From NCBI GenBank assembly GCA_903936565.1, contig CAIZVZ010000001.1:29401-93400 (forward strand): DNA of 64,000 bases. Direction: 5' to 3'. This DNA is from an uncultured bacterium. Its GTDB lineage: Bacteria; Patescibacteriota; Minisyncoccia; Phycocordibacterales; CAIZLB01. The stretch's first letter is position 1; every line of letters begins with the position of its first letter. The notes under the pieces are model-generated. The model was not told the DNA's origin and ran no database searches. It worked only from the letters and a program-made list of their open reading frames with translations. Made by a program: the position numbers and the translations under genes. Shown one piece after another: positions 1 to 64,000 of the stretch.

Positions 1-57
1 CTAGCAAGAATACAAAGAGCCGAAACATTTTTGAAAGAGAAGTTGGTACTTTCATAG
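1..57 (+). CDS. 3' end of an upstream gene (partial); in-frame ...LARIQRAETFLKEKLVLS* ending with TAG at 55-57
   Basis: Open frame running off the 5' window edge and ending at TAG 55-57; no product call possible. Confidence 0.25.
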   Translation, partial: LARIQRAETFLKEKLVLS

Positions 58-130
58 AGAACACCAACCTACGAGCAAAGTTGATAATTTCCATGAAAGT
101 CACAAACAAAAATAAGAAAACATACCAACA

Positions 131-1450
131 ATGAACATTAAAAATATTAAGATGAATTCAAAAAAATACTTCTATATCACTAGTGTTTTAATCGTCCTTA
201 TCTTAATATTTCAAATGAGTCCCTCAATTATTCATAAAGCATATTCCGCTACAGCTGAAGAATTGCAAGCAAAAATTGATGAAAAAAATAAGAATATTGA
301 GGCATTAAATAAAGAGATTCAGCTTTATGCCGATCTAACTGACAAGACGTCAAAAGAGGCGAAGACTCTTCAAAATAAAATCAAATCCTTAACTCAGAAC
401 GGCAAGATGTTGGATTCTGATATCAAGAAAACAAAGTCACAGATTAGCGTAGCTAATTTAGCTATACAAAAAATTGGAATAAACATTAAATCTTCCGAGG
501 ACAAGACTTCCCATTTTAGAAGTGTGATTGAACATGAACTCAAGGTTATTCAGTTTAATGAAGACACCTCTTTTGTTGAAAACATTCTCGGTAAAAGAAA
601 TTTATCAGACGCCTTGGTGGAAGTTGATAACATTAGAAAACTTAATGAGAACTTGGGTAAAGAGATAGATTCTTTGAAATCTGAAAAACAAATTCTTCTA
701 GAAAACAAGACCAAGAAGGAAGAAACAAAGAAACAATTAACAACCCTTCAGACTGAGCTATCTGGAAAGAAAAAAGTTGTTGAAGAAAACAAACAGGAAC
801 AGTCACAAATACTTAAGGAGACCAAAAACAAAGAGCAGACATATCAGCAGATCCTAGCCCAAAGAAAAGCCCAGAAAGAGGCCTTAGATAAGGAGTTATT
901 TGACTATGAGGCAGCACTTAAGTATACTCTAAATCCGTCCTTGATACCCACGTCGACATCAAAAGCTGCCTTCATTTGGCCATTTGATAAGGTCATAATT
1001 ACCCAATTATTCGGTAAAACATCTGCTTCAAAAAGGCTTTACGTCTCAGGAACACATAACGGAATAGACTTTGGAGCTAAAGTTGGAACACCGGTTAAAG
1101 CTGTAGCAAATGGGGTTGTTGCAGGAGCGGGGGACACAGACCTAACTTGCAAGGGCGCATCATTTGGGCGATGGATTTTGATAAAATTTGATAATGGATT
1201 AGCTGCCACATATGGCCACCTTTCAGTTATAAGTGTCACAGAGGGACAAAGGGTCACATCTGGAGAAATCATAGGCTACTCTGGTAACACTGGGTATTCT
1301 ACTGGACCGCACCTCCACATGAGTGTGTATGATGCGAGCGTGGTAAAAGCCGAAACCAGACCGAGTGTATCTTGTGGAGGAAAAATTTATAGAATGCCAA
1401 TCGCTCCAGTTGGTGCATACCTTGACCCTCGAGTGTATTTTCCAAAATAA
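131..1450 (+). CDS. M23 family metallopeptidase with N-terminal signal/TM and long coiled-coil (EnvC/LytM-like murein hydrolase activator/endopeptidase)
   Basis: N-terminal hydrophobic segment, ~250 aa K/E/Q-rich coiled coil, C-terminal LytM motifs HNGIDF and GNTGYSTGPHLHMSVY (HxxxD...HxH). Confidence 0.8.
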   Translation: MNIKNIKMNSKKYFYITSVLIVLILIFQMSPSIIHKAYSATAEELQAKIDEKNKNIEALNKEIQLYADLTDKTSKEAKTLQNKIKSLTQNGKMLDSDIKKTKSQISVANLAIQKIGINIKSSEDKTSHFRSVIEHELKVIQFNEDTSFVENILGKRNLSDALVEVDNIRKLNENLGKEIDSLKSEKQILLENKTKKEETKKQLTTLQTELSGKKKVVEENKQEQSQILKETKNKEQTYQQILAQRKAQKEALDKELFDYEAALKYTLNPSLIPTSTSKAAFIWPFDKVIITQLFGKTSASKRLYVSGTHNGIDFGAKVGTPVKAVANGVVAGAGDTDLTCKGASFGRWILIKFDNGLAATYGHLSVISVTEGQRVTSGEIIGYSGNTGYSTGPHLHMSVYDASVVKAETRPSVSCGGKIYRMPIAPVGAYLDPRVYFPK

Positions 1451-1526
1451 ATATAATCTAAAAACAAATATTTGAATAGTATAAAAGAATAGTAATTAAA
1501 ATTGAATTAAAAAACCAGATAAATAC

Positions 1527-3452
1527 ATGTGTGGAATTACAGGAATAATAGGAAATAAAAATCTAACATCTGGAACAATAGATTCTATGGTTGATATTAT
1601 TAGCCATAGAGGTCCAGATGACAGAGGGGTTCTAAAAGAAGACTCCTTTGCTTTTGGAATGCGAAGACTTTCAATAATTGATCTTGCCGGAGGACATCAA
1701 CCTATATCTAATGAAGACGGTACAATCACCGTTGTATTTAATGGAGAAATTTATAATTACAAAGAACTTCAGCCCGAGCTAATTGCCAGAGGGCATAAAT
1801 TTAAAACCGCAAGCGACACGGAAGGTCTTGTTCATCTATATGAGGAATACGGTAAAGATATGGTTAAGCATTTACGCGGAATGTTTGCATTTGCAATTTA
1901 TGATTCTAACAAGAAGCAGATCTTTATTGCTAGAGATAACTTTGGTATCAAGCCCTTATATTTCTCAACCGATAAAGATGCTACCTACGAGTCTAATCCA
2001 AACGGTGGAAACATTCTATCTTTTGGATCAGAAATTAAAAGCATATTACTAGACCCTCGCATAAAGAAAGAAATTAACCACGAAGGAGTATATCAATATC
2101 TCGCATTTCAGTATAATCCACTTAATGAAACAATGTTCAAGAGGATTTTCAAGTTGACCCCAGGCCATCACTTAACTATTGATTTAAGCAGGGAAAATGA
2201 ATCACCGTTTACAGTTGAACAATATTGGGAGTATAAATTTAATAATACAAATCAAGGGGATAAAAAAAATACTGAAGAATTATTTGCTCAGAGGACAAAG
2301 TCAATAATAACTGATTCTGTTAATCACCACATGATTAGCGATGTGCCAGTTGGAGTATTTCTTTCAGGTGGAATTGATAGTGGAATAATTGCCACCCTTG
2401 TTCAAGAAGAAAGGGATAAAATTAACGCTGGACCAGTCTCAACCTTTACAATAGGCTTCAAAGAAGTTAGTGAACATGCAAAGGCTAGGGAAGTGGCAAA
2501 TAAAATTGGCTCAAATCATAATGAAATTGAAATAACTTTTGAAGAATACCTGAATGAATTACCCAATATTGTTTGGTACTTTGATGAACCGGTTGCTGAT
2601 CCATCTGCTGTATCACTTTTCTTCCTCGCTAGGGAAGCGCGTAAGCAGGTCAAGGTTGTTCTCTCTGGAGAGGGTGCAGATGAGCTATTTGGAGGATACA
2701 ATATTTACAGAGAACCTATTGATGTTCGCCCACTTAGCTGTCTACCATTTATTGTGAAGAAATATTTTCTGCGTCCTTTTTTAAAATTGCCATTTAATTT
2801 TATCGGAAAAAATTATATCAGAAGGGGAGTGACTAGGTTGGAAGATAGGTATATTGGCAATGCAAATATTTTTACTGAGAAAGATAGAAATTTAATCTGG
2901 AAAAAAGACAAATATTCTCCAAAGTTTTTACCAAGAAAGGTCTTAGCTGGAGTTTATGAAAAAATAAGAGGGGAGAATGACTCAAGAAAAATGCAGTATG
3001 TTGATATTAAAACATGGCTTCGTGGCGACATCTTAGCGAAGGCTGACAAGATGACTATGGCCAACTCACTTGAGCTTCGAGTTCCCTTCTTGGACAAAGA
3101 AGTTGCGGAGTTCTCAGAAACAATTCCTGATAAGTTCAAATACAAAGATAAGAAAACCAAGTATATATTAAGACAAGCCTTTGCCAGCATCCTACCTAAA
3201 ACAACTTCAGATAGAAAGAAGCTAGGCTTCCCAACGCCATTTGGTGCATGGCTTAAGGATAGTCCAGATGAAGTTATGGATATCATACTTAAAAATGAAT
3301 ACATCAAAGAGTATATGAATATGGACTTCATTGAAGATCTGGTCAAAAAGCACGTTAGCGGAAAGATTATAGGAAAGGTAGATATATCAAGAAAGATTTA
3401 TGCACTATTAATGCTTTCTCTATGGTATAATGAATTCATAAAAGCAAAATAA
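1527..3452 (+). CDS. asnB: asparagine synthetase B (glutamine-hydrolysing)
   Basis: N-terminal MCGITG class-II amidotransferase nucleophile, PP-loop SGGIDSG, typical AsnB length 641 aa. Confidence 0.9.
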   Translation: MCGITGIIGNKNLTSGTIDSMVDIISHRGPDDRGVLKEDSFAFGMRRLSIIDLAGGHQPISNEDGTITVVFNGEIYNYKELQPELIARGHKFKTASDTEGLVHLYEEYGKDMVKHLRGMFAFAIYDSNKKQIFIARDNFGIKPLYFSTDKDATYESNPNGGNILSFGSEIKSILLDPRIKKEINHEGVYQYLAFQYNPLNETMFKRIFKLTPGHHLTIDLSRENESPFTVEQYWEYKFNNTNQGDKKNTEELFAQRTKSIITDSVNHHMISDVPVGVFLSGGIDSGIIATLVQEERDKINAGPVSTFTIGFKEVSEHAKAREVANKIGSNHNEIEITFEEYLNELPNIVWYFDEPVADPSAVSLFFLAREARKQVKVVLSGEGADELFGGYNIYREPIDVRPLSCLPFIVKKYFLRPFLKLPFNFIGKNYIRRGVTRLEDRYIGNANIFTEKDRNLIWKKDKYSPKFLPRKVLAGVYEKIRGENDSRKMQYVDIKTWLRGDILAKADKMTMANSLELRVPFLDKEVAEFSETIPDKFKYKDKKTKYILRQAFASILPKTTSDRKKLGFPTPFGAWLKDSPDEVMDIILKNEYIKEYMNMDFIEDLVKKHVSGKIIGKVDISRKIYALLMLSLWYNEFIKAK

Positions 3453-3472
3453 CAAAAACAATAATCTATTTT

Positions 3473-3721
3473 ATGAAAAATAAATTCTTAAGTCAGCTAT
3501 CTAATCGCCCAAGAGAAATTAACAACAAAGGCTTTATAGAGATCATAGTTGTAATTATTGTTGCTCTCGTATTACTTAATCTAATTGGAATAGATTTAAA
3601 AGCCGTTTTAGCTAAGGAGTCCGTTAAGCAATTCTTTGGATATGCTAAGGATATGACAATCCTAGTTTGGAATGATTTAAAACTAATTGTGGAGTTTATA
3701 AGAAATTTGGCGAACAACTAA
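3473..3721 (+). CDS. small membrane protein, hypothetical
   Basis: 82 aa ORF with one clear TM helix (IEIIVVIIVALVLLNLIG); an antisense ORF overlaps it, so the strand call is tentative. Confidence 0.3.
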   Translation: MKNKFLSQLSNRPREINNKGFIEIIVVIIVALVLLNLIGIDLKAVLAKESVKQFFGYAKDMTILVWNDLKLIVEFIRNLANN

Positions 3722-3806
3722 TCAATAAACAACTAATCAAAAGTGCCCCCGCCAAGATTTGTAAATCTACTTGCGGGAGCGACGAAATGTACCACACCAC
3801 CAGGTA

Positions 3807-4244
3807 TCAGAGAACCCTGATATTGGTGGTGGCGCCAATAAGGTGGCGGAAAACCTGAACGAAGATCTCGTAGCCATCGTGCGGATTCTCAACACGATGA
3901 CGAACTTGAGCCAGAACGTCCGCCAACTCAGTGAAGAAATCCTTCTCTGCTGCCGTAGTTGGTGTAGAGCAATCTGCATTATTGGAGACCCCGCAAATAA
4001 ATTCCGTAGAATGGATTGCGATTGTGTCACCGGTGCAGATTTCTTCCGGTTGAATTTTTGCTTGATAGAGTGCGGCTATGGCACCTCTTTGTTCCGGTTG
4101 CCAATCTGCCCAGAGCAATTGTATTGGTTTCATATTTCGATTACTAGCTTGGTGTTTGATTCGATTTGTTGCGTTAGGATTCGCGATTATTACAACAAAG
4201 GTCTCACTAAAGACATTTGCGATCACGGACCCATTTCCCAACAA
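3807..4244 (-). CDS. hypothetical protein encoded in a GC-rich islet (coding strand ambiguous; a 160-aa ORF also exists on + at 3771..4253)
   Basis: Local GC and GC3 clearly above flanks; minus-strand product less Cys/Arg-biased than the + alternative; imperfect hairpin plus T-run downstream on minus (3745-3790); TGA stop. Confidence 0.3.
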   Translation of the reverse strand: MLGNGSVIANVFSETFVVIIANPNATNRIKHQASNRNMKPIQLLWADWQPEQRGAIAALYQAKIQPEEICTGDTIAIHSTEFICGVSNNADCSTPTTAAEKDFFTELADVLAQVRHRVENPHDGYEIFVQVFRHLIGATTNIRVL

Positions 4245-4876
4245 ATTGACTAATTTTTGACGTCACAGAATCGCTCTACAGGCTCGATAAAATATCCAGA
4301 CGATAATTTATACCTATATGTTTTAATCAAAAAGTATTTATTTAAGTATAAATTACTTTTCGTTTTTTTGATCTTAACCTAGTCTGATTTTACGAAACAA
4401 GAGGGAAGTGGCCATCTAGCCAAATCCATTAATTCCCAAAACCTGTTCTAAGTTAAAATTTCAAAATCCACATACATAAGTCAGATCCAAGTCCGAGGAA
4501 AATGATATACCATAAGTCGCTCATGGTCAAAGAAAAGAGGATGCTTAACAGGTCAACATAAGCCAACTTCAAGCTAAAATCAATTTTATAGCCGAGGTAG
4601 CAACGGCCCTTATTTATATATATGTATGTCGCAAAAGATATATTGTGCGACGTGCCTATATTCTTAAACCCCGTTTCCCTGCATCCATTAAGGCCAGCTG
4701 ATTGATTGCGCTAAAATTGTTTTGAATTTCAAAACTGCCGGACTCTCCCACCTTTTAACTTTTATGAAAACTTTTCTACTTTAATTATTCAAATTTGAAA
4801 TTTCGTGAATTTTTGAAATTTGGCATAACTTAGCCAGCAGGCACCACTTCCCCGTTTTTGATAAAATTTCAACTGA

Positions 4877-5269
4877 CTAGGCTACTTGGCGGATCTCCAA
4901 AAACAGACTTAGACTATCAAGCGGAACAAAACTTATAGCAAAGCAATCTAACCCCATATCATTTGTTTGTTCTGAGAAGTAAATAGGCTTACCCTTTGCT
5001 ACTGCATACCCAAGTTCAAGCTTACAACTTGTTCCCATGTAGCCGCCTGGGGTTATCAAGTAAACAATATCGGCAGTATTGATGGCGTCGTAGTGTTCCA
5101 GGGCGAGCCTTTTCTTTTCCTCAATAGAGTCAGCATCATCTTTATTATTTGAACTGTAATCAATATTAGGAAAAAGAGGTTCTAGTCCAAGACCCTTTAG
5201 TTCAGCAATGGTGTTACGGACCAGATCACGATATTTCATACTACATCCAAGGACAATTTTCATGGGCAC
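4877..5269 (-). CDS. nucleoside 2-deoxyribosyltransferase-like / DNPH1(Rcl)-like protein
   Basis: Motif ADIVYLITPGGYMGTSCKLELGYAVAKGKPIYF matches the conserved ...S.G...E.GYA.A.GKP.. core of the 2-deoxyribosyltransferase-like Rossmann family. Confidence 0.5.
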   Translation of the reverse strand: MPMKIVLGCSMKYRDLVRNTIAELKGLGLEPLFPNIDYSSNNKDDADSIEEKKRLALEHYDAINTADIVYLITPGGYMGTSCKLELGYAVAKGKPIYFSEQTNDMGLDCFAISFVPLDSLSLFLEIRQVA

Positions 5270-5282
5270 ATTTTAGTATAGA

Positions 5283-5318
5283 ACATAACAAAACACCACC
5301 CCTTTCGGAGCGGTGTTT
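5283..5318 (-). terminator. rho-independent terminator (imperfect hairpin aacaccacccc/ggagcggtgtt followed by T-tract on minus strand)
   Basis: Hairpin plus T-run read on minus strand, downstream of CDS 5399..6037. Confidence 0.45.
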
Positions 5319-5398
5319 TGTTTAGATAGTTTTTTTATTCTGTGCAATGAATATTACATATCACTAATTGCAACTTCGTGGCCACTTATCTCCACTTG

Positions 5399-6037
5399 TT
5401 ACTTAATATTATCAGCTAGTATTTTGTTAGTATTGGCAGACATAGCCTTAGCTACTTCTGACTTTTTCCAACAAGGAGCTGATGATATCCATGGGGCTGT
5501 ACCCTCTTCCTCGTAAAGCAACTTGGCATATGCCATGTTACCCTCTGCGGAATAGATATCCATTCCCAACTTCTTAGCACGCTTTGCGTGGTAATATTCA
5601 TTAACTTGAGCTATACCAATGTCTTGGCTATTAGCTATTCCTCTAAGGGCAGTACCGTCTGCGTTAAATTGTCTAAATCTTGACTCACATTTAACGATCT
5701 CTGCCATTATAGGCGTATCCTTGAAATATAATCTAACCTTACTTTCTATTTCTGCGTTTCTATCAAGTTTAACTGTCTTTGCTTCTGGAGCTGCAACAGC
5801 ATCATTAATTGACTCTGCCTCTGCTACCTTAACAAAACTGATTTGTCTTGAAGATGTTGCGGTTATTGATGATTGTGTACTGGTTTCAGTTATCACAGGA
5901 TTGTCTGTTCCTACCATACCGGAAACAATCATCGCCATACCTATTGTAAGTTGTAAAATAAAGAATCTATTATGTTTGTAATGCGCATGTCTATGTCTGA
6001 GTTGGCTATACGCTTGCACGGAACTTAAAAAGCACAT
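5399..6037 (-). CDS. membrane-anchored lytic transglycosylase-like (lysozyme-like fold) protein
   Basis: N-terminal TM helix; C-terminal CESRFRQFNADG...DIGIAQVNEYYH resembles the family-1 lytic transglycosylase ES...GLMQ catalytic region. Confidence 0.5.
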   Translation of the reverse strand: MCFLSSVQAYSQLRHRHAHYKHNRFFILQLTIGMAMIVSGMVGTDNPVITETSTQSSITATSSRQISFVKVAEAESINDAVAAPEAKTVKLDRNAEIESKVRLYFKDTPIMAEIVKCESRFRQFNADGTALRGIANSQDIGIAQVNEYYHAKRAKKLGMDIYSAEGNMAYAKLLYEEEGTAPWISSAPCWKKSEVAKAMSANTNKILADNIK

Positions 6038-6283
6038 CCTTATGTGCTATGCCAATATACTAGCATGGCCAGCCAAATAAGTCAACCATTTTAGGGGTAC
6101 TTTTACCCCCTAAAAACACTAAAGTAGGGCTATACATAAGGATATAATCAATACAATATAGTTGACTATGCGTCAATCTATGTGTTTTAGTTTTAAGCCT
6201 TAAACATAGCCGTACAATCTTAAAAATGCCAATTTGGTCATTTTGGTATTATCCACATCCTCCACCCTAAAATACTTGACTTC

Positions 6284-6520
6284 TTATTTTGTCTTCTTAG
6301 CGGGCCTTTTCTTACTTTGCATCAAGATATCGTTCTGAAGGGTTAACTCCTTTTTAAAGGTCTCTCCTGCCCTATCAAGGGTCTTTGTATCGCAATTAAG
6401 GACAATACTAGCCGGCGTTCTATAGAGCCGTAGTAGATAAACCAATAAGCCGAAATTAGCCACCCCCAAGAGGATTGCTACCATGAAAATCCAAAAATGT
6501 ATTGATATTTTACTCATCAT
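6284..6520 (-). CDS. small membrane protein, hypothetical
   Basis: 78 aa with one TM helix (FWIFMVAILLGVANFGLLVYLL), basic C-terminus. Confidence 0.35.
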   Translation of the reverse strand: MMSKISIHFWIFMVAILLGVANFGLLVYLLRLYRTPASIVLNCDTKTLDRAGETFKKELTLQNDILMQSKKRPAKKTK

Positions 6521-6680
6521 AGGTTATACTGATGACCACTTCTCATATGGCACCAGCTGGGATATCATCTCATGATCGCCCCAAAGAAGTCATAAAGATT
6601 TTATAAAGATTTCCAAATTTTTAATAGAGTCTCAAAAGGAATGTTTTAAAATCCCAAATAACACAAAATAAGATAATAAT

Positions 6681-6953
6681 ATGGCAACAAAAAAAGCTGG
6701 AGGTTCAGCTAAAAACCTAACAGATTCAAATCCACAATACCTAGGTATAAAACTATACGCAGGTGAGCGTGCTCAAACTGGATCAATAATCGTAAGACAA
6801 AGAGGAACAAAGATCATGGCTGGTAAGAACGTAGGAGTTGGTAAAGACCACACTCTATACGCAACAGCCCCTGGTGTTGTAGAGTACTCAACAAAGAGAA
6901 AGGTAGACTTCGATAACAAGGTAAGCAAGAAGAAGGTTGTTAATGTTAAATAG
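6681..6953 (+). CDS. rpmA: 50S ribosomal protein L27
   Basis: [12 protein letters not shown]...[11 protein letters not shown]...GKDHTLYA is the canonical L27 sequence. Confidence 0.92.
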
Positions 6954-6986
6954 GTAGAACCCTTAAACTTTACAGTTAATAAAATG

Positions 6987-7013
6987 CCCGCCGTGATTGG
7001 CGGGTGTTTTGTT
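6987..7013 (+). terminator. rho-independent terminator of rpmA (cccgcc-gtgatt-ggcggg then TGTTTTGTT)
   Basis: 6-bp GC stem, 6-nt loop, T-tract immediately after; 34 nt downstream of the rpmA stop. Confidence 0.6.
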
Positions 7014-7028
7014 GGAATAATATTTCAG

Positions 7029-7061
7029 ATAAAAAAATAGACGCCGGCAGATTTGCCGGCG
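7029..7061 (-). terminator. rho-independent terminator for minus-strand gene 7089..8249 (cgccggc-agattt-gccggcg plus T-tract on minus)
   Basis: Perfect 7-bp GC stem; complement of aaaaaaata supplies the U-tract on minus strand. Confidence 0.55.
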
Positions 7062-7088
7062 CCCGTAGGTGCCACACTATTGAACTCG

Positions 7089-8249
7089 TCAGCCGTTACC
7101 GTTACTGCCATTGTAGTTGTACGGCGGATAGTACGGATCTGCTGGTTCCACGACATCCCCGATATTCCAAGCGGGGATTACGTAGTAGATGCCAGGCTCC
7201 GTGATGGGTAGGTTGAAACTCATAACGTTTTGGGTCGTATCAAGGCTTGGGGTGTAGGACACCCATTGCGAAGTCCCCGATTTCCGAACCAAAGCCGATG
7301 TAAACCATTTTCCTTCCGTGGTCCAAAAAGACACCTTGGAAGTAAGTGGGTGAGTCACCTTCAGCTCGGCAGTGATGTTGTCACCGTACCCACCTTTGAC
7401 GGTTGGAACGGCCACAAAGACATCACAGTCTTGCAGAGTAACCGTGCCCATAATACTCGCTTGGAACCTGGCGGCGTAGGCTGCGGAGCGCACTGGAACT
7501 CCACCTTTCCCAACATTCCAATACACCCAGTTGCCGACATAGGTACCATTGGTGTTAGGAGAAACGTGATTTGGTTGATTGCTAGTGTAAACCGCAAGAA
7601 TCCGATTCCCGCCCGTAAGCTGTTTTGGGTAGTAAACTTTCCCATTGCTGACCTGCAGGTTGTGGGTGTTCTGAGTACGACCGTTATCATCCAGTTCGTC
7701 CACAAACGCCGATTCGGCGCCGGGGATTGAAATTGGAATCAAGTCGGCCATTTTCAGGGCAAGACTCTTGTAGTCCTCAGGCATCACGTGGTTACCGTGC
7801 GAGTCCGTCACCAACATGAATTGTTTGGACCCACTAAATAGCAAGTCCCAATTGTCGTTGTAAACGGCTGCCCACGTGAAGAGTGGGTCGTCGTAGTTGA
7901 CCACGTCCACAGACAAACTAATGCTGTGGATGGTGTTGATAATCCCCGCGGCTGAGGCTTCCATCACCAAGGTCTGCGCGTTTGCCTTGTTACCGGTCGG
8001 CAGAGACGCGCTGATACTGATCGAGACACCGTACGCCTGTTCCTCGGCATAGGTCTGCAACATGTGCTTCGACATCAGCATTGGAAGCGCTGACTGGTTT
8101 GCCGGAGTGACCATTTGCTGAACCTGAGTGATCGGGGTTGGCGCCGATGGGACGGTTGGAGTTGATGTTGGTTCCCCCTGCCCTAGCGCGGTGAGCGCAA
8201 GGAGGGCCGATGTGATTAGCGCGCTGAGCGCATTGATTTTCGTTTTCAT
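7089..8249 (-). CDS. secreted hypothetical protein (signal peptide), GC-rich island gene 1
   Basis: N-terminal MKTKINALSALITSALLALTALG signal; GC and GC3 far above genome background; TGA stop. Confidence 0.6.
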   Translation of the reverse strand: MKTKINALSALITSALLALTALGQGEPTSTPTVPSAPTPITQVQQMVTPANQSALPMLMSKHMLQTYAEEQAYGVSISISASLPTGNKANAQTLVMEASAAGIINTIHSISLSVDVVNYDDPLFTWAAVYNDNWDLLFSGSKQFMLVTDSHGNHVMPEDYKSLALKMADLIPISIPGAESAFVDELDDNGRTQNTHNLQVSNGKVYYPKQLTGGNRILAVYTSNQPNHVSPNTNGTYVGNWVYWNVGKGGVPVRSAAYAARFQASIMGTVTLQDCDVFVAVPTVKGGYGDNITAELKVTHPLTSKVSFWTTEGKWFTSALVRKSGTSQWVSYTPSLDTTQNVMSFNLPITEPGIYYVIPAWNIGDVVEPADPYYPPYNYNGSNGNG

Positions 8250-8311
8250 GCGATTTCTGTATTTCCTGTATTTTCTGTGTTTGCTTTTTCTGTACCTATT
8301 CGTTGTTCTTG

Positions 8312-8572
8312 CTATTCTTCCAATGTTGGGCTGATGCGCAGCCCGTCAAAGTGAAGTACTTTTTTCCCATCAGCCGCGGACTGCGGATGTGGTGTTGCGA
8401 CCAACTCCTTTGCGGGAGTGGCCGTTGATGTTTGTTCACCCTGGGAAGGTTTGAATTTTCCACAGACGATAGCAATGGCGCCCAAAAGGCACACCACCGC
8501 GACAATAATGCTCGGTTTGTTCATTTTCATATTCAGTTGGCAAAGATTCACTGCCAAAAAGAACCGTATCAT
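8312..8572 (-). CDS. small secreted/lipoprotein-like hypothetical (likely start at internal MKMNKPSIIVAVV, ~8530)
   Basis: Signal-like segment IIVAVVCLLGAIAIVCG; inside the GC-rich island. Confidence 0.4.
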   Translation of the reverse strand: MIRFFLAVNLCQLNMKMNKPSIIVAVVCLLGAIAIVCGKFKPSQGEQTSTATPAKELVATPHPQSAADGKKVLHFDGLRISPTLEE

Positions 8573-8709
8573 GATTTGATATATATGTCAATAGTGCTCA
8601 TTGAAGATACATCTAAAATACTAAGTATTATAAGGATAATATTTAACAAAAAATCACCCCGACTCTCGCGAGCCGGGGCGTGGGGATGTAACCCAAACAT
8701 AATGAATGG

Positions 8710-9969
8710 TCAACCGCCCGGTTTATTCAGACGGTAAAATTGCTGAGCTGGTACGGAACCAGGTTGGCCGATAATCACGTACGCCATGTCACCCAGCGTT
8801 GAGGTGTAGAGGTATCCGTTGGCTTCCGCCACCAAAATCCTCTTCCCATCACCAGACATGGTCGCTGAGACAAAACGATACTGGTCGAAAGCACCAGAAC
8901 TGAGACACCCCGTTTTCATGGAATCCTCGGATGTGAAAATCCGACTTCTCCAGTCACCCAGGGCAACAATCTTGGTACAAGTCATATCGCTTGAGATGGA
9001 AGCCATTCCTTGTGCACCAGACGCTGAGGTTTGACTCCAGTTTGTTCCGCTGTCCATCGACATCCAGATCTCACCCCAGTGGGTAATCGAGATCAGTTTA
9101 CTTCCATCCGACGAGGATACTGCCGAAAGCCAGACATAGCTATTGCTGTAGTCCGTACCGTTAACAACTCCGTCGAGTGGATTTGGGATTCGAATCCATG
9201 TAGCACCACCGTCAGTTGATCGATACCTAGAACCACCGTTCACGAGCGCAAGCAACTTGAGCCCAGTTGAATCGGACGCGACTGCCGTCCAATTACGCAT
9301 ACCTGCGGCGGTACATGCTATCCACGACACACCTGAGTCCGTCGAGGTATAAATGTAGCCGTTTTGAACCGCTCCCGCCAGCCTCGTACCATCTGAGGAT
9401 GATGCGATTGCCACCCAGTTACGAGTAGTGTCAGATGTCCTTTGCATCCAAGTGAGACCAGCGTCAGTAGAGGTGTAAATATATCCGTACTTCACACCTG
9501 CCGCCAACTTGTTGCCACCTGCGCTTGTCGTAATACAACTCCATGCTCTTACTCCAGAAGCGACCGATTCCATCCACGTAGCACCGCTATCAGCGGATGT
9601 GCGGATGTTGGCATTAGTCGCGATAGCAACCAGCCTGGAGCCATCAAATGAAGAAGCTGTACCGACCCATGGTCGCTTAGCATCTGTCAGATGTGGAGTC
9701 AGAGCGGGGCCAGAAGCCGTACTAACATGATGCCAACCAGCCAAGTCAGCCGACTTTTCAACATCATAGTAACCGAGGGGTTTGGAAACCCATCTCAGCA
9801 CTGCGGGTGTCGTATCTGTTGCTGGCGAATAGGCCACCCCTTGCTGACCGATAACTTGCCCATGAGACAGTGAGCTTGCGCCCATCAACCCAAGTAGCGT
9901 CATCAAAGTCGCCAAGGCAAACCTTGCGAATCTCGTTGCAGGTCTTCCCTGCTTTGTATTTGTTTTCAT
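8710..9969 (-). CDS. secreted BNR/Asp-box repeat beta-propeller protein (sialidase/Ycf48-like fold)
   Basis: Signal peptide; at least five Asp-box motifs SxDxGxTW (YTSTDAGLTW, YTSTDSGVSW, RSTDGGATW, TSADSGATW, SMDSGTNW); GC-rich; TGA stop. Confidence 0.7.
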   Translation of the reverse strand: MKTNTKQGRPATRFARFALATLMTLLGLMGASSLSHGQVIGQQGVAYSPATDTTPAVLRWVSKPLGYYDVEKSADLAGWHHVSTASGPALTPHLTDAKRPWVGTASSFDGSRLVAIATNANIRTSADSGATWMESVASGVRAWSCITTSAGGNKLAAGVKYGYIYTSTDAGLTWMQRTSDTTRNWVAIASSSDGTRLAGAVQNGYIYTSTDSGVSWIACTAAGMRNWTAVASDSTGLKLLALVNGGSRYRSTDGGATWIRIPNPLDGVVNGTDYSNSYVWLSAVSSSDGSKLISITHWGEIWMSMDSGTNWSQTSASGAQGMASISSDMTCTKIVALGDWRSRIFTSEDSMKTGCLSSGAFDQYRFVSATMSGDGKRILVAEANGYLYTSTLGDMAYVIIGQPGSVPAQQFYRLNKPGG

Positions 9970-10048
9970 CGTTGTTCTTTTTCTTTCTGTGGTTTGATCA
10001 ATTTCAGTTTGATTTTTATTTTACACCTAAGCCCGTTAGACCTAGCGC

Positions 10049-11374
10049 TTGATTTCAGAGTGGACAGAAAGTCCGAAAATAAGAATACATCAAATTTGCA
10101 AAATGTCACCCCTAACCTTGACCCATCACCTTAACCTATGTTATAAAAAATATATGACTAATTTATCTAATGTGTCCGCCAGTGTCGGTCTTATCCCCCA
10201 CCAAATAATATCAACCTTCCTTTCAGTATCAATGAAGGATGTTTTTGATATGGTAATAGTGGCAATTTGTATATATCTTGTCCTAATCTTCATAAAGCAA
10301 ACAAAATCAACATTTATACTAATCGCCACCGTTGTTCTATTTAGCATAAACTTCATTTCCCAGGAATTTGACCTCGCACTAACTAGAAGAATTTTTGAAC
10401 CCCTACTCACCTTCTTTATCGCAATCTTCATTATTGTTTTTCAACCTGAGATTAGAAAGTTCTTCAAATGGATTAGTGCTGGAAGAAAGACAACTTTTGC
10501 AAAAGCCCTTTCACTTCCTGAAGAAAACGCTGAGACAATTGTAAGGTCAGTTTTTGAGATGGCAAAGAAACGCGTTGGCGCAATTATCGTTCTACCTGGT
10601 CAATACCCCCTTGATGACTTAATTGAAGGAGGTTTTCCTCTGGATGGTAAGATATCAATGCCCTTAATATTAAGTATTTTTGATTCATCTTCTCCTGGGC
10701 ACGACGGCGCTGTTTTAATCGAAGGTTCTAGAATAAAAATGTTTGGACTACACCTACCACTTGCTCGTGAGTTTTCAGAATACAGTAGAGTTGGAACAAG
10801 ACATCGTGCAACTGCCGGCATCACAGAAAAAACAGACGCTCTTGCAATCGCAGTATCTGAAGAGCGTGGTGAAGTTTCAATTTCTCAAGGCGGTAAATTA
10901 ACAAAAGTTAACACACCAGAGGAGCTGGCAACTGTGATTCAAAAATTTATGGATACAGAAAGTGATGCATCTGACAGCACCAAGAGTCTTAGCCACTATT
11001 TTCTAGTTAAAAATAGTTACACAAAAATTGCCGCGATATTACTCTCAATAATTTTCTGGTTCTTCCTCATTCACGCAGCTGGAATTGTTAAAAGCACCTA
11101 CACAATTCCTGTTGAATTCAAATATCTAAAGGATGACAAAACAATCAGCGCTGATTCAAAAAGTACAATAAAGGTTACTGTAACTGGAAACAACAAGGAT
11201 ATCGCAGGATTAAAACCAGAGGATATTCATGCTGTGATTGATGCAAGTAATTTTAAGATTGGTGAAAATGATTTAGAAATAAATCAAAGTAATATCAAGC
11301 TACCTTCGTATATTGAGCTGGATTCTTTTACACCAAAGACCTTAGAGATTAGCACAAAAGCAATCGTGAATTAA
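10049..11374 (+). CDS. cdaA: diadenylate cyclase CdaA fused to a C-terminal YbbR/CdaR-like domain (true start possibly downstream, e.g. ~10154 or ~10232)
   Basis: Three N-terminal TM helices, DAC domain motifs DGAVLIEG...LGTRHRATAGITEKTDALAIAVSEERGEVS, then a further TM and a YbbR-like beta-rich domain (TIKVTVTGNNKDIAGLKPEDIHAVIDAS...). Confidence 0.75.
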   Translation: MISEWTESPKIRIHQICKMSPLTLTHHLNLCYKKYMTNLSNVSASVGLIPHQIISTFLSVSMKDVFDMVIVAICIYLVLIFIKQTKSTFILIATVVLFSINFISQEFDLALTRRIFEPLLTFFIAIFIIVFQPEIRKFFKWISAGRKTTFAKALSLPEENAETIVRSVFEMAKKRVGAIIVLPGQYPLDDLIEGGFPLDGKISMPLILSIFDSSSPGHDGAVLIEGSRIKMFGLHLPLAREFSEYSRVGTRHRATAGITEKTDALAIAVSEERGEVSISQGGKLTKVNTPEELATVIQKFMDTESDASDSTKSLSHYFLVKNSYTKIAAILLSIIFWFFLIHAAGIVKSTYTIPVEFKYLKDDKTISADSKSTIKVTVTGNNKDIAGLKPEDIHAVIDASNFKIGENDLEINQSNIKLPSYIELDSFTPKTLEISTKAIVN

Positions 11375-12978
11375 AGCGGAAGATGATCTCCGTCCCCCAT
11401 AAAAATGGTCTTATTCTCACTCGTCATATTCTTCATGAATTTATTGATCCGCTCGTCAATCATTATGTGACGTCTAATCAAAGGTGTTTTCAAAATCATA
11501 CCTTCTAGACTTCTGCATCTACTAAGCGCAACGTAAGCTTGACCATGCGTAAATGTTCCTCTACCAAAGTCAACTATCACATTATTGTATGTCTTACCCT
11601 GCCCCTTATGAATTGTAATCGCCCAAGCGAGCCTGATTGGAAATTGTGCAAATGTTCCAACAACATCCGTGTCAACTGAGTCAAAATCTTTATCATATGA
11701 AAATTTAACCATCTCCCAAGTATATTTTGGAACGAGCGCCTCTGTCCCATTCTCAAGTCTCACATAAATTTCTTGCTTATATTCATTTATTTTTGTCACC
11801 GTTCCCAAATCGCCATTAACCCACCTCCCCTCTTTGTCATTATTGAGCATCATGATTCTAGCGTTCTCCTTAAGCGCCAAATCCTCATTGGTTGGTAAAT
11901 TTCTTTCAAACATTCCGCTTTTCTTGCCTTTAAAAATTATTTTATTTGTTTCAAGTTCATTCAATTTTCCATTATTAATTGCATCCGCCATGGCGTTTGT
12001 TGTAACTAGAAAAATATAATCATTGAATATTGAAGGATCTAGATTATCATCCGCAGGGTCTTGATGTCTTTTATTTAACAAATCTAAATGTGAATCTCTA
12101 ATATTTCCACTTCTTATGCCTTCCAAAATATCTATAAATTTACTATCGTCCTGTCTGTAAATTTTATTCAATTCAATTAATTTAAAATCAGCATCAACAA
12201 AAACTTTTGAGTCAAAAAAGTACGGGCTTTTGTAATATGATGAAAACATTTCCTCTTCATAACTTGTCACGACCGGTGGAAGTTGAAACAAATCCCCTAC
12301 CGCTATAATTTGCACACCACCAAATGGCAGATTTTTATTTTTTCCATTTAGACGCATGAACATGTCTACGCAATCAAGCAAATCTGCCCTAACCATTGAA
12401 ATCTCATCGATGATTATGGAATCTAAGTTTTTGTAAATTGCAGTGCTTCCTGTTGCTTTTTTTATTGAGACAGGGCTGACGTTTATTCCAAATTTAAAGA
12501 AAGAGTGAATTGTCTGTCCGCCAATGTTCACAGCTGAAACTCCAGTTGGTGCAAGAATCACAACTTTCTTTTTTGTGTTTTCTTTGAAGTATCGGAGGAG
12601 TGTCGTCTTTCCTGTTCCCGCCTTTCCTGTTAAAAAAATATTTTGTGACGTGCTCTCCATCGAGTTCAGAGCCATTAGTGTCTCATCGCTCAATTCAATT
12701 TTTTCTCCATTTATATAAAAACCATCTTTTTTTGATGCACCATTTACGCCATCACCCACTCCGCTCGCTTCAGCCTTTTCTCTTTCAATTTTAGCCAAAG
12801 TCTTTTTAAAAGTCTCCGTTTTTGATGGGCCAGTTTTTTTCTTAGCGCCACCTGTGCCGCCAGTATATTTTTTAAATTTAGAATATGAGGAAAATGCCAT
12901 AGCTAGAATTATATCACACAGAAGCACAAGCCTACTCTTAAAATTTCCAAAAAGTAGTTTATAAATAATTATTAACAT
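11371..12978 (-). CDS. Pif1-family (RecD-like SF1B) ATP-dependent DNA helicase (start probably at internal MAFSS, ~12900)
   Basis: Walker A LTGKAGTGKTTLL, APTGVSAVNIGGQTIHSFF, C-terminal TIHKGQGKTY...GQAYVALSRCRSLEGM typical of Pif1. Confidence 0.8.
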   Translation of the reverse strand: MLIIIYKLLFGNFKSRLVLLCDIILAMAFSSYSKFKKYTGGTGGAKKKTGPSKTETFKKTLAKIEREKAEASGVGDGVNGASKKDGFYINGEKIELSDETLMALNSMESTSQNIFLTGKAGTGKTTLLRYFKENTKKKVVILAPTGVSAVNIGGQTIHSFFKFGINVSPVSIKKATGSTAIYKNLDSIIIDEISMVRADLLDCVDMFMRLNGKNKNLPFGGVQIIAVGDLFQLPPVVTSYEEEMFSSYYKSPYFFDSKVFVDADFKLIELNKIYRQDDSKFIDILEGIRSGNIRDSHLDLLNKRHQDPADDNLDPSIFNDYIFLVTTNAMADAINNGKLNELETNKIIFKGKKSGMFERNLPTNEDLALKENARIMMLNNDKEGRWVNGDLGTVTKINEYKQEIYVRLENGTEALVPKYTWEMVKFSYDKDFDSVDTDVVGTFAQFPIRLAWAITIHKGQGKTYNNVIVDFGRGTFTHGQAYVALSRCRSLEGMILKTPLIRRHIMIDERINKFMKNMTSENKTIFMGDGDHLPL

Positions 12979-13062
12979 GAAAAATGAACAACAAAAATGG
13001 CGCGCTCATAAAGTACTATACCCCGTACTTAATGAGCGCGCCGACAAGTGACGCAGTGGAGA

Positions 13063-13503
13063 CTATGACACGGCAACAGCAGGTGGAGGTGGAAATGGGA
13101 TAGGATCCATATCACCCTCCGTCCACGGAGGAAGATCCGGCACATCTGTCGAATCACCAACGGCCGCAACACCAGAATCAGGATTCGACAAGTCCACACC
13201 CACGAGCAAGCTCTTGAAGTGTACCCGTTCAATTTTGCTGTATTTCCAGCGGATTTTAAGCATTTTGGCTTTCGCCTCCAACTTATCCACGGTTTTCAGG
13301 CCGAAGCCCTTTAGAACCAGCAAGGCTTCCGTGCCCAGCCGTCCAAGGTCTTTCAAGGTCTTCAATTGTTTCGATCCGCTCCGCCGGTTATTACACAGAC
13401 GGATACCCTCGATAGCCCTCTTGCTCAGGCCTAAGGTGGCGATGTCGAGGTTTCTGTTGATTGGGGCAGTTTTTCTCGCTTTTCTCTTTGATTTCATTGA
13501 CAA
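13063..13503 (-). CDS. stand-alone RNA polymerase alpha-subunit C-terminal-domain-like (HhH) protein, GC-rich
   Basis: LDIATLGLSKRAIEGIRLCNNRR...LKTLKDLGRLGTEALLVLKGFGLKTVDKL resembles alpha-CTD helix-hairpin-helix; Pro-rich tail; GC well above background. Confidence 0.45.
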   Translation of the reverse strand: MSMKSKRKARKTAPINRNLDIATLGLSKRAIEGIRLCNNRRSGSKQLKTLKDLGRLGTEALLVLKGFGLKTVDKLEAKAKMLKIRWKYSKIERVHFKSLLVGVDLSNPDSGVAAVGDSTDVPDLPPWTEGDMDPIPFPPPPAVAVS

Positions 13504-13665
13504 ATATTCCTCAGTTCGTTGTTTTAGGTGCTCTTCCTGGCGCGTCCAGCACTAGGGATTGCCGACGTGAATCATAAAACTTAATCAAATATATGTCAAT
13601 GATATATCAGTCAGTAAACTTCTCGATTCATGTATGTAAATAACTTTCAGATTTAATATAAAAAA

Positions 13666-13700
13666 TGTTGGCACCGAACTCTTCACGAGCTCGGTGCCAG
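13666..13700 (-). terminator. hairpin (ggcaccgaact...agctcggtgcc) plus T-tract on minus strand, downstream of lipoprotein gene; a second short hairpin ggcagt-attt-gactgcc follows at 13704-13720
   Basis: 10/11-bp stem read directly, T-run on minus strand. Confidence 0.4.
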
Positions 13701-13731
13701 ATGGCAGTATTTGACTGCCGGCAGTTTGGCC

Positions 13732-14226
13732 TTACTTCACTCCAGCAACCAAGCGGGGTGAACCAATGTGGTCATCGTAGGTGGTAGCGTTATGGTTCCC
13801 GATCTGCGCCAAGGTATTGCTACCTAAGTTGGAAGGCGGAAGGTCCAGGGTGCCAAAGTCGACCCAATAGGTCTCGCCCGCCTTGAAGTTCCCACTCACC
13901 AAGATCGGCTTCAGCGAACAAACCATCACCTGCGGATTGACGTGGTCCAACTTGGCCAACTCACAGGTGAGTGTGTGCTCACCAGGAGTGAGGAATGCGA
14001 TCCTCGACCCTGCCACCTTTTTGCCGACCTTCTTGCCGTCGATTTCACGAACAGCGATGGCCATCGAGCCCTTGAGGTTGCCACCCCTCGCGGTAACGAG
14101 CTTGATCTGCGCCATTTTCGTGGCGTCTGCGGTCCCCAGTCCTCCGATTGGCGTGCACGACGGCAAAGCCGGCAAAGCAATAGTGAGGATAATAAGGGCG
14201 AATTTCTTTAGTAGTGTTGCTTTCAA
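13732..14226 (-). CDS. lipoprotein, hypothetical (apparent TTG start), GC-rich
   Basis: Signal peptide with lipobox-like ALPSC; elevated GC. Confidence 0.5.
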   Translation of the reverse strand: MKATLLKKFALIILTIALPALPSCTPIGGLGTADATKMAQIKLVTARGGNLKGSMAIAVREIDGKKVGKKVAGSRIAFLTPGEHTLTCELAKLDHVNPQVMVCSLKPILVSGNFKAGETYWVDFGTLDLPPSNLGSNTLAQIGNHNATTYDDHIGSPRLVAGVK

Positions 14227-14406
14227 GTTTCAGTTCTATCAATTGGATTGTTTGGATTAAAAATCAACCACACGGTGTCGAAATCTATCCGAAAAACATG
14301 ATACCACCTAATCGGCATATTGTCAATTTGCAGTCACAAGTCTAATTTACGAATAACCTCATAACTGCTTATGATATAATTATAAAATTAGAACTAACCA
14401 AAAACC

Positions 14407-15273
14407 ATGCCTCAAGAAAATATAAGTATAGGTAAATTTAATGCTAGTGTAATTATAGTTAAAGAATCTTGGAATGTCTTAAAAAAGGACAAGGAAATAA
14501 TGTGGTTCCCTGTTTTATCCGGTTTTCTAACACTAATAGTGGTAGCAGCAATGGCCACCTTTTTCTATTTTACACTTCTTGGCGGTAGTACAACTGAATT
14601 CAAAATTGACGAGGCGATGGAGATCAATAACATTGTTATGTACACAACAATGTTTGCCTACTACTTAATAATATTCTTCATTGTTAATTTCTTTCAATCA
14701 GCACTTTTCATAATTGTTCAAGGCCGTTTTGCTGGTCAAGATCTAAATTTCAATGACGGAATACAAGGTGCTGGAAAATATATTGGAAAGATATTTGTCT
14801 GGTCTCTTATTTCAGCCACAGTAGGTTTAATTTTAAAAATAATTTCAGATAATTTCAAGGTTATTGGAAAAGTTGTTGCCGGCATATTCGGTGCTGCATG
14901 GGAAATACTCACCTACTTTAGTCTTCCCGCTCTAGTAATTGGAAACCTAAGTATCAAAGACTCATTCAAAGAATCGGCAGCTATCATTAAAAAAACTTGG
15001 GGAGAAACATTGATAGTGAGTTTTGGAGTGGGACTATTCTTTGTTGCTGTAGTTCTTCTTGCGATTGTAATATCAATAGGAATAATAATGCTAGCTCCGA
15101 CAACATATGTAATAATTTTGGTGTCCACTATATTTGTAATTTTCTATATTGCAATGATACTTCTTGCAACAACACTAAGCTCAATCTATAAATTAGCATT
15201 GTTTAATTACGCCAGAACAGGAAATATTCCACAGGGATTTTCAGAGTATATCATCAAGGATGCAATAAAATAA
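14407..15273 (+). CDS. polytopic integral membrane protein, hypothetical
   Basis: 288 aa with ~6 hydrophobic helices; no catalytic motif recognised. Confidence 0.55.
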   Translation: MPQENISIGKFNASVIIVKESWNVLKKDKEIMWFPVLSGFLTLIVVAAMATFFYFTLLGGSTTEFKIDEAMEINNIVMYTTMFAYYLIIFFIVNFFQSALFIIVQGRFAGQDLNFNDGIQGAGKYIGKIFVWSLISATVGLILKIISDNFKVIGKVVAGIFGAAWEILTYFSLPALVIGNLSIKDSFKESAAIIKKTWGETLIVSFGVGLFFVAVVLLAIVISIGIIMLAPTTYVIILVSTIFVIFYIAMILLATTLSSIYKLALFNYARTGNIPQGFSEYIIKDAIK

Positions 15274-15384
15274 TACACCGCCTGATTTTACCAACAGAAA
15301 AACCCCACCTACTCTTGGCAAAAAAGCGGTATGGCTTTCTGTTGGAGTTTTTGGTTGGGGTAGTTTGAGTGTTTTAAGTGAAGC

Positions 15385-15606
15385 TCAGATTGTTTTTTCA
15401 AGACTTCTGAGCAAGGCATTAGGGTCAATGAAACGTGCACGAACGTCCAAGAATCCACCTCTACCTAAATTTTCAGGGGGAATTTCAAGTACGTCTTTTT
15501 TTCTCTTATGTTCGCGTATGCGGTTCCAATAATGGAGCCTAACATCATTAAGTGCCTGACTGTTGGCATCTACGCCGGACTTACCAGTATTACTACTTTT
15601 ACTCAT
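15385..15606 (-). CDS. small hypothetical protein
   Basis: 73-aa ORF, basic, no motif. Confidence 0.25.
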   Translation of the reverse strand: MSKSSNTGKSGVDANSQALNDVRLHYWNRIREHKRKKDVLEIPPENLGRGGFLDVRARFIDPNALLRSLEKTI

Positions 15607-15769
15607 GTCGAATTATGGTTGTGGTTTATTCTTTCTTAATTAATAACTTCATCTTTCAATATACTTCAACAAATATCCTCAAAGATGTAGTCAAATTTAG
15701 AAGCCACTTTAGAAGGAACTATTACATCACGATATTATCATATTGTATAGAGCTGTCAATATACATTGA

Positions 15770-15810
15770 AAAAATAACCAAAAGTAAGGGGCCTCCATTG
15801 CAGGAGGCCC
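15770..15810 (-). terminator. rho-independent terminator (gggcctcc-attgca-ggaggccc with T-tract on minus) downstream of 16009..16338
   Basis: Perfect 8-bp GC stem, T-rich run on minus strand. Confidence 0.45.
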
Positions 15811-16008
15811 GATTTAATTTGTGCGGCCGTACGCTATCGGTGGTTTTCTCCACACGGTTTCTTGAGTTGTCTCTCTGCAAGTTATTTGATGTCACGCCTT
15901 TCTTGCTGGCGCTACTTTGACTATCTCATTTTGTACCTTCCTTCAATTGAACTGATTCAAAGTGAAACTCTCAACTTACGTTGAGCACTTTGATATTGCT
16001 GGTGGTTA

Positions 16009-16338
16009 TTAGTTTTTATGCACCGAACAAATGTTTTCGATCATCGCCACAACCGTGGCGAGACATAGGATGCTTTGGATCAGCAGGATCTCTGCTGGCA
16101 CCACGAGGGTGCACATCAAGATATTGCGGGTGGACCAAAGGCAACGGCCTCCGTCAACTCCATGATAGAACATGGGGAATTTGATGGAGGACCGGAGGAT
16201 AAGACCAATCCAAAGATAGAAAGCGAAGATTATCGGTAGGTAAATTACCCACACGGCGGCGGTGTGTGTCCACGTCGCGTGGACACCATCAGGATTCAGA
16301 TTCATACTTAATGGGGGTTGGTGTGTTCTGCAGTCCAC
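16009..16338 (-). CDS. small membrane protein (~3 TM), GC-rich islet
   Basis: 109 aa, hydrophobic helices, GC higher than flanks, own terminator. Confidence 0.4.
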   Translation of the reverse strand: MDCRTHQPPLSMNLNPDGVHATWTHTAAVWVIYLPIIFAFYLWIGLILRSSIKFPMFYHGVDGGRCLWSTRNILMCTLVVPAEILLIQSILCLATVVAMIENICSVHKN

Positions 16339-16568
16339 GTGACTGCATTTTTCAAGATACTTAGAGAATATATCCTAAAAAATGCAGTCACAAGACAGTC
16401 CATTTAAAGGTTCAATTACAATATCAATTATACCATAGCTTTACTCTATGTCAATGCTTATATAAAAACAAACATAATCTTATGTCCAAAAACTTAAGCG
16501 CCAAATACTAATCTCCAGATATTAGCTATCATTTTCCCCTATCTTTGCTAAAATATTTAGTATAAATT

Positions 16569-17498
16569 ATGAAAAAGCTGATTGAAATTATTTTTCTCAT
16601 TGCAATTATTATTCTAGGAATCACCCAGAAAGATTACCTGGTAAACACCTGGCAACGAGCCTTTCAACAATATTTTCCATGTAAACAGCCAATCTATTAC
16701 AGCATAGGAACATTCGATACCCGATTTGGAATATCAAAGGAAAAATTCATAAACGACCTCGCTTCAGCTGAAAAGATCTGGGAAGATCCTACTGGCATCA
16801 ATCTATTCGAATATTCTCCTAATGGAAATTTAAAAATTAATTTAATATACGACTCTCGACAGCTAACCACAGATGAACTTAGTAGCATGAACTCAACGCT
16901 TGATAACGGTAGAGAGACTTACGATAGGTTATCAACTGAATACAAACAACAGCTAGCTCTACATAATCAAAAAAATTCAGATTTTGAGTCAAGGCTTACA
17001 AATTTCAATGCGAGAAGAAAAGGCTACGAAACAGAGGTTGCGATGTACAATAGACAAGGTTCCGTAAGTACTGAAACTAAAAGTCGTCTAAACAATGAGA
17101 GGGATTATCTTAATACAGAATCTTCATCAATAAATCAATTGCAATCCGAATTGAATGATGAAGTAACAAAACTGAACGCAATGGTTGCCAACATAAATAA
17201 AAGCGCAAACAATCTAAACGCTGGCGTGAATCAATACAATACAATCAGTGCACCACTCGCAGAAGGTTTCAATGAAGGATTATACAAAAGTGATTCCAAA
17301 GGACAACAAATTGATGTGTATCAATTTAGCGATGATACAAAGTTAATCAGGGTTTTAGCACACGAATTAGGCCACGCCGTTGGACTAGAACACGTTGACG
17401 ATTCAGAAGCAATCATGCACAGACTAAACACAAGTATAAATATGAAAGCAACAGAAAGCGATTTAAATGAGATAAAACTGGTCTGTAGAACAAAATAA
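16569..17498 (+). CDS. membrane-anchored zinc metalloprotease, metzincin/matrixin-like, with central coiled-coil
   Basis: N-terminal TM; C-terminal HELGHAVGLEH (HExxHxxGxxH) followed by Met-turn-like AIMH. Confidence 0.62.
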   Translation: MKKLIEIIFLIAIIILGITQKDYLVNTWQRAFQQYFPCKQPIYYSIGTFDTRFGISKEKFINDLASAEKIWEDPTGINLFEYSPNGNLKINLIYDSRQLTTDELSSMNSTLDNGRETYDRLSTEYKQQLALHNQKNSDFESRLTNFNARRKGYETEVAMYNRQGSVSTETKSRLNNERDYLNTESSSINQLQSELNDEVTKLNAMVANINKSANNLNAGVNQYNTISAPLAEGFNEGLYKSDSKGQQIDVYQFSDDTKLIRVLAHELGHAVGLEHVDDSEAIMHRLNTSINMKATESDLNEIKLVCRTK

Positions 17499-17504
17499 TT
17501 CAAG

Positions 17505-17540
17505 ACAAAAACCCGCCAATTCACTAGCGGGTTTTTTCAA
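17505..17540. terminator. bidirectional rho-independent terminator (acccgc-caattcacta-gcgggt, A-run before, T-run after) between convergent genes
   Basis: Read directly; sits between stop of 16569..17498(+) and stop of 17544..19484(-). Confidence 0.55.
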
Positions 17541-17543
17541 TTT

Positions 17544-19484
17544 TTAACTAGCACCACCTCCTCCACCTCCTCCGCCGCCACCTGCACCACCTCCTCCACC
17601 TGAGGCACCACTAGCGCCCGATGAAGCAAAAGCAGATGAGAGACTTGAGCTAAACGAAGTCGAAAATGAAGATGCTGAGAAATTAGCCACACCCCCTGCA
17701 GCAACCCCTGCACCGCCTACATAAGTTCCATGGCCCGCATGTCCATACCAAGCAGGCTCTCCTGTGACAATAGAATCAAAGTTTTTTGCCCATTGCTTCT
17801 CCACCTTAAATATAATTGCATAAGGCAAATATTTTTCAAATATTTCAGGAGTAAGATTTTGCATTCTGTATCGCTCAGCAGTCTCAAGGTACAACTTAAA
17901 GCCCAACCATTCTTCTTTAAAAATTCTTCCCTCCTGTGAAAGTCTTGGGTTATATTTTGTAGATATTACTATTGTAATAATGGCCCATATTGACACAATT
18001 ACCAAACCTAAATATGGAGTTACTGTTTCCTGTTGAGAAATAACAATGAAGAAAAGTACAAAGGCAATAATTGATATCACGTACTGTAAGTCGAATATGG
18101 TTTTCCCATTTATCGGAACTTCATACGCCGAAGATTCATCGAGACTAAGCTCATTAAGAAGCTTCTTCTTTAGCTCAACCATATCTTGATACATCTCCCT
18201 CTTTTCAGTATTGGAAGCCGACTTCATTTTTGACGTGGAGAAACTTTCTCTTCCAGCAAACAAAATCCAAAGAAATCTTTTTTCATAATCATGCAATTTC
18301 TCATCAGATCCTATGTCTTTTAATTTAGTAACTTTATAATCTTTACTTCTCTTGAGAAGAGAATTAATAACAATTATTAAGAAAATAAGTACAATAAATA
18401 ACCCACTGTAATTTGAACCTCCACCTGAACTAAACACCACAAGTGCAACTGTTACTATAAATATTATTAATATTGAAGCAGAAATTATTTTTACAATCTT
18501 AAGGAAACCTAGTGTTTCTTCCTCCACTATTTTTACATAACCCCTAACCGCCAAATCAACAATTGTTGCAGACCACGCTCGGGGAGTACTACTTTCTGTA
18601 ACAATTAGTTCCGCCATAGCCGGTGGAAGGTTATGAGGTGGTTCATACTCAGCAATTACTGTTCCCCTACCCTTCTTTAATTTCTCCTTGAAAAGCCAGA
18701 ACAGAAATAGGAAAATTATTGTACCCAAAAATACAGCCAAAGATGCAAGGTGCGGCCAGTTTTTAGTGAACCAATATTTCCAAAAACTCGATTCATCAAT
18801 AAGACCTTTTGGCCAACCCAGGGCAATTGTAAACGATTGCTTAGGCGAAAACGGTCCCGCTGTGAAATGGTCAAGCGCATTATCAGATTCTTTGTATACT
18901 ATGTGTGAATTATTTGTGGCATCCGTTGTGTAAGTTGTAGCTTTAATATCTGAGGAAACAAAATTGTTGGCAGGCAGATAAATATAAACCGTAGAAGATT
19001 CTATGGGAACATCGTAATTCGTGAAGATATTCCAATAAACTTCATCATGGTCCTTATAAAAACCAAGCCCACCATGTACTTTATATTTTAAAATCCAAAG
19101 ATGATCCGTATTAGCAAGATTATAATACCACTCTACAATCATCTCACCGTTCTGTTTATAATATGTATATTTATTCCAACTTGTTGGTAATAACTTATCA
19201 AGTACCCCTGAAGAATATTGCAGAGGGGTACCCGTCTCTCCGTCCAATACTTCCACGTCTGTTATATCACTCATTCCATTTAGGGGAATATTTCTATAAC
19301 CCTTGTGGTATTCGCCTTTATATGAATAGAGCTGCTTCTCCTCGACAGTAAAGCTTGAATCCTTGTCCACCGTAATATTTGCATCAAAGGATTTATAGTA
19401 ATAGCTTTTGCCTTCTTGCGCAGAAAGATTCCCAAATGATAGCAAGAACAAAAATACTGGAACAACATATAATATCTTTTTCAT
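17544..19484 (-). CDS. DUF2207-like membrane protein with C-terminal poly-Gly/Ser tail
   Basis: Signal peptide, ~230-aa extracellular domain, several TM helices, C-terminal GGGGGAGGGGGGGGGGAS tail encoded by a CCTCC-rich tract at 17547-17640. Confidence 0.55.
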   Translation of the reverse strand: MKKILYVVPVFLFLLSFGNLSAQEGKSYYYKSFDANITVDKDSSFTVEEKQLYSYKGEYHKGYRNIPLNGMSDITDVEVLDGETGTPLQYSSGVLDKLLPTSWNKYTYYKQNGEMIVEWYYNLANTDHLWILKYKVHGGLGFYKDHDEVYWNIFTNYDVPIESSTVYIYLPANNFVSSDIKATTYTTDATNNSHIVYKESDNALDHFTAGPFSPKQSFTIALGWPKGLIDESSFWKYWFTKNWPHLASLAVFLGTIIFLFLFWLFKEKLKKGRGTVIAEYEPPHNLPPAMAELIVTESSTPRAWSATIVDLAVRGYVKIVEEETLGFLKIVKIISASILIIFIVTVALVVFSSGGGSNYSGLFIVLIFLIIVINSLLKRSKDYKVTKLKDIGSDEKLHDYEKRFLWILFAGRESFSTSKMKSASNTEKREMYQDMVELKKKLLNELSLDESSAYEVPINGKTIFDLQYVISIIAFVLFFIVISQQETVTPYLGLVIVSIWAIITIVISTKYNPRLSQEGRIFKEEWLGFKLYLETAERYRMQNLTPEIFEKYLPYAIIFKVEKQWAKNFDSIVTGEPAWYGHAGHGTYVGGAGVAAGGVANFSASSFSTSFSSSLSSAFASSGASGASGGGGGAGGGGGGGGGGAS

Positions 19485-19646
19485 TAATTATAATTTTAAC
19501 ATATAAAATTTGCATTTCATAAGCGATTAACAAGTAATCGATATTAAGAAATTTCGGCAAACAAAAGCCGCCCACCAGGGGTCGATGAACGACTTCTGTT
19601 GGGCGGTGCGAACCGGTTCACGGTGCGCGGACCAATTCAATGATCC

Positions 19647-21452
19647 TTAACATTCAGAACTCTGAGTGTACTGCCGGCAAAGTTCCCGAAACTCGGGGCA
19701 ATTGGCCATCAATTCATCATACGTTCCGCTTGCAATAATTCTACCATTTGCAAACATACAAACTCGATCGAAGAGTGGAAGAAGGTGAAGTTTGTGAATC
19801 GAGGAAATCATGGTTTTACCCGGAAAGCCCTCGAACATATCTCCATATACCCTTCTCTCAGTTCTCACATCGAGACTACTAGTGGGTTCATCAAAAAGCA
19901 ACATTTCCTTATCCGAGTCCGCGCAAGCAAGAAGCCCACGAGCCAAGGCAAGACGTTGCTTCTCGCCACCACTAAGACTTACCCCTTTCTCATTCATCAT
20001 GGAGTCCAAACCCTTCGGTAATCTCGCAATTACATCGGTAAGCCCGGCCATTTCCACATAACGCATAATTTCAGCGTCAGTGTAATCCGCACCAAGCGTG
20101 ATGTTCTCGCGAATAGTCGCAGCGAAAATCTCTGCCTCTTGCGGGACAAGAGTAATCGCTCTAGCAATTCCATCAAAGCCATGAGAAATTTCCCGTCCAT
20201 CCACCGAAAGATTTAATGACGATGGGTGATAAAGATTACGCATGACCTTGAGGAATGTAGTTTTACCACTACCACTCTCTCCTACTACAGCAATTTTTTC
20301 ACCGCTCCTAATCTCCAGCGACACGTCATCCAAGTGGAGCCTCGACGACTCCCCTACGTCTCCGTAGGAGAATGACAAATTACTAATACTGAGGCTTTGC
20401 CAACCTTTTGGCAATACGTGATTCGAAAAGCTCTCATCACGAAACGCACTGGAAAGCTCTTCGGCGTTTGACACGCTTGCTCGACGCATAACCGTATCGC
20501 TGTACAAGTAATTAAACCTGCTGAAGATGTCACTCATGTTACCTAGATACTTGTACAGCAAAAATACCTCTCCAAACAATGTACCACCTTTTGCGCCGAT
20601 GTGACTTAGAAAATACGCACCAAGGACTATTGCCACCATACTCGAGCAACACATTGAACTGACAAACCATTTGATTTCATTCAGCTGACTATTTCTCCTA
20701 AACAACGCATATGGCGCTTCTGTCTTCTTAACAATCGCATTAAAGACAAGCTTCTCTACACGAAGGACAATGACTGTCACAACATTGGCGATTGCATCGA
20801 CAATACTTGCGGAAATCTTGTTATCGTTTTGATTCAGCTCACGATATTGGACTATCAGTATTCTATCAAAGCGCATTACGATCCAGAACGTGAACACCAT
20901 CATGATGACCACGACAGCCGCCGATGGTGGAAACAGAACAGCAAGCGCGATGAAGCTCCCGAAGAATCGTACAAGCGCATAAATAATTTCGAACGAGTTT
21001 TTCGTAAACTGATACAAGGCTTGAATGCCCTTCTCAATCTTGTCGATAATCCCTCCCGAATGCTGACCAGCATGCCATTCCAGTGGAAGCGTAAAAATAC
21101 CTCGAAGGAGGTGCTTCCTATATGCAAGACGGACCTTGAATCCGTTCCCGGTTTCCATCACCCTTGCAGGGCCGTGCATAAGCCAAAAGAAAGCCATTGC
21201 ACCGACGGTTCCAGTTAACAACAGAAGTAGAGGGCGAATGTTGTCATTCGTTATTCCCTCACTCTGAATGATATTCATAATCTTGGCCCAAATCTGCGGC
21301 ATGACAACAACATCAAAAGTCTCCGCGAGGATAAAGATTATCCAAACGAAAAGAACAATTTTTCTGTTGCCTACCGAATAGTGCCAAGCCTCTTTGAAGA
21401 GGTACGCGAGCGGATTAAGCCCACCTTTTTTAGACTTAGTTTTCGATTTCAT
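19647..21452 (-). CDS. ABC transporter, fused permease/ATP-binding (exporter type)
   Basis: Six N-terminal TM helices; Walker A GESGSGKTT, signature LSGGEKQRLALARGLL, Walker B LLFDEPTSSLD. Confidence 0.88.
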   Translation of the reverse strand: MKSKTKSKKGGLNPLAYLFKEAWHYSVGNRKIVLFVWIIFILAETFDVVVMPQIWAKIMNIIQSEGITNDNIRPLLLLLTGTVGAMAFFWLMHGPARVMETGNGFKVRLAYRKHLLRGIFTLPLEWHAGQHSGGIIDKIEKGIQALYQFTKNSFEIIYALVRFFGSFIALAVLFPPSAAVVVIMMVFTFWIVMRFDRILIVQYRELNQNDNKISASIVDAIANVVTVIVLRVEKLVFNAIVKKTEAPYALFRRNSQLNEIKWFVSSMCCSSMVAIVLGAYFLSHIGAKGGTLFGEVFLLYKYLGNMSDIFSRFNYLYSDTVMRRASVSNAEELSSAFRDESFSNHVLPKGWQSLSISNLSFSYGDVGESSRLHLDDVSLEIRSGEKIAVVGESGSGKTTFLKVMRNLYHPSSLNLSVDGREISHGFDGIARAITLVPQEAEIFAATIRENITLGADYTDAEIMRYVEMAGLTDVIARLPKGLDSMMNEKGVSLSGGEKQRLALARGLLACADSDKEMLLFDEPTSSLDVRTERRVYGDMFEGFPGKTMISSIHKLHLLPLFDRVCMFANGRIIASGTYDELMANCPEFRELCRQYTQSSEC

Positions 21453-21572
21453 TTTCTACCGATTCCTTTCTGTTTTGTTGTTTGTGTGTTTGTATTGAAT
21501 TAAAAAGAGCTGAAAGAACTAAAAACACCGCTTTTACGCGGTGTTTTTATTATTTAAAGATATGGTTGATCT

Positions 21573-21710
21573 TTAAATCCTTTGAACACAGCGTAATTTC
21601 CCAATATTAGATAGAGGTGCTGAATAACCGTTATAAGACACAGCAAAATAAGCGCGATCATTTTGACTGTCGTGTATCGAAATATTGAATTGATTTTGCG
21701 TTTTTGTCAT
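21573..21710 (-). CDS. possible 45-aa small protein (MTKTQNQFNISIHDSQNDRAYFAVSYNGYSAPLSNIGKLRCVQRI) followed by a hairpin terminator
   Basis: Only ORF in a 535-bp intergenic region; hairpin aaaacaccgc-tttta-gcggtgtttt downstream at ~21520-21548; too short for composition evidence. Confidence 0.2.
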   Translation of the reverse strand: MTKTQNQFNISIHDSQNDRAYFAVSYNGYSAPLSNIGKLRCVQRI

Positions 21711-21987
21711 GGCTAATAATAGTTAATAATGGTTGTAGCATCTAATAAATGTCAATAGTCTAGGTTTTTAGGGCCTATACATAGTAATTTATGAGTCGAC
21801 TAGCAAATATTAAGACGTGGATGGGGCTGGATTATTACAAATATAAAAGCGACTTATCTTGACATAAGTCTAATCATATGTGAATATGTTACTGGATTGA
21901 AATCTTCACCTTGCTCTCCACAACAACATTCAATGGTTTTAAACAAACCAGAGCAAGGTTCTCACAAGCACGCTACCAAATAATCAG

Positions 21988-22512
21988 ATGAAGAAAATCA
22001 GAACACTCAAACCTGGCACCGTTTGTCGGGATAAAGCCACCGAACTCGATGGGACGATCACCCACTGGCTCTGCAACATGGGTCATGGGATTGAATACAT
22101 CTTTCAGCCCAAAGGCCTGAATGAATTTGGTCAACCCCTGCCGTGGATAAGGTTGGAATTAGAGCGGCTCGAAACCACGGACGATATGTTCGAGGAGGTC
22201 GATGTCCCTGTAGAAATCCTCGCCAGTCAAGTTACCGACAACGCCAGCGGCTTTACTGGTATGGCCGTGGGATTCGTCCGTCACATCAACGGATGCTTCC
22301 ACGTTGCCATCCAGCCGAAGGGCGTCCTGGAGAAGACAAAGACGCCAGTGAAACGGCTCGATTTTGACCTTCGCCAATGTAGCGGAGAGATGATCACCAA
22401 GATGACCGAAGAAGAGCTGGCGGCCAGTAAGCTGTCAAGGCCTTCTCCCGCTGGATGCGTCACTGATGACGGTCTTCCGTCGTCTTGCTCAAACACAGGC
22501 TTCTCGGAGTAA
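21988..22512 (+). CDS. hypothetical protein, GC-rich islet
   Basis: 174 aa, no TM, GC clearly above flanking DNA, own strong terminator. Confidence 0.4.
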   Translation: MKKIRTLKPGTVCRDKATELDGTITHWLCNMGHGIEYIFQPKGLNEFGQPLPWIRLELERLETTDDMFEEVDVPVEILASQVTDNASGFTGMAVGFVRHINGCFHVAIQPKGVLEKTKTPVKRLDFDLRQCSGEMITKMTEEELAASKLSRPSPAGCVTDDGLPSSCSNTGFSE

Positions 22513-22533
22513 CAACTCCGACGAAACCAAAAC

Positions 22534-22575
22534 AAGGCCGCTCCAGCCAGGAGCGGCCTTCCTTGTTATTTATTT
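22534..22575. terminator. bidirectional rho-independent terminator (11-bp stem aaggccgctcc/ggagcggcctt)
   Basis: Perfect 11-bp stem, T-rich on both sides; between convergent 21988..22512(+) and 22590..24899(-). Confidence 0.6.
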
Positions 22576-22589
22576 GTATTTACCGATTG

Positions 22590-24899
22590 TTATAGTGATG
22601 TCTTAACAACAGACATTGTTTTTGGTCCAAAATAACCCGAGGCAGGCGTTATCTTATTTGCCTTTTGATACTTAATTAAAGCAGCTTTTGTTGCTGGTCC
22701 AAATTTAGCACTTTCCTTACCTTTTGATCCAACGCCACTTTTTGCAACAAGAAACTTATTGTTATTTAAAAATTGTTGAAGCATCTTTACATCTTGTCCT
22801 GTCATGCCAAGTTTTAAATCACGTAAGAAAGACGCTTGTGATGATTGTAAATCAGATGATGAACTATATCTACAAAGCGCCGGTGAACTTGATGCAAAAA
22901 ATTCGTAGTTTAATGCTTTTGGATCTTTACATCCGTATATGATACTACCCGAAGAAGACTGGCCAAACGTTTGAGTTGAAACTGCAGGTTGAGCACTAAC
23001 ATTTATTGCAAAGGTTGCTGCAATACTATGTGCTGTTGTGACGTTAGTAAATCCATAAGAAGCAACCGGTCCAACAGAAACACCGTCAATCAATACATCC
23101 ACAGTGTGGTAGTTAGCTGATGGAGTAATGGTATAAACTTGAGAAGCACCATCATCTAGTGACGTTACCCCACTTGGACTAATCGTACCATTTGGTCCAG
23201 CTGATATAGTGATGGTGTGAGCAGTGGGAGAATTATAACGAGAGAGGTAAACATGAGAAACAAAGGCACTATTGTATTGTGGATATGTTACGTAAATATT
23301 ATTAGTTAAGTCCACTGCTATTTGAGGTGAGGAAACTGGATGAGCTACACCGAGGTCAATTGGAGTACCACTAGCAAAAGTATTGGTCCACGCAGACGCA
23401 TCACCATTCCAAATCCTAACATCTGTTCCATCATAACGTGAAAGATATATTTGGGGGTATGGATTAACGTTGGTATATTGCTGGTAAGTTACATAAACCT
23501 TACCATTTGTGTCTATAGCCAATTGAGGTACGGTTGCATCTTTTACTATACCCGTATCTATTGGATCACCATTCGCAAAAGTTGTGGTCCACGTAGATGC
23601 ACCGTTATCCCAAATCCTAACATCAGTACCATTATAACGTGAAAGGTAAATATGATTTTTTGTACCATTTGACTGATAATAAGTTACATAAACTCTACCG
23701 GTTGAATCTACTGCAACTTGGGGTGTGATCGCGCTTTGAGCTATACCTGTATCTATTGGAGTACCATTTGCAAAAGCTGTGGTCCATGATGAAGTGTTAC
23801 CGTCCCAGATTCTAACGTCGGTGCCATCATATCTAGAAAGATACACATGTAGATTAGAGCCATTACTCTGCTGATAAGTTATATAAACCCTACCCGCTCC
23901 GTCAACAGCCAATTGATTAGAATAAGCATCGTTTGCAGTACCGGTGTCTATAGGATCACCGTTAGCAAAAGTCGTGGTCCAAGATGAAGAATTACTATCC
24001 CAAATTCTAACATCAGTACCATCATAACGTGAAAGGTAGATGTGACTTTTAGCGCCATCTGATTGAGAATAAACTAAATAAACTTTGTTGGTTGAATCTA
24101 CAATTAGCTGTGGTTCAGAAGAACTATTAGCTGTACCCGTATCTACCGGAGTACCACTAGCAAAAGTATTGGTCCACGCAGACGCATCACCATTCCAAAT
24201 CCTAACATCTGTTCCATCGTAACGGGAAAGGTAGATATGAGTACTTACACCGTCAAATTGAAAATATGTTAAATAAACTTTATTATTTGAATCAATAGCC
24301 AACTGCGCAGAGCTAGCAGAGCTCGATATACCTGTATCTATTGGAGTACCATTTGCAAAAGTTGTGGTCCATAATGAAGTGTTACCATCCCAAATTCTAA
24401 CGTCTGTGCCATTATATCGGGAAAGATAAATATGGGTCACGAAACTGACTGTCTGTTGATAAATGACATAGACATTGTTATTGGCATCAATTGCCAATTG
24501 AGGTGCATTAGCATTATTTGCTGTGCCAAGGTCAATTGGAGTACCGCTAGCGAAGTTATTTGTCCATGCAGATGCGTCACCATTCCATATTTTAACATCC
24601 GTGCCGTCATGACGAGAAAGGTAGATGTGACTTGCGGAACCATTGGACTGTTGGAAAACAGTATATACCCTACCGTTTGAATCTGTAGCAACCTGAGGTG
24701 TTAATGCATTTTGAGCTATACCAGTATCTACTGGAGTACCGCTAGCCAAGGTATTTGTCCATGCGGATGCGTCACTATTCCAAATCTGCACAGATGAACT
24801 CGCCGCTGCCTTTGATGAGATTCCAAAAAATATAAAAACTGACACTAGTAAAATAATAGTAAATTTCTTATTCAACACCAAGGATGATATTTTAGACAT
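22590..24899 (-). CDS. cell-wall-associated repeat protein: signal peptide, ~10 tandem ~48-aa repeats, InlB-B-repeat-like domain, C-terminal peptidoglycan-binding (PG_binding_1-like) domain
   Basis: Repeat consensus IWNGDASAWTNTFASGTPIDTG....PQLAIDS.NKVYVTYQQS.G...HIYLSRYDGTDVR; TISAGPNGTISP...YTITPSANY; C-terminal GMTGQDVKMLQQFLN...ATKAALIKYQKANKI. Confidence 0.7.
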   Translation of the reverse strand: MSKISSLVLNKKFTIILLVSVFIFFGISSKAAASSSVQIWNSDASAWTNTLASGTPVDTGIAQNALTPQVATDSNGRVYTVFQQSNGSASHIYLSRHDGTDVKIWNGDASAWTNNFASGTPIDLGTANNANAPQLAIDANNNVYVIYQQTVSFVTHIYLSRYNGTDVRIWDGNTSLWTTTFANGTPIDTGISSSASSAQLAIDSNNKVYLTYFQFDGVSTHIYLSRYDGTDVRIWNGDASAWTNTFASGTPVDTGTANSSSEPQLIVDSTNKVYLVYSQSDGAKSHIYLSRYDGTDVRIWDSNSSSWTTTFANGDPIDTGTANDAYSNQLAVDGAGRVYITYQQSNGSNLHVYLSRYDGTDVRIWDGNTSSWTTAFANGTPIDTGIAQSAITPQVAVDSTGRVYVTYYQSNGTKNHIYLSRYNGTDVRIWDNGASTWTTTFANGDPIDTGIVKDATVPQLAIDTNGKVYVTYQQYTNVNPYPQIYLSRYDGTDVRIWNGDASAWTNTFASGTPIDLGVAHPVSSPQIAVDLTNNIYVTYPQYNSAFVSHVYLSRYNSPTAHTITISAGPNGTISPSGVTSLDDGASQVYTITPSANYHTVDVLIDGVSVGPVASYGFTNVTTAHSIAATFAINVSAQPAVSTQTFGQSSSGSIIYGCKDPKALNYEFFASSSPALCRYSSSSDLQSSQASFLRDLKLGMTGQDVKMLQQFLNNNKFLVAKSGVGSKGKESAKFGPATKAALIKYQKANKITPASGYFGPKTMSVVKTSL
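23324..24791. repeat. ~144-bp coding tandem repeats (~10 copies) within 22590..24899
   Basis: Recurrent near-identical DNA blocks (e.g. gcaaaagt(t/c)gtggtcca...tcccaaattctaacatc) matching the 48-aa protein repeat. Confidence 0.6.
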
Positions 24900-24976
24900 T
24901 AGATTAATTATACTGCAATGAACCTATCTCTACTACTATACGACTGTGGACAAGATTCATGCTAAGCTGATTATAA

Positions 24977-26113
24977 TTATTGCACAAAAGGCACTTCTTT
25001 CTGATTCTGTATTACATATTCCGTGAAGAATGGGCCACCTGTAACATCCCCATTCTTATCGAAACCAAATGTTCCGTTAACTCCATTGTAATCTTTAACT
25101 CCATATAGATAGTTTTTAATCTTACCCGAGTCATATCCAACCGCCTTAATTGCATTCATTGTCACATTTGCACGATCAAAGGATAAGCCAAGTAAGGTTG
25201 CATTAACTGGTTTAGATCCAAACTTTTGTTGATATTTAGAAATTAAATCTTCCAAGGCTGGTGAATTTTTAACACCATCACTCAACACTACCCCCTCGAG
25301 ATAAGTGCCACCAACAGCAAATGAATCTGGAGTTCCTAACGAAAAGTTACCATGAATTTTACCAGTAAACCCAGCCTGTCTAAGTTGCTTAACCAAAAGT
25401 GCTCCTGGTTTTCCTGAACTACCTGGACACACATAAACGACATCGGCTCCACCTTCTTTAATCTTCATTACAACATCTCTAAAATCAGTTGTTTTTCCTT
25501 CAAAGTTTTGATCAAAAACAATTTGAACATTATTTGCATTAAAGTTTTCTACCATTATCTTACGCACACCCTGTGCATAATCATTATTCTCTGAAATTAG
25601 GGCTACTTTTTTGAAACCTCCTTTTACGATTACATTCGCATCGAGTTTGGCAACATCTGAATCAGATGGTCCGTTTCTAAATACATAATCTCCAGAGTTT
25701 GCAATAGCCGGATTAGAAGAAAACGAAGAAAATAATATTACTTTATTTTGTTCTGCGATTGGAGCAATAGCTAAAGTTTCGGAACTACAAATACCGCCAA
25801 GAATTAACTTAACCTTATCTACATTAATTAGTTTTGAGGCGGCTGTGAGTGCGTCCTTTCCATTACATTTTCCATCTTCATAAATGACTTGGACTTGCCT
25901 GCCGTTAATACCCCCTTCAGCATTTATTTTATTTACAACTGTTTCTGTTGAGTATTTTTCAGTCTCACCATAAACTGCAGCGTCCCCAGAAAGTGGACCA
26001 ATATACCCTATTTTAATTGGACCCTTATCATTTAAATTATTTTTTCCACCAATTATTATTACTAAAATAATCAAAATTATTACCCCTGCTACAATCCAAA
26101 AATTTTTCTTCAT
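24977..26113 (-). CDS. ABC-type branched-chain amino acid (Leu/Ile/Val) substrate-binding protein family (Peripla_BP_6-like), membrane-anchored
   Basis: N-terminal TM anchor, IKIGYIGPLSGDAAVYGE...INAEGGINGRQV...EDGKCNG pattern typical of LivJ/K-type SBPs. Confidence 0.72.
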   Translation of the reverse strand: MKKNFWIVAGVIILIILVIIIGGKNNLNDKGPIKIGYIGPLSGDAAVYGETEKYSTETVVNKINAEGGINGRQVQVIYEDGKCNGKDALTAASKLINVDKVKLILGGICSSETLAIAPIAEQNKVILFSSFSSNPAIANSGDYVFRNGPSDSDVAKLDANVIVKGGFKKVALISENNDYAQGVRKIMVENFNANNVQIVFDQNFEGKTTDFRDVVMKIKEGGADVVYVCPGSSGKPGALLVKQLRQAGFTGKIHGNFSLGTPDSFAVGGTYLEGVVLSDGVKNSPALEDLISKYQQKFGSKPVNATLLGLSFDRANVTMNAIKAVGYDSGKIKNYLYGVKDYNGVNGTFGFDKNGDVTGGPFFTEYVIQNQKEVPFVQ

Positions 26114-26282
26114 ATGGAGGAATTATATCATGAACATTAGCCAGGTGTCATTGCATCAAAAAAACCCAGATGTCGGACCCGACATAACCCACCCCCCCCC
26201 TTACTTGGGACAGTTAATTGACAAAACTAAAGGGTCGCCGCTGAAACGGACGACCCTAGGGTTAAAATTAGTGATAGCTCTT

Positions 26283-26804
26283 TCAGGAGCCCTTCAGTAT
26301 CATCTCGTATATTGAGGTCGCAATGACCAACACTACGAGAGTAATACTTACTGTGTTGATGATAAATGGAATGATTTTTGTGAGCGGTTGCTCATTAAAC
26401 TCCTCCCACCAATCATAATAGTCTTCTTTCAGGTACCCGCAGCCAATAGCATCATATATGTATTTGATCCCATGGTAAGCGAATACAACAGTAATCATAA
26501 TTGACGGAACTCCAATGAGTAAGGCGGTTAAACCGTTTGTAAAGAAAAATGTTTGACCACCCTCTTTACATAAAGAAGACTCGTACTTATTCAGAATTAT
26601 CCACACCAGAGTTAGGGCAATCACGGAAACCAGATGCTTGAGTGACTGATTGACCTGATGAGAATTAAGCTGATAAGTTACATTAACAAAGAGCGGAGAC
26701 GTTTTCATACCTTTATAATTTAACCATGGATAACACATTTTGTCAATCATACCTACTTGAATTCTAATCTGAATCACAACAATCTCCAATTCAATAACCT
26801 CCAT
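26283..26804 (-). CDS. integral membrane protein, hypothetical
   Basis: 173 aa, 4-5 hydrophobic helices. Confidence 0.4.
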   Translation of the reverse strand: MEVIELEIVVIQIRIQVGMIDKMCYPWLNYKGMKTSPLFVNVTYQLNSHQVNQSLKHLVSVIALTLVWIILNKYESSLCKEGGQTFFFTNGLTALLIGVPSIMITVVFAYHGIKYIYDAIGCGYLKEDYYDWWEEFNEQPLTKIIPFIINTVSITLVVLVIATSIYEMILKGS

Positions 26805-26841
26805 GGAACGAAAAAAACCGCCGAAGCGGTTTTCTTTTCTA

Positions 26842-26917
26842 TGGTGGACCCGACAGGACTCGAACCTGCCACCCCCTCAGTGCAAGTGAGGTGCTCTACC
26901 AGATGAGCTACGGGCCC
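26842..26917 (-). tRNA. tRNA-Ala (anticodon UGC), CCA encoded
   Basis: Minus-strand sequence GGGCCCGUAGCUCAUCUGGUAGAGCACCUCACUUGCACUGAGGGGGUGGCAGGUUCGAGUCCUGUCGGGUCCACCA folds as a 76-nt cloverleaf; G3:U70 Ala identity pair; anticodon loop CUUGCAC; T-loop UUCGAGU. Confidence 0.9.
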
Positions 26918-26951
26918 GTTTGTTTATTTAATTGTTGAAAGCATTATAGCT

Positions 26952-27992
26952 TTATTTCCTTCCCAATGCAAGCTTCAAAATATGGCCAAGAAACTCATGG
27001 GCCTTGACCCCTACTGAACTAAGGGATTTGAAGATTGTTGCTTCCTCTTGTAAACTTGGTTGAGTATTAACCTCTAACAAATATACCCCACGCCTTGGAT
27101 GAATCAAAAAATCAAAAGTACCATAATGTCGCAAGTTGAAATGCTCCTTAATACTCCTTACAGCATTCTCAATTATCCCCTTCTCTTCTTCAGTAATCAT
27201 TGCTGGTGCCTCAAATTCATAATCTCCAGAATTTTTGGAAGACCAATCGAAATGACCACCCTTAGTATTTGCAACCACACCTCCTACCCCACCCATTCCG
27301 CTAACTCCCTTATGCTTAACTTGAACAGGTATAGTGTTATACAAATCTTGACCTCGAAAATCCTCAATGAAGCCAGAGATTATTTCCTTTCCAGTCAAAT
27401 ATTCCTCAACTACTATTTCTTCACTGAAACCTCGAGTATGTTCAAGGGCCTCCAATAATTCGTTGAAGTTATGTGCAACGGAAATTCCAAGCGAAGATCC
27501 AGAACTTCTTGGCTTAACAATAATTGGCATTGGAAATGATTTAAATAGATCGTGAGCAATCGGTTCAACATCTTCATCTAGTTTTATTTTTATCTCCTTA
27601 TAGTATGGAGATTTAATTCCTAGGTTTTTGAAATGCTCTTTTGCCAACGCTTTATTGAGTGCCATTGCGGACCCAAGTGCCTTTGTTCCAGTATACGGTT
27701 TAGCAAATGAATCTAGTATCCCCTGCACTCTTCCATCCCCACCATACGCTCCGTGCATTGCGTTAAATAGAACATCCACCTTACTAACCGCATCCTCTGG
27801 CGTCACAGGCGCCCCAGCAATGTGCCAAATACTGTCCCTGTCGACAAATATATCAACTGGTTCATATTCCTCACACAAAGGCTCCTTTTTAAGCAAACTC
27901 AAAATATGCTTCCCTGTAGTTAAGGAAATATCATATTCCTGAGAAGGTCCCCCTCGTAATACTCCCACCTTTGTCTTTGCTCTATATAACAT
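26952..27992 (-). CDS. ddl: D-alanine--D-alanine ligase (ATP-grasp), paralogue 1
   Basis: VGVLRGGPSQEYDISL, ...HGAYGGDGRVQGILD..., C-terminal GTFDFLI...YLLEVNTQPSL typical of Ddl. Confidence 0.78.
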   Translation of the reverse strand: MLYRAKTKVGVLRGGPSQEYDISLTTGKHILSLLKKEPLCEEYEPVDIFVDRDSIWHIAGAPVTPEDAVSKVDVLFNAMHGAYGGDGRVQGILDSFAKPYTGTKALGSAMALNKALAKEHFKNLGIKSPYYKEIKIKLDEDVEPIAHDLFKSFPMPIIVKPRSSGSSLGISVAHNFNELLEALEHTRGFSEEIVVEEYLTGKEIISGFIEDFRGQDLYNTIPVQVKHKGVSGMGGVGGVVANTKGGHFDWSSKNSGDYEFEAPAMITEEEKGIIENAVRSIKEHFNLRHYGTFDFLIHPRRGVYLLEVNTQPSLQEEATIFKSLSSVGVKAHEFLGHILKLALGRK

Positions 27993-28067
27993 GTCTGAAT
28001 TATAGCACGATGAAATAAATAATTATCCACAAAATTCAAAATTATCAAAAATAAAACCTAGATGGAT

Positions 28068-28104
28068 TACAAACAAATATACAGCACAGAATTATGTGCT
28101 GTAT
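28068..28104 (-). terminator. rho-independent terminator of giant gene 28135..32523 (10-bp stem atacagcaca/tgtgctgtat)
   Basis: Perfect 10-bp stem, loop gaatta, T-rich tract on minus strand. Confidence 0.5.
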
Positions 28105-28134
28105 ATTGTTTTTAGATTAAGTTGTCTATATTAT

Positions 28135-31100
28135 TTATTTTTCAATCACCTTCGGTACCTTGGAGCATTTCCCCTCCGCTAAAGCACTTAGGTTAGCTGT
28201 TATCGGATTACCATCTTCTCCGACTCCACTTGTATACTTAAGATCACAGTACAATGTATGCTTACCAACTCCTAATCTAATTAGCGCGGATGGTGTTGGA
28301 GTAACATTTACGGTATTAATACCCTTATCTACGTAACAGGAGGCATCGTGGACATTGTTATATACCACTCCGTTACCATCTATCATTGTTGTACTTGCAT
28401 ATCCGTAGAAATTACACTTCTCATCAGTACTTGATGCCCAACTTGGATTTGAGTAGAATCTAAGGCCTTTAATTGGTTTATTAGATGTCCCTACATATGG
28501 ATCATTCGTACAAGGACTTTTATTGACAAAGTTCGGTGACAACAAAATATTACTAGGAGCAGAAGGTATCACGTCTGTACCACTCATCATATATGCATAA
28601 GCAACATAATTTGATAACGACTGTGGATTGAAACCATTGCCGAGGGTAAATTGAGTGATACTAGCTGGAGTCTCTCCCAATAAGGTACTTGATTGATACA
28701 CATTATATCCATCTGCATTAGTTACACTATTCCATGTTATTGTTGCTCGATTAGACCCATTAACATCTGTACAATATTCACCACTTATCAATGGTGCCGC
28801 TACAGTCGTAGTTACAGGGTTAGTTGCATTAATATTGAAGATAGTCCAACTAGATATTTTTCCACTATTTTGATCCTGAGCCGCAACCTTCATAGGTGTT
28901 GTTGTTGCAGTAGCCCAAATATGATCTGCTGGAACTCTTACTCCATAAGCATAATAATCACTAACATAATCCACGGCGCTATCACTATTCCAATCGAATA
29001 GATATCTGACCCTATCATCAACAGTTTGTGCAAAAACTTTTTTGATTGCAAACATAATCGAAGCAAACAATGACTCCTTCTTGTTTTTCCCCATCGATCC
29101 TCCAGATCCCCCAGATGCATTATCTGACCATGCTTCATAGGTATTATTTTCTCCAACAGTAACATCATGTGGCCCTGCTACATTTGGCGCAGAAGGTGTA
29201 AGTTCTCCTATTGGTTGAATAACGTTGAAACTAATAGGATAAACAGACTCTCTAAATCTTAACTGATAAGGCGAATAGTAATCAACCAACGTATTTGGAC
29301 CAAAGTTTAGATCTTCATGATAGGAATTTAGAAAATTCTGATAAGTTGAATAACATCTATTTCTAGTGTAATTAAAATAAGGATATGGTACAGGACAACC
29401 GATTACAGTACCACTTGAATTTACCATCTTGTTAACATTTATACATCCAACCTCACCAGGCACACAAAATCCAACTCCATTATCATTTGTAAGATTATTT
29501 GATACATTTGCATTATTAACTGTCACTTGACGCTTATCATGTAGCGGTACAGCATTTGTCTTACAGATTCCATCTGACCCCTTCCATCCATAATAATAGT
29601 ATCCAAATGTTGGTGCATAATACATGTAAGCGGTTTTTGAACCAGGTATGGTTGGGGTACATGCAAATCCATCTGCAATGTCACATTCCCAATTTTCAGA
29701 GTCATTGTCCGGAACTAAGGGTGCACCCCACTCTGGATATGTGCTTGGGTCGATAATATAAGGATTAAGGCCACCAACACTAAATGAGAGGCTTTTGTTT
29801 GGAGGATCAACTGAAAGTGGAACAAAAATATCTATATTTTGAGTAATGCCAGTTACTGGATTTAGGTATGGCTTTGTGCCCACCTTGTTTCCTGGAGTAC
29901 AAATTTGGTTTGATGCTGGATATTCAGCATCAGCGATCCAACTACCATAAGGGGTGTCTTGTGTATACCCAATTCCTGACCAAACAATATTATTATTTGT
30001 TGTAGAATTTGTCTTGTCAAAATTAAAGTGTACTTTTGTGTCAATTATTAAGTTGCTTCCATTAGGAATTGCGATACCCAAATCATCTCTAACTGAAGAG
30101 TCATAACTTATAGACGATGTAGTAGGCTGAAGCGCAGGGGCCCAGTCACCGTCGGTCAAACTACCTGTGTCACTTGCCCAATAATATAAATATGGAGCAT
30201 CATTAACAATGGTTGAATACCAATAATTCCAAACATAGTCCCACACCCACCAGAATCCGGGAGGAATTGGCAAACCCGGCGGTTTAGGAACCTTATAATA
30301 CTCGTAAGACTTTACCAGCGTACTTGTATTGTGATTCCAACAAACACTTTTAACAGTAATATCTTTCCAACCTTTAGTGTTTGCAGGTGAATTGAATCTT
30401 ATATAAGTATTTGTGTGCTCAGTAATACGCGCCAACGCTCCTCCAATATGAAGACTTTTTACATTTTTAAAATTGTCACCATGAATCATTGAATCTACAC
30501 CTCCAGTAGTCGGACTATGAGGTGGCTGAGGAGGTCGAGAAAGTGTTTTTACTTTTGGATCGAGACATATGAATTTAAAAGTCCCCTTCTCTACGCATCG
30601 AGCAAGAATTGGTATAGGGTGATCTCTGAAAATTATTGGTTGAGGAGCCTCCCCTGATATTCTATCAAAGGTAAACATAATCAAGCTATCTGATTGGCTT
30701 ATAATAGTTCCAGGGTAAACGCCAACTCTAATCGCCCTTACTTGTGTCAATTTCGTACCTCCAGCAAAAGCGGTAACTTTTCTCGGATCACAGTTCATTT
30801 GATCTGGGCAATTCTCAGCTTCCATCGGTGTCATACTTTGAACATCAAAACACGAGTCTGAAGAACCACTATTTGAACCATTCGGGTCCGGGTATGTACC
30901 ACTGTTAGAATCTCCAGTACCAGAATCGGAGCCAGCATTCGGGTCATATCCCGTACCAGAATCGGAGCCGGTACCAGAATCGGAGCCAGCATTCGGGTCA
31001 TATCCCGTACCAGAATCGTAGCCGGTACCAGAATCGTACGACTCCTGAGCATGCGCGTTCAAATGGATCGAAAACGCACTGATTAGCATTCCAAAAATAA

Positions 31101-32523
31101 TCAAAATTCTAATTTTATTTTTCATCAGCTTTAGAAGAAAACTTTTAATTAAACGGTGCTTGAATGCAATAAAAATTATTATAAACAAGAGTATTAATAT
31201 ACCCAATATCTTTACTGTCATCATAAACCATTTATTTGAAACCAAATCTCCAAACATTGATGACTTACACTTATTTGGATCTACTGAATTACAATCGTAA
31301 GGTATATAAACTTCATCAACTAATTTTTGACCACTAAATAATGTTGCGTGTAATTTGAAATTCTTATAAGTTTTACTTGGTGTAAAATCTTGAGCAATAG
31401 CCCCCATATCTCCTTTTATCGAGCCATTATATTCATATGCCACGATTGTGTTGTTGTCCTCATCTAAAAGCTCCATCTTCAATTTATTGTCTTCGATTGG
31501 GGTATTACTATTTGATGCATTATGAAAACATGAGAATATTGTGTTATTTTGACCTGATATCAGTGGATAAGATGTAATTGAAGGAAAATTAATTCTGGGC
31601 ATATTTACTCCATCCCTTGCAAACCTAGCGGTCATTACAGACTTCGTATCTTTATAATTAAGCACTGCTTCAACATAGTAAACAGAGAAATTATTATCAC
31701 TAACAACTACTGGCAACTCAACAGTTTTGCCAGCCTCCATTATTGCAACATGAGTAACTGAACTGATTTTATTTTCAGGTGCTTGTGTGTCCCATTTATA
31801 AATATTAAACTCAACTTTTACAGCCTTTCTTTCTTTTGTACTATTGGAAATCGCAAAAGTTGTTGTCACAGGCTCCGTTGCACTGACAATTGGAGAAAAG
31901 GCGGCAGCTGTATATGGCTTATTATTAACCTTAACCCCATCTCTTTTAAACATAACCCCCGTAGCCTGCTGACCCGTGACAATAAAGCTAGACGAACCCC
32001 CGATGACATCATCAGTAAAACTTAGTCCTGCTAAATTAAATTTATTGCTAGTTACAAAATATGTAGCTATTCTATAGGTTCCACCAATTGCGTATGCTGG
32101 CAAATTCCATTTAAATGAAATAGGCAACTTTTCTCCAGCCATCAAGTTAATCTTATCTTGCACGACAAAGGTATCTAATACATCTGGCCCATTTCCATCA
32201 TTAATAGTTCTTGCTCTAAAAATCTTAGCATATAGCTTACCATCAACTATTGGATAATTATTTTCATTCAACAAATATCCAGAAAAATCCATAGTCGTTC
32301 CAGAGACATATTGTCCCATTCGTGGAATAGTACTTATTTTTACACTGTTAAATTTATAGTAGTCCGCGCATTCAGCATTAGTTGTGGTGGCAAAATATCT
32401 CTCACCCAAGTCTAGAGCAGAATCAGCCGATAGAACTTTACCACTGCCCAATATTGAAAAAGTGATTACAATTACGGACAAAATGATTGAAGAAAACAAC
32501 AATCTTTTAAAAGAAATTTTCAT
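28135..32523 (-). CDS. giant (1462 aa) surface protein: signal peptide, ~430-aa N-terminal ectodomain, internal TM hairpin whose second helix looks like a signal peptide (MKNKIRILIIFGMLISAFSIHLNAHA), Ser/Gly/Asp-rich linker, very large C-terminal ectodomain with FN3-like module
   Basis: Continuous ORF, hydrophobicity pattern, ITWNSVTNADGYNVYQSS FN3-like motif, C-terminal SCY...VGKHTLYC motif shared with 34025..37207. Confidence 0.7.
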   Translation of the reverse strand: MKISFKRLLFSSIILSVIVITFSILGSGKVLSADSALDLGERYFATTTNAECADYYKFNSVKISTIPRMGQYVSGTTMDFSGYLLNENNYPIVDGKLYAKIFRARTINDGNGPDVLDTFVVQDKINLMAGEKLPISFKWNLPAYAIGGTYRIATYFVTSNKFNLAGLSFTDDVIGGSSSFIVTGQQATGVMFKRDGVKVNNKPYTAAAFSPIVSATEPVTTTFAISNSTKERKAVKVEFNIYKWDTQAPENKISSVTHVAIMEAGKTVELPVVVSDNNFSVYYVEAVLNYKDTKSVMTARFARDGVNMPRINFPSITSYPLISGQNNTIFSCFHNASNSNTPIEDNKLKMELLDEDNNTIVAYEYNGSIKGDMGAIAQDFTPSKTYKNFKLHATLFSGQKLVDEVYIPYDCNSVDPNKCKSSMFGDLVSNKWFMMTVKILGILILLFIIIFIAFKHRLIKSFLLKLMKNKIRILIIFGMLISAFSIHLNAHAQESYDSGTGYDSGTGYDPNAGSDSGTGSDSGTGYDPNAGSDSGTGDSNSGTYPDPNGSNSGSSDSCFDVQSMTPMEAENCPDQMNCDPRKVTAFAGGTKLTQVRAIRVGVYPGTIISQSDSLIMFTFDRISGEAPQPIIFRDHPIPILARCVEKGTFKFICLDPKVKTLSRPPQPPHSPTTGGVDSMIHGDNFKNVKSLHIGGALARITEHTNTYIRFNSPANTKGWKDITVKSVCWNHNTSTLVKSYEYYKVPKPPGLPIPPGFWWVWDYVWNYWYSTIVNDAPYLYYWASDTGSLTDGDWAPALQPTTSSISYDSSVRDDLGIAIPNGSNLIIDTKVHFNFDKTNSTTNNNIVWSGIGYTQDTPYGSWIADAEYPASNQICTPGNKVGTKPYLNPVTGITQNIDIFVPLSVDPPNKSLSFSVGGLNPYIIDPSTYPEWGAPLVPDNDSENWECDIADGFACTPTIPGSKTAYMYYAPTFGYYYYGWKGSDGICKTNAVPLHDKRQVTVNNANVSNNLTNDNGVGFCVPGEVGCINVNKMVNSSGTVIGCPVPYPYFNYTRNRCYSTYQNFLNSYHEDLNFGPNTLVDYYSPYQLRFRESVYPISFNVIQPIGELTPSAPNVAGPHDVTVGENNTYEAWSDNASGGSGGSMGKNKKESLFASIMFAIKKVFAQTVDDRVRYLFDWNSDSAVDYVSDYYAYGVRVPADHIWATATTTPMKVAAQDQNSGKISSWTIFNINATNPVTTTVAAPLISGEYCTDVNGSNRATITWNSVTNADGYNVYQSSTLLGETPASITQFTLGNGFNPQSLSNYVAYAYMMSGTDVIPSAPSNILLSPNFVNKSPCTNDPYVGTSNKPIKGLRFYSNPSWASSTDEKCNFYGYASTTMIDGNGVVYNNVHDASCYVDKGINTVNVTPTPSALIRLGVGKHTLYCDLKYTSGVGEDGNPITANLSALAEGKCSKVPKVIEK
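30917..31040. repeat. 55-bp coding tandem repeat (2.2 copies) encoding SGTGYDPNAGSDSGTG linker
   Basis: taccagaatcggagccagcattcgggtcatatcccg occurs at 30917 and again at 30972. Confidence 0.5.
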
Positions 32524-32616
32524 ACATTAATTATAATGCACTTTGCAATTAACGTCTACAATAAAAAGTGCATAAGTGTTGAGAACTTTTTTGAAATGAC
32601 CATTGAAATAAATTGC

Positions 32617-33978
32617 TTATAAAAAATTCTTTTTCCTCCTATTTTTGTGAAATGCAATGGCAAAACGATGAGATTCAGCATTGATTCTTATGATTTGCTC
32701 ACTTATTTGCTTTTTAAAATTCTCAAATTTCTTCCAGTCTTCCTTATTGGCAAATAGGATATCTTTAGATTTATGATGACTATCTTTTACGACGCTACAA
32801 AATAGAATATTTGAGTTTTTTGTTACTTTTAAATTATTGCCTCTGTCTACATTATTATTCCAGGTATCATACGCTCTTTTCAATTGAATTTTATTTCCAT
32901 CCAAGACAACAATATCTGGACGCTCCCATTCTTCATGCTTTATCCTTCTATTAACGACCTCTTCCAGCGCACCGGGATCGTTTGCCTTCTCAAAATTATT
33001 AATTATAAATTTCCTGTATTGCCCCTTATCTAATTCTCCATTTTCCATAACAACCATCACTCCAACCATATCCTTACCTGACAAATGAGCTATGTCATAG
33101 GCCTCAATTCTAAGTCTACTGATGTAATCCTGCCCACCAGCACCAAGACCCTCCTCCCTTGCCACATCTTTAATGAGTGAAACATCCTGAATATGATTCA
33201 AGGCAAAAATAGTCCTCTTAATTTCCCCCGCCTTCTCAAACTCTTTAGTTTTAGCATATCCGGCCATCTGTTTTTCAAGACTCTTAAGCAGTGCCGGTTT
33301 TTTGCCTTCAAAAAACATTTTGATATTCTTTATCTGAACTCCATAATCCTTCTTAGAAATCTCCCCCGTACATACTCCAGGACATAAACCAATCATCCTA
33401 TTGAAGCATGGGCGTGGATTTATGTTCGTAGTAACAGTATTTGCACCACCCACATTGGAACCTTTGGCATCAGCGGCAATATAGGGCACACACTTATCCC
33501 TGAATGGAAATATTTTTCTAATTAACTTTAGTGCCTCCTTTAATTCACCGCCATATGGATATGGTCCAAAGACTTCCTTGTATAATTCTGATTTATTCTG
33601 CTCAAGCAATCTTCCACGAACAACAAGAACTCGGGGAAAATCCTCATCGGTTATGACCACATAATTGTAACTCTTATTATCCTTGTCTTTAGTATTGTAT
33701 TTAGGTTGTTTTTCTTTAATCAGTTGTGCCTCCAAGATTAAGGCTTCGAGCACTGAATCAGTGGACTGAAATTCAACCCTATCAGCAATAGTCACCATAT
33801 CGACCAAAAGTCGCCCCCTTGTCTTAATTAGGTCACTTGAAAAATAACTACGAACACGCTGTTTTAGGCTGGTTGCTTTTCCAACATACAGAAGATCCTT
33901 CGCATGCTTAAAAAGATAGACACCGGGCGAATCTGGCAACTTTGTTGCAAAAGATGATTCAAAATCCTTCTTATTCAT
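32617..33978 (-). CDS. uvrC: excinuclease ABC subunit C lacking the C-terminal (HhH)2 domain
   Basis: GIY-YIG PGVYLFK...LLYVGKATSLKQRVRSYF; FGPYPYG; LIRKIFPFRDKC; Cys cluster CFNRMIGLCPGVC; RIEAYDIAHLSGKDMVGVMVV; PDIVVLDGNKIQL; ends at ESHRFAIAFHKNRRKK where the HhH domain normally begins. Confidence 0.85.
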   Translation of the reverse strand: MNKKDFESSFATKLPDSPGVYLFKHAKDLLYVGKATSLKQRVRSYFSSDLIKTRGRLLVDMVTIADRVEFQSTDSVLEALILEAQLIKEKQPKYNTKDKDNKSYNYVVITDEDFPRVLVVRGRLLEQNKSELYKEVFGPYPYGGELKEALKLIRKIFPFRDKCVPYIAADAKGSNVGGANTVTTNINPRPCFNRMIGLCPGVCTGEISKKDYGVQIKNIKMFFEGKKPALLKSLEKQMAGYAKTKEFEKAGEIKRTIFALNHIQDVSLIKDVAREEGLGAGGQDYISRLRIEAYDIAHLSGKDMVGVMVVMENGELDKGQYRKFIINNFEKANDPGALEEVVNRRIKHEEWERPDIVVLDGNKIQLKRAYDTWNNNVDRGNNLKVTKNSNILFCSVVKDSHHKSKDILFANKEDWKKFENFKKQISEQIIRINAESHRFAIAFHKNRRKKNFL

Positions 33979-34024
33979 AACACAATGAGTCTATCATTTA
34001 TTTTTGATTTTTGCAGGATTCTTA

Positions 34025-37000
34025 TTAATCTTCCGTAAATTCAGAACTTGAGAAACATTCTCTTTTTTTATCGTACTCAACATCTATTGAATCATCATAA
34101 ATCCCCTTACACCACAAACTGTGTCTGCCGACAGAAACTTCAAGGTTTCCTGCTATAGATATCTTATTATCAGAACTTGCAACCTGTTCTGTTAGAGATA
34201 TTTGTCCGGTTTTATTTTTTAAGTAGCACGACTTAACGTTTTCTGCTTCCAAATACAATTTACACTTACCACCAATATTCGTATTATTTGGATTAAATTT
34301 AAAGGTATTAATCAAAGGTCCGCCACAAACCTCCGTTGTATCAACCCAAGACCAATTTGAAGTTGTAGTATCACATTTATTTGGAGTTTGTACACGACCT
34401 GTTATACGATTACATTTCTGTCCGGGCTTAACACCACAGGATGTTTGAACGGAAACATGACAGTTTTCAGTAATCGTAGAGCTAGATGTTTTGATTGAGA
34501 CACTTAAATTGTAATTTCCTATCGTATCATACTTTCTAGTATAAGTTGGGTCAGTCGCTCCTAAAATTGGACTGTTATTTTCCATCCATTGATAACTTAA
34601 AACCCCGCTACTAGCTGCGCTTGATTTAATTACTTCCAAAATTACATTATCACCCTGAGTCACGGGGTTAGGTTTGGCTATACACGCAAAATCATTATCA
34701 CCAATTACAGTCGGATCACAAGATGGGTCTGATAATAGATCACAACCTAGTGGCTTAGCTGTTGTAAAGGAAGACTTTCCAACAGTCCAAACCTCTCCAT
34801 TATAGACACTAACACGAAGATTATAATATGTATTTGGACTTAATCCTGATACCGTCCTATTTTTAGATACAGTACTTCTAACTGCATCAGCGCTTCCAGT
34901 AGACGCTAGATTCTTTAACATGCTTATAGCAGAATAAATCCTAGCTATAAATGTAGATCTGTTGACAGATGCCACAACATCCTCCTCTATAACCATAGTT
35001 CCATCTAAATTAAATGGATTACTTGGAAATGTATCATATTTTGATACTTCAATTTTATATTTTTTCTGAGGCTTAGTATCCGTATAATCCCATTTTACTC
35101 TTGCTGAATATTCTGCTAACTCATCAGCACTAGCAACAAGTGCTGGGTCACCCTCTTTGCTAACATCAGAAGGTCCGACTGTAAACTCAAAGTAATTAAC
35201 CATAGGACTTGAAACAGGCTTTCCAGGTCCATAACAGCGATACATATTATTTTTAGAACGTATAATACCTGAGTAGAATATTGAAGTTGGATTCTCGTCC
35301 AAGACTAATGTAGGGCTACCCCTTTTCCCAAACCCGCTTTCACCTTCATAAGCAGTAGTACATTTAAAAAATGAACCGTAAGTAACATTTAACGGCGGTC
35401 CAGCTTGATTACCTTTGATACCTCCAAAACGTGTAACATTTGAATGATAGAAAGCATTTGAATTAGTTCTCAGTATGTATTTACCAGGTTCCATAGGGGC
35501 AAACACCTTAGTTGATGTCCTATTTGCAGATGTAGGTGTAAAGCTTGCAAATTTATAATAACTATTTTGCCTATGATCACCAGATCCCGCGGCGGAATTA
35601 AAAGCAGAGACGGAGCTGACAAGCGTTCCATCTTCTTTGTATATTCCATAATCTACATGTGTCCAAAGAGTGGAGTTGTGACAAACCTGAGCCATACCTT
35701 GTGAATAAATGTCATTTCCCATATTTTCACCTGGCAAAAATACACTCTTAGCAAGAGATGTACTCAAATTAAATTGACCGGGATTTGTACATTGACCACC
35801 AGAACAGATTGGCACCTTTGCAAAATCAGGAGTAATTCTAGCTGCATGAACTTCTGAAGTGGAGAAACCTAGCACGAGCATAAATATCGCAATCGGTATA
35901 AGAACAGATTTCTTTCTTCTAAGATAAATAGCGCCAATGGCAAATACCACAATCAGTCCCAATATTAAATATTGTATAAAACCCATTCCCATTTTTGGTG
36001 CTGTATCAGTCAAGACCGTATTATACTTGGCAAGCTCAGCATTACCCTTTGTAATCACAACCTCCACACTTACAGAATCAGCATCAAAAGATACTGGTAA
36101 TTCAAAATTTACAATACTAGATAATGTATTTAGATCAATATCTTTTTGACTTGATGCAATAACTTCATTCTTCTCATTAGTTAGAGTCATCTTAATTGTA
36201 CTAGTTCCAATATCCTCAGAAAGACCTGTTTCTATGTTTACTGGAGAGCCTGTGTATTCAACATTAACAACTGCCATCTCTCCTTGTTTAAACTTTGATT
36301 GATTAATATTGACATTAGGAATGGTGGCCATTGCACCTTCTACAATCCACCTACTTGATATAAATGGTGCTCTTTCTTTTCCATTTGAATCAAGGAAATA
36401 CAGTTGCCCATCATATACTCCAGCCTTAGAAAAATCCTTAAGATCAAGTATTAACTCCTTTTTTTCACCCGCTTTGATTGTAAACATATCATATTCCTTA
36501 TTACCAACCTCTGGCCTGGATGGCGCCATATCATATACTTTTAATTTAGGAATTAAGTCTAGGTTGGCTGAAGAATTATTTTGTAATTCAAAAATTATCT
36601 TTGGGGCTGTATTTTTAGCAACAGTAGGACCTTGTTGTAATGTATATTCGGTATCCATAACTTTAAGAAAAGCATAATTAACTACAGCAGAATCCAAGAA
36701 AGCTCCTAATTTTATATTTCTTCCTGTAGATCCTAATACTTCACCTGTTTTCAGAATTGCAATGAATTCTATTCTTGCTGTATCAATATTAGCGCTAGCA
36801 GAATCAGGCATTTTAAATTTTATCTTAATCTCCTTACTTGAATTTTTAGGCAGAAAGACTTCTGCTATATTTTTTTGATATCCATATTCCTGAGAAGGAC
36901 TACCATCTTTACTGGTCATTAAAAATGCAGAAATTGATATATCTGAATAATCCACAGATGTCTTGTTACTCATTGGTATAACAATGTTTACAATATCACC

Positions 37001-37207
37001 CTGATTATAGACTCGGTCCTTAAAGACGGGTTCTGACATTCTAATTCCAAAAAGATCTTTATCGTTTAATATTTTCCCCTTAACTTCCCTAATATCTATT
37101 CTCTCTGGTGATCCACCTGTAGGAATTGTTAAATTTTCTGCAAAGGCAGGGGTTGTTGAAATTAAAAAGGACAGCGACAAAACATAGAATAATATTTTTT
37201 TCATCAT
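34025..37207 (-). CDS. giant (1060 aa) surface protein with the same architecture as 28135..32523: signal peptide, ~400-aa N-terminal ectodomain, internal TM hairpin (…IYLRRKKSVLIPIAIFMLVLGFSTSEVHAA), large C-terminal ectodomain with FN3-like module
   Basis: Hydrophobicity pattern; C-terminal SCY...VGRHSLWC motif paralogous to the other giant protein. Confidence 0.7.
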   Translation of the reverse strand: MMKKILFYVLSLSFLISTTPAFAENLTIPTGGSPERIDIREVKGKILNDKDLFGIRMSEPVFKDRVYNQGDIVNIVIPMSNKTSVDYSDISISAFLMTSKDGSPSQEYGYQKNIAEVFLPKNSSKEIKIKFKMPDSASANIDTARIEFIAILKTGEVLGSTGRNIKLGAFLDSAVVNYAFLKVMDTEYTLQQGPTVAKNTAPKIIFELQNNSSANLDLIPKLKVYDMAPSRPEVGNKEYDMFTIKAGEKKELILDLKDFSKAGVYDGQLYFLDSNGKERAPFISSRWIVEGAMATIPNVNINQSKFKQGEMAVVNVEYTGSPVNIETGLSEDIGTSTIKMTLTNEKNEVIASSQKDIDLNTLSSIVNFELPVSFDADSVSVEVVITKGNAELAKYNTVLTDTAPKMGMGFIQYLILGLIVVFAIGAIYLRRKKSVLIPIAIFMLVLGFSTSEVHAARITPDFAKVPICSGGQCTNPGQFNLSTSLAKSVFLPGENMGNDIYSQGMAQVCHNSTLWTHVDYGIYKEDGTLVSSVSAFNSAAGSGDHRQNSYYKFASFTPTSANRTSTKVFAPMEPGKYILRTNSNAFYHSNVTRFGGIKGNQAGPPLNVTYGSFFKCTTAYEGESGFGKRGSPTLVLDENPTSIFYSGIIRSKNNMYRCYGPGKPVSSPMVNYFEFTVGPSDVSKEGDPALVASADELAEYSARVKWDYTDTKPQKKYKIEVSKYDTFPSNPFNLDGTMVIEEDVVASVNRSTFIARIYSAISMLKNLASTGSADAVRSTVSKNRTVSGLSPNTYYNLRVSVYNGEVWTVGKSSFTTAKPLGCDLLSDPSCDPTVIGDNDFACIAKPNPVTQGDNVILEVIKSSAASSGVLSYQWMENNSPILGATDPTYTRKYDTIGNYNLSVSIKTSSSTITENCHVSVQTSCGVKPGQKCNRITGRVQTPNKCDTTTSNWSWVDTTEVCGGPLINTFKFNPNNTNIGGKCKLYLEAENVKSCYLKNKTGQISLTEQVASSDNKISIAGNLEVSVGRHSLWCKGIYDDSIDVEYDKKRECFSSSEFTED

Positions 37208-37364
37208 TCAATTATATACCACAACGCATAAGTTTAATAGGATGTAATATCCACATAATTATTTTTATCATTCCACTCTATTTTTAACCCCAAGCAATGG
37301 ACACACATTTACAAAGTAATCATTTAATTGGATTGATTTTTAATTAATTGCTATAATTTATCAC

Positions 37365-37946
37365 ATGAATACAATTATTGTTCTAACAACAGTGCAACTT
37401 GTAGCGATTGCACTTGGCGCGGCAAGCGCATTTATTATTGACATTTTTTTTATCACGTCTCTAAGTCATAGCAAACTTCGAAATCACGAAGTTTCAATGG
37501 TAAGAAGGTTGAGTCTACTTAGTATAGTTGCAGCCTGTCTTGCAATATTTCTACAAACCTTAATATTGTTTTCTATTAGAGAAACTATTCCCGATAGCTT
37601 TCTTTCCTTCTCGTTTGTAACAATTATATTTACAATTGCTGCTTTAATTTGTTCAATAACCTTAAGAAAAGTTCACCTCCCATCATTACTTAGACATCAA
37701 AATGATCATGCGCATTTATCTAATCACCATTTACATCACGGAGAAGATATCGTCCTTGTTTCAACAATCTCGACTGTGTCGTGGGTTTCGGTTTTAATCA
37801 TTTATGCAATAGCCCAAGATGGTCACTACAGTAGTCCATACCCCTTCATTGTTGGCTATATAATATTTGTAGTAGTAATGTCTGGCTTGACAAAGATGAT
37901 TAAGAGACATCTGCTTGATTCGAGAAAGCACAAAAAGTCCAAATAG
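37365..37946 (+). CDS. integral membrane protein with His-rich loop (HAHLSNHHLHHGED), hypothetical
   Basis: 193 aa, ~5 TM helices. Confidence 0.45.
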   Translation: MNTIIVLTTVQLVAIALGAASAFIIDIFFITSLSHSKLRNHEVSMVRRLSLLSIVAACLAIFLQTLILFSIRETIPDSFLSFSFVTIIFTIAALICSITLRKVHLPSLLRHQNDHAHLSNHHLHHGEDIVLVSTISTVSWVSVLIIYAIAQDGHYSSPYPFIVGYIIFVVVMSGLTKMIKRHLLDSRKHKKSK

Positions 37947-38089
37947 ACCCTTATTTTTAAGCGCCAAATTACATCACTAATATTTACGAAAAATATTCTT
38001 TGTTATACACAAGTTGTAAACATCTTTTACTCCGTTTCCAGCTTTTTTAATGACGAAAAAAATTCAAGGTATGCTAAAATTGGACTATC

Positions 38090-39520
38090 ATGGCGACAGA
38101 CACAAACACATACAAAAAGGGCAATTGGAATTCCAATAAAGTGGAGCCATTTCATAATAGAAGAGAGTTGCGAATTCCTCCGCACAGCATTGAAGCAGAG
38201 CAGGCTGTTTTGGGATCTGTCATGCTTCGTCAAGAAGCAATTATAGATATTTCAGACCTAATCAAAGCTGAATCATTTTACAGTGAAAAACATAGAATGA
38301 TCTTTTTAGCAATGCTTGAACTTTCAAGCAAGCATGAGCCAATCGACCTTCTTTCGGTACGAGCAAAAATTGAAGAACAAGGAATTCTTGATCAAATTGG
38401 AGGTGCCAGTTATTTAACAGAATTAGTTCACTCAGTTCCCTCTTCTGCAAACATTGAACACTATGCAGGACTTGTTAGGAAGAAGTTCATGATGAGGAAT
38501 TTAATTGGAGCGTCAGAGTTTATTTCTCAACTTGGTTTTGATGAGCAAGGAGACCTAGATGAAATTCTCGACCTTGCAGAGAAGAAGGTTTTTGAATTAA
38601 CTAACGTTGGAAATGCCAAGAAATTTACTGACCTTAAAAGTGCTCTTGAAGATACATGGAATAACATTGACAAGCTTCACAATTCCCCCAATGAAGTTAG
38701 AGGAGTTCCAACAGGCTTTAGAGATTTAGACAACAAATTGGCTGGCCTACAAAAATCTGACCTCATTATCCTAGCCGCCCGCCCTTCTGTTGGAAAGACA
38801 TCCTTTGCGCTAGATATCGCACGTCACGCTGCAGTTGAATGTAAGGTGCCAGTTTGCATCTTCTCACTGGAAATGAGTGCACAACAGCTAGCACAAAGAA
38901 TGCTCTCCGCAGCATCCCGTGTTGATTCATGGAAGATTAGAACTGCCAAGAATCTAAATGACAATGACTTTGAAATGTTACAACTTGGTCTTGGAAAACT
39001 AGGCGATGCACCAATTTACATTGATGATCAAGCTGGAAACAACATTGTCAAAATGAGAAGCTTTGCTAGAAGAATCAAGTCTGAAAAAGGTCTAGGACTT
39101 ATTATTGTTGACTACTTGCAGTTAATGTCCCCAACTGGAGCAAAAGCATCTGATAACCTAGTTCAACAAATTACAGAAATCTCTCGTTCCCTTAAGCACC
39201 TGGCTCGTGAGATGGATGTGCCAGTTCTTGCTCTGTCACAGCTCTCTCGTGCAGTTGAGCAACGTGGGGGAAAGCCTCGCCTTTCTGACCTTCGTGACTC
39301 TGGTTCTATTGAGCAGGACGCCGATGTTGTCATGTTCATTCACAGAGAAGACAGGTACAAGGAACACAATGAGCGTGACGGTATTGCTGAGATTCTAATT
39401 GAAAAGCACAGAAACGGACCAACTGGTGTTGTTAATCTTAAATTCGACGGTGAACATACATCCTTCATCTCAATCGAGAAGAGTGACTTTGGAGATTTTG
39501 AAGATCATATGCAGGGATAA
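38090..39520 (+). CDS. dnaB: replicative DNA helicase DnaB
   Basis: N-terminal EQAVLGSVML...; Walker A ARPSVGKTSFALDIA; FSLEMSAQQLAQRML; LSQLSRAVEQR; IIVDYLQLM. Confidence 0.92.
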   Translation: MATDTNTYKKGNWNSNKVEPFHNRRELRIPPHSIEAEQAVLGSVMLRQEAIIDISDLIKAESFYSEKHRMIFLAMLELSSKHEPIDLLSVRAKIEEQGILDQIGGASYLTELVHSVPSSANIEHYAGLVRKKFMMRNLIGASEFISQLGFDEQGDLDEILDLAEKKVFELTNVGNAKKFTDLKSALEDTWNNIDKLHNSPNEVRGVPTGFRDLDNKLAGLQKSDLIILAARPSVGKTSFALDIARHAAVECKVPVCIFSLEMSAQQLAQRMLSAASRVDSWKIRTAKNLNDNDFEMLQLGLGKLGDAPIYIDDQAGNNIVKMRSFARRIKSEKGLGLIIVDYLQLMSPTGAKASDNLVQQITEISRSLKHLAREMDVPVLALSQLSRAVEQRGGKPRLSDLRDSGSIEQDADVVMFIHREDRYKEHNERDGIAEILIEKHRNGPTGVVNLKFDGEHTSFISIEKSDFGDFEDHMQG

Positions 39521-39601
39521 ACTACGCTCAAAGTTGGCGATTTTTCTCTAAATTAATGGTAAAATAATCCGCAACAACCACACTAAACACCAACACACAA
39601 C

Positions 39602-40216
39602 ATGGACGCCTTAGACAAATTATCTGAAATATTCAAAAAGTTCCCAGGAATTGGCCCAAGACAAGCTAAGCGTTTTGTCTATCATATTTTGCAGGAAAAT
39701 GAAGAAGACATAGCGGAGCTTATCAACGCAATTAGTAATATCAAACGAGGTGTCTCAATTTGTGACAAATGCTACAGATATTTTGAGAACAAGAATAAGC
39801 AAATGGTTGTCCCCTGCCCGATATGTTCAAATACCAGTCGTGATCAAAGTACCCTGATGATTGTCGCCAAAGATATTGACCTGCTAGCTGTCGAGCGAAG
39901 CCGTGCTTATAATGGAGTATATTTTGTTTTAGGAAACACCGTACCCATTTTAGATGAAGAGCCTCACAAGAAGATTAGACAAGGTGAACTACTCTACAGA
40001 GTTGAGGAACTTACTAATTTAAAGGAAATAATAATCGCAACAAGTGTTAACACCGAGGGCGAGCATACAGCATTTTACCTAAATACCTTACTTAGACCCT
40101 ACAAAGAAAAAAGTGGATTCAAAATCACCACACTTGGTCGCGGACTTTCAACTGGAACAGAGTTGGAATACTCTGACGGTGATACACTGAAGAGTGCACT
40201 GGAGAATAGACACTAA
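39602..40216 (+). CDS. recR: recombination protein RecR
   Basis: HhH GIGPRQAKRFVYHIL, C4 zinc finger CDKCYRYFE...CPICS, Toprim region LMIVAKDIDLLAVE. Confidence 0.9.
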   Translation: MDALDKLSEIFKKFPGIGPRQAKRFVYHILQENEEDIAELINAISNIKRGVSICDKCYRYFENKNKQMVVPCPICSNTSRDQSTLMIVAKDIDLLAVERSRAYNGVYFVLGNTVPILDEEPHKKIRQGELLYRVEELTNLKEIIIATSVNTEGEHTAFYLNTLLRPYKEKSGFKITTLGRGLSTGTELEYSDGDTLKSALENRH

Positions 40217-40321
40217 TTTAAATAATTTTATAAAAATAACACCATCCGAAGATGGTGTGCCCCAAAGAATTGAACTTCGGTAACGGTTTGCAACCGAGTG
40301 GCGAATACCACTATTGAATGA

Positions 40322-40951
40322 TTACGGACCTAAGGGAAGTGCCCAAGGACTGTCGAACGGCAGTTGATAGTTCAAACAGCAGTAGATTAAGACGAACGCA
40401 AAAAGAAGAAAGAGTATACTATCGACAGGGTGTCGATATATCTCTGCGACTGTCTCAAGAAGTTTCTTCAGAATCGGTTGCACAAACCGCCTTCTCTCAA
40501 CTGGGGAATAAAACATTCTCCAGGTCGACGAAGCAATAGGTTCTCCCTTTTCTGTTTTTACTTCAATCAACCAATCACAGTACGCCCTTCCTTTTTTTAC
40601 AGATCGACTCATCAAGGTGTATGAGTACTGATAGAACATACCGATATGAAGCGGGCGCTTCAACTCGACAGAACCATAGCCCAAAGCGATTATCTCAATG
40701 TCCTCGTCGAACTCAAGGATTTTATGAATCCCCGACTTAGTCAGCGCGAGGACAAAATCCCCACAACACGTCAGACTCTTAAGATTCGATCTGAAGCGCC
40801 AGGCAGTAAACGGATTGATGTGAACCTTATTCCAGTCCCCTGTTGCGATTGCAAAAAGGATGAAGCGGAAGAAGGACACAATCAACCGATCAGACTGCCA
40901 GTAAAATCCTATGGGGAGATCGCCAATTTCAGATATTCTTTTAAGGTGCAT
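40322..40951 (-). CDS. MaoC-like (R)-hydratase/hotdog-fold protein with hydrophobic C-terminal extension
   Basis: FAIATGDWNKVHINPFTA matches the MaoC FA..SGD.NPIH.D...A motif; hairpin caccatc-cgaa-gatggtg plus T-run downstream on minus. Confidence 0.45.
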   Translation of the reverse strand: MHLKRISEIGDLPIGFYWQSDRLIVSFFRFILFAIATGDWNKVHINPFTAWRFRSNLKSLTCCGDFVLALTKSGIHKILEFDEDIEIIALGYGSVELKRPLHIGMFYQYSYTLMSRSVKKGRAYCDWLIEVKTEKGEPIASSTWRMFYSPVERRRFVQPILKKLLETVAEIYRHPVDSILFLLFAFVLIYCCLNYQLPFDSPWALPLGP

Positions 40952-41096
40952 TATCGTAACGGTATATTTTGCCCGGAATTAGGCTAAGACACAATAACAC
41001 TACTTACAGGCTTCGTCAATTTACCTCATCTTAAGTATATAAACAAAAGAAAAACCCCAAGCTCGAGGCTTGAGGTAATTCTTCAAAACATTGCGC

Positions 41097-41462
41097 TTAT
41101 GCGATGCTTGTAATCTTAACCTTAAAGAAAGGTTGTCTGTGTCCAAATTTCATAGATCTTGAACGAGACTTTTGCTTGTATCTCATTCCAACCACCTTAG
41201 GTGATCTGCCGATTTCTACGATCTCCCCTGTTACCTTAGCGCCGGTTATCATAGGTGCTCCAACAACTGTTTCTGTTCCGTTATCCTTAAGAAGCACGTC
41301 TGTGAACTCTACCTTCTCTCCTAGAGCGTGTTCTCCCTTAAGTATTTCCATACTGATAATAAGTCCTTCAGAAACTCTGTATTGTTTTGCCCCAGTTTTA
41401 ATAACGGCAAAAGCCCCCTCTGAACTTGCGATTTTTGGTGATATTTTATTAGTTATAGCCAT
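41097..41462 (-). CDS. rplU: 50S ribosomal protein L21
   Basis: AVIKTGAKQYRVSEG...GEKVEFTDVLL...KQKSRSRSMKFGHRQ canonical L21. Confidence 0.85.
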   Translation of the reverse strand: MAITNKISPKIASSEGAFAVIKTGAKQYRVSEGLIISMEILKGEHALGEKVEFTDVLLKDNGTETVVGAPMITGAKVTGEIVEIGRSPKVVGMRYKQKSRSRSMKFGHRQPFFKVKITSIA

Positions 41463-41564
41463 ATGGATGTAGAGTATACACTACGAGGCTAAGATAATCA
41501 AGTACCTAATTACCCCCACCAATTTTATAGACATTTTATATTTACTGGGGTAAAATTATAGCAA

Positions 41565-41852
41565 ATGCCTATAGATTTTGATGAAAACAAGCCTGGCGTC
41601 CCAAGATTTAGCCCTAATGGAAGATATTTAGGAAAGACCTTGCCCGTTAAAGAAAAGAAGGAGTATGGTCCTATTATTGCACTTATACTAAAAGTTAAAC
41701 TAGCCAAGGACGAGGATCATGCTAAGTTTATCTTATTCATTATAGTTCTCATTGCCTTTGGCTTAGCTATTCACTATGGAATCTTAACTTATAAAACATT
41801 CCATCCAGACGTAAACACCGCACCAATTGAATTGGATCAGGCAACTGAATAA
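41565..41852 (+). CDS. small membrane protein, hypothetical
   Basis: 95 aa, one TM (FILFIIVLIAFGLAI). Confidence 0.3.
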   Translation: MPIDFDENKPGVPRFSPNGRYLGKTLPVKEKKEYGPIIALILKVKLAKDEDHAKFILFIIVLIAFGLAIHYGILTYKTFHPDVNTAPIELDQATE

Positions 41853-41876
41853 GTACAATTCTTCCTTGCCATAATC

Positions 41877-43049
41877 CTATTCCTCCTCCGCCATTGTCGG
41901 CTTATCCAAAACAATAGGATCAATATCAGCAGTTACTGTACTCTCTGTAATTCTCATGACGTCTTTATCTACCTTTGCAAGCTCTTTGTGGGCCTTGTTA
42001 TAGTGGCTAACGGTAGTTCCTAGAGACTTCCCAAGAGATTGCATAAATTGCTCATAAGCACCCAAATGTTTTCCCAAGTCCTCTACTCTCTTTCTAATTT
42101 CTTTTGCAGACTCCTCAATTTGAAGTGCCTTAAGTCCCTGAAGAACAGTTTGCAAATATGCCAAGAATGACGTAGGCGAAGTTATAATCACATGCTTTTC
42201 TTTGAATGCATACTCGATCAAATCCCTAGTATTAATTTTAACTGAGCCAACTTGCGCAACCAAGAGATCATAATAAATAGCTTCGTGAGGGATGAACATG
42301 AAAGCAAATTCCATGGTATTTTCTGATGGCTTGATATATTTTGAGGTCTCATCAATTCTTGCTTTCAAGTCATTTCTGAATTGTTTCTCTAGCCGCTCCT
42401 TCTCAACAGGATCTCTTTCTGTTGAAAGCTTATTATAATTCTCCAAACTGAATTTAGAGTCCACCGGAATTATTTTATCTTTCACAAAAACCACCGCATC
42501 GACAATAGTGCCATCATTGAAGGCGTATTGCATTTGAAAACTTCCGGTAGGTAAAACATTTTTTAAGAGTGTCTCAAGATAATACTCACCCAAAATTCCA
42601 CGTTGCTTTGGATTTTTCAAAATATCCTGCAAGCTCTGTAATTGATCAGCGAATGAGACAACCTGCCTATTGGTCTCATCCAGTTTTGTTAAACGCTCCG
42701 TCACATCCTTTAGTAACTTAAACGATTCGCTAGTTTGATGCTGTACAGACTCCCTCATTTCCTTTGATGATTGATACATCTTAGTATCCATGGTCTTACT
42801 TACGTCCCCCAGCTTATTGTCCACATTTCTAGAAAGTTCATTTAGTTGCTGAAGTAGGATTTGCTGAGATGATTGAATGATATTTTGAGTAGACTGATCC
42901 TTAGCAAAAAACATCGCCTTTTCTTCCTCGCTTAGGCCCTTTGAATTGCCAGATTTGCGCATTAGAATGAATAAAACAACAATATTGATAATAATAATCA
43001 ATAAAGCTATAATAATTAACGCGATTGTGCCAAAAGATGATATGTTCAT
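41877..43049 (-). CDS. rmuC: DNA recombination protein RmuC
   Basis: N-terminal TM, long coiled-coil, DGTIVDAVVFVKDKIIPVDSKFSLENY characteristic of the RmuC domain. Confidence 0.78.
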   Translation of the reverse strand: MNISSFGTIALIIIALLIIIINIVVLFILMRKSGNSKGLSEEEKAMFFAKDQSTQNIIQSSQQILLQQLNELSRNVDNKLGDVSKTMDTKMYQSSKEMRESVQHQTSESFKLLKDVTERLTKLDETNRQVVSFADQLQSLQDILKNPKQRGILGEYYLETLLKNVLPTGSFQMQYAFNDGTIVDAVVFVKDKIIPVDSKFSLENYNKLSTERDPVEKERLEKQFRNDLKARIDETSKYIKPSENTMEFAFMFIPHEAIYYDLLVAQVGSVKINTRDLIEYAFKEKHVIITSPTSFLAYLQTVLQGLKALQIEESAKEIRKRVEDLGKHLGAYEQFMQSLGKSLGTTVSHYNKAHKELAKVDKDVMRITESTVTADIDPIVLDKPTMAEEE

Positions 43050-43129
43050 AAAATGATTATATCAAATTACTTGCAAATTAAACAATCTTAAAAGGTGCCG
43101 GAAATATAAACAAATAAACAACCAAATAT

Positions 43130-43585
43130 ATGACAATCTCTGAACAAATTAGAGGCGAGCTTAAGGAAGCAATGATGGCAAAAGATACCGTAAAAATGAT
43201 GACACTTCGGGGTCTTCTATCTGGCTTTACAAATGAATTGGTAGCGGTTGGTAAAAAGCCACAGGATGTTATTTCTGACGATGAAGCCATCGCCGTCATC
43301 AAACGTGCTGTTAAACAAAGAAAAGATGCTATAGAGCAATTTACAAATGGCGGTAGAGCTGATTTGGCAGATTCTGAGAAGGCAGAGCTTGCTGTACTTG
43401 AAGTGTATTTACCTGCACAAATGTCTAAAGAGGAAATTCAAAAAGTTGTTGAAGCAAAGAAAGCTGAACTTGGTGTAACTGATAAAACTGGCGCAGGAAT
43501 GCTTATGAGTACATGTATGAAGGAGTTGAAAGGTAAAGCTGATGGAGGGGATGTTAAGGCGGTGGTTGATGCGATGTTTTCATAA
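43130..43585 (+). CDS. GatB/YqeY domain protein
   Basis: Whole-length similarity to the YqeY family (MTISEQIRGELKEAMMAKDT...EVYLP..MSKEEI...). Confidence 0.85.
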   Translation: MTISEQIRGELKEAMMAKDTVKMMTLRGLLSGFTNELVAVGKKPQDVISDDEAIAVIKRAVKQRKDAIEQFTNGGRADLADSEKAELAVLEVYLPAQMSKEEIQKVVEAKKAELGVTDKTGAGMLMSTCMKELKGKADGGDVKAVVDAMFS

Positions 43586-43636
43586 AATCGTAATCATTTT
43601 ATTCGCCCTACAGAATTCTAAGTGTTATTAAAAAAG

Positions 43637-43674
43637 AGCGCGCACAGCCAGAGTGGCCATGCGCGTTTTTTTGT
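43637..43674 (+). terminator. rho-independent terminator of YqeY gene (gcgcgca...tgcgcg stem, T7 tract)
   Basis: GC hairpin followed by ttttttt. Confidence 0.6.
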
Positions 43675-43767
43675 TGAGTTTGTGGTCACTCCATGAATGG
43701 ATAGCAACCGATGTTTTTTGCATGCGCAACCAGGCTGGGTGCCGAATTGTGATGCAAACCGATTGAC

Positions 43768-44163
43768 CTACTGCTGAGTGGGTGGCTGAATCAATTCCTT
43801 GATATCGTTTGGGACAATCGCCCAAGGAACCGTTCCTGCATACTCCTTCAGCTTTCTGTAGGCCGCGTCTTCGCGGTTGCGATCGATAAGCACGGTCGCT
43901 GCTGTTTGCTGTCCTAAGACCAGCTTTTGAACAGCTTGACCGCGAATTTCTACGTATTCTTCTTTCAACGCCTCCATCTCCCTCACCCGGTAATCAACCG
44001 GGAAGATGAACTTGTCAACAAGCATCACCAAGACGACAATCGAGGCAAGAGCAAGGATCATGGACGAGAAAGACCAGCCACGAAGTGACTGCCGACAAGG
44101 AACGGGTGTGTATTTCATACCAAACAAAAGACTAGTACACAAACCACAAGCTGTCAACTGCAA
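43768..44163 (-). CDS. small membrane-anchored hypothetical, GC-rich islet (probable start at internal MILALASIVVLV)
   Basis: One TM helix; GC above background. Confidence 0.35.
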   Translation of the reverse strand: MQLTACGLCTSLLFGMKYTPVPCRQSLRGWSFSSMILALASIVVLVMLVDKFIFPVDYRVREMEALKEEYVEIRGQAVQKLVLGQQTAATVLIDRNREDAAYRKLKEYAGTVPWAIVPNDIKELIQPPTQQ

Positions 44164-44177
44164 ATTAAATCCGCTCC

Positions 44178-44696
44178 CTACTTCCCCCTCCTTATCTCCT
44201 CCAAAATCAATTCTAACTGTTTATCAATTTTCAAAAATTTCTCACCAATCTCTCTGTCTCTTTTGGTCTCCGAATCTTCGATGTCATCAATATCCTCAGC
44301 TAAGTCCTCATGTGACTCCTGAATATCATCAACATCTTCTTGAATATCCTCCACGTCTTCTTGAATTTCATCAATATCTTCCTGAATTTCATCCAAATCC
44401 TCCTCAACTTCTTCCAAACTTTCAGTGTTTCTATTCACTGTCATTTGAATAAAGATTGCAAGATAAATTGCCTCCAAAGAAACGATTGTTGTTAAAATTA
44501 GCAGCACTTCGTCTGTAGGAGCCCCAAGTGCAATTGAAACGAATGACATCGCAAATAGAAAAGTATGTGCATACAGTGAAGACTCTGACCCAATCCACAC
44601 TGATGCTTTTTCTGCAAAAGTTTTTTCAACTATTTTCTTCTCTTTCTTCTCTTTTTTAAAATTCTTTTCTTTCAGTTTGCGATTTGCGATGTTCAT
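44178..44696 (-). CDS. DUF1003-like two-TM protein with acidic tandem-repeat tail
   Basis: LLILTTIVSLEAIYLAIFIQMTVNRN resembles the DUF1003 core; C-terminus EDLDEIQEDIDEIQEDVEDIQEDVDDIQE (18-bp DNA period, ~44290-44420). Confidence 0.5.
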   Translation of the reverse strand: MNIANRKLKEKNFKKEKKEKKIVEKTFAEKASVWIGSESSLYAHTFLFAMSFVSIALGAPTDEVLLILTTIVSLEAIYLAIFIQMTVNRNTESLEEVEEDLDEIQEDIDEIQEDVEDIQEDVDDIQESHEDLAEDIDDIEDSETKRDREIGEKFLKIDKQLELILEEIRRGK

Positions 44697-44905
44697 AAAA
44701 TATTTTTTCTTAGACTGATACTATATTATTTAATATAACATACTTTTATTGTTTTTATCTAGAAAATTACCATGGTGGAAATGTGTATGTATTAAAACTA
44801 ACAACGAAATAACCCGCGCAGAGTTGTGGCAATGCGCGGGTCTATTTGGCCAGATTGGTTTGGTTGATCGAGAGCGTTGCTGGCCAGCAACACTTTCGAT
44901 TTGAA

Positions 44906-45313
44906 TTATTTCCCGCCCTCTTCCTCGATCATGAGGTTGTAGGTAGGGTAATTGCTGATGTACGATGACACCCTCCATGATAGGCGCTCCCCTTCGGGGA
45001 GAGCCTTGACAGCGTCTTGCAACGCCTTTAAGGCAATGTCGAATTCCTTTTTAGCCAAGACGGGGGAAACCCCGCCGTCGCCACCAGGATTTTCCGACTG
45101 GACCCAGTCCCTTTCGGCGTCGAGAGCATTTAGATAAGCCTCTTCAACCTCTGGGATGTCCCCGCTCGAGTTTATGAAAGGCAGAATTACTCCGAAGAGC
45201 ACCCCCGCCGACGCAATCACAGCGAGAAGGTACAAGGTGCAGGTAATCCAAGGATTCGACGACTTACTGATTCGGTTCTTGCTCATCTGCCTTAAATAGT
45301 AACACATTACCAT
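44906..45313 (-). CDS. small membrane-anchored hypothetical, GC-rich islet (probable start at MSKNRISK)
   Basis: One TM helix, GC above background; hairpin cccgcgca...tgcgcggg plus T-run downstream on minus (~44808-44850). Confidence 0.35.
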   Translation of the reverse strand: MVMCYYLRQMSKNRISKSSNPWITCTLYLLAVIASAGVLFGVILPFINSSGDIPEVEEAYLNALDAERDWVQSENPGGDGGVSPVLAKKEFDIALKALQDAVKALPEGERLSWRVSSYISNYPTYNLMIEEEGGK

Positions 45314-45416
45314 GTTTTTGTAAAGGTCTGAGTGTAGACAAATTTACAACCTTATTTATCAACATATTTTAGCATCACACTATTCCCCACCCCTCATTAC
45401 ATGCTATCATATAGAC

Positions 45417-45659
45417 ATGTTAATACATGCCTTATCGATAATTGTTTTGGTATTAATAAGTGCGATATTTGGTCCGTTTATGGCACTTGCATATCCAAGT
45501 TATAGTATTTTATTTAAAATTATTTTAATACTTGGACTAGCTGCTGCCGTTGGAATAATTATTTTCGGAGTAAAGAAAAAGAAATATTTAATAATTCTTA
45601 TTGGAGTATTGATTTGGACAATGATTGGATTATTCTATGGACTAAGCACAGCATCATAA
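45417..45659 (+). CDS. small 2-TM membrane protein, hypothetical
   Basis: 80 aa, two hydrophobic helices; hairpin plus T-tract terminator at ~45695-45735. Confidence 0.35.
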   Translation: MLIHALSIIVLVLISAIFGPFMALAYPSYSILFKIILILGLAAAVGIIIFGVKKKKYLIILIGVLIWTMIGLFYGLSTAS

Positions 45660-45774
45660 TTTTTAATTTATTTTGATAATTAATAAGCAATAAAAAACTT
45701 CCACCATAGCGATGGAAGTTTTTTATTTTCAACCTACTGTTTTAAAGGCCAAACCTCTCCAGTGCATTGTAAAA

Positions 45775-46515
45775 TTAACTCTTCTTCGCAAATCCTGAAA
45801 ATGCTTGCAATATTTCAAGTGGAACAGTAAATACGACTGTATTTGATTGATCTGAAGAAATATCATTTATTGCTTGAAGAGTTCTAAGATGCAATGCACC
45901 AGGAGTTGATGCCAACATCTTTGCAGCTTCCGCCATGTTCGATGATGCAGCAAGTTCTCCCTCGGATGTGATTATCACAGCCCTCTTCTCTCTTTCAGCT
46001 TCAGCTTGCTTTGCAATAGTTCTCTCCATATTCTCTGGAAGCTTTACGTCCTTAAGTTCAACTGAAGAAACTTCAAGTCCCCAGGACTTACTCACGGTCT
46101 CAACAAGAACCTCAATTCTATCAGCCACCTTATCTCTACTTGCCAATAGCTCATCCAATGTAACTTCTCCAACCACATTTCTCATTGTAGTTTGAGCATA
46201 TTGCATAATTGCATATCTAAAGTTCTCAATTTCAAGAATAGCCTTCTCAGCATCTGCTACTTTGTAATAGATGACAGCGTTAACGTTCACTGGGACGTTA
46301 TCCTTTGTAATAGCATTTTGATCTGGAACATCCACAGCCTTAGTTCTAAGATCAACCTTTTGATATGATTGAATTATAGGAAATACAATTCTCCATCCAG
46401 GATTCATTGTCTTATGAAATTTACCAAACATAAATTTAAGACCCTTCTCATATTGATTAACTTGACGGACTGATATAAGTATCAGAACAACGACAACGAT
46501 TATTGATGCTACCAT
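45775..46515 (-). CDS. SPFH/Band-7 (stomatin/HflC-like) membrane protein
   Basis: N-terminal TM then SPFH pattern VRQVNQYEKGLKFMFGKF...GWRIVFPIIQSYQKVDLR...VDVPDQNAITKDNVPVNVNAVIYYKV. Confidence 0.8.
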   Translation of the reverse strand: MVASIIVVVVLILISVRQVNQYEKGLKFMFGKFHKTMNPGWRIVFPIIQSYQKVDLRTKAVDVPDQNAITKDNVPVNVNAVIYYKVADAEKAILEIENFRYAIMQYAQTTMRNVVGEVTLDELLASRDKVADRIEVLVETVSKSWGLEVSSVELKDVKLPENMERTIAKQAEAEREKRAVIITSEGELAASSNMAEAAKMLASTPGALHLRTLQAINDISSDQSNTVVFTVPLEILQAFSGFAKKS

Positions 46516-46663
46516 ATTATTTTTATTATTTTATTAAACCAACAATAACTATATTTTAGCGTATTTATGGAAATATACCAGCGTATTTGGCCATATCCAG
46601 CAGAGAGGCAATCTCAAGACCTTATTCAATGACGGAGATACAACAAGCACCAAAGTCTGCAAA

Positions 46664-49270
46664 TCATCCTTTTCTACCCGATAGTTTAGCAAATCTAATA
46701 AAACCATATTTAGTAATTTCAATCAAAATTACATTGAAAATATTCCACAAAACAATTACCCACAAATAGCTTAGTGGAATTGACCCTACTTGAAAAATAT
46801 CCTTCATAAGTTCGTTTGTCATAGTCAAAAATATCATTAAAAATCCAATCCAAATAGACATGTTCAAGCGCATATTAGAAAATGGATTATACTGAAAAAT
46901 TAATTTATCTAAATTTTTGAATGAATACGCAACGGATAATGCATAAGTTGCAAAACAAACAAAGAACACGGAGTGTGCCAACTGCTGATCAACAGTCTTT
47001 ATCAAGACAAAATATAAGATAAAAAGAAATATGGAGCTTACGATACCAATTCCAAACGCCAGAAACTTAACTTTAGAGTTGAATATTTTATCTTTTATTT
47101 GACGGGTATTTACGACAAACGTCTTATCGTATGCAAAAGCAAGCGCGGGCAATGTCCCCGTCAAAATATTAACCCATATTATCTGCAATGCTGTGAGTGG
47201 TAGACTGATTGCAAACAGAAGTGATCCTGTAACGACGAACACCGCACCTAGTGAGCTTGACATTAGATATATAAAAACCTTTTGAATATTAGCTTTTATC
47301 TTATGACCTTCAACAATAGTATTTGCGATAGTCTTAAAACTGTTATCTATCAATATCATATCCGCCGCCCCCTTAGCAACATCAGTGGCGGATGCTAGAG
47401 AAATTCCCATATCCATAGAGTTTAGTGCTGGAGCATCATTAACACCATCCCCCGTCATTGCCACAACCTCCCCCAGTTTTCTATATAAATTACCAATCCT
47501 CAACTTGTCTTCAGGTGTGACTCGGGCAAAAATTTTAACGTGGTTTAAGGTTTTAAGTAGCTGGGAATCATCCATTGTTTTAATTTCTTCTCCTGTGAGA
47601 ATTTCGCTGTCTGATACTTTGATACTGACTTTTTCTGCAATAAACTTAACGGTACCAGCCAAGTCTCCCGATATGATTTTTACCTTAACCCCCTTTCTCT
47701 GTATTCCAGATATATATTCATGCATATTCTCCCTTAAGGGATCTGAGAACGCAAAGAGCCCTATTACCTTTAAGCGACTTATATCTTCATCGTTCTTTGT
47801 TTTGTCACTCTTCTTGTAAGATACTGCAATTAATCTTTTACCTTGATTGCTTAACTTTTCAAATATTTCAAGTAATTTAGTTTTTTCATCAGCCTTCAAA
47901 TTTGAGTTTTCAACTAATATGTCCGGTGCCCCCATCACTATTTTTTTATGATCTGATGAAACAGATATTGAGTATTTATTAGTTGAATTAAATGGTAATA
48001 ACAATTTATTCTTTAAAACCTTATCAATATCTATTTCATGATCATAAATAGTTTTTAGTATAATTGTATCAAAAGCAGAACCTTTGTATAACCAATCCTT
48101 TTTATTTTTAGTAACCTTTTCTACCTCAGCTTCAATATTTGAGAAAGCAAATTTGAGTAACTTCTCATGTTTCTGACTGTATACACTGACGCTCGACAAC
48201 CCGTCTTCAAGCAACTCATTTATTGTGTAGATGTTAGTCAATGACAATTCAGCCCTTGTTAAGGTTCCTGTTTTATCTGTTAATATCAGAGTGGTTGAAC
48301 CAAGTGTTTCGGTTGATGATAATTTTCTAATTAAACCACCCTTCTTAGAAATATTTAAAACTCCAACAGAAAGTATTACAGTCAGAGCAATTGGCAATGC
48401 CTCAGGGACGGCTCCGACGGCAATAGCAGATGCAAGAACCAACATATCAAACATTTCCTCCCCTCTACTTACCCCCAACACAAATATCAACACCACTATT
48501 ACAAGTGTTATCAGAAATATATACCAAGACATTTGCTGTACAGCATTTTGTGTTGGTGTTTGTGTTTTCTTTGTTCCCGATATAGACAAGGCAATCTTTC
48601 CTATCTCAGTATTTTCACCAATGCTTGTAACAATCGCCTTACCGTGTCCATTAGTCGTAAATGTACCTGCATATAGATAATTGTGTCTATTAATTAAATC
48701 ATTACCCTCGACGATACCACCTGCTTTATCAACAGGTATTGATTCCCCGGTTATAATAGATTCATCGATTTTTAGTTCTGAAGATTCCAAAATCCTACAA
48801 TCAGCTGGTATTCTTGAACCATAGTTAACTATAATTATATCGCCTGGAACCAATTCAACAGCATCGATTTCCTTTGCTATTCCATTCCTTATGATACTAA
48901 CTGTATTTTTTATGAAAGAATTTAATTTCTCTATCGTGCTCTCCGCCTTGAATTCCTGCCATGTACTAAAAAAGACATTTATTAATATCGCAGCAAGTAT
49001 AACAATAGTCTCAATAATTTCGTTTAGATAGAATGTGATGGAGGAAGCGAATATGAGTATGAATATTAAGGGGCTTAGGAATTGAATAAAAAACAACTTC
49101 AATAGCCCACTTCTTTTTTTGTCTCTAATTATGTTATTACCGTACTTCTCTCTCTTGGCGTCAATCTGTGAGTCATCGAGACCTTCTATTTTTGAATCAA
49201 ATATCTCAAATAACGTTTCCTTTTTCAATAACCAATATTTGGTATCTTCTGCATTCTTTTCATTTAGCAT
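46664..49270 (-). CDS. P-type cation-transporting ATPase (type II, Ca2+/Mg2+-like)
   Basis: DKTGTLT phosphorylation motif, TGDGVNDAPAL hinge, ~10 TM helices, 868 aa. Confidence 0.9.
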   Translation of the reverse strand: MLNEKNAEDTKYWLLKKETLFEIFDSKIEGLDDSQIDAKREKYGNNIIRDKKRSGLLKLFFIQFLSPLIFILIFASSITFYLNEIIETIVILAAILINVFFSTWQEFKAESTIEKLNSFIKNTVSIIRNGIAKEIDAVELVPGDIIIVNYGSRIPADCRILESSELKIDESIITGESIPVDKAGGIVEGNDLINRHNYLYAGTFTTNGHGKAIVTSIGENTEIGKIALSISGTKKTQTPTQNAVQQMSWYIFLITLVIVVLIFVLGVSRGEEMFDMLVLASAIAVGAVPEALPIALTVILSVGVLNISKKGGLIRKLSSTETLGSTTLILTDKTGTLTRAELSLTNIYTINELLEDGLSSVSVYSQKHEKLLKFAFSNIEAEVEKVTKNKKDWLYKGSAFDTIILKTIYDHEIDIDKVLKNKLLLPFNSTNKYSISVSSDHKKIVMGAPDILVENSNLKADEKTKLLEIFEKLSNQGKRLIAVSYKKSDKTKNDEDISRLKVIGLFAFSDPLRENMHEYISGIQRKGVKVKIISGDLAGTVKFIAEKVSIKVSDSEILTGEEIKTMDDSQLLKTLNHVKIFARVTPEDKLRIGNLYRKLGEVVAMTGDGVNDAPALNSMDMGISLASATDVAKGAADMILIDNSFKTIANTIVEGHKIKANIQKVFIYLMSSSLGAVFVVTGSLLFAISLPLTALQIIWVNILTGTLPALAFAYDKTFVVNTRQIKDKIFNSKVKFLAFGIGIVSSIFLFILYFVLIKTVDQQLAHSVFFVCFATYALSVAYSFKNLDKLIFQYNPFSNMRLNMSIWIGFLMIFLTMTNELMKDIFQVGSIPLSYLWVIVLWNIFNVILIEITKYGFIRFAKLSGRKG

Positions 49271-49314
49271 TATTCAATTATATGCGATTAACACTGATTG
49301 GTCGAGGAATATTT

Positions 49315-49363
49315 AAAATACAACAACAGAAAAGGTGGGCGCGGGAGTTTCCCGCGCCCACCT
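49315..49363 (-). terminator. rho-independent terminator (perfect 14-bp stem aggtgggcgcggga/tcccgcgcccacct, 3-nt loop, T-tract on minus) downstream of 49429..50019
   Basis: Read directly. Confidence 0.6.
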
Positions 49364-49428
49364 GTGAATCATTAATCACCAGTAGACACCAGTGCGAACG
49401 ATCCACAATTCTAATCACAATACCACCA

Positions 49429-50019
49429 CTACCGAATGCACATGCACCAGACCCAAGGTAGAATCACAAACACCCCCGTCACAGTACTTACCCCAGTGAA
49501 TAGTCGGTCCTGAATAGTCCAGGTCTTGATCGACAAACTTCCGGCTGAAATAAATGCTATAGAGTTGGCAATCAAAAACCCAGTGTTTGCAAGAATGGGA
49601 CTCTCCAGTGGAAATCGATAGGTCAAAATCCAATACGGTATCCCGGCAATAGTGGAAGCGATGACAGAAATCACCAACGCCCATTTTTCACCCTTCTTGC
49701 CCTTTGTGAACAAAAGCACAACGCACATGACAACCAGAATGGCGATAAAACCATCGAGAGCAGTCAAGGTTGTATACCTATGCTTACAGGCCAAAACAAA
49801 AGTCATGACCGTGGCTCCAATTGCATAGACCTTTGGCACAGATGGTGTTGCACCACCTTGTTTCTTCGTGGTGATAAACGATATCCAGGTTAGCGCAGTC
49901 CACAAGGCAAATGAAGCAAAAGACAAGCCCTTGCCGTTTTGCATGAATGCGCAAACGATTAGATACGAGTAGCAGATGGCGATTAGCCATAAAACATACT
50001 TATCAATTTTCTTTTTCAA
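49429..50019 (-). CDS. integral membrane protein (~5 TM), hypothetical, moderately GC-rich
   Basis: 196 aa, hydrophobic helices. Confidence 0.45.
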   Translation of the reverse strand: MKKKIDKYVLWLIAICYSYLIVCAFMQNGKGLSFASFALWTALTWISFITTKKQGGATPSVPKVYAIGATVMTFVLACKHRYTTLTALDGFIAILVVMCVVLLFTKGKKGEKWALVISVIASTIAGIPYWILTYRFPLESPILANTGFLIANSIAFISAGSLSIKTWTIQDRLFTGVSTVTGVFVILPWVWCMCIR

Positions 50020-50196
50020 TTTTCAATTTCCCTTCTTGTTTGTTGTTTATATTTCAAAGCAGATCCAAAAGCACATAGATTACATGCACCATTCCAGCAC
50101 ACTTATAGACACCCTTGGAACTGCCAGGAAATATTTAAAATAAATAGCGTCTGAACAAGTTATACCACAAAAAAGCGTTCTATCAAAGAAACTAAT

Positions 50197-50841
50197 CTAC
50201 CTATTAATTTTCAATTTCTTGTAATCGTTAGCTAGTCTAAAGTTTTTAACATAAGGGAAAAGAATAACTAGAACAAGTGCGGCAACAGTGTTGAATAATG
50301 CTGATATTATAAAGACTGTTGAAAATCCATAGTTCGTTGCGACATAACCACCAATCAGTCCTCCAACAGACGCTGATATCGTCAATCCACCGACGCTAAA
50401 CAGACTCCATTCATAACCCTGACTGTCTTTATCAATATGATGAGAAAAGATTGCATAATATGAAGCCATAATACAAGCATCTGCGATACCTGTAAAAATA
50501 TTTAGTACATACAAATGCCAAACATCTTTAATCAAGATAAAGGCAAAACTATAGATAATTGCCATCAAAATTCCAAAAAGTAGGATGTAGAAATCATCGC
50601 GCTCGCCTTTCATCATGTCCAACCTTCTAGCGATTGGGATTTGAAAAATAGCTTTAACGATTGAGTATATCGCAATAGACACCCCAACCACAGCTAGTGT
50701 TGCACCAACAACGTGCTGAGTAACGTAGATTGCAATTATAGGCAAATATAAACCTGCGGAAACATTAAACAAAAAAATAAAAGTTAATAAAGTCTTTATT
50801 GCCTTATTAATAATTGAGTGATTTTTATTTTTTACTACCAT
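50197..50841 (-). CDS. MFS-like 6-TM membrane protein of half the usual length
   Basis: Six helices and MFS-like loop IARRLDMMKGERD; only 214 aa. Confidence 0.4.
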   Translation of the reverse strand: MVVKNKNHSIINKAIKTLLTFIFLFNVSAGLYLPIIAIYVTQHVVGATLAVVGVSIAIYSIVKAIFQIPIARRLDMMKGERDDFYILLFGILMAIIYSFAFILIKDVWHLYVLNIFTGIADACIMASYYAIFSHHIDKDSQGYEWSLFSVGGLTISASVGGLIGGYVATNYGFSTVFIISALFNTVAALVLVILFPYVKNFRLANDYKKLKINR

Positions 50842-50886
50842 GATATATATAATATCATGAAAAGATACAATTAATATTCGATTAGT

Positions 50887-51855
50887 CTAGAATAGTATCT
50901 TCCCTTCAGGAGAATATAATTCAACAGATTTAATACTCTTGTACTGTGTCAAAGTATCCTTAATTACGCTCATCAGATGAGAGCTCTCACAACTACTCAA
51001 CCCTCCTATTGGACGTCCTTCTGGTGTTTTATCACTCGCAAGCACAACCTTTGCAACTCCACCCGCAACACTAACTGATTTATATACACCATACTTTGAT
51101 AATTCAGAATCAAACAGGATTTCAAGTGAAGCATTGGCAACCGCAGAAGTTATCGGGATTTGATAAGTAACTTTTTTTGTTATCCCACAATCTTTAGTCT
51201 TCGCCATTTCTTTGTCTTGTAAATACACAATCAAAGACATCGTCTCTGACGGTGGAGTTGTTGCAGTTGATGTAGACACCTTGCTGCCCACCACCACAGC
51301 CGCACTCTGATCCAAAATCAAAGGTAATTCAAATGTATCAACAGGCGGCATTCCCGATGCATTCTCTTCTGTAAAAACAGCCTTTAATTCAGTTCCATTA
51401 GCAAGACCTACTCCTTCGTTATTAAAATTTAAGCCGACAGAAAACAAGCTATTAACTTCGGTCCAATTTTCAGCGATAACAGGTTTTGATTCACCAAGTT
51501 TTTTCCACTCACCATCACTGCTTCTAAAATATATTTGTGCAACTCCCGCTTGACCCTCAAATATTTGCCAAGAGCACCCATTTACTTTACTGTTTGAATT
51601 ATCAATTACCCCCTTAATTACCAAAGGAAATCCAACCCTGCTTTTTGGTGAATGCGAAGTGACCGTCAAACCACACTTACTATTTGTTACGACTGACACG
51701 CCACTATTCTTGGGAATAATTTGACTCCAAAAACTAGAGTTAATTCTCAAATATACATACGCTCCAACAACAATTATTAAAAGCCCAATAATTTCAAGCA
51801 ATAAAATTAGTATTCCCCCGCTTTTGTATTTTTTCATATTATATATATTATACAA
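50887..51855 (-). CDS. secreted/membrane-anchored hypothetical protein (possible GerMN/Gmad2-like C-terminal domain)
   Basis: N-terminal TM; domain assignment weak. Confidence 0.4.
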   Translation of the reverse strand: MYNIYNMKKYKSGGILILLLEIIGLLIIVVGAYVYLRINSSFWSQIIPKNSGVSVVTNSKCGLTVTSHSPKSRVGFPLVIKGVIDNSNSKVNGCSWQIFEGQAGVAQIYFRSSDGEWKKLGESKPVIAENWTEVNSLFSVGLNFNNEGVGLANGTELKAVFTEENASGMPPVDTFELPLILDQSAAVVVGSKVSTSTATTPPSETMSLIVYLQDKEMAKTKDCGITKKVTYQIPITSAVANASLEILFDSELSKYGVYKSVSVAGGVAKVVLASDKTPEGRPIGGLSSCESSHLMSVIKDTLTQYKSIKSVELYSPEGKILF

Positions 51856-51876
51856 TAAAACAGACCGAATGTTGCA

Positions 51877-52281
51877 CTAATCAGCCTTAACCAATAACTG
51901 TAGTCCCTTCCTTAACATATCAACATACTTCCCGTCTCTACTGGCTGGATGAGGTAGATACTGACTTTTTACACCATTTTCAATTAAGACCTTCTCAATG
52001 TATTTTCCTAAGGAAATTAGTACATAACCATCCTTCTCAAATTTCATCAATTTATTTTTTGTCGCCTTATCCAATACCCTTGAATCCTCTTCTTCTTTGG
52101 AATTCCACAAATCAAAGTATATCGGATCAATACTGAGATCCAATACAATTTTTCTCAATATTCTACCAGAAGTCGTTTTAGGGTGGAATGGTTCATCGTA
52201 ACCCTTAGGGTATCCGCCAATAAGAACAATTTTATTCTTCATAATCTTCCAGCGAATAAACATCAAAAGCAATCTCCTCAT
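51877..52281 (-). CDS. uracil-DNA glycosylase superfamily-like small protein (start probably internal MKNKIVLIGG ~52242)
   Basis: VLIGGYPKGYDEPFHPKTTSGRIL resembles UDG family-4 motif A (GEAPG..E...G.PF.G..G); C-terminal HPASR resembles motif B HPSP. Confidence 0.42.
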   Translation of the reverse strand: MRRLLLMFIRWKIMKNKIVLIGGYPKGYDEPFHPKTTSGRILRKIVLDLSIDPIYFDLWNSKEEEDSRVLDKATKNKLMKFEKDGYVLISLGKYIEKVLIENGVKSQYLPHPASRDGKYVDMLRKGLQLLVKAD

Positions 52282-52561
52282 AAGGGTGAACTTTCTTTAC
52301 AGCTTCAATTACCGCTTTCAAGATATCTCTAGGTACCACAACCTCTATCTTTTCCTCCTCTACAGATTCATAATTCATTGCTTCCCCTATTGCTGGATTA
52401 GAGTTTTCGTTACCTCTAAACCTACCTGTACCGATTGTCGAAAAAGAACAAAGATCATAATTTCCTATTTTACCCGCACCTGCCTTACCAAGTGCTTCAC
52501 GCACAATGTCGGCATGAGAAAGTGGAGTGAAGATAACAAGTTTTACATTAGATGATGTCAT
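52232..52561 (-). CDS. stand-alone Nif3/YqfO insertion-domain (PII-like) protein
   Basis: KLVIFTP...VREALGKAGAGKIGNYDLCSF...GTGRFRGNENSNPAIGE...KIEVVVPRDIL...HPYEEIAFDVYSL matches the inserted domain of Nif3-family proteins. Confidence 0.45.
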   Translation of the reverse strand: MTSSNVKLVIFTPLSHADIVREALGKAGAGKIGNYDLCSFSTIGTGRFRGNENSNPAIGEAMNYESVEEEKIEVVVPRDILKAVIEAVKKVHPYEEIAFDVYSLEDYEE

Positions 52562-52585
52562 ATAATTAATTAAAAAAATGTAATA

Positions 52586-53992
52586 CTATTTAATATTCCC
52601 AACCAAAGTCTTACAGCTTTCAACAGAGCCTGTTGTATCATCTTTAACACTATCACATATACTGCTATCATAATTTCTTTGAGCAACTAAATAGAAACAA
52701 CTGTTCCTTGTGGCTGAGAAAGTATTTTTAGCATCAATGGGTATATTAAAACAAATTTTAGGATTGCCAGACGCTACAGCAACACCTTGAAAGCACTTAT
52801 TTTTATTTTCATCCAAATCGAAACCATCATTTTTATTTACCGTATTACACAATGCTTGATCTTGTTCTAAATAGGCTTTATTAATTATAAAAGCAGACGT
52901 ACTCTCCACTTCTTTAATATAGCCAGAGTGTGTATATTTTGGAACACCATTAGTATATAATGCCTTCATCAGAGCGGCTGGATTATCTTTAATCGTAAAT
53001 ACTGGAGTCTTAGCATCCGTTCGAACATTATTCAATTCGTATAGTTTAATATAGTATTGACCCGTTGGAATAGACAACATAGGCACTGTCCAGTCCACAT
53101 TCTTAGATTGTCCCATACGGAAACCTTCAGAAAAATTTGACGCATCTGGATTAACTTCATGATCATCTGATGCTCTAAATAATCTCATTTTGATTGTCGA
53201 TACATCTATACTACTTTTCCACGTAATATTAACTTTGTCATCATATTTGAATATATCCCCTGCTTTTGGAGTTAGAAAATTAAATGCAAACACTGGTTTA
53301 TTAACAGGAATGGAAATAGAAGCCTCTGTATTTTTAAATTGAGTACCGTAACCACCAGAACAATTTAAGTCAACCTTCAAATTATTTTCATAATCATTTC
53401 CAGCACGGGCATAAATTTCAACAGAGTCTACACCCTTTCTGTTGTTAATTGGGTCACTCATCATCTTACCGATGTCTCCCCCGTCAACATAGGGGATGTC
53501 TGAAAATCCACCAAACTTACAATGATCCATACCTGGGGCATTCCAAGATATTTTTATCTTTGAACCAAAATCAACTCTTGGTATGTCGGATAAACCATTA
53601 ACTTTAACGCTAATAGGATTAGTCTTAGCGCTCACACCTTGTAGAAAAACATAAGGTCCATTATTTGGGAATGTGTCACCATCAGCTAGGAATAATATCT
53701 TAGTCTTATCTGCTACTGCTTTTTTACTATTGTCAGAACTAGAGACGGAATCAGTTTTAGGACTGATAGGCTTACTTGTTTCTGGTTGCACTTGTGCTTG
53801 TTCAGCTACAGGTTTTTGAACATTACCACTCTGATTATCTGATAAGGTATCTTCTGTTACTTTAGTGGCACTTGTACTATTCGAATTTGAATTACTTTTT
53901 TGATTATAAGTATATATCCCCCCTCCGACACCCAGCAAAACAATTACAGCTAACACAAGCGGAACAACAAAACCTTGATTATGATTTTTCAT
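52586..53992 (-). CDS. secreted hypothetical protein (N-terminal TM anchor, S/N-rich linker)
   Basis: 468 aa; no recognisable catalytic motif. Confidence 0.5.
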   Translation of the reverse strand: MKNHNQGFVVPLVLAVIVLLGVGGGIYTYNQKSNSNSNSTSATKVTEDTLSDNQSGNVQKPVAEQAQVQPETSKPISPKTDSVSSSDNSKKAVADKTKILFLADGDTFPNNGPYVFLQGVSAKTNPISVKVNGLSDIPRVDFGSKIKISWNAPGMDHCKFGGFSDIPYVDGGDIGKMMSDPINNRKGVDSVEIYARAGNDYENNLKVDLNCSGGYGTQFKNTEASISIPVNKPVFAFNFLTPKAGDIFKYDDKVNITWKSSIDVSTIKMRLFRASDDHEVNPDASNFSEGFRMGQSKNVDWTVPMLSIPTGQYYIKLYELNNVRTDAKTPVFTIKDNPAALMKALYTNGVPKYTHSGYIKEVESTSAFIINKAYLEQDQALCNTVNKNDGFDLDENKNKCFQGVAVASGNPKICFNIPIDAKNTFSATRNSCFYLVAQRNYDSSICDSVKDDTTGSVESCKTLVGNIK

Positions 53993-54021
53993 ATACTAAT
54001 ATTGTACCTTAAAATCTTTAA

Positions 54022-54324
54022 TTAATTAAACCTCTCTACGTCCCTTTTTACAACCTTATCCAAACTTTTCCTTATCGCATTATCAAGACTTATATTATTG
54101 GAATTTGCATAACAAATTAGTGTGTAGATAATATCACCAATCTCCTCTTCCACATCTTGCTCAACCTCTTCGAGTTTTTTCTTTTTTGGACCATAGACAT
54201 GGTTAACCAATCTTGCAAATTCACCGCCCTCCTCAAATAGTCGCGCCAATATCTCATGTGGACTCCAGTAGGGCCAATTATTATCCTTGAACCACTTATC
54301 CAGTTCTTTTTGGTATTTTTCCAT
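54022..54324 (-). CDS. mazG: MazG-like nucleotide pyrophosphohydrolase
   Basis: EEGGEFARLV and EEIGDIIYTLICYAN EExxE motifs. Confidence 0.8.
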   Translation of the reverse strand: MEKYQKELDKWFKDNNWPYWSPHEILARLFEEGGEFARLVNHVYGPKKKKLEEVEQDVEEEIGDIIYTLICYANSNNISLDNAIRKSLDKVVKRDVERFN

Positions 54325-54390
54325 AACACTTAAATTATACTACCAAAATATAGATGTGCCATCAGATGCGCCACCGAATAGGTGCAGGTA

Positions 54391-55878
54391 CTATTTCCCT
54401 AATTCCTCATCAATCAACCTCGCACTTATTCTTCCTGATTCAACAATTGTTGGCAATCCACTACCGGGATGTGTTCCACCACCTACAATGTATAAATTAG
54501 AATACCCCTCTAGCCTATTGTGGGGGCGCAGATAAAGCATTTGGTCTAATGCATGAGACAAGTTAAATACACCGCCTTTGTAGACACTGAATTCATTTTG
54601 CCAATCGAGCGGAGTGATCACCTTCTCAACTTCAATATATTGCCTAATATCTTTAAGTTCTGTTTTCTCTTCAATCTTATCTAATATCAAATCTCGAAAC
54701 TTACTTTTTTCCTTTTCCCAATCTATATTTCCTTTTAGATTAGGAACCGGTACAAGCACATATAGAGTAGACTTTCCTTCAGGTGCCAAGGAATCATCGG
54801 TGACCGACGGATTATGAATATAAAACGATGGGTCGGCAGAGAGAGTCATTCTTTCATATATTTCCTCTGTATTATTTTTATAATCTTCACTGAAAACTAT
54901 ATTGTGATGCGGAATATTATATTTCTTTGAAATTCCCAAATAAATCATAAACGTTGAGCAAGAATAATCACGTCCATTTAAATTTTTATCTGTATACTTC
55001 GGACGGTGACTCTCCGGTATTAAATGAGACATTCCATATGCAAAATCAGCATTCATGATTATAGAATCAGCGTAAAACTTTTCTCCATTTTCTAATTCAA
55101 CACCTATAGCTTTATTTTTATCAAAGATAATTTCTTTCACTCCTGTGCTAAGTTTAATAATCGCACCTGAATCTTGTGCAGCTTTTGCAAGTCCTTCTGA
55201 AATCTTATGTACCCCACCCTGTGGATGATACACACCAAATGCGTGCTCAACATAAGATAAGATTGTAAAAGCCCCAGGACATTTCCAAGGAGACATCCCT
55301 AGATACTTAGCCTGAAATGCCATGGCAATTTTAAAATCTTCACTTTTAAAGTATTTAGATAAAACTCCGTGAACTGATTTTCCAAGATCCATTACAGGAA
55401 AGGCTTTCAGAAGCTTTAATCTTAAATAGTTATACCAACGCATATATGGAACCGTCAGACACTTATACAACCTATCGTACTTTACCTTCTGAGACTTCAT
55501 ATATTTATCATATCCATCAATCTCCCCAGGAAATACTCTGGTTATTTCCTTCTTTAGGTTTTCCTTATCAAAATGCACAAAAAAATCCGTTCCATCTGCA
55601 TATTTTAATCTATACATTGGATCAAGACGTGTCATGGTCATATAGTCTTCAATATTCTTACCAGCTTCCTTAAAGGTCTCACTAAAGACATCGGGTAGCA
55701 TCACAAAGGTCGGCCCAAGCTCGAACTTGAATCCATTCAAGTTCATGACTGAGTTTCTACCACCAAAATGGGACTTCTTCTCATATATAGTCACATTATA
55801 ACCTTTGCTAGCCAAGAGCATTGCCGATGTTAGACCACCCGGTCCTGCTCCAATGATGATTATCGATTTATTTTTCAT
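54391..55878 (-). CDS. CrtI/phytoene-desaturase-family FAD-dependent oxidoreductase
   Basis: N-terminal IIIGAGPGGLTSAMLLASKGYNVTIYEKKSHFGGR dinucleotide-binding motif; C-terminal YIVGGGTHPGSGLPTIVESG typical of the CrtI family. Confidence 0.75.
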   Translation of the reverse strand: MKNKSIIIIGAGPGGLTSAMLLASKGYNVTIYEKKSHFGGRNSVMNLNGFKFELGPTFVMLPDVFSETFKEAGKNIEDYMTMTRLDPMYRLKYADGTDFFVHFDKENLKKEITRVFPGEIDGYDKYMKSQKVKYDRLYKCLTVPYMRWYNYLRLKLLKAFPVMDLGKSVHGVLSKYFKSEDFKIAMAFQAKYLGMSPWKCPGAFTILSYVEHAFGVYHPQGGVHKISEGLAKAAQDSGAIIKLSTGVKEIIFDKNKAIGVELENGEKFYADSIIMNADFAYGMSHLIPESHRPKYTDKNLNGRDYSCSTFMIYLGISKKYNIPHHNIVFSEDYKNNTEEIYERMTLSADPSFYIHNPSVTDDSLAPEGKSTLYVLVPVPNLKGNIDWEKEKSKFRDLILDKIEEKTELKDIRQYIEVEKVITPLDWQNEFSVYKGGVFNLSHALDQMLYLRPHNRLEGYSNLYIVGGGTHPGSGLPTIVESGRISARLIDEELGK

Positions 55879-55943
55879 TGAGTATGATTATACCATTTAT
55901 TTATGCTGCGAAAAGGCCTTCGAAGCCATTATAGTCACCTACA

Positions 55944-56372
55944 CTAATTATACAGCGCATACCCCTTAGTCAATGTATCAACTTCCTTGGATAATCCATA
56001 TAACAAACAACCAAAATATTTAAAGTCCTCCGTTTTTTTCAGCAGCATAGAATCACACAGATCGTAATCATGCCTTGTATCAAGCATTTCTTTAGGAAAA
56101 TCTATGAGGGTAATACCTTCTACCTCCTTAGCCCCGATAATCAAATCAGATATCTCATCCGAATTTCCACTTTTAATTATAAAACCATACCTTGCGATTC
56201 CTTTGTGTCCAAAACCTGAGGCATCAAGAAGGATCTCTCTTCCCATTAAATCATCATCCCTATTTACTCCAAGCGATACCGCCATATGGCCAAGTACATT
56301 CAATGCCTGCCATTTTTCAATTTCAGTATTTATCACTGCAACAATTTTCTTTTGTTTATAGTCGTAAGTCAT
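55944..56372 (-). CDS. DUF2000-like small protein
   Basis: 142 aa, KIVAVINTEIEKWQALNVLGHMAVSLG pattern reminiscent of DUF2000; weak. Confidence 0.33.
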   Translation of the reverse strand: MTYDYKQKKIVAVINTEIEKWQALNVLGHMAVSLGVNRDDDLMGREILLDASGFGHKGIARYGFIIKSGNSDEISDLIIGAKEVEGITLIDFPKEMLDTRHDYDLCDSMLLKKTEDFKYFGCLLYGLSKEVDTLTKGYALYN

Positions 56373-56456
56373 ATTAATATTATAAATTTTGATGATCTGG
56401 ATTATATCACAATATCATACATAGACACCCCTAAGGACATGAGTTAATATTAGACT

Positions 56457-56651
56457 ATGGAAATAAGGGAATTAACCAACGCGAGCAAACTAAATGATAT
56501 TATTGATATCTATAAAACCTACAACCCCAGCTCGGAGGAAATAGCGGAAGCAGATATAGCTCTTAAGGAGGACATTACTGAACTCGGAACTAATCGTGCA
56601 TTCTTTATAGCAGAGGATGAGAAAGTTTTTTATCTATATAAAATAATTTAA
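56457..56651 (+). CDS. small hypothetical protein (first gene of a TAATG-coupled pair)
   Basis: 64-aa ORF on opposite strand to all neighbours; stop overlaps next start (TAATG). Confidence 0.25.
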   Translation: MEIRELTNASKLNDIIDIYKTYNPSSEEIAEADIALKEDITELGTNRAFFIAEDEKVFYLYKII

Positions 56652-56833
56652 TGTTAAATAAATCACCTTATGGCTTTTTGTATCGTTTCATCTTAGACGC
56701 AGTTGTCTTAATCACAATTGATGTTTTTTTCTTGCAGATGTCAAATGCACCAACATCCACTTTTATCAGAGACATCTTTATTATTTTAGTAATTAGTTTT
56801 GCAGACGCCTGGTTTAGGTTTAGATCTTTTTAA
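56651..56833 (+). CDS. small single-TM hypothetical protein (second gene of coupled pair)
   Basis: 60 aa, TM helix LDAVVLITIDVFFL. Confidence 0.25.
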   Translation: MLNKSPYGFLYRFILDAVVLITIDVFFLQMSNAPTSTFIRDIFIILVISFADAWFRFRSF

Positions 56834-56838
56834 AGATG

Positions 56839-57207
56839 CTATCGAACAATCTCCGTATCAAACCATTGCTCCTGAAAATGAATTGCAGACATAATTTCTT
56901 CATCTGTCATTTCAACCCCCTCTGGAACAACTATAAGCTTATCGTCATCATTATCTCTTCTGTGAGCTATAGCAATACAGACACCATCGCCTGAAGCAAC
57001 CGGCTCATTAACACCTAATAAATAAGCATCGAGCTCTTCCCCATCTGGTGCAGTTATTCCATCGATATAACCATAATTAGCTTCATAAACGAAACCATGT
57101 TTTGGATGCTTTGTGCCCAGCGCGCGATCTATTGTAACTTTTACCTTCTTACCAAGTTGATCTTTAGCGAGAATAAGTGATATTGAGTTTTCTTTTTGTG
57201 TTTCCAT
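56839..57207 (-). CDS. short inorganic-pyrophosphatase-like protein
   Basis: YEANYGYIDGT and DGEELDAYLLGVNEPVASGDGVCIAIAHRRDNDDDKLIVV resemble the family-I PPase core (DGDPLDVLVL...D.KI.AV); only 122 aa. Confidence 0.42.
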   Translation of the reverse strand: METQKENSISLILAKDQLGKKVKVTIDRALGTKHPKHGFVYEANYGYIDGITAPDGEELDAYLLGVNEPVASGDGVCIAIAHRRDNDDDKLIVVPEGVEMTDEEIMSAIHFQEQWFDTEIVR

Positions 57208-57237
57208 ATTTATTTATATTACTTAATAATAGATTAC

Positions 57238-57957
57238 TTACTCTTTTTCAAAAGTAAACACCGTACAAATATATTCGTCACTATTTAATTTATCCTTCTT
57301 AATAAGCTTCAGACCATTATCCTCAAGTAGTGCCTTATAGTAGTCTTCTTCTCTATCATAATCGATAACAGTACCCATGTCCGGTATTTCAACATAATGA
57401 AGATATTCCTTATATTCAATACCCTTAAATTCAATAACATTCTGCTCTATAAATAGATCCTTTTTGGTTTCTAATTTATTCCTCAAATACTCCTCATTAG
57501 ACACGACAATAATCAACTTCCCTTTTTCTTTTAGCATCGCCGATATTTTTTGAGCAATTTCAATTAGATCTATCTCAATAAAATGAGGAAAAATATAAAT
57601 TGCGGTGACGAAATCAAACTTCTTATCCGTTGTATAATCTTGGAATGATTTCTGGCTTATTTCAACATCACCTTTATCTGTATCACTATTTATAAAGTAA
57701 TCATAACTTTTTTTAGATGGTTCACATCCAGAGATGGAAATATTGTCGCCAAATTTGTCTTTTAACATTCTTATAAAAAAACCAATCCCCGACCCTATAT
57801 CAAATAAACTAATAGGCGTATCGCCTTTTGAGATAATTTCATCTATTACAAATTTGTTTACAGCCACATTAAGCTGTGTCTTGTCTTGATTTACCCAATT
57901 AATCTTGTCGTATTGTTGAAAGAAGAAGTTTCGATTTTTCATTTTCACATAATACAA
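57238..57957 (-). CDS. class I SAM-dependent methyltransferase
   Basis: Motif I LFDIGSGIGFF; acidic motif II. Confidence 0.7.
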   Translation of the reverse strand: MYYVKMKNRNFFFQQYDKINWVNQDKTQLNVAVNKFVIDEIISKGDTPISLFDIGSGIGFFIRMLKDKFGDNISISGCEPSKKSYDYFINSDTDKGDVEISQKSFQDYTTDKKFDFVTAIYIFPHFIEIDLIEIAQKISAMLKEKGKLIIVVSNEEYLRNKLETKKDLFIEQNVIEFKGIEYKEYLHYVEIPDMGTVIDYDREEDYYKALLEDNGLKLIKKDKLNSDEYICTVFTFEKE

Positions 57958-57990
57958 TAAATTGTCTGTTTTTGCTATATGTAGTTTATT

Positions 57991-58488
57991 TTACCTAGTT
58001 AACTTCTTCTCCATTACAACAACATCAAGATACGCACCCTCACTCTTCTTAAAATCATTCTTTAAAAACTCAACTTGTTCGTAGCCATTTTTACTATAAA
58101 ATTCTATTGTCTTTGGTTTATCTCCCATAACATACAATCTGCTTTTTGTAGACCCGAAATTTTTTGCCCACTCTTCTTGATTTGAAATTAGTTCTTTTGC
58201 AACACCCCTTCCACGATACTCAGGCATAACACCAAGCTTACCCAAAATCACCACACCATCCTCTCCTTCTTGAAAATGAACTTCCCCCATTCCAACAGCA
58301 ACACCACCCTCTGTGGCAATAAAAGTTTTCTTTGTATCTTTGCTAAGTTTTTCACTCCAAATTTGATCAGTCAGTTTTGATACAATATCATATTCATCAG
58401 CAAAAGCGTCTGGGTCATTTTTAAGTAAAGTTAAAAATAAATTTCTTACGCTCATCCAGTCATGAGTTGTAGCGATTCTAATTTCCAT
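57991..58488 (-). CDS. GNAT family N-acetyltransferase
   Basis: Motif A VMPEYRGRGVAKELI. Confidence 0.75.
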   Translation of the reverse strand: MEIRIATTHDWMSVRNLFLTLLKNDPDAFADEYDIVSKLTDQIWSEKLSKDTKKTFIATEGGVAVGMGEVHFQEGEDGVVILGKLGVMPEYRGRGVAKELISNQEEWAKNFGSTKSRLYVMGDKPKTIEFYSKNGYEQVEFLKNDFKKSEGAYLDVVVMEKKLTR

Positions 58489-58531
58489 ATATTGATTATA
58501 TCAGAATTTTGTGTGAACTAAAGGTATCCAA

Positions 58532-59047
58532 CTACGCCAACCCCATGATCTCTCCCACAACATCATCTATATTCCCCTCTGTACTAACTGGAATTGCCCC
58601 AAGGGAAAGCATTAGCAGATCAAACTCACTTTGCCATAGAACGTTGTCCTCTTGTTCAGCTTTAGTCTTGCCGTATCCAGATTTATTATTCCTGGTTTCC
58701 AAGCGGCGTGTTAAAGTTTCAGGATTTGACTGCAATAAAATTACCTTATCAAAAGTCGACAGAAATTCGGCTTGATTGCTACCACTAGTTGTTCCCGCTG
58801 CTATAATATCATTATATTGACTGAGTATTTCTTTCAATTTATCAATATCACACAGACGGTCAACATTATCAAACCAATCTTTTGAATGCACTGGGGAATA
58901 TTTAACCCTTTCCTTTGTATTATTATCCTGCCAAAAAAATAATCCAGGGATGTCATGAAGATCAATAGCTTCAACACCTCGCTTATTAAGTTCTTGTACA
59001 ATTGTGGATTTTCCAGTTCCAGCGATGCCTGTTATTAGTGTTTTCAT
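58532..59047 (-). CDS. P-loop NTPase, nucleoside/nucleotide-kinase-like
   Basis: Walker A ITGIAGTGKST at N-terminus, 171 aa. Confidence 0.6.
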   Translation of the reverse strand: MKTLITGIAGTGKSTIVQELNKRGVEAIDLHDIPGLFFWQDNNTKERVKYSPVHSKDWFDNVDRLCDIDKLKEILSQYNDIIAAGTTSGSNQAEFLSTFDKVILLQSNPETLTRRLETRNNKSGYGKTKAEQEDNVLWQSEFDLLMLSLGAIPVSTEGNIDDVVGEIMGLA

Positions 59048-59069
59048 TTATCAAATATAGCACAAAATA

Positions 59070-59999
59070 TTATGTAGCCGACTCCAATAGGCAATTTATC
59101 AACTCTTTCATAGACAAACCGTAGGCCTCAGCCTCAGCTGGTATAAAAGATGTTTTTGTCATACCAGGCAAAGTATTAGTTTCTAGAACGTATATTTTAT
59201 TCGATTCAGTCAATATGAAGTCCGTTCTTGAAATTGACTTACAGTCCAAAAGAACATGGCACCTTAATGCAATGTCCTGAATTTTTGCAGCAGCATTAAC
59301 TTCAATATCAGCTGGTGTTATTTCTAAACATTCGCCAAGCGTATATTTTGCTTTATAATCAAATATTTTTGTTGAATCAACAATTATTTCCGAAACAGGC
59401 AAGGCGACAACCTTACCATCAATCTCTATAACCCCACAAGTGAATTCCCTACCTAAGATGAATTCCTGTGCGAGCATATCTTTATAAATTGAAAAGATGT
59501 CCTCTTGCATTTCTTCGTACTCCGCTAAGGAATTACATTTAAAAAGACCTATACTTGAACCCTCATTTACGGGTTTTATAATTATCGGAAAATCTATAGA
59601 AATCTTTGGATTATCTTTTGTTATAATTTGCCCTTTAGGTATACAAAGATCGTTTTCAGCAAATAATTTATTTGATGCATTTTTATCAATAGCAATCCCT
59701 GAAGATACACTTCCAGATCCTACAAATGGAATACCAGCCCTTTCTAAAAGTTCCTGGAGTGTGCCGTCTTCACCAAAGGTTCCATGAAGAACGGGGTAAA
59801 CAATGTCACACTCTGTCTCAATTACATCATTGATATTAAATTCGCTGTCTTTGGGAATAAAAAGTTCCACTACATCAAATTTTGAAGTATCAATATTTTC
59901 AATTACATTTTTAGCAGAACTAATTGACACTTCGTGTTCATTTGACGGTCCCCCGTATAGTATAGCTACCTTAAGCTTTTTTGTTGATTCCTCATTCAT
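59070..59999 (-). CDS. ddl: D-alanine--D-alanine ligase (ATP-grasp), paralogue 2
   Basis: VAILYGGPSNEHEVS..., LHGTFGEDGTLQELLERAGIPFVGSG, C-terminal LETNTLPGMTKTS. Confidence 0.8.
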   Translation of the reverse strand: MNEESTKKLKVAILYGGPSNEHEVSISSAKNVIENIDTSKFDVVELFIPKDSEFNINDVIETECDIVYPVLHGTFGEDGTLQELLERAGIPFVGSGSVSSGIAIDKNASNKLFAENDLCIPKGQIITKDNPKISIDFPIIIKPVNEGSSIGLFKCNSLAEYEEMQEDIFSIYKDMLAQEFILGREFTCGVIEIDGKVVALPVSEIIVDSTKIFDYKAKYTLGECLEITPADIEVNAAAKIQDIALRCHVLLDCKSISRTDFILTESNKIYVLETNTLPGMTKTSFIPAEAEAYGLSMKELINCLLESAT

Positions 60000-60009
60000 G
60001 GCATTTATA

Positions 60010-60612
60010 TCACTTCATCTTATTGATCAAAGTCTCATCTTTCAACTGCTCCACCGACTTAAATACAATACCATTTAGCCCATATTCCTTTGCCTTAAGC
60101 ACGTTTTTCTCGCCATCATCAATAAAGACTGCCTCATCTGGCGCAACCCCCAATTTCTGCAATGTAATATCAAATATTTCCTTACTTGGCTTTTTAATTC
60201 CAAGTTCCCAAGAAAAGGACATAACATCGAACATTTCTCGTATCCCCCACTTGTCCAAAACACTTGATTCGAACACAGTAGTATTTGATATAAATCCGAG
60301 CTTATAGTTTTCTTTAAGTTTGATTAGCAAATCTTTCATTCCTTCAAACATAGTTGCTTTTTCTATACCTTCTCTAAATAGATTTATTATAAATTCTTCA
60401 TTTTCAATATTATCCTTAATATTGAATTCCCTGAGAAAATTTATTGCCATTTCCTTTTCTGACTTCCAATTATTTAATTGGACGGAGGTCTCATATAAAT
60501 GCATAAATTCTGAAGATTTTTCAATTCCGAATCTCTCTTGCAGCGACCTTGAAATACCGACATTCTTTGTTCCAAGCGTCTCCCACAGGTCAAAAATAAT
60601 TGCTTTTATCAT
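60010..60612 (-). CDS. HAD-superfamily hydrolase
   Basis: Motif I IIFDLWETL, motif II FISNT, motif IV FIDDGEKN. Confidence 0.75.
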   Translation of the reverse strand: MIKAIIFDLWETLGTKNVGISRSLQERFGIEKSSEFMHLYETSVQLNNWKSEKEMAINFLREFNIKDNIENEEFIINLFREGIEKATMFEGMKDLLIKLKENYKLGFISNTTVFESSVLDKWGIREMFDVMSFSWELGIKKPSKEIFDITLQKLGVAPDEAVFIDDGEKNVLKAKEYGLNGIVFKSVEQLKDETLINKMK

Positions 60613-60674
60613 TTGGTCATTATAGCAAATTATCAGAAGTTATAAACATATCAGCCTACTTTTGTTTAGTAGAA

Positions 60675-61790
60675 TTATTGCCTTTCAGAACACCTATGTT
60701 GACCCGTATCAGTCTTCGACATAGTCTTTAAATCCAAGATTACGTAAGTATCAATCGCAGATCCCAATCCTCGAGAATTATTAAGTTCAAGATTTGAGCA
60801 GTTTTCATTTGTAGCCTCTTCAGATGTGTTTGACCAATAACTTATTTTATTATTCTTTATCGTCACAGGTTTTGAATATGAGTCATTATAAACCATCTGT
60901 CTCTTTGTTAGATCAAATATTGTTAAGCCGCGTGGTTCAGGTCCAGTTCCTTCATCAATAATTAGAAAATTATTCTCTAGTGCAAATACATATTGAGCAC
61001 CATCGTTATTTTTTATCTCAAAATCTTGATCTTCTTTATCATATTTACACGAAATATTTTGATTAACTGATGTTTTGTATTTTATAAGAATATCAGATCC
61101 AACACTTTCGGTGAGTCTCTTTGAGACTATGAAATATTTAGCATTTTCAAAGCAATCATTTTGATATACTCTACTATTTAGTATGCAAACTTTTGGCGAA
61201 TTATAATTTGGCGTTGCATCTTTACCTCCATTTTGCATACACCACTCATATTTAACCTTATCAGACACCTCTATCGCAGTAGACGTTGCTTCAACTTTAT
61301 CAGGATCGCAAAGTTTTGTTGGAGTAAAGATTGGCGTAGCATCACCAACATTTTTTGATACCCCCATTGAATCCACACACCACCAGCTATTCATACCCGA
61401 AACATAGGCTGCTGTAGCCCAAGAATTTCCATTTGCAAAACACCTCGTCCTATTAATTGGGGAAGTTCCAACAATATTTAATATTTTTAATATATTATCT
61501 GGTCCATAAGAGGTGCGGTCATTAAAAAATGAACCTTCATCTGTATTTGGTCTGATTGTACAATTATCGAGTCTAAAACTTCCATAACTATCATTATGCT
61601 TAGAAGCATAAATTTCTGCATCTGTTCTAAGGCTATTCAAGGAGTGGATGAGTGGATTGTTATCTGGGCTATTTTTAGGCAAAGAGTCCCCGGAAAATAA
61701 TCCAAGCATAACGTATAATATTATCGCTATTAAGATAATTACAAATGTTATTCTGAAATAGACATCTTGAATCATCAATTTTATTTTCAT
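60675..61790 (-). CDS. secreted Cys-rich hypothetical protein (N-terminal TM anchor)
   Basis: 371 aa; ~14 Cys. Confidence 0.45.
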   Translation of the reverse strand: MKIKLMIQDVYFRITFVIILIAIILYVMLGLFSGDSLPKNSPDNNPLIHSLNSLRTDAEIYASKHNDSYGSFRLDNCTIRPNTDEGSFFNDRTSYGPDNILKILNIVGTSPINRTRCFANGNSWATAAYVSGMNSWWCVDSMGVSKNVGDATPIFTPTKLCDPDKVEATSTAIEVSDKVKYEWCMQNGGKDATPNYNSPKVCILNSRVYQNDCFENAKYFIVSKRLTESVGSDILIKYKTSVNQNISCKYDKEDQDFEIKNNDGAQYVFALENNFLIIDEGTGPEPRGLTIFDLTKRQMVYNDSYSKPVTIKNNKISYWSNTSEEATNENCSNLELNNSRGLGSAIDTYVILDLKTMSKTDTGQHRCSERQ

Positions 61791-61952
61791 GGATCAATAA
61801 TAACATAAATTACTTAAATCATTCATACCCACGGTATAGACTGAAATAATGTTAATCTATAACCACCCGCAGCTTCGGCCACTTTTTTAACCAATTTTTA
61901 CTTTCGACTCTATTAATGGACGTCTCTAGGTCCATTTTACGAACAGGATCAA

Positions 61953-62711
61953 CTATTCAGACAAATGCGGCTTCGTTATGAAATACTGCAAACTATTAAA
62001 CCACTGACCAGCTGCATCAGATTTTCTTGAAAGTAATAACGTGGCGCCCATTTTATTAAAAAGCTTTTCAGCCTCTTTTTGAGAAATATAATGCATTTCC
62101 ATGTGAGGAGTTTTTACAAAAAAGAATACCAGGCGTCTCCAGATGAGCATGGCACGATAAATAACCTCAACAAGTATTTTATATTTTGTTTTTATTTCAG
62201 TTGGTTCTTGAAAAATAAGTAACCCACCAGGCTTTAGAGTTCGATACATTTCTACAATATACATCTTAGCCAGATTTGGACTCATGTGTTGAAGTGTAAT
62301 ATTACTATATATAAAATCAAAAGAGTCAGACTCAAATAAACTCAAATCCGATTTCAGATTCAAATGAAATGAAACCCTACCCACATTTTTGTTATATTCT
62401 GATGCTTTGTCCACCATGGTAGGTGATATGTCTACCCCCTTAACCTCACTGAAATATTCAGCCAAAGCTTGTGTAAGCCTTCCAACTCCACATCCAAAAT
62501 CAAGTGCACATCCAAAGTTCAATGGCAATGATTGATTTTTTACGTACGAAATAACTTCATCAATCTCACTTTTTCCAGTTTCAAAAAACTCTTGTAAATC
62601 CCACCTTGAATTTTTCTTCTCATCATGGGTTATAATTGACCAAAGTGGGTCTGTTGTAGCATGTTTTTCCCAATTTGCATGTACAGCATTTAAATGTTTT
62701 TTCAAATTCAT
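61953..62711 (-). CDS. class I SAM-dependent methyltransferase
   Basis: Motif I LDFGCGVGRLT, post-I VKGVDISPTMV, LKPGGLLIF. Confidence 0.75.
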   Translation of the reverse strand: MNLKKHLNAVHANWEKHATTDPLWSIITHDEKKNSRWDLQEFFETGKSEIDEVISYVKNQSLPLNFGCALDFGCGVGRLTQALAEYFSEVKGVDISPTMVDKASEYNKNVGRVSFHLNLKSDLSLFESDSFDFIYSNITLQHMSPNLAKMYIVEMYRTLKPGGLLIFQEPTEIKTKYKILVEVIYRAMLIWRRLVFFFVKTPHMEMHYISQKEAEKLFNKMGATLLLSRKSDAAGQWFNSLQYFITKPHLSE

Positions 62712-62797
62712 ATATTAGAACTATACCATAGATATTTGTGACAGCCACATGCTACCGAGTAGATGATCACAGTTTTACTCATTATACTCAGAAATAC

Positions 62798-63187
62798 CTA
62801 CTCATTTCGTTTACTCATCCATCTAATAAAATCCTTAAGTACCGCAACTACCGAGACTAATAAAATTACAGCCAGAATTGGACCAATTAGTAAATTACCT
62901 ATTGACCAAGAATCGATGATAATTGACAATTCATTATCTTGAACACCGATAATAATCAAAATAATATAAAGTAATATAAATACGTATGCAAGGTAATTTT
63001 TCTTCACAACAGATACCTGTGCAACATTTGAGTCCTTCCTTCTATTCATAAAATACGTCAAAGTAAATAATATCCAAATCGGAATTAAAATCATTCCAAA
63101 CAAAAGGGGTTCTCCTGGAAAAAATACCGGGAACAACAACAGCAGAATAGTAACGATTACATATATTGATATGTTTTTATATTTCAT
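62798..63187 (-). CDS. small polytopic membrane protein, hypothetical
   Basis: 129 aa, 4 hydrophobic helices. Confidence 0.4.
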   Translation of the reverse strand: MKYKNISIYVIVTILLLLFPVFFPGEPLLFGMILIPIWILFTLTYFMNRRKDSNVAQVSVVKKNYLAYVFILLYIILIIIGVQDNELSIIIDSWSIGNLLIGPILAVILLVSVVAVLKDFIRWMSKRNE

Positions 63188-63312
63188 ATTTAAATTGTAT
63201 CACAACAATCTGTAATATTTACACCCGTCAGCATTATCTGTTACGGAATTGTAAAAGGAGCTTGCTGCTGATAACAGTATGACTTATCTAATTAGTTGTC
63301 AAATAATAAATC

Positions 63313-64000
63313 CTATTTTTCAACTAGATACATCAACACCTTATAATCAAACCTAAACATTCCTTCAATCAAACATTCCGATACACTCCTCTCATTTTCT
63401 TCCATATACTTTTCTTTTTGTTCATCGCTAAGTAGATTGAATGTTGAATGTGATGTAATAAAGCCTAATATTTCATCTTTAGTATACCACTCAGTTAAAT
63501 CAAGTTCTTTAAACTGAACCTTCGTAAAACCTACTCTATAAAAAATATCTGCCGTGATTGGCTCCTTACCTGACTCTGCTTTGCCACTAAAATACTTCTT
63601 AAAATTAAGATGGGCAAATTCAGGAATATTCCTTTTTGTAATCCCCTTTCCACTTTTATAAAATACGACCAATTTACCATCGTTCTTCAGTAATTTAAAT
63701 ATTTTTTTTCCAGCGACATCATAATCAAGCCAGCTATATGCTGCGGCCGCGGTTACCAGGTCAAAAGAATCATCTGGATATGAAATATCTTCAACCTTAC
63801 CAATAACGTATTCAACATTGTCACCGGCTTCCAATTGAGCAGCCTCCACCATTTCTCTCTCCTTATCGATTCCAATAATCTTTTGGTAGTGTTTAGCAAG
63901 ATGATTTGTAACAATTCCAGTACCACAGCCAATATCTAAAACATTAGAATCTTTGCCATCACAAAATGCATAAATAAGTTCATATACCTGATCTGGATAG
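63313..64000 (-). CDS. class I SAM-dependent methyltransferase (Methyltransf_11/UbiE-like); 5' end beyond window
   Basis: Frame stays open upstream of the listed ATG to the window edge and encodes VLDIGCGTGIVTNHLAKHYQKIIGIDKEREMV (motif I), then LKNDGKLVVF. Confidence 0.75.
   Translation of the reverse strand, partial: YPDQVYELIYAFCDGKDSNVLDIGCGTGIVTNHLAKHYQKIIGIDKEREMVEAAQLEAGDNVEYVIGKVEDISYPDDSFDLVTAAAAYSWLDYDVAGKKIFKLLKNDGKLVVFYKSGKGITKRNIPEFAHLNFKKYFSGKAESGKEPITADIFYRVGFTKVQFKELDLTEWYTKDEILGFITSHSTFNLLSDEQKEKYMEENERSVSECLIEGMFRFDYKVLMYLVEK

Follow-up and report, generated by a model that had tools for sequence, protein, structure and literature searches.

A single open reading frame of 1462 aa plus stop (28135..32523, minus strand, in a 64,000-nt window, the whole stretch of DNA that was analysed) joins in one frame the equivalents of two genes, N and C, and carries in its interior the counterpart of the signal peptide with which the C gene begins when it stands alone. 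We put the probability at roughly 0.7 that this is a natural in-frame fusion that has retained the Sec signal peptide of the C gene and is cut there by signal peptidase I; one gene would then probably yield two cell-surface proteins. The preliminary description had offered two possibilities, fusion of adjacent secreted-protein genes or a precursor divided by signal peptidase; both are supported, and they describe one and the same situation from two angles.

The ORF is preceded by a promoter-like site, TAGACG-17-TATAAT (32530..32558, minus strand; 10/12 match), whose -10 box stops 6 nt short of the ATG at 32523, indicating a leaderless or near-leaderless mRNA for the entire 1462-aa ORF. The same TATAAT-then-ATG arrangement is found at 20 of the 37 ORF starts within the window. 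The protein begins with a predicted N-terminal signal peptide (aa 1-33, MKISFKRLLFSSIILSVIVITFSILGSGKVLSA/DS, the slash marking the predicted cut; 32425..32523, minus strand), which AF2 models as a helix at residues 6-26 and then a disordered stretch. The N-module follows (aa 48-410; 31294..32382, minus strand; AF2 pLDDT 88) and comprises three beta-sandwich domains of FnIII/MG-like type in tandem (about 48-185, 190-305, and 309-410). In alignments no other part of the family is as well conserved; its invariant residues include C52, Y56, N86, N88, Y90, P91, W139, P142, G166, L167, and F169. Foldseek matches the N-module to RbmA and to alpha-2-macroglobulin MG domains (E about 1e-10), with TM-scores of 0.25-0.29 on the query and 11-14% identity, and the similarity is one of generic fold only. 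RbmA, a Vibrio biofilm scaffold of tandem FnIII domains, and the MG domains of bacterial alpha-2-macroglobulins share the tandem beta-sandwich design; no thioester or bait region was identified in the N-module.

The C-terminal half opens with a Ser/Gly/Asp-rich low-complexity linker (aa 493-556; 30856..31047, minus strand) within which 2.2 copies of a 54-nt unit are repeated in tandem (30917..31036; 98% identical). AF2 leaves it disordered, with pLDDT below 50 over the first 63 residues, and comparable SG linkers are present in the closest relatives. An IPT/TIG domain (aa 666-725; 30349..30528, minus strand; Pfam PF01833, 24.9 bits against a cut-off of 20.9) lies within a subclade-specific insertion between the internal signal peptide and the conserved C-module; in most relatives the C-module directly follows the signal peptide. 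The C-module itself (aa 775-1275; 28699..30201, minus strand) is all-beta in the AF2 model, matches its family HMM locally at aa 775-1139 and 1170-1275 (E 6.6e-43), and carries the motifs W.G.GY..DTPYG.W and PL.V.PP as well as a PKD-like part, such that both family HMMs, for the N-module and the C-module, match this one ORF. TIG is the only curated family in Pfam-A or NCBIfam above cut-off in the ORF: no model in these collections reached its curated cut-off on the N-module, and nothing in them matched roughly the first 270 residues of the C-module. The chain finishes in Ig-like beta-sandwich domains (aa 1276-1462; 28138..28698, minus strand) and has no C-terminal anchor, the end, ...KCSKVPKVIEK, being without a hydrophobic segment.

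The segment that connects the two halves (31047..31212, aa 438-493) reads in order ...WFMMTVKILGILILLFIIIFIAF-KHRLIKSFLLKLMKNKIR-ILIIFGMLISAFSI-HLNAHA/QESYDSG. Its first element, TM1 (aa 432-454, WFMMTVKILGILILLFIIIFIAF; 31162..31230, minus strand), is a 25-residue helix in AF2 (431-455), has its counterpart in split relatives, and is predicted to be the stop-transfer anchor of the N-module. The basic loop that follows (aa 455-472, KHRLIKSFLLKLMKNKIR; 31108..31161, minus strand), delimited by its charge and by the junctions of split loci, is predicted by the positive-inside rule to be cytoplasmic. By comparison with split loci it corresponds to the C-terminal tail of the N gene plus the n-region of the C gene, and its end, which holds Met467, forms the n-region of the internal signal peptide. 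This signal peptide (aa 467-492) has the n-h-c layout: an n-region, MKNKIR, with three K/R; an h-region, ILIIFGMLISAFSI (aa 473-486), of 14 residues, within the ~7-15 of signal peptides; and a polar c-region, HLNAHA (aa 487-492), with Ala at -3 and -1 and a +1 residue that is not Pro (h- and c-regions, 31048..31107, minus strand). AF2 gives a helix of only 14 residues here (471-484), then a disordered c-region. The predicted signal peptidase I site is A492/Q493, between bases 31048 and 31047. The charged n-region, short h-region, and small -3/-1 residues of a Sec type I signal are all present; what differs is placement, the signal starting at residue 467 and being N-terminal only in split orthologues. 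The textbook signal peptide with an AHA site that had been described inside the ORF is therefore confirmed, as is its position directly past a TM helix; its Met lies at residue 467, not at ~440 as first stated.

Other kinds of export or anchoring signal were rejected. There is no L-x-x-C lipobox for signal peptidase II, SIHLNAHA/QESY being devoid of Cys; the n-region, KLMKNKIR, has no RR, as a Tat signal would; and LPxTG is absent anywhere in the ORF, as is the C-terminal hydrophobic segment of a sortase-anchored protein.

We classified 84 loci, mostly from species-representative genomes, by the arrangement of the two modules. A fused ORF is found in 39, and in all 39 the C-module lies in the same ORF; an N gene is followed by an adjacent C gene in about 25, and the order is C then N in about 12. 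A comparison of orthologues for a stop codon, proposed in the preliminary description, thus finds them not uniformly split: about half have two genes side by side. The 80 closest database homologues are each a single fused ORF. A profile search with the N-module against 1.84 billion representatives matched 1305 clusters; among the best 150, about 23 measure 427-543 aa and terminate behind TM1 and a basic tail. In split relatives the N gene ends 29-66 residues past the N-module, just beyond the TM1 helix and basic tail, and in N-then-C loci the start of the C gene mostly falls between -8 and +9 nt relative to the N stop.

The split C gene has a canonical N-terminal signal peptide, ending for example in VEG/KSVSW, AEA/KDAIW, or AKA/ESIVW. 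It is equal in length to the internal segment and shares with it a common [AV]E[AG]/KSVxW end, at an equal distance from the C-module in split and fused proteins; from the last charged residue to -1 the median is 21.5 residues in fused and 20 in split forms. The correspondence is plain at single junctions: the split locus L066 reads ...KRSNRFK, stop, 4 nt, then MRYLNHFKLLLIVLVGGAFLMPEVVEG/KSVSW, and the fused protein P0043 reads ...KRNNRFKVLFLALMLGGLFFGGGQVVEG/KSVSW. Split C genes thus carry as an ordinary signal peptide what the ORF carries internally, indicating that the ORF is a natural fusion that has kept this signal peptide. On a neighbour-joining (NJ) tree of N-modules there were at least 14 changes between the fused and split states. 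That the gene order can be inverted shows that covalent linkage is unnecessary for function, as would be expected of two mature proteins that exist separately. The N/C pair is linked throughout the Parcubacteria/Paceibacteria part of the Patescibacteria and is an uncharacterised, very large family.

The architecture is uniform among the 80 database homologues (874-1830 aa): in each, a signal peptide and an N-module of about 400-480 aa are followed by TM1, a basic loop, and then another hydrophobic segment. In the family the basic loop averages 4.7 K/R and 0.3 D/E. Hydrophobicity and cleavage sites were counted in 82 family proteins, all of which have both hydrophobic segments. An [AV]xA motif without a following Pro occurs in 62 of the 82 within a 19-residue window past the second hydrophobic core, compared with 13.5 +/- 3.3 when windows are drawn at random from these proteins (27 at most over 2000 trials), 8 in the window after TM1, and 59 at the N-terminal signal peptides, although these sequences are related and the samples not independent. 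The signal-peptide-like segment is not a chance resemblance.

These counts also bear on whether the segment is cut. The same fusion might have turned the second hydrophobic segment into a permanent signal-anchor, giving one 1462-aa polypeptide whose two ectodomains are tethered by an uncleaved two-helix hairpin. We regard this as unlikely. The 20 residues from R472 to A492 are just enough to span a membrane, and such a fusion could have been selected for tethering the C part, which otherwise has no anchor; moreover, the strict [AV]xA is missing from about a quarter of the family (about 20/82, by the automated window), the -1 residue mostly still being small. However, the apolar stretch of the internal segment is as short as that of a signal peptide: its median of 16 is significantly below the 20 of TM1 (p = 2.6e-10) and indistinguishable from the 15 of the N-terminal signal peptides (p = 0.13), in line with the brevity of its AF2 helix. 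The small -3/-1 residues and the polar, helix-breaking c-region have survived deep divergence, and the small residues persist even in the subclade in which the downstream sequence is not conserved (AHA, AKA, AHA, AYA, AHA, VYA, AHA, VSA, ALA, VQA, and AEA). Because these sites stand beside an unconserved low-complexity linker, their conservation is not merely part of the C-module fold. The split and C-then-N arrangements, in which the mature proteins work unlinked, likewise argue against a required tether.

It is far less probable that Met467 (31125..31123, minus strand) is a functional internal start, from which the C part arises, either additionally or exclusively, as a secreted protein of its own, so that the locus would act like the split form. 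MKNKIR does resemble the beginning of a signal peptide, split relatives initiate within a few nt of the upstream stop, and initiation signals in the window are poorly defined, with neither a Shine-Dalgarno sequence nor a -10 box at about half of its genes. Yet the position is Thr in the closest relative, L007, and Ser, Arg, or Ile in others; the Met is kept only by a few close relatives (P0001, P0005, and P0009) and is lacking in most family members. The ribosome-binding site for which a search had been proposed is absent, with neither a Shine-Dalgarno sequence nor a TATAAT-like -10 box upstream of Met467, and the upstream product would have no stop codon. The earlier leaning toward a single chain in which the Met is dispensable is borne out.

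The neighbouring 1060-aa ORF (34025..37207, minus strand) also has no Met at this point. By sequence it has an equivalent hairpin (35843..35989, minus strand), with TM1 at aa 407-430, an RKKS loop, and a signal-peptide-like stretch at aa 435-455, ...IYLRRKKSVLIPIAIFMLVLGFSTSEVHA/A, that ends in VHA/A; three homologues of this ORF have VLA/M, VVA/M, and VNA/R. The equivalent segment and the missing Met had both been described correctly, but calling this ORF a paralogue overstated the relationship: BLASTP between the 1060-aa and 1462-aa ORFs gave no significant match, and an hhalign comparison of its N part with the family profile (probability 74%, E 2.8e-5) points to a remote relative only.

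A stop codon lost through assembly or sequencing error, or a chance likeness to a signal peptide, is effectively refuted: the split pair is indeed common in related genomes, but the fused form recurs across the classified loci and in every one of the nearest homologues, independent ENA assemblies (9 contigs) also carry the 1462-aa gene call at this locus, and the [AV]xA enrichment is far beyond the range of random windows.

If the ORF is a fusion precursor cut by signal peptidase I, as we favour, its parts would correspond to an N gene product with a signal peptide, three beta-sandwich ectodomains, and one membrane anchor at the C-terminal end with a short basic tail behind it, and a C gene product with a signal peptide, the conserved all-beta module, and a series of Ig-like domains that varies. 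The N-terminal signal peptide would begin export of the N-module, TM1 would halt transfer, and the basic loop would remain in the cytoplasm. The internal signal peptide would then re-engage the translocon (N-in, C-out) and export the 970-residue C part, and signal peptidase I would cut after AHA492. The enzyme is assumed to be present in the genome, no LepB motif or signal peptidase gene having been found within the 64-kb window; a tight hairpin might hinder its access. Cleavage would yield the very two proteins that are encoded separately in split genomes, in a 1:1 ratio and in the same place: an N-module held in the membrane by the hairpin of TM1, loop, and signal peptide, and a free C-terminal protein starting QESYDSG, presumably retained at the surface by binding its partner. 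We infer the topology and the cleavage from these features; that N and C bind one another and serve in a surface or adhesion role is suggested by their genomic linkage and generic beta-sandwich folds.

The logic appears to be that of Bradyrhizobium japonicum FbcH, reportedly a precursor of cytochrome b and cytochrome c1 that is cut at an internal signal peptide. In both, the upstream part ends in a TM helix with a cytoplasmic C-terminus (here a predicted topology, with a basic segment), the downstream part keeps an in-frame Sec signal peptide, and other bacteria have separate adjacent genes, here with their own signal peptides in the ~25 N-then-C and ~12 C-then-N loci of related organisms. One gene gives two membrane or periplasmic proteins at 1:1, an outcome that is predicted for the 1462-aa ORF, cleavage being demonstrated in FbcH and inferred here. 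The two are unrelated in sequence or fold; both moieties of the present family are beta-sandwich ectodomain proteins, and with more than 1300 clusters it has interconverted between fused and split forms at least 14 times.

SecD and SecF are a bacterial membrane-protein pair that is split or fused as SecDF. As here, the same two modules are adjacent genes or one ORF depending on the lineage, a 'Rosetta stone' sign of partnership; unlike here, the fusions are not thought to be cut again, and a retained cleavable signal peptide is absent. In Clostridioides difficile, the surface-protein precursor SlpA is cut by Cwp84 into two subunits that associate. One precursor likewise gives two cell-surface proteins that stay together, as proposed for the 1462-aa ORF, but the cut is made by a dedicated cysteine protease outside the membrane and not at an internal signal peptide, and there is no homology. 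Viral envelope polyproteins (flavivirus C-prM-E-NS1, bunyavirus Gn-Gc) have internal signal peptides at which host signal peptidase cuts. They too alternate stop-transfer anchors with internal signal peptides, so that one ectodomain after another is exported and signal peptidase cuts them apart; they differ in relying on the eukaryotic ER machinery and viral genomes, the 1462-aa ORF having two modules only, on a bacterial chromosome. Such polyproteins receive a passing mention in one source (PMC6784171).

A wider reading, which we offer tentatively and consider rather doubtful, is that the N/C pair forms the principal surface apparatus of the Parcubacteria, one not described until now. If so, this apparatus would be a surface layer or host-attachment structure in which the N-module serves as a dock in the membrane and the C protein as an outer part that diversifies rapidly and can be exchanged. 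Fusion that recurs and each time keeps the internal signal peptide would then be a lineage-specific means of enforcing 1:1 co-delivery or, alternatively, of letting the efficiency with which signal peptidase cuts decide between a tethered and a released state.

The 1462-aa ORF (28135..32523, minus strand) encloses the internal segment, and a promoter-like site lies before it (TAGACG-17-TATAAT, with 32530..32535 among its coordinates), the end of its -10 box being 6 nt from the ATG. The protein opens with an N-terminal signal peptide (aa 1-33, ending in VLSA|DS), followed by an ectodomain of ~380 residues, a Cys-containing stalk, and a transmembrane helix, TM1 (aa 432-454, WFMMTVKILGILILLFIIIFIAF). 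Behind TM1 come a basic loop (aa 455-472, KHRLIKSFLLKLMKNKIR), a hydrophobic stretch of 14 residues (aa 473-486, ILIIFGMLISAFSI), and a polar c-region, HLNAHA (aa 487-492), after which the sequence starts with QESYDSGTGYDSG. The span 31047..31212 (minus strand) corresponds to residues 438-493; the preliminary description of an n-h-c segment there stands, but its Met is residue 467 and not ~440. Lipoprotein, Tat, and LPxTG signals in this ORF were ruled out on sequence.

AlphaFold2 modeled residues 1-502 with a mean pLDDT of 88. Three tandem beta-sandwich domains (~48-185, 190-305, and 309-410) make up the N half, followed by a 25-residue TM1 helix, a short loop helix, a 14-residue helix (471-484), and a disordered c-region. 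In the model of residues 493-1462 (pLDDT 80), a disordered Ser/Gly linker precedes a string of Ig/IPT/FN3-like domains. Fold searches with both models returned only generic beta-sandwich matches and no enzyme or known adhesin family; the neighbors of the N half were RbmA FnIII and alpha-2-macroglobulin MG domains, with TM-scores <0.3. The sole Pfam match in the ORF is a TIG domain (aa 666-725), an NCBIfam scan gave zero matches, and neither database holds a family model for the N-module, the beta-sandwich ectodomain half, or for the C-module, the conserved all-beta half. In family alignments, the invariant residues of the N-module include C52, Y56, N86, N88, Y90, P91, and W139, together with an NLxGLSFTDD motif, and the C-module has the consensus EAKSVxW...DIxWxGTG...DSPYGxW...YxPLxVxPP...TDPDGD..YxxDW. 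The C-module covers residues 775-1275 of the window ORF, preceded by a subclade-specific insertion that comprises the linker and TIG region. Immediately past the predicted cleavage site, a 54-nt tandem repeat (30917..31036; 2.2 copies, 98% identical, with an 18-nt sub-period) codes for the YDPNAGSDSGTGSDSGTG linker; the repeat appears to have expanded recently, and its copy number may vary between strains.

Searching 5.8 billion proteins with the 1462-aa ORF returned 80 homologues, every one 874-1830 aa long, with the source names Paceibacterota, Moranbacteria, Kaiserbacteria, and Taylorbacteria. In all 80, a signal peptide is followed by an N-module (400-480 residues), TM1, a loop rich in K/R, and then a second hydrophobic segment, which is shorter. 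The loop carries on average 4.7 K/R and 0.3 D/E, and these listed features excepted, identity around the internal segment is low. When the 82 family proteins were placed in their best -3/-1 alignment, position -3 was A or V in 74 and position -1 was A in 70; G, P, or S was common at -5 to -7, and Pro never occurred at +1. Because this alignment favors such residues by construction, we used random windows as a control, requiring a strict [AV]xA with a non-Pro residue next, within 19 residues after the second hydrophobic core. The motif was present in 62/82 proteins, compared with 13.5 +/- 3.3 (maximum 27 in 2000 trials) for random windows in the same proteins, 8 for the window after TM1, and 59 for the proteins' own N-terminal signal peptides; given their shared ancestry, the sequences are not independent trials. 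The same caveat applies to length, where the median apolar stretch of the internal segment (16) is close to that of the N-terminal signal peptides (15, p = 0.13) and shorter than that of TM1 (20, p = 2.6e-10). The earlier identification of a signal-peptide-like segment is thus confirmed by sequence, homologues, and the random-window control.

The origin of this segment is revealed by relatives in which the two halves are separate genes. A profile of the N-module matched 1305 clusters among 1.84 billion representative proteins, 899 of them at E <1e-30, and ~23 of the best 150 matches are just 427-543 aa long, ending with TM1 and a short basic tail. Downstream of one such protein (P0088, locus L001), a stop codon and 2 nt are followed by a C-module gene starting MIHTTQFSLCTFLLTFFILFAGLFVLPTQTNA|ASENW...; downstream of another (P0115, locus L004) lies an unrelated gene, and a C-module ORF is found upstream. 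Local HMMs of the N-module and C-module served to classify the window, the look-up loci L001-L006, and 80 loci fetched from species-representative genomes; all of these 80 are Patescibacteria by N-module content, while some record titles bear other automated labels. This set holds 39 fused ORFs, all 39 with the C-module in frame, ~25 loci with an N gene then a C gene (stop-to-start gap mostly -8 to +9 nt), and ~12 with a C gene then an N gene, spaced 1-70 nt apart; a few loci at contig ends were left without a class. Analysis of conserved neighbors across 81 loci revealed no third partner, whether a signal peptidase, a sortase, a pilin, or a secretion gene.

In the N-then-C loci, the C genes open with an ordinary signal peptide (VEG|KSVSW, AEA|KDAIW, AKA|ESIVW, SHA|ESVMW, etc.), with a motif identical to that of the fused internal segment and an equal distance to the C-module. 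Between the last charged residue and position -1, the median distance is 21.5 in fused and 20 in split forms. The correspondence is visible at single junctions: the split locus L066 reads ...KEQKRSNRFK, stop codon, 4 nt, then MRYLNHFKLLLIVLVGGAFLMPEVVEG|KSVSW, and the fused protein P0043, from a lineage sister to L066, reads ...KHTKRNNRFKVLFLALMLGGLFFGGGQVVEG|KSVSW. Parsimony on a neighbor-joining tree of N-modules, a rough tree that makes the number approximate, requires fused and split forms to have interchanged at least 14 times. These loci show that the internal segment is the signal peptide of the downstream gene, retained in frame after gene fusion. Fusion of adjacent genes and a precursor for signal peptidase had been offered as alternatives; the evidence supports this interpretation, and both probably hold together.

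The family is multi-copy per genome, with frequent tandem duplicates (L064, 2662..5949 and 6776..8851; L071, 3579..7772 and 7905..11324; L039, 1601..5152 and 5303..6670), and in several locus pairs both loci of the pair come from a single genome (L016/L020, L043/L054, L014/L022, and L025/L029). Fused and split copies can share a genome, as in the MAG that holds both L043 (fused) and L054 (split). In the split locus L005 (also L006), genes at 1108..4986 and 6685..10221 flank the N gene on both sides, and both have a PKD-like C-module end and Hint/intein-like domains (PF05203, PF01079). The downstream gene has its Hint domain between poly-Gly runs (GGGGGGGCFISDTDV...VVHNKDGGGGGGG), with TPR repeats before, which suggests an autoprocessing domain within a surface protein. 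C proteins in C-then-N loci share a conserved end, ...C...G......A.V.ILP.W.EF and stop (e.g., L024 5413..6843 and L038 5326..6825). The ends of both large ORFs in the window (28138..28260 and 34028..34150) also look related to each other (VGKHTLYC... vs VGRHSLWC...CFSSSEFTED and stop), and these ends hint at a common terminal domain without an anchor motif.

The second large ORF (1060 aa; 34025..37207, minus strand) follows the same plan: a signal peptide, an ectodomain of ~400 residues, TM1 with RKKS behind it, and, with VHA|A at its end, a segment that resembles a signal peptide; the hairpin lies at 35843..35989. Only four database relatives were found among 5.8 billion proteins, one of them identical, and all four hold a VxA site (VLA|M, VVA|M, and VNA|R in the other three). 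This ORF had been called a paralogue of the 1462-aa ORF. Given that BLASTP between the two found no significant similarity and profile comparison with the main family gave a remote link only, we keep the shared architecture and consider it a remote relative; the C-module HMM did not match it. It supports the view that this design is a general one in the genome, without being a close paralogue.

Three observations bear on the predicted cleavage site. The -3/-1 residues and the signal-peptide-like length persist among fused proteins whose N-modules are only 30-40% identical. In the window's subclade, the sites are AHA, AKA, AYA, VYA, VSA, ALA, and VQA, with AEA in the closest relative; the site is still present there although an unconserved low-complexity linker follows it, so being the start of the C-module fold does not by itself account for the motif's conservation. 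Furthermore, the pair works whichever gene comes first and hence does not need a covalent link. Together, they point to continuing selection on the site in fused lineages; signal peptidase I therefore probably still cuts the fused proteins there. The same observations argue against an uncleaved hairpin with the internal segment serving as a signal-anchor; in that case, fusion would tether the C part, which has no other anchor, but we consider this explanation unlikely.

The most likely scheme for the 1462-aa ORF includes cleavage of the retained signal peptide. The N-module would be exported first, TM1 would stop transfer, the basic loop would stay in the cytoplasm, and the internal signal peptide would restart export. 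A cut at A492|Q493 would free a 970-residue surface protein, and the hairpin of TM1, loop, and signal peptide would keep the N-module anchored. Cleavage and topology, as well as an interaction of N with C and a surface or adhesion role for the pair, are what we infer from these data. A LepB motif scan within the 64-kb window found none.

Internal translation from Met467 would also yield a separate C part, but is highly improbable. Thr replaces this Met in L007, the closest relative (N-module 80% identical), its position is variable elsewhere, and the Met is absent from the family of the 1060-aa neighbor. A search for a ribosome binding site had been suggested; there is no Shine-Dalgarno sequence upstream of Met467, in a genome that hardly uses them, so we looked for a -10 box, as expected of leaderless starts. 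Across the window, a TATAAT-like box lies 3-10 nt before the start of 20/37 long ORFs compared with 8% of all ATG triplets (e.g., 32530..32535, 37213..37222, and upstream of 37365) and Shine-Dalgarno sequences are nearly absent, implying that mRNAs are mostly leaderless. This test was negative at Met467. Finally, an assembly error joining two genes can be dismissed, given that fused forms are widespread and that independent ENA assemblies, located via the identical 1060-aa neighbor, carry a gene call of 1462 aa in this position, with uvrC and ddl on either side. The protein 100% identical to this neighbor is present on 9 contigs, and the exact 1462-aa sequence is missing from the same collection of 15 billion proteins despite this gene call, which suggests that strain-level sequence variation is concentrated in the fused gene.

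To our knowledge, very few natural bacterial proteins have a cleavable mid-chain signal peptide, the textbook case being a single cytochrome precursor. In its logic, the N/C arrangement matches viral envelope polyproteins and the FbcH precursor of Bradyrhizobium: a helix that stops transfer, a loop in the cytoplasm, an internal signal peptide, and cutting by signal peptidase, the loop position and the cutting being predicted for the N/C proteins. The mechanism is conventional and the logic of the arrangement is already known; no described family includes the N/C proteins, and our literature search found nothing directly relevant on them or on bacterial internal signal peptides. The coexistence of fused and split forms many times over is an unusual bonus.

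With more than 1300 sequence clusters, restricted to Patescibacteria as far as our searches reach, the family offers a ready natural experiment on the treatment of internal signals by Sec and signal peptidase: by that approximate count, its two extracytoplasmic modules have changed between the fused and the split state at least 14 times, with the signal peptide kept. Annotation of such ORFs should give two mature products, and the internal segment will be labeled a second TM helix by topology predictors. Family size, the natural fused/split series, these effects on annotation, and the possible surface role make it worth following up. The pair consists of abundant, multi-copy, fast-evolving surface proteins in organisms for which the cell surface and attachment to hosts are barely characterized, and it is possible that it constitutes a major surface system of Parcubacteria.
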